Counted from the stretch's first letter, positions 1-32,000 are shown. The stretch: 32,000 bases of DNA from Geobacter metallireducens GS-15 (GCF_000012925.1 NC_007517.1:1080001-1112000); one strand, 5' to 3'. Translations and numbers: made by a program. Notes: generated by a model from the letters alone, not told the origin.

Positions 1-27
1 GACTAACCTTGTGAACGGGAATCACCT

Positions 28-1083
28 ATGTTTTTCTCCAAGAAAAAGGATCTCGTCGGCATCGACATAGGCTCCAGCTCCGTGAAGCTCGTGCAGCTCC
101 GGGAGCAGAAGGGGGCTTGGCAGCTCCTGAATGTCGGCACGATGCCGCTGCCATCCGAGGCCATCGTCGACAATACCCTCATGGACAGCTCGGCCATCGT
201 CGATGCGGTCAAGAACCTCGGCAAGAGCCTTTCCGTCAAGGTCAAGGAAGCTGCCTGCTCTATTTCGGGCAACACGGTGATCATACGCAAGATCAAGCTT
301 CCCGCCATGCCTCCCGAAGAACTGGAGGATCAAATCCGGTGGGAGGCCGAGCAGTACATTCCCTTTGACATCAATGACGTCAATATCGATTTCCAGATTC
401 TCGAGCCCGACGAGGACGATCCCACCCGCATGAATGTGCTCCTCGTGGCCAGCAAGAAGGAAATCATCAACGACTACGTGAATGTTTTCGCGGAGAGCGG
501 GTTCAAACTCGTCATTGTCGACGTCGATTCCTTCGCGGTGCAGAACGCCTTTGAGCTCAACTATGAAAGCGGGCCGGAGGAGGTCGTGGCCCTCATCAAT
601 ATCGGTGCCAGCATCCTCAACCTCAATATCGTCAGGGGGGGGATTTCGCTCTTCACCCGCGACGTCCAGATGGGGGGGAACCTCTTTACCGAAGAGATTC
701 AGAAACAGTTCGCCTTGAGCAGCGACGAAGCGGAACGGGTCAAGCTGACCGGTGATCACCCCGACCAGGAGAAGTTGCGGAGCGTACTGGCGCGAATCAA
801 CGAAACCCTCTCCATCGAGGTGCGCCGCTCCCTGGATTTCTACAACACGACCGCCGGCGAGGGGAGGGTGAGCAAGGTCTACCTGAGCGGCGGCGCGGCT
901 AAAACCGCCATGCTCGCCGATGCGATCCAGGACAAGCTCGGCGTGCCGGTGGAGATGCTCAATCCCTTCAGGAAGATTACCTGCAGCGAAAAGGAGTTCG
1001 ATCCTGAGTATCTCCGGGAGATCGGGCCCCTCGTCACGGTTGCCCTGGGGCTGGCCGCAAGGAGGGTTGGGGACAAATGGTAA
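28..1083 (+). CDS. pilM: Type IV pilus assembly protein PilM (actin-like ATPase fold)
   Basis: 351-aa ORF. The N-terminus (LVGIDIGSSSVKLVQL) and overall layout are typical of PilM. It is first in a pilMNOPQ-ordered cluster. Its stop overlaps the pilN start (ATGGTAA at 1077-1083). Confidence 0.93.
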   Translation: MFFSKKKDLVGIDIGSSSVKLVQLREQKGAWQLLNVGTMPLPSEAIVDNTLMDSSAIVDAVKNLGKSLSVKVKEAACSISGNTVIIRKIKLPAMPPEELEDQIRWEAEQYIPFDINDVNIDFQILEPDEDDPTRMNVLLVASKKEIINDYVNVFAESGFKLVIVDVDSFAVQNAFELNYESGPEEVVALINIGASILNLNIVRGGISLFTRDVQMGGNLFTEEIQKQFALSSDEAERVKLTGDHPDQEKLRSVLARINETLSIEVRRSLDFYNTTAGEGRVSKVYLSGGAAKTAMLADAIQDKLGVPVEMLNPFRKITCSEKEFDPEYLREIGPLVTVALGLAARRVGDKW

Positions 1084-1649
1084 AAATCAACCTGCTCCCG
1101 GTCAGAACGTCGAAGAAGAAGGAGACCGCCAGGCAGCAACTGGCGATTCTCGGCGTCTCGGCGGCTCTCGTGCTCGTTGCCGGCCTTGGCCTCTATGTCT
1201 ATGCCCAGGCAAAGATCAAAGCCACCAAGGAAGAGATTTCCAAGGCTGAAAACGACCTTCAGCAGCTCAAGGTCAAGATCGGCGAGCTGGAAAACATCAA
1301 GAAGCTGAAAGATGAGGTCACGAAGAAGCTCGATGTGCTCGCTCAGCTTCGCAAGGGGAAAACCGGCCCCGTCCGCAGACTCGCGACCCTGAGCGATGCT
1401 ACGCCCGATAAGCTCTGGATCACCAAGTATGCCGAGAGCGGAGCTAGCGTCAGCATCGGTGGGGTTGCTCTCGACGAGGATCTCATCGCCACATTCATGC
1501 GCAACCTCCAAAGATCCGAAGATTTCACGAACGTGGAACTCGTCGTGTCCGAGCAAACGGAGGTCGGCGGCGTGAAGGCCAAGCGGTTCGAGCTCACCTG
1601 TGCCCTGAAGGCGGTCAAGAACCCAGAGCCGCCCGCGCCGAAGAAATAG
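1077..1649 (+). CDS. pilN: Type IV pilus assembly protein PilN (bitopic inner-membrane protein)
   Basis: 190 aa. It has the hallmark N-terminal INLLPVR motif followed by one TM helix (LAILGVSAALVLVAGLGLYVY) and a coiled-coil segment. Translationally coupled to pilM. Confidence 0.9.
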   Translation: MVKINLLPVRTSKKKETARQQLAILGVSAALVLVAGLGLYVYAQAKIKATKEEISKAENDLQQLKVKIGELENIKKLKDEVTKKLDVLAQLRKGKTGPVRRLATLSDATPDKLWITKYAESGASVSIGGVALDEDLIATFMRNLQRSEDFTNVELVVSEQTEVGGVKAKRFELTCALKAVKNPEPPAPKK

Positions 1650-1669
1650 CCACCGGTTAAGGACTCTCC

Positions 1670-2266
1670 ATGGATCCGAGAATCGAAAAACTGCTGAAGC
1701 TTCCCAAGAAACAGAAGATTGCTCTTCTGGTCGCTATCCTGCTTTTTGAAGGTGCTGCCCTCTACTGGGGGCTCTTTCTGCCGCGGCAGACGGAGCTCAA
1801 GGAGCTTCGCGGCCGGCTGGAAGGGTTGCAGAACGAGGTGCGGGAAAAGGAGAGGATCGCCAACAACCTTCCCAAGCTGAAGCGCGAGTATCAGCAACTG
1901 CAGAAGGATCTCGACCTGGCCCTCACCGAACTGCCGAACCAGAAAGAGATACCCTCCCTACTGACCGGCATCACCAGTGTCGGCAAGAGCGCGGGTAACG
2001 ACTTCCTTCTCTTTAGGCCGAAACCTGAAGTTTCCAAGGACTTCTATGCCGAAGTGCCGGTTGATATCTCCATTTCCGGCACCTTCCACAGCGTTGCCAA
2101 TTTCTTCACCGCCGTGGGAAAGCTGCCGAGGATCGTCAATATCACCGATGTCTCCTTTGCAGACATTAAGCAGGCGGGAGGCAAGACCAGCGTCAAAGTG
2201 AACTGTCTCGCCACGACGTTCCGTTTCCTCGACAAGAAAGAGACCAAGGATGACAAGAAGAAATAG
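1670..2266 (+). CDS. pilO: Type IV pilus assembly protein PilO
   Basis: 198 aa with an N-terminal TM helix, a coiled coil and a C-terminal ferredoxin-like region. Position between pilN and pilP. AAGGA RBS upstream. Confidence 0.87.
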   Translation: MDPRIEKLLKLPKKQKIALLVAILLFEGAALYWGLFLPRQTELKELRGRLEGLQNEVREKERIANNLPKLKREYQQLQKDLDLALTELPNQKEIPSLLTGITSVGKSAGNDFLLFRPKPEVSKDFYAEVPVDISISGTFHSVANFFTAVGKLPRIVNITDVSFADIKQAGGKTSVKVNCLATTFRFLDKKETKDDKKK

Positions 2267-2798
2267 CACCAGCATGCTCCTCCTTGCCGCAGCGGCCTCA
2301 CTGGTCCTGGCGTGCGGAGGGTGCAAAAAGGCCGAAGAGAGTCCCCCGCCGGCCCCCCCCGCGAAACCGGCCAACCCGGTCAAGCCTCCCGTGCAGGCTC
2401 AGGCCTCGTCAGCCCAATCCGTGGCAAGTGTTAATCCGTCACTGGATTTTTCCGGCCGCAAAGATCCCTTCAAGCCGTTCATTCAACCCAAGGCCGAGAA
2501 ACCGGCCGCTGCCAGCGGCTCCATTCCCGCCGCCGGCGCACTTCCCATCCAGGGCTATCCGGTGGAGCAGTTCAAAGTCTCCGGCATCATTGCCGGATTC
2601 AAGGAAAACAAGGCTCTTATCGTCGACCCAGCCGGCAAGGGATACGTGGTCAAGGCAGGGATGAAAATGGGCAACAACAATGGCGTGATAATGAGAATCA
2701 CCCCGTCATACCTTGAAGTTGCTGAACGCGTCAGGAACGACGTCACCGGCAAAATAAGCCGGCGGTTGGTGAAACTCGCCCTGCCAAAGAAAAACTAA
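2250..2798 (+). CDS. pilP: Type IV pilus assembly lipoprotein PilP
   Basis: 182 aa. Signal peptide with a lipobox-like LVLAC|GG, an Ala/Pro-rich linker, the RKDPFKPF motif typical of PilP, and a C-terminal beta domain. Overlaps the pilO stop by 17 nt. An alternative ATG at 2274 is possible. Confidence 0.85.
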   Translation: MTRRNSTSMLLLAAAASLVLACGGCKKAEESPPPAPPAKPANPVKPPVQAQASSAQSVASVNPSLDFSGRKDPFKPFIQPKAEKPAAASGSIPAAGALPIQGYPVEQFKVSGIIAGFKENKALIVDPAGKGYVVKAGMKMGNNNGVIMRITPSYLEVAERVRNDVTGKISRRLVKLALPKKN

Positions 2799-2820
2799 CA
2801 GGCTGCCAAGGAGACTCCCC

Positions 2821-5433
2821 ATGAGAATCCAACTCACAATATCCCGCAACCTTGCCTTTCTGTCCCTGTTGGGCGCGTTGTGCGGCTGTGCCGCCACTAA
2901 CGCCTCCGTTATGGGCGACAAGGAGACGAGCCAGTCCTCGGCTCCGGTGATCCGGGACATCCGCGTTACGGGGGAGGGAGACAATGCCCAGGTAAGCATC
3001 TCGGCTAACCGTCCCCTCGCGTACACTTTTTACATGGCGGCGAATCCTCCCAAGGCGGTCGTAGATCTTGCCCAGGTGCAACCGGGTGCCTTTTCCGCGC
3101 CCATGGAGATCAACGCCGGAAACATCAAGCGGATTGCCACCACCCGTGTGGGTGAGGGGGAAGCCGCCATGACCCGGGTAGAGGTCTTCCTTGCCCGGGA
3201 TGCGGAGATGACGGCTGCCACGGATCCCGCCGACAAGGGAACAATGCGTCTGGCCTTTGTCCCCCCGCCGGTTCCTGCTTCTGCCGCACCGGCCAAAGCC
3301 GAGCCGCCGGCGCCTGCCGCTGCGCCGGAACCGGTAGCTCCGCAGCCCGCTAATACGCCTGTAGCTGCAGAACGTAAAATCGCCGATGCCATCACCGCCA
3401 TTACTCCCCGTAAAGACTCCCTTGAAATCCGGACCACGGGCGAGGTGGCCGATTTCAAGACGTTCCGGCTCACGAAGCCCGACCGCCTCGTGCTCGATGT
3501 CTTCGGCGTCAAAGCGGCCCTGGCCCAAAAGGTTGTGCCGGTCAACAGCCTTGGGATCGAGACCGTCCGGGTAGGCGCCTATCCCGACAAGGTGCGTCTT
3601 GTCCTCGATGCTTCAGGTGACACCCTTCCCGCCTTCACGGTGGAGAAGACCGCCGCCGGCCTCGCCGTGGTTCCGTCATCATCCCCGGCTGCCGTCGCGG
3701 CGAAGTCTCGTGAGTCCGAGCAGACGACACCCGCCCTTGTGACGGGCGCGGCTCCCAAGGCGGAAGCCAAGCCCGTTGTGCATGCCGGGGCACCTGAAGT
3801 AGATTCGATAGAATTCAAAGTGGTGGATGCCATCTCCCGCATCGCCATTGAAACGACTGCCCCGTGCAACGCTGAAAAGCCAGTCAAGTCCGCCGAAGGT
3901 CTGACGCTTACTCTCAAGAACTGCATTCTGCCGCGGAAATGGCAGCGGCATCTCGACACGAGCGCTTTTGCCAGCGTTGTCCAGAAGGTGACCCCCTACC
4001 AGGTCAAGGTAAAGGGGCGTCACGACGTGAAAGTGCAGGTCGCGTTACGGAGGCAGACTTCCTATGAGTTGCGCAGGGAAGGGGGAGTCATTTACCTTGA
4101 CCTGAAGAATCCGGTTGATATCACTGCGGCACCGGTCGCATCGGAGCCGGCCAAGCAGACCGAGTCTGAACGGTCCGCTCCTGTGGTCGTCAAATCACAG
4201 GCTGTTTCACCGACGGCAGCCGCGGACGGGAAAAAGGTCTACACGGGGCGCCGGGTCACCCTCGAATTCTCCGATGCCGATATCAGGAAGATCTTCCAAC
4301 TTATTGCCGAAGTCAGCAATCTGAACTTCATCGTCGGTGACGATGTCACCGGCACCATCAGCCTAAAGCTGGTGAACGTTCCCTGGGACCAGGCCCTCGA
4401 CGTAATTCTTGAGAACAAGGGGCTCGGGATGCAGCGGGACGGCAACATCGTTCAGATCCGTCCCAAATCCAAAATCATGACCCTTGCCGATGAAGAGCAG
4501 AAGGCCAAAAAGTCCCGCGAACAGGGGATGGAACTCAAGACCGAGGTCTTTGACGTCAACTATGCCGCAGTGGGCGATGTGGTCACCCAGTTCAACACCC
4601 TCAAGAGCGAGCGGGGGATGATTTCCCAGGATGCCCGCACCAACCGGGTCATCGTCAAGGATATCGCACCGGTGGTGGCGGAGATGAGGAATCTGCTGAA
4701 GAGTCTCGACATCCCCGAGAAACAGGTAATGATCGAGGCCAGAATCGTTGAGGCGAGTTCCACTGTCACTCAGGAACTCGGCATTCAATGGGGCATACAC
4801 GCTCGTGATGCGAATACTATTGGCGTGACGAATGCTGACGTGGGGTTTGGTGGAATCCTCACCGGGCTTGCGCCAACTGCGGGTACATTCGGTCCTGGTG
4901 CTGCGGCCGGCATAACATTTGGGAAACTCATTTCCGGCGGGTCCCTTGACCTGAAACTGTCCGCATTGGCTTCGGGAGAGAGGATAAAGATAATTTCATC
5001 GCCCAAAGTCGTGACCCTTAACAACAAAGCAGCCAAAATATCCCAGGGACAATCTATTCCTTATTCGACTGTCTCTGCTGAAGGGACGAAAACAGAATTC
5101 GTTGAAGCGGCATTGACGCTGGAAGTGACGCCCCACATTGCTTCCGATGGAAGCATCAGTATGAAGATCAAGGCGACTAACAACTCTGCTGCGCCAGCAC
5201 CGACAGGGGCTGTTCCGGCAATAAACAAGAAAGAGGCGACCACAGAGCTTTTGGTAAGGAATGGTGAAACCACAGTTATTGGCGGGATTTACGTGGATAA
5301 TGATTCTCAGGCTGATCAGGGCGTCCCGTTCTTTAAAGATATCCCATTGCTTGGCTGGCTGTTCAAGTCAAGCAATACGCAAAAAATCAAGAACGAACTG
5401 CTAATTTTCATTACTCCTAAAATCGTTCTGTAA
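2821..5433 (+). CDS. pilQ: Type IV pilus secretin PilQ with N-terminal AMIN-type repeats
   Basis: 870 aa with a signal peptide and three AMIN-like modules separated by Ala/Pro-rich linkers. These are followed by an N0/N1 region (VTLEFSDADIRKIFQLIAEVSNLNFIV...) and a C-terminal secretin domain (VMIEARIVEA..., PKVVTLNNKAAKISQG, VIGGIY..., VPFFKDIPLLGWLFK, ELLIFITPKIV). AAGGAG RBS 8 nt upstream. Confidence 0.95.
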   Translation: MRIQLTISRNLAFLSLLGALCGCAATNASVMGDKETSQSSAPVIRDIRVTGEGDNAQVSISANRPLAYTFYMAANPPKAVVDLAQVQPGAFSAPMEINAGNIKRIATTRVGEGEAAMTRVEVFLARDAEMTAATDPADKGTMRLAFVPPPVPASAAPAKAEPPAPAAAPEPVAPQPANTPVAAERKIADAITAITPRKDSLEIRTTGEVADFKTFRLTKPDRLVLDVFGVKAALAQKVVPVNSLGIETVRVGAYPDKVRLVLDASGDTLPAFTVEKTAAGLAVVPSSSPAAVAAKSRESEQTTPALVTGAAPKAEAKPVVHAGAPEVDSIEFKVVDAISRIAIETTAPCNAEKPVKSAEGLTLTLKNCILPRKWQRHLDTSAFASVVQKVTPYQVKVKGRHDVKVQVALRRQTSYELRREGGVIYLDLKNPVDITAAPVASEPAKQTESERSAPVVVKSQAVSPTAAADGKKVYTGRRVTLEFSDADIRKIFQLIAEVSNLNFIVGDDVTGTISLKLVNVPWDQALDVILENKGLGMQRDGNIVQIRPKSKIMTLADEEQKAKKSREQGMELKTEVFDVNYAAVGDVVTQFNTLKSERGMISQDARTNRVIVKDIAPVVAEMRNLLKSLDIPEKQVMIEARIVEASSTVTQELGIQWGIHARDANTIGVTNADVGFGGILTGLAPTAGTFGPGAAAGITFGKLISGGSLDLKLSALASGERIKIISSPKVVTLNNKAAKISQGQSIPYSTVSAEGTKTEFVEAALTLEVTPHIASDGSISMKIKATNNSAAPAPTGAVPAINKKEATTELLVRNGETTVIGGIYVDNDSQADQGVPFFKDIPLLGWLFKSSNTQKIKNELLIFITPKIVL

Positions 5434-5464
5434 TGAACAGGGTTCCATAAAGACAATTTTTACC

Positions 5465-5496
5465 ATGCCAGGGGTATCCCCTGGCATTTCTTTACT
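5465..5496 (+). terminator. Hairpin plus T-rich tail between pilQ and aroC (possible partial intrinsic terminator)
   Basis: ATGCCAGGGG-tat-CCCCTGGCAT is a perfect 10-bp inverted repeat, followed by TTCTTTACT. It starts 32 nt after the pilQ stop. Confidence 0.5.
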
Positions 5497-5508
5497 AAAG
5501 AGGTGAGT

Positions 5509-6690
5509 ATGCTCCGCTACCTGACCGCCGGCGAATCCCACGGCCCGCAACTGACGGCCATCATCGAGGGAATTCCCGCAGGCCTGAAAATTTCCGAAGA
5601 AACCATCAACGTGGATCTGGCCCGCCGGCAGGGGGGCTACGGCCGTGGGGGCCGGATGCTCATCGAGAAGGATCAGGTCCAGATCCTCTCCGGGGTCCGG
5701 TGGGGTGAGACCATCGGTTCCCCTGTGACCCTCTGCGTGGTGAACCGCGACTGGGTTAACTGGCAGGAGAAGATGTCGCCCCACGAGCGCCACCGGGATG
5801 ATAAGATCCGCGTCACCCGTTCGCGTCCCGGCCATGCCGACCTTCCCGGAGCCATGAAGTATAACCACCGCGACGTCCGTAACATCCTGGAGCGTTCCAG
5901 CGCCCGGGAGACTGCCATGCGGGTGGCGGTGGGCTCCGTTGCCCGGGCATTTCTGGCCTCCTTTGGTGTCACGGTGAGCGGCTTCGTGGTGGAACTCGGG
6001 GGGATAAAGGCCGAGCGGCGTGGCCTCTCCTCCGACCGGCTCCGGGAACTGGCTGCCAAGTCCGAACTTGCCACCTACGACCCCGAGGCGGAAGCGCGGA
6101 TGAAGGCTTTTATCGACTCGGTGAAGGATGCCGGCGACACGGCGGGCGGGGTCGTTGAGGTGGTTGTGACGGGAGCCCCGGTGGGACTCGGCAGCCACGT
6201 CCAGTGGGATCGCAAACTCGACGCCCGCCTCGCCATGGCGGTCATGAGCATCCAGGCCATCAAGGGGGTCGAGATCGGCCTCGGCTTCGAGACGGCCCGC
6301 CGCCCCGGCTCCCAGGTTCATGACGAGATCTACTTCGACTCCTCCCGCATCGCCCACGGTGAGGCCACGGGATTTTTCCGCAAGACCAACAATGCCGGAG
6401 GCATCGAGGGGGGGATCACCAACGGCGAGGAGATCGTCATCCGCGCGGCCATGAAGCCGATCCCGACCCTCTACAAACCCCTCAGTTCGGTGGATATGCT
6501 CACCAAGGAGCCCTTCGAGGCCACGGTAGAGCGCTCCGATGTCTGCGCCGTGCCCGCCGCCGCCGTGGTGGCCGAGTCGGTGGTGGCCATCGAGATTGCC
6601 AGCGCGTTCCTGGAGAAGTTCGGTGGCGACTCCCTTGCCGAGATACGGCGCAACTACGATGGCTACCTCGACTATCTCCGCTCCTTCTAG
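5509..6690 (+). CDS. aroC: Chorismate synthase
   Basis: [15 protein letters not shown]... N-terminus plus conserved [11 protein letters not shown] and RSSARETA motifs. The track ORF starts at GTG 5503. ATG 5509 matches the usual MRYLT-type start and sits after an AGAGGTG RBS. Confidence 0.95.
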
Positions 6691-6691
6691 C

Positions 6692-7198
6692 GTGCGCAAC
6701 GTCATTCTCACCGGCTTCATGGGGACGGGAAAAAGCAGCGTCGGCAGGCTTCTGGCCCATCGGCTCGGCTTCCGCTACTGCGACCTGGATGCGCTCATCG
6801 TCGAAGGGGAGGGAGTCTCCATTAACGAGATCTTTGCCCGACATGGGGAACCCCACTTTCGGGCTCTCGAAACCGAGGCGGTGCGATCCGTGTCCCGGGA
6901 AGAACGATGTGTCGTTTCCACCGGCGGCGGAGCGGTTATCTCTCCTGAAAACCGTTGTCTCTTGCGGAAGGCGGGAGTTGTGGTGAACCTGACCGCCACG
7001 GTGGAGGAAGTATGCAGGCGGCTGCGGGAGGAGACGGACCGCCCCCTTCTGAAGGACGATCGTTCGGGCGAGCGGATTGCGGCCATGATGGCGGAACGTG
7101 AACAGTTCTACGCGGATGCGGAGTTGAGGATTGACACTACCGGCAAAAGCGTGGAAGATGTGGTCGCTGAAATCACCGGGTACTTGGAAGGAAGGTAG
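6692..7198 (+). CDS. aroK: Shikimate kinase
   Basis: GTG start 2 nt after the aroC stop gives (M)[21 protein letters not shown] with a Walker A motif. About 168 aa, the typical AroK size. The upstream part of the track ORF (6539-) overlaps aroC and is rejected. Confidence 0.9.
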
Positions 7199-7199
7199 C

Positions 7200-8282
7200 G
7201 TGGAAACGCTGACGGTAGGACTTGGCGACAGAAGCTACACGATTCGGGGAGGAAGCGGAATCCTCCCGGGGATCGGTGCGTTCTGCAGGGAGTTGGGGCT
7301 GGGGAGGATTGTCGCGGTTGTGACCAATACCACGGTGGGCCCCCTCTACTATGGCCCGGTGGCCGACTCTCTCGCCGCGGCGGGTTTTTCGCCCCTTCGG
7401 GTGGAGCTTCCCGATGGCGAGGAGTTCAAGACCAGTGCCACCATGAACATCATCTACGACGCCCTCATCGACGGCGGGCTCACCCGTGATTCATTCATCG
7501 TCGCCCTCGGCGGCGGCGTGGTTGGTGATATGGCGGGGTTTGCCGCTGCCACCTACCTGCGGGGCATCCCCTTCGTGCAGGTGCCAACCACGCTCCTTGC
7601 CCAGGTGGACAGCAGCGTCGGCGGCAAGACCGGCATCAACCATCCCCGGGGCAAGAATCTTATCGGCGCATTCTACCAGCCCCGTGCGGTTGTCATCGAT
7701 GTGGAGACCCTCACGACGCTTCCCGAGCGGGAGTACTTGGCCGGGATGGCCGAGGTGGTGAAGTACGGAGTCGTTCTTGATCCTCAGCTTTTCGCCGAGG
7801 TGGAGCGGAATATCACGCCGATCCTTGCCCGTGACCGTGACGTCCTCACCAGGATCATTATGGCCTGCTGCGCCATAAAGGCGTCGGTGGTAGAGAAGGA
7901 TGAGCGGGAATCGGGGCTGAGGGCGGTGCTTAACTACGGCCACACCCTTGGCCATGCGGTCGAAACCCTTGCGGGCTACGGAACCTTCCTCCACGGCGAA
8001 GCGGTTGCCATCGGCATGGTGCAGGCCGCCAAGCTGGCCGAACATCGGGGTGAGGCCACTGCCGACGATACCGGCCGGCTCCGTGCGCTTCTGGAGTCCT
8101 TGAAACTGCCGGTGGAGCTTCCAGTCTTCGCCGCAGAGGCCTATCGCGAAGTTCTCCTGCGGGACAAGAAAGCCCGGGATACGGGACTCAGTTTCGTACT
8201 CAACAACGGGATCGGCGGCTTCTCCATCGTCAGGCTTCGGGACCTCTCCGAGGTGATCGACGTCTGCGGGATCGGAGGGTGA
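7200..8282 (+). CDS. aroB: 3-dehydroquinate synthase
   Basis: GTG at 7200, 2 nt after the aroK stop. Motifs [46 protein letters not shown] and [11 protein letters not shown] are typical of AroB. About 360 aa. Confidence 0.93.
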
Positions 8283-8284
8283 CC

Positions 8285-9277
8285 ATGGCACCGGAGAACG
8301 AATCATTCCGAACAGAAATCAAACGCTACGAGGATATTCTTAACGGTGATCCTGCGTCGTACTGCTTTGCCCCTCTGGCGGAACTCTACCGTAAGGCGGG
8401 GCTCCTCGACGAGGCCATCGACACTGCCCGCAAGGGGATAGAACTCCATCCCGACTACGTCGGAGGGTATCTGGCCCTTGGGCGCGCCTGCTTCGACAAG
8501 GGAGAGCAGACGGAGAGCAGGGGCGCCCTGGAGCGGGTCGTTCGGGTAACTCCCGATAACCTCACGGCCCAGAAGCTCCTTAGCCGGATTTACCGTGACA
8601 CCGGTGAGAATGCCCTTGCCCGCAAGGCGTTAGAGACAATCCTCGTCCTTAACCCCGGCGATCAGGAAAGCCAGGCTGCCCTTGACGGTCTTGCTCTGCG
8701 GGAGCGGAGCTTCGAGACGGACACGGACCTGTTTTCCGCTGCAGGGGAGGTTCCGGTTGACGCATCGGCGGGATTTGCTGATGAATTTCTTCTGGAAGAT
8801 GCAGAGATTATCGAAGAGTTAACCGACGAAGTCATCGATGAGGATGTCGATGAGGTGAGCTTTGCCGGAGAGTTCACCGCGGAAGCGGGTTTCGGCGGTG
8901 AACCGCTGATGGTGGAGGAGCACGGGGCAATGGACGAACCCGGTTCCGATCCCCTCGCAACGGCCACCATAGCGGAGCTTTACATCAAACAGGGGTTCCT
9001 GAAGAAGGCCCTCAAGATCTACCGGGACCTTCTTGATGCCAACCCTGGCAACGACGACCTGCGGCAGCGGATCGTCGACCTTAAGCACTGTATCGATGAA
9101 GACGATGCCCGCGCCCGGGAAAATGCCTTCACCGCAGCCATGCCTTTTGGTGAAGAGCTTGCCGAAGCTGTTCATGATAAGGCCGATTCCGTGGGGCGGA
9201 ACGACGCAGTTGCCGTCCTGGAGGGGTGGCTCGATACCATCGGGAGGATGAGACAGTGCCGTTCAGTGAAACACTGA
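8285..9277 (+). CDS. TPR-repeat protein with a central acidic linker (function unknown)
   Basis: N-terminal TPR-like helices (LAELYRKAGLLDEAIDTARKGIELHPDY..., LGRACFDKGEQTES..., LLSRIYRDTGENALARKALE...). A D/E-rich segment (EDAEIIEELTDEVIDEDVDEV). A C-terminal TPR-like unit (IAELYIKQGFLKKALKIYRDLLDANPGN). GGAGGG RBS 5 nt before ATG 8285; GTG 8279 is an alternative start. The start region overlaps the aroB stop. Confidence 0.75.
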   Translation: MAPENESFRTEIKRYEDILNGDPASYCFAPLAELYRKAGLLDEAIDTARKGIELHPDYVGGYLALGRACFDKGEQTESRGALERVVRVTPDNLTAQKLLSRIYRDTGENALARKALETILVLNPGDQESQAALDGLALRERSFETDTDLFSAAGEVPVDASAGFADEFLLEDAEIIEELTDEVIDEDVDEVSFAGEFTAEAGFGGEPLMVEEHGAMDEPGSDPLATATIAELYIKQGFLKKALKIYRDLLDANPGNDDLRQRIVDLKHCIDEDDARARENAFTAAMPFGEELAEAVHDKADSVGRNDAVAVLEGWLDTIGRMRQCRSVKH

Positions 9278-9618
9278 AGAGTATTGTGGAGAGCGTCGGG
9301 GGTGGGCTCGGAGCTGTCATCATGGCAGACGACGGCATCGCCATCGACGAGTACTTGCTGGACGGTTCCGGCATGGACCTGAACCTGATGGCGGTGGAAT
9401 ATGCCTCCCTGCTCAAGGAGGTCAAGCGCATGGCTGACGTCCTCAAGACCGGCTCGCTGGAAGAAATGGCGGTGAATACCGGGCGGTCACAGGTCATCGT
9501 AAGGACTATCAACGATGAGCTGTTTATTGCCCTCATCCTCGGCCAGGACGGCAACTGCGGCAAGGGACGCTACCTGCTGCGCCGTGAAGTCTTCGGGCTG
9601 CGCGAGCGCCTTTCCTAG
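9256..9618 (+). CDS. Roadblock/LC7 (MglB-like) domain protein
   Basis: About 120 aa. The pattern [18 protein letters not shown]...[30 protein letters not shown] is typical of Roadblock/LC7 proteins. GTG 9256 follows a GGGAGGA RBS. The track start ATG 9226 is an alternative. Either start overlaps the end of the TPR gene. Confidence 0.75.
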
Positions 9619-9664
9619 CATCCGCGTCCGATCCATCCCTCTTACCTTGTTCATGGAGGCATCG

Positions 9665-10117
9665 ATGAACGTTCTTGTGGTTCACGGCCCGAACCTCAAT
9701 CTCCTCGGCACCCGGGAACCGGGAATTTATGGCGTCCTTACCCTGGACCGGATTAATGAGGAGATTTCCGCGCTGGCGGAAGAACTCGGCTGCTCGGTCT
9801 CCTTCTTCCAGTCCAACAGTGAAGGGGCGATCATCGATGCCATACAGCAGGCCTGCGGCGCCTGTGACGGAATTCTCATCAACCCGGCAGCCTATACCCA
9901 TACCAGTGTCGCCATCCGCGACGCCCTTGCCGCCGTGGCCCTTCCAGTCGTGGAAGTTCACCTGTCCAATATCCATCGCCGTGAGGAGTTCCGGCACCAC
10001 AGTTTCATTGCCCCGGTGGCAGTCGGCCAGATCGCCGGGTTCGGTGCCGACAGTTATCTGCTCGGACTACGTGCGCTTTTTACTTATATTAAAAAAGAGA
10101 TTGTCACCAAGGCGTGA
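9665..10117 (+). CDS. aroQ: 3-dehydroquinate dehydratase, type II
   Basis: [23 protein letters not shown]... and [17 protein letters not shown]...[17 protein letters not shown] are hallmark type II DHQase motifs. GGAGG RBS 5 nt upstream of ATG 9665. The 5' part of the track ORF (9515-) is rejected. Confidence 0.93.
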
Positions 10118-10120
10118 AGC

Positions 10121-11194
10121 ATGTTACAAAACAGGATTATTAAAGCCCGAGGATGCGCGGAAAAACAGGATGTTGACGCGATTCTCTTTTTTAATCTGAG
10201 TAACGTCCGATACCTTGCCGGTTTCACCGGGAGTGACGGTGTTTTGGTTGTCGGCCGTGATTCGTGCTGGTTTCTGACGGATTCCCGCTACACGACCCAG
10301 GCGGCCCGTGAGGTGACGGGGTGTTCCACGGTTGAGTACCGCGTGAAGCTCGACGGCATCGCGGAGCTTTGTGCCAGCCAGGGATTCAGGCGGGTTGGCT
10401 TCGAGGCCGAACACACGACGGTCGCCCTCCTTACGGCCCTCACCACAAAGGTTTCCGGCGTGGAGTTCGTTCCCCTCGGGGAGGAGCTTGCTCCACTCCG
10501 TATCGTGAAGGATGCGGAAGAGATCGATCTGCTGGCCGAGACTGCCCGCATCGCCTCCGAAGCCCTGTTGGCGTCCCTTGACGGACTAAAGCCAGGGGTG
10601 GTCGAGCGCGAGTATGCTCTGGATCTTGAGTTCGCCATGCGGCGGGCAGGGACCGATGACAAATCGTTCGATTTCATCGTCGCTTCGGGCGAACGGGGTG
10701 CGCTTCCCCATGGCAGGGCCAGTACCAAGGTTATCGGGGCCGGCGAACTCGTCACCATTGATTTTGGCGCCATCTTTAGAGGATACCACTCCGACGAGAC
10801 GGTCACCGTCTGTGTCGGCGAGCCCGATGACCGGCAGCGGGAGATCTACGGCATTGTCAAGGAGGCCCATGATCGGGCTTTGGCTGCCGTGCGGCCGGGG
10901 GTGAGCTTCAAGGAGTTGGACGCCATTGCTCGCGGTTTTATCGAAGAGCGGGGATACGGGGCCTTTTTCGGCCACGGGCTTGGCCACGGGGTCGGGCTCG
11001 ATGTTCATGAAAAGCCGGTCGTTTCCCCCCGCGGCGAAGGAGTGGCGGAAGAGGGAATGGTTTTCACCATTGAGCCGGGCATCTACATCCCCCAGTGGGG
11101 CGGGGTGAGGATCGAGGATGCGGTTGCGGTCACCGGCAACGGATACCGCCTCCTCACCAGGGTGCCCAAGGAACTCATCATCTTGAATCCGTGA
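10121..11194 (+). CDS. Xaa-Pro aminopeptidase/dipeptidase (metallopeptidase family M24B)
   Basis: 357 aa. Creatinase-like N-domain plus a pita-bread fold with metal-ligand motifs (DFGAIFRGYHSD, HGLGHGVGLDVHE, FTIEPGIY, RIED). Confidence 0.9.
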   Translation: MLQNRIIKARGCAEKQDVDAILFFNLSNVRYLAGFTGSDGVLVVGRDSCWFLTDSRYTTQAAREVTGCSTVEYRVKLDGIAELCASQGFRRVGFEAEHTTVALLTALTTKVSGVEFVPLGEELAPLRIVKDAEEIDLLAETARIASEALLASLDGLKPGVVEREYALDLEFAMRRAGTDDKSFDFIVASGERGALPHGRASTKVIGAGELVTIDFGAIFRGYHSDETVTVCVGEPDDRQREIYGIVKEAHDRALAAVRPGVSFKELDAIARGFIEERGYGAFFGHGLGHGVGLDVHEKPVVSPRGEGVAEEGMVFTIEPGIYIPQWGGVRIEDAVAVTGNGYRLLTRVPKELIILNP

Positions 11195-11290
11195 GCCGGG
11201 AAGATGCCCCTCTTGGTTTACGGGGTTACTTTGTAATAACCGTCTGTTTGCCATCGAGGCCGGGCGGTATCTGCCAAAAGGAGAAAACGT

Positions 11291-11770
<480 letters not shown>

Positions 11771-11846
11771 CCCGAGACAACGGACGACACGTACGGGGAC
11801 GGCAACAAGCAGTCGCCCTTTCAACCCATGAGCGGAGATTTCGTAC

Positions 11847-13187
<1,341 letters not shown>

Positions 13188-13190
13188 GGT

Positions 13191-13589
13191 ATGGATTTTC
13201 CTGATGAACTGAAGTACAGCAAGGAACATGTATGGGTCAGGGTCGAGGGTGACCGTGCCGTGATCGGCATTACCGATTATGCCCAGGAGAGCCTCGGCAC
13301 CATCAGTGCCGTGGAGCTCCCGGCCGTCGGCGACGAGCTTGAGCAGGACGACTCCTTCGGCTCGGTGGAGGCCCGCAAGTGCCTGGCGGAGCTCTATGCG
13401 CCGGTCAGCGGCACCGTGGCCGAGGTTAATGACGAGCTGGAGTCGGCCCCGGAAATCCTGAACGACGACCCCTACGATGGCGGCTGGATCGCGGTGGTGG
13501 AACTTGCCGACCCCGAGGAGTTGAAATCCCTTCTGTCGGCAGAGGACTATGCCGAATCCGTAAGCCAGGAAGACGAAGAAGACGAATAG
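13191..13589 (+). CDS. gcvH: Glycine-cleavage H-protein-like lipoyl carrier (paralog-type context)
   Basis: 132 aa. YSKEHVWVRVEGDRAVIGITDYAQ..LG.I..VELP and SVEARKCLAELYAPVSG. The Lys lies 6 residues before YAPVSG, the same spacing as the lipoyl-Lys in ESVKAASDIYAPVSG of E. coli GcvH. Starts 3 nt after the accC stop. Confidence 0.85.
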   Translation: MDFPDELKYSKEHVWVRVEGDRAVIGITDYAQESLGTISAVELPAVGDELEQDDSFGSVEARKCLAELYAPVSGTVAEVNDELESAPEILNDDPYDGGWIAVVELADPEELKSLLSAEDYAESVSQEDEEDE

Positions 13590-13615
13590 CCACAATCAGG
13601 TTCAGATGCAGGCGA

Positions 13616-13647
13616 AGGCGAGATTACCTATCTCGCCTTTGTTTTTG
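13616..13647 (+). terminator. Rho-independent terminator after the gcvH-like gene
   Basis: AAGGCGAGAT-tacct-ATCTCGCCTT perfect 10-bp stem followed by TGTTTTT. Confidence 0.65.
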
Positions 13648-13682
13648 AGCAATTCATTTCATGATGCAGGAGCGGTGTCACC

Positions 13683-14519
13683 ATGTCACTCACCATAGGT
13701 CACATAGAATACTCCAACTGCACCCCCATATTCACGGCGCTGCAACGCAGTATGGATTGTAGCGGCTACAGCTTTGTCCGGGGGGTGCCGGCACACCTGA
13801 ACCGGTTGCTTGCCATGGGGGAAATCGATGTCTGCCCGTCATCGTCCATCGAGTACGGGAAATATCCCGACCGCTATCTTGTTCTCCCCGATCTTTCCAT
13901 CAGCGCGGTGGGGCCGGTGAAAAGCGTCCTCCTCTTTTCCCGCGTGCCACTGGAGCGCCTTGATGGTGCCGTTATCGGCATGACGACGGAGTCCGACACG
14001 TCGGTAAATCTCCTCAGGATAATTCTCACCACATTCCAGGGTTTCACGAACAGTTTCGAGCGGACCCCGCTTCCCCTGGCTGAGGCCCTCGACTCCTATC
14101 CGGCCCTTCTCCTCATCGGTGACAGAGCCCTCAAGGGGGCGCTGACAGGGGGGGGGTACCACATTTACGACCTCGGCGATCTGTGGTACCGGGCAACGGG
14201 GCTCCCCTTCGTCTTTGCCCTCTGGTTGCTGCGGAGAGAGGCTGCGGAGAACAAGCCCCACGAGGTTGCACGGCTCGCCGTCGATGTTGCCCGGGCGAAG
14301 CGGATCGCCTACGACTCCTATCCAGAGATAGCCGCCCAAGCGCCGGAGCGGGAGTGGATCGACAGTGCGGTGCTGGTCGACTATTGGCGGACCATTTCCT
14401 ACGATCTTACTCCTGCACATCTCAAGGGGGTGCGGCTCTTCTACAATTATGCCGCCAGCCTCGGGGTGCTCCCTGCTGCTCCGGACGTGCGGCTCTATGG
14501 AGAGAGTGGTGGCGTGTGA
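13683..14519 (+). CDS. mqnA: MqnA-family protein (chorismate dehydratase-like, futalosine menaquinone pathway)
   Basis: 278 aa. Family-typical pattern: IGHIEYSNCTPIF, LLAMGEIDVCPSSSIEY, ISAVGPVKSVLLFS, ESDTSVNLLRIIL, LLLIGDRAL, YDLGDLWYRATGLPFVFALW. AGGAG RBS. It could be an MqnA paralog rather than the bona fide enzyme. Confidence 0.7.
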   Translation: MSLTIGHIEYSNCTPIFTALQRSMDCSGYSFVRGVPAHLNRLLAMGEIDVCPSSSIEYGKYPDRYLVLPDLSISAVGPVKSVLLFSRVPLERLDGAVIGMTTESDTSVNLLRIILTTFQGFTNSFERTPLPLAEALDSYPALLLIGDRALKGALTGGGYHIYDLGDLWYRATGLPFVFALWLLRREAAENKPHEVARLAVDVARAKRIAYDSYPEIAAQAPEREWIDSAVLVDYWRTISYDLTPAHLKGVRLFYNYAASLGVLPAAPDVRLYGESGGV

Positions 14520-14537
14520 TTTGCATGCAAGCACCCC

Positions 14538-16919
14538 ATGGGCCTCGATACTTCATGGAAATCAGATTGGTTTGACGTCGCAGTACGCCGCCTGAGAGGG
14601 GCTTCGGATAAACTGGAATTAAAGAAAACACAACGGTTGGAAGAGGCGAAGTCCCGCACTCACATCGTTGTCAGAACGCGCTGGATCCTTCTCTCGTTTG
14701 TGGGCGTTTACTGTGTAATGGCCGGCGGTTTCTTCTATTTCAGCCGATTTGGCCTTTTTTTGTCACCATCGCAACACATACTCCTTCTTGCCGCTCTTGC
14801 CGCGGTTGTTTGCTACAACCTGCTGCTTCAGTTTTCCCGCGACCGCCTTGCCCGTGGTTTCCGCCTTCTCAATTTCCTCCAGATTATCCTCGACCTTGTC
14901 CTGGTGTCGGTGCTGATCCATACGAGCGGCGGAGCAGCCAGCTGGTTCTGGCCCGCATACCTGTTCGTCACCATAGAGGCATCCTTCCTCATCGAAGATC
15001 GTCGTGAAGTCTGGCTCGTGGGTGGACTTGGCGGCCTTCTCTACGGAGCGGTGCTGGTGCTCGAGCATTTGAACATCGTTCCCTATGTGCGGATGCCCTT
15101 CGTGGGCTCCGAGCTCCACCACGATCATCTGTATCTGCTCCTGACCTGGCTCTGGGTTTCGCTGCTCAATGCTGCCATGGCGGCCATAGCCTCTTATTTC
15201 ATGACGGTTATCCGTCGGGAAACCGACGCGGTCCGTGAGGGGGAGGAGCGGCTCGCCACATTCCTCGACACGGCCAATGACCTGATCCACAGTGTGACCC
15301 CGGATGGTCGGCTCCTCTATGTGAACGAAGCCTGGCAGCGGACCCTTGGCTATTCGGCTGAAGAGGCGGACGCGGTTCCTTTCTTCGATATCCTCCATCC
15401 CGACAGCCGCGAGCAATGCTGCGCCGAACTGCAGCGGGTTGTTTCCGGTGATGCCCTGAGCCCAATGGAGGCGGTTTTCACGGCGAAGGACGGCCGTTCA
15501 GTCATCGTGGAGGGGAGCCTCTCCTGCGCTCACGGAGGGGACGAATCCTCGGTCATCTGGAGCATCTGCCGCGACATCACGGAACGGAAGCATGCCGAGG
15601 AGCAGCTCTATCGGCTCGCCCACCACGATACCCTCACGGGGCTGCCGAACCGGATTCTCTTCATGGATCGGCTCCAGCAGGCCAAGGCCCTGGCGAACCG
15701 CTACCGTTACCAGGTTGCGGTCCTGTTCCTTGACCTCGACCGCTTCAAGATCATTAACGACACCCTCGGGCATCCCGTGGGGGATCACCTTTTGCAGCAG
15801 GTGGCCCACCGGATCGCGGGATGCGTGCGGGAAGTCGATACCGTGGCGCGCATCGGCGGCGACGAGTTCACCATCATTCTCGTGAATGTCGACACCGTCG
15901 AGGACGTAAAGAGAATGGGGCAGAAGATTCTGAAGACGCTCGCCGCCCCCTTCAATATCGACACCCATGAGCTTTTCGTCACGGCGAGCATCGGCATCTC
16001 CCTCTTTCCCTCCGATGGCGATAACCTGGACCAACTGGTGAAGAAGGCCGATATCGCCATGTATTGCGTGAAAGGGGAGGGGAGGAATAACGTTCAGTTC
16101 TATTCTCCCCAGATGGACGCCAACGCCGACAAGCGGCTACTGCTGGAAACGAGCCTGCGCAAGGCCCTCGACAACAGGGAGTTCAGGGTCTACTACCAGC
16201 CAAAGGTTGACATCGTCTCCAAGAGAATTACCGCCATGGAAGCACTGATACGATGGGATCACCCAATTCTGGGGCTCGTTTCGCCCGGGGAGTTCATTCC
16301 CCTGGCCGAAGAGACGGGACTCATCATCCCGATAGGTGAGTGGGTGCTCCGGGCCGCCTGCTTCCAGAACTGCGAGTGGGTCAGGCAGGGAATCCCCCCC
16401 ATGCGGGTGGCGGTGAATCTCTCCGGCTATCAGTTCCAGCAGAAGAACCTTCTGGAAACGATCCGGGGAATCCTGGACGAAACCGGGCTTACCGCGGATC
16501 TCCTGGAGCTTGAGATCACCGAGAGCGTCATCATGCAGAACCCGGACTTCGCCGTGTCGGTGCTCAACCAGTTGAGGGATCTCGGGGTCCACATCTCCAT
16601 CGACGATTTCGGCATCGGCTATTCTTCCCTGGCGCACCTGAAGCGGTTCTCGGTCAATACGCTCAAGATCGACAAGTCATTCGTGCGGGATGTGGAGATC
16701 AACTCGGCCGACGCCGCCATTGCCACGGCCATCATCGCCATGGGGAACAGTCTCAACCTGAAGGTCATCGCCGAGGGGGTCGAGACGGAGGGGCAGCTAT
16801 CGTTTCTCTCCGACAACAAGTGCGACGAGGTGCAGGGATACCTCTTCAGCACCCCGATGCCGCCGGAGAAGGTCGCCGAGTTCATGCGGGAGCATGGGAG
16901 ATCGGCCGGAAGGGGGTAG
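14538..16919 (+). CDS. Integral-membrane PAS-GGDEF-EAL protein (c-di-GMP turnover)
   Basis: 793 aa. About 6 hydrophobic helices in the first 230 aa and a PAS-like segment (FLDTANDLIHSVTPDGRLLYVNEAWQRTLGY). The GGDEF domain has an intact RIGGDEF and an RxxD I-site (REVD, 5 residues upstream). The EAL domain has EALIRW, EITES, DDFGIGYSS, KIDKSF, EGVETEGQ and QGY. Confidence 0.92.
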   Translation: MGLDTSWKSDWFDVAVRRLRGASDKLELKKTQRLEEAKSRTHIVVRTRWILLSFVGVYCVMAGGFFYFSRFGLFLSPSQHILLLAALAAVVCYNLLLQFSRDRLARGFRLLNFLQIILDLVLVSVLIHTSGGAASWFWPAYLFVTIEASFLIEDRREVWLVGGLGGLLYGAVLVLEHLNIVPYVRMPFVGSELHHDHLYLLLTWLWVSLLNAAMAAIASYFMTVIRRETDAVREGEERLATFLDTANDLIHSVTPDGRLLYVNEAWQRTLGYSAEEADAVPFFDILHPDSREQCCAELQRVVSGDALSPMEAVFTAKDGRSVIVEGSLSCAHGGDESSVIWSICRDITERKHAEEQLYRLAHHDTLTGLPNRILFMDRLQQAKALANRYRYQVAVLFLDLDRFKIINDTLGHPVGDHLLQQVAHRIAGCVREVDTVARIGGDEFTIILVNVDTVEDVKRMGQKILKTLAAPFNIDTHELFVTASIGISLFPSDGDNLDQLVKKADIAMYCVKGEGRNNVQFYSPQMDANADKRLLLETSLRKALDNREFRVYYQPKVDIVSKRITAMEALIRWDHPILGLVSPGEFIPLAEETGLIIPIGEWVLRAACFQNCEWVRQGIPPMRVAVNLSGYQFQQKNLLETIRGILDETGLTADLLELEITESVIMQNPDFAVSVLNQLRDLGVHISIDDFGIGYSSLAHLKRFSVNTLKIDKSFVRDVEINSADAAIATAIIAMGNSLNLKVIAEGVETEGQLSFLSDNKCDEVQGYLFSTPMPPEKVAEFMREHGRSAGRG

Positions 16920-16921
16920 GA

Positions 16922-17374
16922 TCAGGCGGAGGAGCGTTCGCGGAAGCGGAGATAGTCGTCGAGAATCCTGCGGTGGTCGAAGCAGAGTTCTGAGGGGAGA
17001 TCGTTTAAGGGAAAGACCGCGAGGTTGGCGGCATCGTCGGCTGCGGCGGGAACGCCCGATGCCTCGGCCACGTACACGGTGGATATGGTGTGCTGGCGGG
17101 GGTCCCTGGCCGGGTCAGAGTAACAGCCGAGAAGGCGCAGGTTGGTCACGTGGAGGGATGTCTCCTCCAGTGCTTCGCGCATGGCGGCCGCTTCGAGGGT
17201 TTCTCCGTAATCCACGAAGCCGCCGGGGAGCGCCCATCCCCTGGGCTCGTTTTTTCGTTCGATCAACACGATTCCCCCCGCCGTCTCGATGATGATGTCG
17301 ACGGTGGGAACGGGGTTGCGGTAGCGCTTGACCTCTGCTCCGCAACGGGGGCAGGTGAGGTGATCGAAGGACAT
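16922..17374 (-). CDS. NUDIX hydrolase with an N-terminal CxxC element
   Basis: 150 aa. Nudix box [24 protein letters not shown] and N-terminal CPRCG. Its stop lies 2 nt from the stop of the convergent GGDEF-EAL gene. Confidence 0.9.
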
Positions 17375-17383
17375 GGGAGCCTC

Positions 17384-17416
17384 GAAAAAGAAAAGGGAGG
17401 AACGAGTCCTCCCTTT
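17384..17416 (-). terminator. Rho-independent terminator downstream of the PxxKW gene (minus strand)
   Basis: On the minus strand AAAGGGAGGA-ctcgt-TCCTCCCTTT is followed by TCTTTTT. It sits between the PxxKW stop (17444) and the NUDIX start (17374). Confidence 0.6.
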
Positions 17417-17443
17417 TCCGGTTCTTGGAGAGCAGTGGAAGGA

Positions 17444-17740
17444 TTACTTCTTTTTGCCGCCACCGCCGGAGGCCTTCTTGGAGGCCTTGAGGGGGTTCAC
17501 CTTCAGTTCTTCGCTGGCGATTTCGACCTTCACGTGGGTGGCGAAGTTGCAGATGCCCGCGGACCACTTCTTGACGGGTGCCGGGTAGGCGCTGCAGACC
17601 TTGCCGATGCTCCCGTCGACAACGCGCTCACATCCTTCGCAGTTTTCAACCACAATCTGGCAGGAACCGCCGGTGAAGATGCAACCCTGCTTTCCCCAGA
17701 AGGTACACTCGGTACCGGGAAGAACTGTTTGACACTGCAT
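17444..17740 (-). CDS. Small cysteine-rich protein, PxxKW-type (8 Cys, Lys-rich tail), function unknown
   Basis: 98 aa starting MQCQTVLPGTEC... after a strong AGGAGGA RBS 7 nt upstream. Cys at residues 3, 12, 20, 27, 34, 37, 49 and 64. P-V-K-K-W at 55-59. C-terminal tail KASKKASGGGGKKK. The longer track ORF (to 17839) has no RBS and is rejected. Confidence 0.8.
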   Translation of the reverse strand: MQCQTVLPGTECTFWGKQGCIFTGGSCQIVVENCEGCERVVDGSIGKVCSAYPAPVKKWSAGICNFATHVKVEIASEELKVNPLKASKKASGGGGKKK

Positions 17741-17777
17741 ACTGAATCCTCCTGAATCGTTTTGTTCCCTAGAACTG

Positions 17778-17807
17778 TCTATTAGCCAATCTAGCAATTT
17801 CAAAAGA
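17778..17807 (-). promoter_or_regulatory. Putative sigma70-type promoter for the PxxKW gene
   Basis: On the minus strand: TTGACT, an 18-nt spacer, then TAGATT, about 40 nt upstream of the ATG. Sequence match only. Confidence 0.4.
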
Positions 17808-18033
17808 AAAAAGTCAACTGTAAAATCCCCGGCGCACAATGCCTCAAAAGGCCCGTCGATCCGACCTTTCCAATATCTGTGACCGTAAAAGGAGGACCTC
17901 GTTTAAAGGGAGGTCGGGGGGTACGAATTCAGACTCGGCAGGGTTGACTCGCCACGGGGTATGTATTAGGCTTTCACTGCATGAAAAATCGGGTCTCCGC
18001 CCCATGCGGAGCCATTTCCCCAAGGGAGGGACA

Positions 18034-19452
18034 ATGCATCGAATCGCTTTCGGCACGTCGGGTTGGCGCGGCATCCTCTGCGAGGATTTCACCTTCGAGA
18101 ATGTTAAGGTAGTGACCCAGGCCATTGCCGATCACGTGACGTCTATCGGCGAGAAGGAGAAGGGGATCATCGTCGCCTACGATACCCGTTTCATGGGGGA
18201 GCGTTTTGCCAAGGAAACCGCCCGGGTCCTGGCCGGCGCCGGCATCAAGGCCTATGTCTGCAAGCGCGACACGCCGACCCCGGTGGTCTCCCACGAGATT
18301 CTGCGGCGCAAGGCTGCCGGAGCCATCAATTTTACCGCCAGCCACAATCCCCCCGAGTACAACGGTATCAAGTTTTCTCCCTCTTGGGCCGGCCCCGCTC
18401 TCCCCGAGACCACCAAGGACATCGAGCGGCGGGCCAACGAGATGCTGGGCGAGGTCTGCTACCGGGAAGTGGCCCTGGACGAGGCGGCCCGCGCCGGGCT
18501 CGTGGAGGAGATCGACCCGCGGGAGACCTATCTGGCAGATATTGAGACGAAGGTCGACTTCACCGCCATCGCCTCCCTCGGGACCATCGCCGTGAACGTT
18601 CTCTACGGCACCGCCCGGGGCTATCTGGACGAGCCCCTCATGAAGCACGGGGCGAAGATCAAAACCCTCAATATGCATCCCGACCCCTACTTTGGTGGTT
18701 TTCCCCCCGAGCCCTCCGAGAAATACATTCAGGACTTCATCGGGTTGGTAAAAAGTGACCCGGCGGTGAAGCTGGGGATTGCCACCGACGGCGACGCTGA
18801 CCGCTTCGGCATCGTTGATGCTGACGGTTCCTTTATCGAGCCCAACTACATCATTGCGCTGCTCTTCGACTACCTGGTGCGGGTCCGGAAGATGACCGGC
18901 GCCGTTGCCCGCAGCGTGGCCACTTCGCACCTGATCGACGCCGTGGCGAAGAAGCACGGCATCGAGGTAATCGAGACGCCGGTGGGCTTCAAGTACGTGG
19001 GCGAGCTGATCAGCCAGGACCGCATCATCATCGGCGGCGAGGAGAGCGCCGGTCTTTCCATCAAAGGGCACGTGCCGGAGAAGGACGGCATCCTTGCCTG
19101 CTTCCTTGTGGCTGAGATGGTTGCCCGGGAGGGGCTGTCGGTGAAGGCCCTGCTGGAGCGACTCTACGGCGAGGTGGGGAGATTCTTGACGAAACGGGAG
19201 AACATTACCCTCTCGCCGGTCCTGGAAGCCGGGTATGCCGACAAGCAGCGGCAGGCCCCGGCGGAGTTTGCCGGCCTGAAGGTGAAAGACATGGTGACCG
19301 TGGACGGGAGCAAGTTCATCCTGGAGGACGGCAGCTGGCTCCTGTTCCGCAAATCGGGGACCGAGCCGGTGGTCCGGCTCTACGGCGAGGCGTCCAGCGA
19401 GGAGAAACTGGCTGCGGTCATGGCGGCGGGGAAGGCGTTCATTCTGGGGTGA
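18034..19452 (+). CDS. Phosphoglucomutase/phosphomannomutase family (alpha-D-phosphohexomutase)
   Basis: 472 aa from MHRIAFGTSGWRG. AGGGAGGG RBS upstream. Motifs: phosphoserine loop FTASHNPPEYNGIKF, metal loop ATDGDADRFG, sugar loop GGEESAG, phosphate loop RKSGTEPVVRLY. The 5' extension in the track (17839-) is rejected. Confidence 0.9.
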   Translation: MHRIAFGTSGWRGILCEDFTFENVKVVTQAIADHVTSIGEKEKGIIVAYDTRFMGERFAKETARVLAGAGIKAYVCKRDTPTPVVSHEILRRKAAGAINFTASHNPPEYNGIKFSPSWAGPALPETTKDIERRANEMLGEVCYREVALDEAARAGLVEEIDPRETYLADIETKVDFTAIASLGTIAVNVLYGTARGYLDEPLMKHGAKIKTLNMHPDPYFGGFPPEPSEKYIQDFIGLVKSDPAVKLGIATDGDADRFGIVDADGSFIEPNYIIALLFDYLVRVRKMTGAVARSVATSHLIDAVAKKHGIEVIETPVGFKYVGELISQDRIIIGGEESAGLSIKGHVPEKDGILACFLVAEMVAREGLSVKALLERLYGEVGRFLTKRENITLSPVLEAGYADKQRQAPAEFAGLKVKDMVTVDGSKFILEDGSWLLFRKSGTEPVVRLYGEASSEEKLAAVMAAGKAFILG

Positions 19453-19462
19453 GGCACTGCAG

Positions 19463-19593
19463 GGAATAACACGGAGAGACGGAGCGCACGGAGAAAGCCA
19501 AGGCAGACTTCAAAATTTGTCGTAAGAATAACTCCTTGTTGCTTTCTACCGATTTTGAAGTTCTCCGTGTTCTCCGTCTCTCCGTGTTATTTC
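19463..19593. repeat. 131-nt imperfect inverted repeat (REP/MITE-like palindromic element) containing ACGGAGA-type short repeats
   Basis: 19463-19484 pairs with 19572-19593 (22 nt, including one G:T). 19487-19495 pairs with 19561-19569. 19508-19516 pairs with 19552-19560. There is a 12-nt bulge on the left arm and a loop of about 35 nt. It lies in the AT-richer intergenic region after the phosphohexomutase gene. Confidence 0.8.
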
Positions 19594-19609
19594 TGTTTTA
19601 TAAAAGAGC

Positions 19610-19659
19610 AATGGCGCTCCGGCAGGATATTCCTTCCGGCACTGCGCCATTCGTTTTTT
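19610..19659 (+). terminator. Hairpin plus T6 tract (probable intrinsic terminator upstream of the nifU promoter region)
   Basis: AATGGCGC ... GCGCCATT outer stem with an inner CCGG...CCGG pairing, followed by CGTTTTTT. Confidence 0.55.
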
Positions 19660-19684
19660 GACATGCAGAAGAATGGAGTCTTGA

Positions 19685-19709
19685 ATACCTGACAATTTTG
19701 CTATAGTAT
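19685..19709 (+). promoter_or_regulatory. Candidate Rrf2/IscR-type operator overlapping the nifU promoter region
   Basis: ATACCTGACAATTTTGCTATAGTAT matches about 20 of 25 positions of the E. coli type-1 IscR consensus ATASYYGACTRWWWYAGTCRRSTAT, as I recall it. It lies 38 nt upstream of the nifU ATG and overlaps a TATAGT -10-like hexamer. Hand match only. Confidence 0.3.
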
Positions 19710-19746
19710 TGCGTAGCGATGAACGTTACTCCAAGGAGGATTTTCC

Positions 19747-20607
19747 ATGTGGGATTATACTGAAAAGGTTCGGGAACATTTCCTGAACCCGCGCAACGTT
19801 GGCGATATTCCCGATGCGGACGCAGTGGGGGAGGTGGGAAGCCTTGCCTGCGGCGACGCCCTCAAGCTCTATATCAAACTCGACGACGCCAAGGAGCGGA
19901 TTGTCGACGCCAAGTTCCAGACCTTTGGCTGCGCCAGCGCCATCGCGTCGTCATCGGCCCTGACCGAGATCATCAAGGGGAAAACCCTCGACGAGGCCCT
20001 GGCCACCACCAACCAGGAGATTGCCGATTTCCTCGGCGGGCTTCCCGAGGAGAAGATGCACTGTTCGGTCATGGGGCAGGAGGCCCTTGAGGTGGCCATC
20101 GCCAAGTATCGCGGCGGTCCGGTGCCGACCCACCACGACCACGGCCACGAGGAGGTGGAGCCGGGAGAGATCGTCTGCAAGTGCTTCGGCCTCACCGACA
20201 CCTTCCTGAAGAAGGTCATCGCCGCCAACAAGCTGACCACGGCGGAGCAGGTGACCCACTTCACCAAGGCCGGCGGCGCCTGCGGCGGCTGCATCCCGAA
20301 AATCAAGGAGCTGATCAGCGAGGTGCTCGGGGCCCAGCCCACCGAGGAGCGGAAAAAGCCAGAAAAGCTCACCAACCTCCGCAAGATGCAGCTCATCCAG
20401 GAGACCCTTGAGAAGGAAATCCGCCCGCTTCTGTGGGCCGACGGCGGCGACCTGGAGTTGGTGGACATCTCGGGGAGCGAGGTTCAGATCGCTTTCCGCA
20501 AGGCCTGCGCCGGCTGCGCCTCGTCGGGCAACACCGCCAAGTTCGTGGAGTTGAAACTGCGGGATCTGGTGGCTGACGACATCGTTGTCCAGGAGGTGGA
20601 GGGATGA
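19747..20607 (+). CDS. nifU: NifU-type Fe-S cluster scaffold (three-domain: IscU-like, central 2Fe-2S/BFD-like, C-terminal Nfu)
   Basis: 286 aa. N-domain Cys motifs (LACGDALKLY, FGCASAIASSS, MHCSVMG). Central CKCFGLTD...GGACGGC. C-terminal ACAGCASS. AAGGAGGA RBS. Confidence 0.93.
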   Translation: MWDYTEKVREHFLNPRNVGDIPDADAVGEVGSLACGDALKLYIKLDDAKERIVDAKFQTFGCASAIASSSALTEIIKGKTLDEALATTNQEIADFLGGLPEEKMHCSVMGQEALEVAIAKYRGGPVPTHHDHGHEEVEPGEIVCKCFGLTDTFLKKVIAANKLTTAEQVTHFTKAGGACGGCIPKIKELISEVLGAQPTEERKKPEKLTNLRKMQLIQETLEKEIRPLLWADGGDLELVDISGSEVQIAFRKACAGCASSGNTAKFVELKLRDLVADDIVVQEVEG

Positions 20608-21779
20608 AAGAGATCTACATGGACAACAACGCCACCACCAAGGTGGACGAGGCTGTCTTCGAGGAGATGCGTCCCTATTTCTGCGATCTCTACGGCAACC
20701 CCAGCTCCATGCACTTCTTCGGCGGCCAGGTGCAGAAAAAGGTGGACGAGGCAAGAAACCGCGTGGCGAACCTTCTGGGGGCTTCCCCCGAGGAGATCGT
20801 CTTCACCGCCTGCGGCACCGAGAGCGACAACGCGGCCATCCGCTCGGCCATCGAGGTCCATCCGGAGCGGCGCCACATCATCACCACCCGCGTGGAGCAC
20901 CCGGCGGTTCTGACCCTCTGCCGCAACCTTTCCAAGCGTGGGTACCGGGTCACCGAACTGAACGTGGACGGCGAGGGGAGGCTGGACCTGAACGAACTGC
21001 GGGCAGCCGTTGACGAGGACACGGCCATCGTGTCGGTCATGTGGGCCAACAACGAAACCGGCGTGGTCTTTCCCATCGAGGAGGTGGGGAAAATCGTCAA
21101 GGAGAAGGGGAAGGGCGCCTTCTTCCATACCGACGCCGTCCAGGCAGTGGGAAAGATTCCCATCAACATGGCCGCCTCCACCGTGGACATGCTCTCCATT
21201 TCGGGGCACAAGCTCCACGCGCCCAAGGGGATCGGGGTCCTCTACGTCCGCAAGGGAGTTCCGTTCCGGCCGTTCATGGTCGGGGGGCACCAGGAGCACA
21301 ACCGTCGGGCCGGCACCGAGAACACCGCCGCCATCATCGCCCTCGGCAAGGCGTGCGAACTGGCCGGTCAGTGGATGGAGGACGAGAACACCCGCGTGAA
21401 GGCCATGCGGGACCGGCTCCAGACAACGCTCCTTGAACTGATACCCCGGTCCCGCATCAACGGCGGCCAGGCGGAGCGGCTTCCCAACACCCTCTCCATC
21501 GCCTTCGAGTTCGTGGAAGGGGAGGCGATCCTGATGCTCCTGTCGGAGAAGGGGATCTGCGCTTCGTCGGGGAGTGCCTGCACCTCCGGCTCCCTGGAGC
21601 CCTCCCACGTGCTTCGCGCCATGGGGGTGCCGTTCACCTGCGCCCACGGCTCCATCCGCTTCTCCCTGTCTCGCTTCAACACCGACGAGGATATCGAGAC
21701 CATCATCCGGGAACTGCCGCCGGTAGTCCGGAGGCTGCGGGAAATGTCCCCCTTCGGGCGGGAGTTTCTCAACGCCTGA
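20604..21779 (+). CDS. nifS: Cysteine desulfurase NifS (class I, PLP-dependent)
   Basis: 391 aa. IYMDNNATT, PLP-Lys motif SISGHKLHAPKGIG, catalytic loop SSGSACTSG. ATGA overlap with the nifU stop. Confidence 0.95.
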   Translation: MKEIYMDNNATTKVDEAVFEEMRPYFCDLYGNPSSMHFFGGQVQKKVDEARNRVANLLGASPEEIVFTACGTESDNAAIRSAIEVHPERRHIITTRVEHPAVLTLCRNLSKRGYRVTELNVDGEGRLDLNELRAAVDEDTAIVSVMWANNETGVVFPIEEVGKIVKEKGKGAFFHTDAVQAVGKIPINMAASTVDMLSISGHKLHAPKGIGVLYVRKGVPFRPFMVGGHQEHNRRAGTENTAAIIALGKACELAGQWMEDENTRVKAMRDRLQTTLLELIPRSRINGGQAERLPNTLSIAFEFVEGEAILMLLSEKGICASSGSACTSGSLEPSHVLRAMGVPFTCAHGSIRFSLSRFNTDEDIETIIRELPPVVRRLREMSPFGREFLNA

Positions 21780-21810
21780 CCATAAACAGGAGATTGTCAC
21801 AGGAGAAGGG

Positions 21811-21847
21811 AAGGGGACGCCGCGAGAATGGCGTCCCCTTTTGTTTG
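21811..21847 (+). terminator. Rho-independent terminator after nifS
   Basis: GGGGACGCC-gcgagaat-GGCGTCCCC 9-bp GC-rich stem followed by TTTTGTTTG. Confidence 0.75.
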
Positions 21848-21904
21848 CAAGCTCGGCGGAATCCCCCCTGTGACGGTTGCGCATTTCCTTTCGCAAGTCC
21901 CCGG

Positions 21905-21933
21905 TTGACTTGAAGGCGGTGTGGCTTTAAAGT
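21905..21933 (+). promoter_or_regulatory. Putative sigma70-type promoter for the UbiD-family gene
   Basis: TTGACT, a 17-nt spacer, then TAAAGT, about 45 nt upstream of the ATG. AAAGGAGG RBS at about 21961. Sequence match only. Confidence 0.4.
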
Positions 21934-21978
21934 CGTACGATTGCTCTGACGAGTTGAACAAAGGAGGCCCCCGGAACC

Positions 21979-23817
21979 ATGGGCTATCGTAACCTGCAGG
22001 ATTGCGTCTTTGACCTGGAAGCACGCGGCGATCTCGTCCGTATTGATGTGGAGACCGACCCGAACATCGAGATCGGTGCCATCCAGCGCCGGGTCTACCA
22101 GGCAGGGGGGCCGGCGCTCCTCTTCACCCGGGTCAAGGGGTGCCGTTTTCCCATGCTTGGCAACCTCTTCGGCACCATGGCCCGGACCAAGTTCATCTTC
22201 CGGGACACCCTGGACGACATCCGCCGTCTCGTGGAGCTGAAGATCAACCCGACCGCCGTGCTGAAAAATCCCAAGGAATACGCGGGGGCCCCCCTGGCGG
22301 CGCTCCGGCTCCTTCCGCGCCAGGTCTCCCGGGGGCCGATTCTCGGCCACCGCACCACCATCGCCGAACTCCCCCAGCTTAAATCGTGGCCCATGGACGG
22401 CGGCCCCTTCGTGACCCTCCCCCAGGTCTACTCCGAGAGCCCCAAGCGCCCCGGCTTCCGTTTCTCGAACCTGGGGATGTACCGGGTGCAGTTGGCCGGC
22501 AACGATTACCGCCTGAACGAAGAAGTGGGGGTCCACTACCAGATCCACCGGGGTATCGGCGTCCACCACGCCGAGGCCATCGAACGGGGCGAGCCCCTGC
22601 GCGTCAATATCTTCGTGGGAGGAGCGCCATCCATGACCGTGGCCGCGGTCATGCCCCTTCCTGAGGGACTTCCCGAGCTTTCCTTTGCCGGCCTCCTTGC
22701 CGGGCACCGGCTGGCCATGGTCTGCCGACGGGGGGAACTCCCCATGCCTGCCGAGGCCGACTTCGTCATCACCGGCACCATCGACCCGAACAAGACCCTC
22801 CCCGAAGGTCCCTTCGGCGATCACCTGGGGTACTACAGCCTGGCCCATCCCTTCCCGGTTCTGCGGGTGGAGAACGTCTGGCACCGGGACGACGCCATCT
22901 GGCCCTTCACCTCCGTCGGCCGCCCCCCCCAGGAGGACACCACCTTCGGTGCCTTCATCCACGAGCTGACCGGCGCCCTCATTCCCGAGGTCCTTCCCGG
23001 GGTGAAGGGGGTCCATGCCGTGGACGCCGCCGGCGTCCACCCCCTGCTCCTGGCCGTGGGGAGCGAGCGCTACGTCCCCTACGAGGCCGAGCGGGTGCCG
23101 CGGGAACTCCTCACCATCGCCAGCGCCATCCTGGGGAACGGTCAGCTCTCCCTGGCCAAGTACCTCTTCATCACCCCCAATGAGGACAACCCGCCGGACA
23201 TCCACCACATCGACGAGTTCCTCACCTTCATCCTGGAGCGGGCCGACTGGCGGCGCGACCTCCACTTCCACACCCGCACCACCATCGACACCCTCGACTA
23301 CTCGGGGAGCGGCCTCAACGAAGGGTCCAAAGTCATCGTGGCCGCGGCAGGCCCGAAGCGGCGCGACCTTCCCACGGAGGTGCCAGGAGGGCTCCGGCTT
23401 CCGGACGGTTTCACCACCCCCCATGTCTGTCTTCCCGGCATCCTGGCCGTCACCGGTCCGGCCTTCCCCGGCTACGGGGACAACGGCGCACCGGACATGG
23501 AGCGCTTCTGCGCCTCCTTCGCCCCCGATGACCCGATCAACCGCTTCCCCCTGGTGGTGATCGTTGACGACAGCGCCTTTACTTCCCGTACCCTCAACAA
23601 TTTCCTCTGGGTCACCTTCACCCGCTCCAACCCTGCCGCCGACATCCACGGCATCGGCTCGTCGGTCCGGTGCAAGCACTGGGGATGCGGGGGGGCGCTC
23701 GTCATCGACGCCCGGGTGAAGCCCCATCACGCGCCGCCGCTTCTGGATGTGCCGGAGATCGAGCGGCGAGTCGATGCCCTCGGCGCGCCCGGCGGGCCGC
23801 TGCGCGGAATTATTTGA
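21979..23817 (+). CDS. UbiD-family (prenylated-FMN dependent) decarboxylase, long form
   Basis: 612 aa. UbiD-like N-terminus (LQDCVFDLEARGDLVRIDVETDPNLEI..., GPALLFTRVKG), GMYRVQL, HYQIHRGIGVHH, and C-terminal VVIVDDSAF...FLWVTFTRSNPAADIHG. The antisense 714-aa track ORF is a shadow. Confidence 0.88.
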   Translation: MGYRNLQDCVFDLEARGDLVRIDVETDPNIEIGAIQRRVYQAGGPALLFTRVKGCRFPMLGNLFGTMARTKFIFRDTLDDIRRLVELKINPTAVLKNPKEYAGAPLAALRLLPRQVSRGPILGHRTTIAELPQLKSWPMDGGPFVTLPQVYSESPKRPGFRFSNLGMYRVQLAGNDYRLNEEVGVHYQIHRGIGVHHAEAIERGEPLRVNIFVGGAPSMTVAAVMPLPEGLPELSFAGLLAGHRLAMVCRRGELPMPAEADFVITGTIDPNKTLPEGPFGDHLGYYSLAHPFPVLRVENVWHRDDAIWPFTSVGRPPQEDTTFGAFIHELTGALIPEVLPGVKGVHAVDAAGVHPLLLAVGSERYVPYEAERVPRELLTIASAILGNGQLSLAKYLFITPNEDNPPDIHHIDEFLTFILERADWRRDLHFHTRTTIDTLDYSGSGLNEGSKVIVAAAGPKRRDLPTEVPGGLRLPDGFTTPHVCLPGILAVTGPAFPGYGDNGAPDMERFCASFAPDDPINRFPLVVIVDDSAFTSRTLNNFLWVTFTRSNPAADIHGIGSSVRCKHWGCGGALVIDARVKPHHAPPLLDVPEIERRVDALGAPGGPLRGII

Positions 23818-23840
23818 GCGAGATGGCGAGGGACTGAGGA

Positions 23841-26800
23841 GTGAGGGGAAGAAAAAAACGGATGCCGGCACGACCCGGCGCCGCCAGGGAGCGGATACGT
23901 TCGACCGCGGCACCTGCCGTCGGCGAAAAGGTGCTCAATGCCCTGCGGGACCTGCCGGCGGGAATGATCTATACCCTGGGCGCCAAGCCCACCGTGCTGC
24001 GGGGGCTCGCCCTTGCCATCGAAAAGCGGGTGAAGGGAATCGACTGGAGTCCCGACGGTGCCACCCTCTTTGCCGAAGTCATGGACGGAAGCCGCCACCA
24101 CGAGGTGCGCCTGGAGGCGAACGGAGGCTTCCTCACCCCCTCCTGCGACTGCCCGCTCTGGCGCCCCACCGGCCACTGCCCCCACGTCATCGCCGCCCTG
24201 GCGGTACTGAAAAAGGGGCTGGTGCATCAGGCGATTACCAGTCTCCGGCTCGACAGCGACTACCTGGCCGAGGTGAGCGGCTGGCTTTCGGGCGTTGAGG
24301 CCGCGCAACCGACCGCGCCGGCCGTGCCGCGCCTGGTGGTGGAGCGGGGCGCCGACGGCATCCAGGCGCGGATATGGCTCGGGGAGCATCCCGTCTCCAT
24401 CCATGACCAGGCGCTCCCCCGGACGGTGCGGGATTTCCTCTGGACCCTCCTCAATCCCCGGGAGAGCGGTTTCATCATCGAGCGCTACCTGGAGGCCTTT
24501 GGCGACGACGCCCCCATGGCCCTGCGCCAGGATGACAATGAGATACCCCTGCGCTTCGATCGGGGGAGGGTCCACGGCACCCTGACCCTTCTGGAGCAGG
24601 TCCGCGGCATGGTCATTGCCCGCAAGGGGCTGGAGGACGGCCATCCCATTCCGGACACCTGTTTTGCCGCCTACCGTTACTATTTCGACATCCCTGCCGG
24701 TGCTGTCCGGGTCATCGACTCCTTCGAGGGGTGGGATCTCTGGAACACCATCAACTACGAGGCCGCCGAATGGAGCCTCGACACCGGCGTTTCCGTCGAG
24801 CGCAATTCCCGGACCATCTCCCTTCCTGCCGATGCCTTCAACGCCATCGGGCTGACCGTCACCGAGAAGGGGCTTCCCACGATCCTCGAACGCATCCGGT
24901 TTTACGGTGCCGGCGGACCGGGCGAACCAGCACGGATCACCCACAACTACCGCCTGCGGGTGGCCGACATGAACGACACCACCGCCCTGCTGCTGGCCGA
25001 GGGGGTCTACGGCGACGCGGCAATTCCCCTTTCCGCCGGCGCCTTCAGCTTTTTCACCAGCCGGGGCCGGTCCACGGCATCGGTTCCCCTGAGGACCAAG
25101 AAGCGGAGTAGCGCGGTGATCGCCGGTTGCTTCGCAGCCCTTGACTGCGTCACCAGGGCCGAACTGGAGCGGACCATCAGGCACGCCCTTGCGGGCGACG
25201 ACTTCCTGAAACGCACTGTGAAGAGCGAGGCGAAGCGGATCATCACGGCGTTTGCCGCGGCCTGCGAAACCCGCGAAACGACGCTCCTGGCGGCCGATGG
25301 CGCCTGGCTCATATCCGTGGCCGAACCGAAGGTGGAGGCGCAACTCCTGGAGATCCCCTACCGGCTCTTCGGTGCCGAAATCTTCGGCTCGTCGGACCTT
25401 GCCGGCGCCATGACCGTCAACCGCGACGCGCTCTTTCGCCAATTTCCCGCACTTCACAACCGTCTTGCGGAGGCTGGGTTCGACCTGGTGCTCCAGGACC
25501 GCCCGGTGGAGGCTGTCACCCTCGATGTGACCCTCGACGCCACCCGGTCCACCCTGGACTGGTTCGAGCTCCGCCCCGAGATCCGCTGCGGCACCGGCGA
25601 GCTTACCGAACAGGAGATCGCCGAGGCCATGGCCAGCGGCGGCGTCTTCCGCCGGGGCGATTCCTTTCTCCTCATCAACGAGGAATCGTCCCGCATCCTG
25701 GCCATGCTCTACCCCGAGGCCGGGGTGAAGAAGCGGAGGAAGGCCGAGGTGGTCCGCATCCCGCGGCTCCAGATCCTCGACTGGCTCGTCCTGCGGCACC
25801 ATGGGGTCTCGGTTCGCCTCTCCCCCGAGGATGAGAGGATCTTCGCCAGCCTCGCCACCTTCGAAGAGATACCTTCATCCCCCCTCCCCGAAAGGCTCCA
25901 GGCGACCCTGCGTCACTACCAGGTGGACGCCTTTCATTGGCTCGCCTTTCTCTACACCCACCGCTTTGGCGCCTGCCTCGCCGACGACATGGGGCTCGGC
26001 AAGACCATCCAGGCCATCAGCCTTCTGGCGGCGCTCCACGAGGGGACGCTCCCCTCGCGGGTGCCGGAGCCGCGTCCTCACCTCATCGTCGTTCCCCCGA
26101 GCCTCCTCTTTAACTGGGAGAACGAGTTGGCCCGCTTCTACCCCGCATTCACCGTCCTTACCTATCGGGGCACCGGCCGCAGCGCCGACTTCACCGGGGT
26201 CGACATCGTCCTCACCAGCTATGGCATCATCCCCCGTGATATTGGGATCCTGGCGGAGATTCCTTTCCACTGCATCGTCTTCGACGAGGCCCAGGCCGTG
26301 AAAAACATCCAGGCCGACACCACCGGCGCCTGCCGCCGGCTGCGGGGCGCGTTCACCCTCTGCCTCACCGGCACCCCGGTTGAAAACCACCTCGGTGAGT
26401 ATTTCTCGGTCATGGACCTGGCCGTGCCGGGGCTTCTGGGCTCCTACGAGGAATTCCGGCGCCAGGCCGGCAACGCCGCGGCTCCCTTCCTCGAAACCCT
26501 TGTCCGGCGCACCCGCCCCTTTGTCCTGCGCCGCTCCAAGCAGATGATCGCCGCCGAGCTTCCCCCCAAGATCGAAACCGACATCTACCTGGAGCTGACT
26601 CCCCGGCAGAAGGCCCTCTATACCCGCACCGTCGAAGAGGTACGCGAGACCGTGCTCGAAGCGTGGCGCGGCAAGTCACCCGGCCAGGCGCGTATCATTG
26701 CCCTCACCGCCATCCTGCGGCTGCGCCAGCTCTGTCTCTCCCCCCGGCTCCTCATTGCCGACTCCAGGGAACCGTCCCCCAAGGTGGAGTTCCTCGTGGA

Positions 26801-27290
26801 GCAGCTGGAAGAACTCTTTACCGAGGGGCATAGTGTTCTCGTCTTCTCCCAGTTCACCTCTTTTCTCGACATCGTCGAAGGAGAACTGTCCCGCAGGGGG
26901 GTTCACTACTATCGCCTCGACGGCTCCACTCCGGTCCCCGAACGGAAAAGACTCGTCACCGCCTTCCAGAAGGGCGATGAGCCGTCCGTCTTCCTCCTCT
27001 CCCTGAAGGCCGGTGGCAAGGGGCTCAACCTTACCCGCGCCACCTATGTCTTCCATCTCGATCCCTGGTGGAACCCCGCAGTGGAAAACCAGGCCTCTGA
27101 CCGGGCCCACCGTATCGGCCAGACACGCCAGGTCACCATCACCCGCCTTGTCATGCGCCACACCATCGAAGAGAAGATGATGGAACTGAAAAAGCGCAAG
27201 CTCAAGCTCTACCATGCCCTTTTGGAGGAGAACTCCGCAGGGGACGGGGGAGGCATCAGCCGGGAGGATTTCGAGTTCCTGCTGGGGTAG
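23841..27290 (+). CDS. SNF2-family ATPase/helicase with an N-terminal SWIM zinc finger
   Basis: 1149 aa. SWIM CxCx9CxH (CDCPLWRPTGHCPH). SNF2 motifs LADDMGLGKTIQ (I), FDEAQAVKN (II), LTGTPVEN (III), helicase-C QASDRAHRIGQTRQV (VI). The start is uncertain: GTG 23841 has GAGGA immediately adjacent, and ATG 23862 is an alternative. Confidence 0.9.
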   Translation: MRGRKKRMPARPGAARERIRSTAAPAVGEKVLNALRDLPAGMIYTLGAKPTVLRGLALAIEKRVKGIDWSPDGATLFAEVMDGSRHHEVRLEANGGFLTPSCDCPLWRPTGHCPHVIAALAVLKKGLVHQAITSLRLDSDYLAEVSGWLSGVEAAQPTAPAVPRLVVERGADGIQARIWLGEHPVSIHDQALPRTVRDFLWTLLNPRESGFIIERYLEAFGDDAPMALRQDDNEIPLRFDRGRVHGTLTLLEQVRGMVIARKGLEDGHPIPDTCFAAYRYYFDIPAGAVRVIDSFEGWDLWNTINYEAAEWSLDTGVSVERNSRTISLPADAFNAIGLTVTEKGLPTILERIRFYGAGGPGEPARITHNYRLRVADMNDTTALLLAEGVYGDAAIPLSAGAFSFFTSRGRSTASVPLRTKKRSSAVIAGCFAALDCVTRAELERTIRHALAGDDFLKRTVKSEAKRIITAFAAACETRETTLLAADGAWLISVAEPKVEAQLLEIPYRLFGAEIFGSSDLAGAMTVNRDALFRQFPALHNRLAEAGFDLVLQDRPVEAVTLDVTLDATRSTLDWFELRPEIRCGTGELTEQEIAEAMASGGVFRRGDSFLLINEESSRILAMLYPEAGVKKRRKAEVVRIPRLQILDWLVLRHHGVSVRLSPEDERIFASLATFEEIPSSPLPERLQATLRHYQVDAFHWLAFLYTHRFGACLADDMGLGKTIQAISLLAALHEGTLPSRVPEPRPHLIVVPPSLLFNWENELARFYPAFTVLTYRGTGRSADFTGVDIVLTSYGIIPRDIGILAEIPFHCIVFDEAQAVKNIQADTTGACRRLRGAFTLCLTGTPVENHLGEYFSVMDLAVPGLLGSYEEFRRQAGNAAAPFLETLVRRTRPFVLRRSKQMIAAELPPKIETDIYLELTPRQKALYTRTVEEVRETVLEAWRGKSPGQARIIALTAILRLRQLCLSPRLLIADSREPSPKVEFLVEQLEELFTEGHSVLVFSQFTSFLDIVEGELSRRGVHYYRLDGSTPVPERKRLVTAFQKGDEPSVFLLSLKAGGKGLNLTRATYVFHLDPWWNPAVENQASDRAHRIGQTRQVTITRLVMRHTIEEKMMELKKRKLKLYHALLEENSAGDGGGISREDFEFLLG

Positions 27291-27348
27291 GGGAGGAGTG
27301 GAGGGGTGGTGGTTTGTCTCGCTGGCTGATTCTGCGAACTGGTAAATA

Positions 27349-27384
27349 AAGCCCCCGACTTTGTCGTCGGGGGCTTGTTTTTTG
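27349..27384. terminator. Bidirectional intrinsic terminator between convergent genes
   Basis: AAA-GCCCCCGAC-tttgtc-GTCGGGGGC-TTGTTTTTT. There is an A-tract on one side and a T-tract on the other. It lies between the SNF2 gene (+) and the hydrolase::MlaA gene (-). Confidence 0.75.
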
Positions 27385-27407
27385 GCCTGAATTCCGTTGT
27401 TCCGAGA

Positions 27408-29651
27408 TTATCGCTCTATGTCCAGCTCCCGTTTCTTCTTGTAGAGCAGGCGCACCAGGTCGTACTCGAAGGGGGAGCCGGTCTGGTAGTACCGGAACGG
27501 GATGTTGTGCCGCGTATCAATGGCGTTCACGCCCGTGTAGGCTGATCCCGCGCCGATATTCTGGTCCATGTCCGTTGGCTGGTAGAGGTAGAAATAGCTC
27601 GCCGCGGAATCCCCCACGCGGCCGGTCGTGTCCCGCAGGCTGGAAGGGCCGAAGATCGGCAGCACGATATACGGCCCCTGCTTCAATCCCCACCACCCCA
27701 GCGTCTGGCCGAAATCTTCCTCGTGCTTCGGAAAGCCCAGATCGGTGGCGGGGTCCCACATCCCGCCGATGCCGAGCGTCGAGTTGATGAGGAACCGGGT
27801 AAAGACCGTGGCGGAGGTCTTGGGCCGCAACTGGAGAATCGAATTGGTCAGGTTGCGGACCTCCGAGATGTTGGCGAAGATGCCGGAGATCCGGTCTTGG
27901 AGAAAGACCGGGGTGATGAATTCGTAGGTCCGGGTTACCGGCAGGAACAGGTACTCGTCAAACATGGCGTTAAAGCGGTAGAGCGCCCGGTTCACCGGTT
28001 CGATGGGATCATGCACGTCGATGACGTATGACAGCCCCGGCTTGGCCTCTGAGCGGCGCGGGGCGATGATTTGCCGCGTCCCTGTGGCGGAGGGCTTCGG
28101 ATTTCGCGCCCCTGCCTGTCCGTTCAAAATTCCTGTGGAAATGACGGCCGGGCGGGGTGCGGTAAATGCCTCATTGCGCGGTCCGCCGGAATCCCTCAGT
28201 GGAGGAGCGGCTTCCTGGGACGGAAGCGCGGTTTGCGTCTGCTCCGCCGGCTCGGCACCGGGCTTCATCTCTCTCCCCGCGCCGGCAGCTTCGCCACTAT
28301 CCGGAGCTGTTGTGCCCGTATTTCCGCCAGTTGTCTCCCCCCTGAAGATTTCCAGCATGTGCGCCACGTTCACCCGGTGGTCGATGTTGCCGCAGTGGCC
28401 GCCCCGGGGGTAGATCCTGGCGCGGGAGCCGAACACGTCCTTCAGATAGTCGATGTCTCCCGGCGCCAGGAGCATATCGTCGACGTTATGGACCAGATAG
28501 ACCGACGGGGAATTGCGCAGGAATTGCTCGATGCTCCTGAGGCTGAGTTGTTCGATCAGCTGCCGCTCGGTCATCCCCGGAATCTGTTCCAGGTAGTAGG
28601 GGGCGAGGAGATCCCGGAAATAGTCCAGGAACTTGACCAGATCCGCCACCTTGAAATAGTCGGTCAGGGAGTCGGTTGTGGAGAGTTCGAGGTTTTTCGG
28701 CTTGATGTAGCCGGCATTGGTGAAGACATCGGAAGTGAAGGCCATGTTTGCCACGGCCAGCCGGAATGAAAGGCCGATCAGGGCTGCCAGGTTTTCGTCA
28801 TTGGGCTTTCTGCCCCTGAAGAGGAAATCGCCCGTAAATTCGACCCGTTCGTTCGACTGGTAAATGGCCGTAAAGGCCCTGAAGGCATTGTCGAAGAATT
28901 CCTGGAATTTCTCCTCCCCTCCCGGAATCTTCTTGATCATCTCGTCGAGGACCCCTGCCGCATGGTAGAGGCTCACCGGCGGATTGATGAGGAGCACCTT
29001 GTTGAACCTGAACTGGCTGAGCCGATTGTCCAGTTCGGCCAGAAACGCGGCGTGATCGGCACCGAGGCTGTATCCGGCCAGATCAAAGCCGGTGATCGTC
29101 ACATCTTCACGGACATCACGGGTAATCAGCTCCATGGCCCGGTAGAGGTCCCGGGCGTCTTCCATCAGGAAACCGGGAATACCGCTCCCCGATGCAGCGG
29201 GAATGAAGTTCGGGTGGGTTGCGGAGGGGAGGCAGACCACATGGAATCCCGCCTTGAAAAATACCCGCTGCAGGAACTGTATTTTCGGGTCGTTGTGCCC
29301 GGCCCCCATGCCGGCAATGAGGAAGATGAGTGGTGCCGGCCGGCGCTGGGTGGCAATGGAATAGCGCAGCTTCCTGTCGTACCAGAGGATATCGGGAACC
29401 GGCCGGTCCTCGAATACTGTCACCTCCGGCTCCCTGAAGGGGATTTTCCGCGGCACTTCGGCCTGCAGTTCCTTTGGCGTGCCGATCACGGTGGCGGCGT
29501 ACGGATCGGCAAACGGGTATTCGTAAACTTCTTCCGCCGCGCCGACCGGCGAAACCAGCGTGTGGCAGCAGATGGCCAGCGCCAGCAGCGCGCCGATGAT
29601 CGGGGGAATTGGGCTTCCTTCCCCGCGGATGCGTAACCCCTCGAAGATCAT
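27408..29651 (-). CDS. Fusion protein: secreted/anchored alpha/beta-hydrolase-like domain + low-complexity linker + MlaA/VacJ lipoprotein-family domain
   Basis: 747 aa from MIFEGLRIRG..., with an AAGGAGG RBS 5 nt upstream of ATG 29651. Hydrophobic signal/anchor IIGALLALAICC. Hydrolase motifs LIFLIAGMGAGH, nucleophile elbow GYSLG, NVDDMLL, GGHCGN. A linker of about 100 aa rich in P/A/G/T. C-terminal MlaA-like motifs DPIEPVNRALYRFN, TLGIGGMWDPA, EDFGQTLGWWG, GPYIVLPIFGPSSLRDT. The track ORF start at 29768 has no RBS. Confidence 0.85.
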   Translation of the reverse strand: MIFEGLRIRGEGSPIPPIIGALLALAICCHTLVSPVGAAEEVYEYPFADPYAATVIGTPKELQAEVPRKIPFREPEVTVFEDRPVPDILWYDRKLRYSIATQRRPAPLIFLIAGMGAGHNDPKIQFLQRVFFKAGFHVVCLPSATHPNFIPAASGSGIPGFLMEDARDLYRAMELITRDVREDVTITGFDLAGYSLGADHAAFLAELDNRLSQFRFNKVLLINPPVSLYHAAGVLDEMIKKIPGGEEKFQEFFDNAFRAFTAIYQSNERVEFTGDFLFRGRKPNDENLAALIGLSFRLAVANMAFTSDVFTNAGYIKPKNLELSTTDSLTDYFKVADLVKFLDYFRDLLAPYYLEQIPGMTERQLIEQLSLRSIEQFLRNSPSVYLVHNVDDMLLAPGDIDYLKDVFGSRARIYPRGGHCGNIDHRVNVAHMLEIFRGETTGGNTGTTAPDSGEAAGAGREMKPGAEPAEQTQTALPSQEAAPPLRDSGGPRNEAFTAPRPAVISTGILNGQAGARNPKPSATGTRQIIAPRRSEAKPGLSYVIDVHDPIEPVNRALYRFNAMFDEYLFLPVTRTYEFITPVFLQDRISGIFANISEVRNLTNSILQLRPKTSATVFTRFLINSTLGIGGMWDPATDLGFPKHEEDFGQTLGWWGLKQGPYIVLPIFGPSSLRDTTGRVGDSAASYFYLYQPTDMDQNIGAGSAYTGVNAIDTRHNIPFRYYQTGSPFEYDLVRLLYKKKRELDIER

Positions 29652-29966
29652 CTCAGCCTCCTTGCGTGACGTATGCCCCCTTGCGGTCCACCCCTGCGCG
29701 CTCTGGCCTTTGGCGCGTGAAGAGCCGCCTGCGTGAATGCCGGGCAGTCGAACCATTCTCAGCTTCAAGGGTACACCTCATGGGGAGCAAGACAAGGGCT
29801 GCGGAGCAGTTTCCTTGTGCGGAAACCCGTCCTTGAACATGACAGGCTTTTTTGTGCCTTTCCGGTGGACGGTATGAGGTAATCGCCCGAAATTACTTTA
29901 TACTGTCTCTGACGTCGGTACCTTTCCGCGGCAATGTCGCCGCAATACGATTCACGGGAGCGCCAG

Positions 29967-31022
29967 GTGGCCGGAGCTATTGGATGGGAAAAAGCGATAA
30001 AATCGGGCCGGGTGTGGGGAGCTTTCCTTCTCTGCCTGCTCCTTGTGCCCTGGTCCCAGTCCCACGCAGGGGCCAAGCGGCTCCGGTTGGGGTATTTTCC
30101 GAACATTACCCATGGGCAGGCCCTCTACGCGCGGGCAACCGGCGAACTGGAGAAAATGATGGGCGTCCCCATCGAGTGGATCCCCTTCAATGCCGGGCCG
30201 TCGGTCATCGAAGCCCTGTTCGTCGATGCGCTTGATGCCGCGTTCATCGGCCCCAGTCCGACGATCAACGGGTACATAAAGTCCAAGGGGGAGAAATTCG
30301 TCATTGTGGCGGGCGCTTCCAGTGGCGGAGCAGGGCTGGTGGTGCGAAAGGATTCGGGAATCGGGGGGGAAAAGGATTTTCACGGCAAGGTCATCGCCAC
30401 GCCGCAACTGGGCAACACGCAGGACCTCGCCGCCCGTGCCTGGTTCGCAGCCAAGGGGTACAGGCTCAAGGAAACGGGAGGGACGGTTTCATTGGTTCCC
30501 CTTTCCAACCCTGATCAACTGACCATGTTCAAGAAAAAGCAGATTGACGGGGCCTGGACCATCGAGCCGTGGCTCTCCCGTCTGGAACTGGAGGGTGGGG
30601 GCCGTCTCTTTCTCGATGAGAAAAGCCTCTGGCCCGAGGGACGCTACGTGACCACCCATCTGGTCGTGCATAGAAAATTTCTGGCCGAGAACGAGGAGCT
30701 GGTGAAAAAGCTGCTGACGGCCCATGTGGAACTCACCCAACGGATGAATGCCGACAAGGTGGCAACCGCCAGGCTCCTCAACGGGCAACTGAAGAAAGAC
30801 ACAGGCAAGGAGTTGGAAGGCGAGGTCATCAGCCGGGCCCTCAGTCGTGTGGAATTTACCTGGGATCCCATCGCCCCGTCCATGGCGAAATTGGCTGAAA
30901 TCGCCCATAGGATAAAATTTCTCAGGACAAGTCCCCGACTTGACGGAATCTACGAGCTCAACCCCTTGAATGCGGTGTTACGGCAGAAGAACCTGCCCGA
31001 GGTGAGTGATGGAGTTCGGTAA
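29967..31022 (+). CDS. ABC transporter substrate-binding protein, NitT/TauT (sulfonate/nitrate/taurine-like) family
   Basis: The mature part RLRLGYFPNITHGQALYA..., GPSPTING, ATPQLGNTQDL is typical of SsuA/TauA/NrtA-like binding proteins. GTG 29967 follows GGGAG at 6-nt spacing and gives a Sec-type signal peptide (..KAIKSGRVWGAFLLCLLLVPWSQSHA|GA). ATG 29934 (the track start) is an alternative without an RBS. Confidence 0.85.
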   Translation: MAGAIGWEKAIKSGRVWGAFLLCLLLVPWSQSHAGAKRLRLGYFPNITHGQALYARATGELEKMMGVPIEWIPFNAGPSVIEALFVDALDAAFIGPSPTINGYIKSKGEKFVIVAGASSGGAGLVVRKDSGIGGEKDFHGKVIATPQLGNTQDLAARAWFAAKGYRLKETGGTVSLVPLSNPDQLTMFKKKQIDGAWTIEPWLSRLELEGGGRLFLDEKSLWPEGRYVTTHLVVHRKFLAENEELVKKLLTAHVELTQRMNADKVATARLLNGQLKKDTGKELEGEVISRALSRVEFTWDPIAPSMAKLAEIAHRIKFLRTSPRLDGIYELNPLNAVLRQKNLPEVSDGVR

Positions 31023-31845
31023 CCGAACGAAAACGCAAGCGCCACCGCCGCAAAATGTTTCGGCAAAACCATTGCGGGCGAAGCTGCTGCAGCTTACGAA
31101 TGTTTCGAAGACCTTCCAGAGTGTCACGCAGGCCGTGGAGGCGCTGGCACCCTCCAACCTGGAAATCGAGGAAGGGGAGTTCGTGGTATTCTTCGGCCCC
31201 TCCGGCTGCGGGAAGTCCACTCTCCTCGATATCATTGCCGGTTTCGAAACGCCCACCACCGGAGAAGTCCTCTTTGAAGGCAGCCCCGTCACCATGCCGG
31301 GCAGTGATCGCCTGATGATGTTCCAGGAACACACCTTGTTCCCGTGGCTCAACGTCGTCAGGAACGTCATGTACGGCCTGAAGCACAAACGGGAATTCCG
31401 GTTCCGCCTCAGGAAACAGCGCGAGACCGCACGCTCGTGGCTCAAGATGATCGGGTTGGAGGAATTCGAGACATCCCTGGTCCATGAGCTCTCAGGGGGG
31501 ATGAAGCAGCGGGTGGCGCTGGCCCGGGCCCTGGCCCCCGATCCGAAAGTGCTGCTTGTCGATGAGCCGTTTCCCGCCCTCGACGCCCTGGTCCGGACAA
31601 AGCTGTACGCCGATCTGCAGGACATCCTGGTCCGTACCGGCAAGACCATCATCTCCGTTACGCACGATCCGCGGGAGGCCGCGTGCCTGGCGGACCGCGT
31701 CCTGGTTTTCACGCCGCGGCCCGGCAGGGTCCAGAAGGAAATCCGCGTGAACCTGCCGCGGCCGAGGGATATCAACGATCAGGAAGTGGGTGAATACGCC
31801 AGCCGGATCATGGAAGAACTGGAGAACCCTCCCGATGAAAAGTGA
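31006..31845 (+). CDS. ABC transporter ATP-binding protein (NitT/TauT family)
   Basis: Walker A GPSGCGKST, Q-loop, signature LSGGMKQR, Walker B LLVDEPF, H-loop VTHD. The start is GTG 31006 or ATG 31009, after GAGGTG. Overlaps the stop of the binding-protein gene. Confidence 0.93.
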   Translation: MMEFGNRTKTQAPPPQNVSAKPLRAKLLQLTNVSKTFQSVTQAVEALAPSNLEIEEGEFVVFFGPSGCGKSTLLDIIAGFETPTTGEVLFEGSPVTMPGSDRLMMFQEHTLFPWLNVVRNVMYGLKHKREFRFRLRKQRETARSWLKMIGLEEFETSLVHELSGGMKQRVALARALAPDPKVLLVDEPFPALDALVRTKLYADLQDILVRTGKTIISVTHDPREAACLADRVLVFTPRPGRVQKEIRVNLPRPRDINDQEVGEYASRIMEELENPPDEK

Positions 31846-32000
31846 GCAGACCAAAAGGGCAGCCATTGCCGTGGTGCTCTTCTACGTGCTGATTTTCGCC
31901 CTCTGGCAACTGCTGTTCACAGCCGGCATGATTCCGGAATACCTGTTCCCTTCTCCCGTCCAGGTGGCAAAGCGGTTGTGGGAACTGGGGGCGGACGGCT
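31835..32000 (+). CDS. ABC transporter permease, N-terminal fragment (runs off the window)
   Basis: The ATG at 31835 overlaps the ATPase stop by 11 nt. Translation is MKSEQTKRAAIAVVLFYVLIFALWQLLFTAGMIPEYLFPSPVQVAKRLWELGADG, a TM helix plus the LFPSP motif typical of SsuC/TauC-type permeases. It is not in the ORF track because no stop lies within the window. Confidence 0.75.
   Translation, partial: MKSEQTKRAAIAVVLFYVLIFALWQLLFTAGMIPEYLFPSPVQVAKRLWELGADG

What the first reader, a model, noticed from the sequence alone, without database searches (positions are those of the whole stretch)
27408..29651. Single ORF fusing a serine-hydrolase-like alpha/beta-fold domain to an MlaA/VacJ outer-membrane lipid-transport domain
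Canonical MlaA is a stand-alone lipoprotein of about 250 aa. It removes mislocalised phospholipids from the outer leaflet and passes them to MlaC. Here the MlaA-like module (DPIEPVNRALYRFN ... GPYIVLPIFGPSSLRD) is the C-terminal third of a 747-aa protein. Its N-terminal part of about 430 aa looks like an alpha/beta hydrolase, with a GYSLG nucleophile elbow and candidate Asp (NVDDML) and His (GGHCGN). The two are joined by a P/A/G/T-rich linker of about 100 aa and preceded by a hydrophobic signal/anchor. No mlaBCDEF genes are in the window. The reading frame is continuous, with a strong RBS and a bidirectional terminator. The hypothesis, which is inference, is that the fusion couples MlaA-type extraction of outer-leaflet phospholipid directly to hydrolysis by a lipase or phospholipase. 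That would merge the roles normally split between MlaA and PldA-type enzymes. I do not know of a characterised example.
Basis: partly seen in the sequence, partly recalled or inferred. Interest (0 to 1): 0.7.

Follow-up and report, generated by a model that had tools for sequence, protein, structure and literature searches.

The report
Known MlaY–MlaZ lipase–channel fusion protein
This Geobacter metallireducens gene really does join a lipase-type enzyme to an outer-membrane lipid channel, but this two-part system (MlaY plus MlaZ) and its fused forms were already described in 2023, so the finding is correct rather than new.

Summary
A 747-codon gene on the minus strand (27408-29651) encodes four parts in order: a Sec signal peptide, a roughly 400-aa alpha/beta hydrolase, a disordered linker of about 105 aa, and a C-terminal MlaA/VacJ domain (Pfam E=1e-62). 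The protein is identical to G. metallireducens ABB31237.1 / UniProt Q39WY7, already named "VacJ family lipoprotein fusion protein".

In that model the MlaA paralog MlaZ passes mislocalised outer-leaflet phospholipid to the periplasmic lipase MlaY. That paper also reports MlaY–MlaA fusion proteins.

What I verified:
- The N-domain is a MlaY homolog (37% identity, E=2e-90, to the Pseudomonas delhiensis ortholog).
- Its Ser195/Asp392/His419 align to the published S187/D388/H415. Ser and His are invariant among the 120 best homologs; Asp392 is D in 117 and E in 3.
- The C-domain is closer to MlaZ (182 bits) than to E. coli MlaA (82 bits).

Small additions:
- The fused proteins lack the MlaZ lipobox.
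- The Geobacter and Nitrospirales fusions form one clade (bootstrap 93-100).
- A Myxococcota fusion arose separately.

No enzymology exists for this protein. Novelty: already known. Interest: low.

The parts
27408..29651 (-). Complete CDS, 747 aa. It is a MlaY–MlaZ fusion, identical to G. metallireducens ABB31237.1 / WP_004514688.1 / UniProt Q39WY7.
   Evidence: ORF listing. Exact match to database protein P0001.
29657..29663 (-). Shine-Dalgarno sequence AAGGAGG, 5 nt upstream of the ATG.
   Evidence: Read directly from the sequence.
29538..29651 (-). Signal peptide, aa 1-38. It has a basic n-region, the hydrophobic stretch IIGALLALAICCHTLV, and a predicted SPase-I site VGA|AEE. There is no conserved lipobox.
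   Evidence: N-termini of 120 homologs end in A-x-A-like sites just before the conserved Y-[DE]-Y-P motif. Cys28/29 are not conserved. AF2 predicts a helix at 17-36. The cleavage site is inferred; no signal-peptide predictor was available.
28332..29537 (-). MlaY-type alpha/beta-hydrolase domain (aa 39-440), with an all-helical cap of about 150 aa inserted at aa ~228-380.
   Evidence: AF2 pLDDT is mostly above 90 over aa 60-440, dipping to 68-87 over aa 241-290 in the cap. Foldseek hits are lipases and alpha/beta hydrolases, e.g. 6i8w PlaF, 7ots ABHD6 and monoacylglycerol lipases. It is 37% identical, E=2e-90, to the P. delhiensis MlaY ortholog.
29061..29075 (-). Nucleophile elbow G-Y-S-L-G (aa 193-197). 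The Ser195 codon is at 29067-29069.
   Evidence: G, Y, S and the second G are present in 117 of 117 aligned homologs; Leu196 is L in 115 and M in 2. Ser195 lies between strand 186-194 and helix 196-211. It aligns with MlaY S187 (PMC10374164).
28476..28487 (-). N-V-D-D (aa 389-392). The catalytic acid is Asp392, codon 28476-28478.
   Evidence: D391 is conserved in 119 of 120 homologs. D392 is D in 117 and E in 3. It follows strand 384-389 and aligns with MlaY D388.
28395..28397 (-). Catalytic His419, within the G-G-H-C-G-N motif.
   Evidence: Conserved in 120 of 120 homologs. It follows strand 411-414. It aligns with MlaY H415, the residue whose Ala substitution abolishes function in P. aeruginosa (PMC10374164).
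28014..28331 (-). Disordered P/A/G/T/S/E-rich linker (aa 441-546). It contains no Cys and so no lipobox.
   Evidence: pLDDT is below 50 for 440-494 and 504-519. Linker length varies among fused orthologs: 70-104 aa in Geobacter, 126-131 in Nitrospirales, 40 in Myxococcota.
27426..28013 (-). MlaA/VacJ-family domain of the MlaZ type (aa 547-742).
   Evidence: Pfam PF04333, E=9.7e-63. Solved MlaA chains match at E~1e-27. It is 45% identical (182 bits) to P. delhiensis MlaZ, against 36% (82 bits, 140 aa only) to E. coli MlaA.
27349..27376 (.). GC-rich hairpin between the convergent SNF2-helicase gene and this gene; a probable bidirectional terminator.
   Evidence: The scan found 11 pairs followed by a T-run on the + strand. 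TTTATTT follows the core stem on the - strand. It was scored by the tool on the + strand only.

Best explanation
**What it is.** The gene encodes a single-polypeptide version of the MlaYZ outer-membrane lipid-asymmetry system.

**Proposed mechanism, step by step.**
1. The protein is exported by Sec and its signal peptide is cleaved.
2. The C-terminal MlaZ-type MlaA domain inserts into the inner leaflet of the outer membrane. There it forms the channel through which glycerophospholipids that have strayed into the outer leaflet leave the membrane.
3. The N-terminal MlaY-type alpha/beta hydrolase (Ser195-Asp392-His419, with a helical cap) sits in the periplasm. It is tethered under the channel by a disordered linker of about 105 aa.
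4. The hydrolase deacylates the extracted lipid. The products are released on the periplasmic side rather than in the outer leaflet.
5. The covalent tether replaces both the non-covalent MlaY–MlaZ contact and the lipid anchor that stand-alone MlaZ proteins carry.

**Shown here:**
- the domain architecture
- homology to MlaY and MlaZ
- conservation and placement of the triad
- the Rosetta-stone relationship between fused and split forms

**Taken from the literature on P. aeruginosa:**
- MlaY and MlaZ act together, in parallel with MlaA-MlaBCDEF.
- His415 is required.
- E. coli PldA can substitute for the lost pathways.

**Inferred:** the substrate, the bond cleaved, the direction of lipid flow, and all of the above as applied to Geobacter.
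For: **Architecture:**

**N-domain is a MlaY homolog.**
- It matches the P. delhiensis ORF encoded directly upstream of an MlaA-family gene at 37% identity over 421 aa, E=2e-90.
- That ORF's GYSLG Ser, NADD Asp and GGHCGN His fall at 187, 388 and 415. These are exactly the residues published for P. aeruginosa MlaY (PMC10374164).

**Triad.**
- G, Y, S and the second G of GYSLG are invariant among the 117 homologs aligned there (Leu196 is L in 115, M in 2).
- His419 is conserved in 120 of 120. D392 is D in 117 and E in 3.
- The residues sit at the canonical post-strand positions of the fold.

**Fold:** Foldseek returns alpha/beta-hydrolase lipases, including P. aeruginosa phospholipase A PlaF and monoacylglycerol lipases.

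**C-domain is of the MlaZ type:**
- 182 bits to MlaZ against 82 bits to E. coli MlaA.
- The NCBIfam MlaA equivalog model scores 75.7 bits, against a cutoff of 375.

**Gene neighbourhood in 80 species-level loci:**
- 65 have the hydrolase gene immediately upstream of the MlaA-family gene.
- 10 are fused.
- Examples: L002, L001 and L084.

**Published genetics and follow-up work:**
- MlaYZ is redundant with MlaA-MlaBCDEF; the H415A phenotype; fusion proteins noted with the same layout (AB_hydrolase 107-454, MlaA 529-741).
- MlaY-dependent cardiolipin loss in P. aeruginosa (PMC11977310).
Against: - No biochemical activity has been shown for this protein. As far as the searched literature shows, none has been shown for purified MlaY either; the published support is genetic and pharmacological.
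- The N-domain has no Pfam or NCBIfam hit. It is only 11-16% identical to any solved hydrolase, so substrate specificity cannot be read from homology.
- The MlaA domain of my model is of mixed confidence (pLDDT 30-86). I could not inspect coordinates, so neither the triad geometry nor the domain-domain contact was measured.
- Nothing in the window links the gene to other envelope-lipid genes.
- In the G. sulfurreducens-clade relative G. anodireducens, split mlaYZ lies in one gene string with mlaE-mlaF-mlaD-pqiC-like genes. This hints that, in some lineages, the pair may feed an MCE transporter rather than acting purely as a destroy pathway.
Confidence: 0.8

Rival explanations
1. The fusion is an artefact, such as a sequencing or assembly error or a recent frameshift that joined two genes. 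The real products would then be separate MlaY and MlaZ proteins.
For: - Most lineages, including other Geobacteraceae and G. anodireducens, encode the two parts separately.
- One close metagenomic relative (L001, 69% identity) is called as two genes.
Against: - The identical 747-aa protein occurs on 25 contigs, including the finished 3,997,420-bp chromosome.
- Orthologs from G. hydrogenophilus and G. grbiciae fall in the same 90%-identity cluster.
- 77 of the 120 best hits are 650 aa or longer, and those listed match over most of the query. They include Nitrospirales proteins on 2-4.7 Mb contigs.
- The linker has no lipobox or signal peptide that a separate MlaZ would need.
- L001 is nested inside the fused Geobacter clade (bootstrap 100). 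Its junction shows a frameshift plus a TAG, and the downstream ORF lacks any signal peptide. L001 is therefore the derived or erroneous form.
Confidence: 0.02
2. The N-domain is catalytically active but is not a degradative phospholipase. It could be an acyltransferase that moves an acyl chain from the extracted phospholipid to another envelope acceptor. It could also be a lysophospholipase or esterase acting on a different lipid delivered by the MlaA domain.
For: - Ser-Asp-His alpha/beta hydrolases include acyltransferases and thioesterases. The top Foldseek hits include a thioesterase (3qit) and an acetyltransferase (2vat) alongside the lipases.
- No substrate has been defined biochemically for any MlaY.
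- Some relatives cluster mlaYZ with mlaEFD-pqiC-like genes. This arrangement would also suit a processing-then-transport role.
Against: [quoted passage not shown]
- MlaY is required for cardiolipin loss in P. aeruginosa (PMC11977310).
- Both results fit simple degradation.
- No candidate acceptor-binding domain is present.
Confidence: 0.12
3. The N-domain is a non-catalytic lipid-binding module. It would act as a tethered functional replacement for the periplasmic carrier MlaC, receiving lipid from the MlaA domain for retrograde transport.
For: - No mlaC was seen next to mlaYZ-mlaEFD in the Geobacter-type operons.
- The domain has a large helical cap that could bind lipid.
Against: - Ser195 and His419 are invariant, and Asp392 is D in 117 and E in 3 of the 120 best homologs, down to 44% identity. 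The surrounding G-Y-S-L-G and G-G-H-C-G-N motifs are also conserved.
- H415A inactivates MlaY in vivo (PMC10374164).
- A tethered domain cannot shuttle across the periplasm.
Confidence: 0.04

Closest known systems
P. aeruginosa MlaY (PA3238) plus MlaZ (PA3239), the second outer-membrane lipid-asymmetry pathway (Guest, Lee, Wang, Silhavy, PNAS 2023; PMC10374164)
   Same: - It has the same two modules in the same order, with the hydrolase encoded 5' of the MlaA paralog.
- The triad aligns residue for residue (S195/D392/H419 against S187/D388/H415).
- The C-domain groups with MlaZ rather than MlaA by pairwise score.
   Different: - Here the two are one polypeptide, joined by a disordered linker of about 105 aa.
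- The MlaZ part has lost its lipobox.
- The paper describes P. aeruginosa MlaY as a lipoprotein. This protein and most homologs carry an SPase-I type signal peptide.
- Identity is moderate: 37% for the N-domain and 45% for the C-domain, measured against the P. delhiensis orthologs.
- No genetics or biochemistry exists for the Geobacter protein.
MlaY–MlaA fusion protein A0A3A4W9L3 (unclassified Desulfobacteraceae), shown in Fig. 6B/C of PMC10374164
   Same: - The layout is the same: AB_hydrolase at 107-454 and MlaA at 529-741 there, against about 39-440 and 547-742 here.
   Different: - It comes from a different organism.
- I could not retrieve that sequence, so I do not know whether it belongs to the Geobacter/Nitrospirales fused clade or is another independent fusion.
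E. coli MlaA (VacJ) in the MlaA-OmpC/F complex, feeding MlaC and MlaFEDB
   Same: - It belongs to the same Pfam family (PF04333).
- The conserved N-terminal motif DP-x-E-x-x-NR and the G-P-Y-x-x-L-P segment are present.
- The presumed channel role for outer-leaflet phospholipid is the same.
   Different: - It is not an MlaA equivalog (75.7 bits against the NCBIfam cutoff of 375).
- Only about 140 aa align, at 36% identity.
- It is not a lipoprotein.
- No mlaC or mlaFEDB genes are nearby.
- The lipid is proposed to be destroyed rather than carried back to the inner membrane.
PldA / OMPLA outer-membrane phospholipase A
   Same: The functional outcome is the same: removal of mislocalised outer-leaflet phospholipid by hydrolysis. 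E. coli PldA can substitute for the lost P. aeruginosa pathways (PMC10374164).
   Different: - The fold and location are unrelated. PldA is a beta-barrel with a Ser-His-Asn site in the outer leaflet.
- Here the enzyme is a periplasmic alpha/beta hydrolase with a Ser-Asp-His triad.
- There is no sequence similarity and no PldA Pfam hit.

Membership tests
MlaA/VacJ family (Pfam PF04333) | Match to the family profile above the curated threshold, over most of the domain. | tested here: met
   211.8 bits against a cutoff of 25, E=9.7e-63, covering profile positions 2-193 of 195 at aa 547-742. The family profile also hits solved MlaA chains 5nuo, 8i8r and 5nuq at about 1e-27.
Canonical MlaA (ortholog of E. 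coli MlaA) | Reaches the NCBIfam equivalog score for MlaA (NF011672). | tested here: not met
   75.7 bits against a cutoff of 375. Only aa 547-683 align.
Canonical MlaA (ortholog of E. coli MlaA) | N-terminal lipobox, i.e. an outer-membrane lipoprotein. | tested here: not met
   The signal peptide ends VGA|AEE. Cys28/29 are not conserved in orthologs, and the linker has no Cys. By contrast, 62 of 68 split MlaZ-like ORFs do have a lipobox.
Canonical MlaA (ortholog of E. coli MlaA) | Works with MlaC and MlaFEDB. | not testable with these tools
   None of these genes is in the 32-kb window. The rest of the genome could not be scanned.
MlaZ (MlaA paralog partnered with MlaY) | More similar to MlaZ than to MlaA. 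| tested here: met
   45% identity and 182 bits over the whole domain to P. delhiensis MlaZ. Against E. coli MlaA it is 36% and 82 bits over 140 aa. This is a pairwise test only; no tree including many canonical MlaA sequences was built.
MlaZ (MlaA paralog partnered with MlaY) | [quoted passage not shown] | tested here: met
   Here it is fused in frame. In 65 of 80 related species loci the MlaA-family ORF directly follows or overlaps the hydrolase ORF.
MlaY (PA3238-type periplasmic alpha/beta-hydrolase lipase) | Full-length homology to Pseudomonas MlaY. | tested here: met
   37% identity over 421 aa, E=2e-90, to the P. delhiensis ortholog (L021), whose numbering matches P. aeruginosa MlaY. The P. 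aeruginosa sequence itself was not available to me.
MlaY (PA3238-type periplasmic alpha/beta-hydrolase lipase) | Ser-Asp-His triad equivalent to S187/D388/H415. | tested here: met
   S195, D392 and H419 align to it, with identical D-to-H spacing of 27 residues. Ser and His are invariant in all aligned homologs; Asp392 is D in 117 and E in 3.
MlaY (PA3238-type periplasmic alpha/beta-hydrolase lipase) | Alpha/beta-hydrolase fold with the nucleophile elbow between a strand and a helix. | tested here: met
   The AF2 N-domain has pLDDT mostly above 90. Ser195 lies between strand 186-194 and helix 196-211, Asp follows strand 384-389, and His follows strand 411-414. Foldseek hits are all alpha/beta hydrolases, with probability 1.0.
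MlaY (PA3238-type periplasmic alpha/beta-hydrolase lipase) | Outer-membrane lipoprotein, as stated for P. aeruginosa MlaY. | tested here: not met
   The fused proteins have no conserved lipobox. Only 10 of 73 split MlaY-like ORFs have a lipobox-like motif. The P. delhiensis ortholog has no Cys in its signal peptide.
MlaY (PA3238-type periplasmic alpha/beta-hydrolase lipase) | Phospholipid-degrading activity. | not testable with these tools
   This needs enzymology. The published support is genetic and pharmacological (PMC10374164, PMC11977310).
PldA/OMPLA | Beta-barrel phospholipase A1 family profile. | tested here: not met
   MlaA was the only Pfam family hit at E<=1.

The most novel reading that the evidence does not exclude
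The fused gene of the G. metallireducens clade may not be a local fusion of the Geobacter-type mlaY and mlaZ genes. It may instead be a separately evolved form that lacks a lipid anchor, is shared with Nitrospirales, and was probably moved between phyla.

It may have replaced the ancestral split pair. In the G. sulfurreducens clade that pair sits in one gene string with mlaE-mlaF-mlaD-pqiC-like genes.

If so, G. metallireducens would maintain outer-membrane asymmetry with a self-contained, single-protein extract-and-destroy device uncoupled from MCE transport. The Geobacter-type operon would point to an undescribed MlaYZ-to-MCE route that works without MlaC.
Probability: 0.3. Interest if true: 0.4.

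Novelty: already known. Interest (0 to 1): 0.2.

Why it matters
The finding independently arrives at a recently published idea. Some Gram-negative bacteria clear misplaced phospholipid from the outer leaflet by pulling it through an MlaA-like channel straight into a periplasmic lipase.

The fused form is useful mainly as a tool:
- It fixes the two activities at 1:1 in one chain.
- This makes it a convenient target for structural work on how the channel hands lipid to the enzyme.
- It is also a convenient target for the first direct enzymology of the MlaY family, which still has no curated profile and no solved structure.

It does not open a new question in its own right.

Tried and rejected
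**Searches that gave nothing for the N-domain**
- Pfam and NCBIfam on the full protein and on the N-domain alone gave no hit.
- A sequence search of the PDB with the N-domain gave only a spurious E=1.3 hit.
- A family-profile search of the PDB found only MlaA chains.

**Sequences and data I could not obtain**
- I could not obtain the P. aeruginosa PA3238/PA3239 sequences directly. I used the P. delhiensis orthologs recovered in the genome scan as proxies.
- I could not obtain A0A3A4W9L3.
- I could not access model coordinates or PAE. Triad geometry and the MlaA-on-top-of-hydrolase packing reported by Guest et al. were therefore not re-measured.
  - A search seeded with a split Geobacter-type MlaY listed no protein named as G. 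metallireducens among its best 120. Only some entries carry names.
  - This suggests, but does not prove, that the split pair is absent.

**Technical failures and negative side-checks**
- The first bootstrap run timed out. I reran it with a numpy distance routine.
- Trees are neighbour-joining only, without a maximum-likelihood check.
- Rfam found nothing in the window.
- A literature search for Geobacter Mla components added nothing beyond Guest et al..

**Idea rejected**
- I considered that the divergent NMT1-type ABC genes are functionally linked, because a TAXI/NMT1_3 gene precedes mlaY in Desulfuromonadales. The window's gene is a different family (NMT1_2) and did not match at 1e-8.
Full report
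**1. The observation**

The minus strand carries one uninterrupted ORF. Mechanically it runs 27408..29768 from a TTG.

This product is identical to a database protein on record on 25 contigs, including a 3,997,420-bp one. Its identifiers are G. metallireducens ABB31237.1, WP_004514688.1 and UniProt Q39WY7. UniProt already names it "VacJ family lipoprotein fusion protein".

The C-terminal module is a solid MlaA domain:
- Pfam PF04333 matches aa 547-742 at E=9.7e-63.
- A family profile hits the solved MlaA chains 5nuo, 8i8r and 5nuq at about 1e-27.

The N-terminal module gets no Pfam or NCBIfam hit, even when searched alone, and has no solved sequence relative. An AlphaFold2 model built on an 80-sequence alignment nevertheless gives pLDDT mostly above 90 for aa 60-440, dipping to 68-87 over aa 241-290 in the cap. 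Foldseek against the PDB then returns only alpha/beta hydrolases. Many are lipases, including P. aeruginosa phospholipase A PlaF (6i8w), ABHD6, monoacylglycerol lipases and CalA-type lipases. All are only 11-16% identical.

Residues 440-519 are modelled as disordered. In the G. hydrogenophilus ortholog (95% identical protein), the linker is about 66% P/A/G/T/S/E.

A GC-rich hairpin at 27349-27376 separates the gene from the convergent SNF2-helicase gene.

The rest of the window holds:
- pilMNOPQ and shikimate-pathway genes
- accB/accC and a GGDEF-EAL protein
- phosphoglucomutase, nifU/nifS and a UbiD-family gene
- the SNF2 helicase
- on the other side, a divergent NMT1-type ABC transporter

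There are no mla genes.

**2. What it is**

A literature search found the answer at once. Guest, Lee, Wang and Silhavy (PNAS 2023, PMC10374164) reported the following for P. aeruginosa:
- It has a second MlaA-family protein, PA3239 (MlaZ).
- MlaZ works with the alpha/beta-hydrolase PA3238 (MlaY), which is encoded directly upstream.
- This pathway runs in parallel with MlaA-MlaBCDEF.
- The putative MlaY active site is S187/D388/H415, and H415A abolishes function.
[quoted passage not shown] Their example is A0A3A4W9L3 (AB_hydrolase 107-454, MlaA 529-741).

I tested whether the window protein belongs to that system.

A scan of one genome per species returned 80 related loci. One was Pseudomonas delhiensis (L021). 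Its hydrolase ORF, counted from its Met, has the GYSLG serine, the NADD aspartate and the GGHCGN histidine at 187, 388 and 415. That matches the published P. aeruginosa numbering exactly.
- The Geobacter N-domain aligns to it over 421 residues at 37% identity, E=2e-90.
- Ser195, Asp392 and His419 fall on those three positions.
- The C-domain is 45% identical (182 bits, whole domain) to the adjacent P. delhiensis MlaZ.
- Against E. coli MlaA it is only 36% identical (82 bits) over 140 aa.
- It scores far below the NCBIfam MlaA equivalog threshold, 75.7 against 375 bits.

Among the 120 best database homologs:
- G, Y, S and the second G of GYSLG are present in all 117 sequences that cover the region; Leu196 is L in 115 and M in 2.
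- His419 is present in 120 of 120.
- Asp391 is present in 119 of 120.
- Asp392 is D in 117 and E in 3.

In the model, the three triad residues sit at the canonical places of the fold. Ser lies between strand 186-194 and helix 196-211. Asp follows strand 384-389. His follows strand 411-414. An all-helical cap of about 150 aa lies between about 228 and 380.

**3. Fused versus split forms**

In the 80 species loci:
- 10 carry both domains in one ORF: three Geobacter, six Nitrospirales and one Myxococcota.
- 65 have the hydrolase ORF immediately followed or overlapped by an MlaA-family ORF.
- 3 are cut by a contig end.
- 2 have no MlaA gene within 4 kb.

Gene calls on L002, L001 and L084 show the same arrangement.

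Neighbour-joining trees of either domain place the Geobacter and Nitrospirales fusions in one clade. Bootstrap support is 93 for the N-domain, 94 for the C-domain and 100 for the two concatenated. The Myxococcota fusion falls elsewhere, so fusion happened at least twice.

The split genes of other Geobacteraceae lie in a different clade.
- G. anodireducens MlaY is only 44% identical to the G. metallireducens N-domain.
- Nitrospirales fusions are 48-50% identical to the G. metallireducens protein.
- This pattern suggests cross-phylum transfer of the fused gene. It rests on NJ trees only and was not tested further.

The single apparently split close relative (L001) is nested within the fused Geobacter clade. 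It has a frameshift plus a TAG at the junction, and its downstream ORF has no signal peptide. It is a secondary disruption or an assembly error.

**4. Export and anchoring**

The fused proteins and most stand-alone MlaY homologs end their signal peptides in A-x-A-type sites (here VGA|AEE) just before the conserved Y-[DE]-Y-P motif. They have no conserved lipobox.
- 62 of 68 stand-alone MlaZ-type ORFs carry a clear lipobox.
- Only 10 of 73 stand-alone MlaY-type ORFs carry a lipobox-like motif.
- The linkers of fused proteins contain no Cys, with one exception.

The fusion has therefore replaced MlaZ's lipid anchor with a tether to the enzyme. The database name "lipoprotein" is probably wrong for this protein. 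This is inference from sequence; no signal-peptide predictor was available.

**5. Mechanism**

The best-supported reading is the published MlaYZ model in a single chain. The MlaZ-type domain sits in the inner leaflet of the outer membrane and funnels mislocalised outer-leaflet glycerophospholipid to the tethered periplasmic Ser-Asp-His hydrolase. The hydrolase degrades the lipid on the periplasmic side.

What supports each step:
- The architecture, the homology and the triad are shown here.
- The functional coupling comes from P. aeruginosa genetics (PMC10374164).
- Further support comes from MlaY-dependent cardiolipin loss (PMC11977310).
- Effects of mlaYZ overexpression on the LbcA-CtpA protease are also consistent with lipid turnover (PMC12569750).
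- Substrate, bond specificity and relevance in Geobacter are inferred.

Rivals:
- An assembly artefact is effectively excluded.
- An acyltransferase or another esterase role is not excluded.
- A non-catalytic MlaC-like carrier role is disfavoured by the near-invariant triad and by the H415A phenotype.

**6. Novelty and verdict**

The hypothesis is well reasoned, but it coincides with a published model, and the paper that proposed the model already reported this class of fusion. The specific protein has carried a "fusion protein" label in UniProt.

My additions are incremental:
- loss of the lipobox in fused forms
- a shared origin of the Geobacter and Nitrospirales fusions, plus an independent Myxococcota one
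- the absence of a curated profile or solved structure for MlaY
- an mlaY-mlaZ-mlaE-mlaF-mlaD-pqiC-like gene string in the G. sulfurreducens clade

I rate the finding as already known and of low interest. Its practical value is as a convenient single-chain target for structural and enzymatic work on MlaYZ.

Noticed in passing
L084 3969-10715 and L085 (G. anodireducens); L048; L037: In the G. sulfurreducens-clade relatives, seven genes lie on one strand in this order: a TAXI/NMT1_3 binding protein, mlaY, mlaZ, mlaE, mlaF, mlaD and a PqiC-like (PF03886) lipoprotein gene. No mlaC is visible. This places MlaYZ next to an MCE transporter, an association not described in the P. aeruginosa work. It is absent from most other loci. 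L016 and L033 have mlaD plus pqiC-like genes nearby on the opposite strand.
   Followed up: partly
L001 3400-3470: A metagenomic Geobacter-type relative (69% identity) is called as separate hydrolase and MlaA genes. The junction shows a 1-nt frameshift and an in-frame TAG relative to the fused orthologs. The downstream ORF starts inside the linker with no signal peptide. It is a pseudo-split or an assembly error, nested in the fused clade.
   Followed up: yes
L006-L010, L016 (Nitrospirales fused proteins), linker regions: Nitrospirales linkers are longer (126-131 aa) and less P/A/G-rich than the Geobacter ones. Several contain a charged, heptad-like stretch (e.g. QLDRQIQELERKLQES) that looks helical or coiled-coil. 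This suggests the linker is not just a passive tether in that lineage.
   Followed up: no
L021 3899-5383 (P. delhiensis MlaY ortholog) and 73 split MlaY-like ORFs: The literature describes P. aeruginosa MlaY as an outer-membrane lipoprotein. The P. delhiensis ortholog, however, has no Cys in its signal peptide (…GPALA|RD). Only 10 of 73 stand-alone MlaY-like ORFs show a lipobox-like motif. Most MlaY proteins therefore look soluble and periplasmic.
   Followed up: partly
L044 and L068: Two gammaproteobacterial genomes have a MlaY-like gene with no MlaA-family ORF within the 4-kb downstream flank. The pairing is therefore not universal.
   Followed up: no
window 22001-27000: G+C is 0.64-0.68 here, against about 0.57-0.63 in most of the window. 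This stretch covers the UbiD-family gene (21979-23817) and the 1149-aa SNF2-family helicase gene (23841-27290). GC skew is also negative there. It is possibly a compositionally distinct insertion.
   Followed up: no
window 28-5433: There is a complete pilM-pilN-pilO-pilP-pilQ type IV pilus assembly cluster, and the secretin carries an AMIN domain. It is followed by the shikimate-pathway genes aroC, aroK, aroB and aroQ.
   Followed up: partly
window 16922-17838: The interval between the GGDEF-EAL gene and the phosphoglucomutase gene holds only ORFs without a Pfam hit (e.g. 17090-17755, 221 aa). Its coding status is unclear.
   Followed up: no
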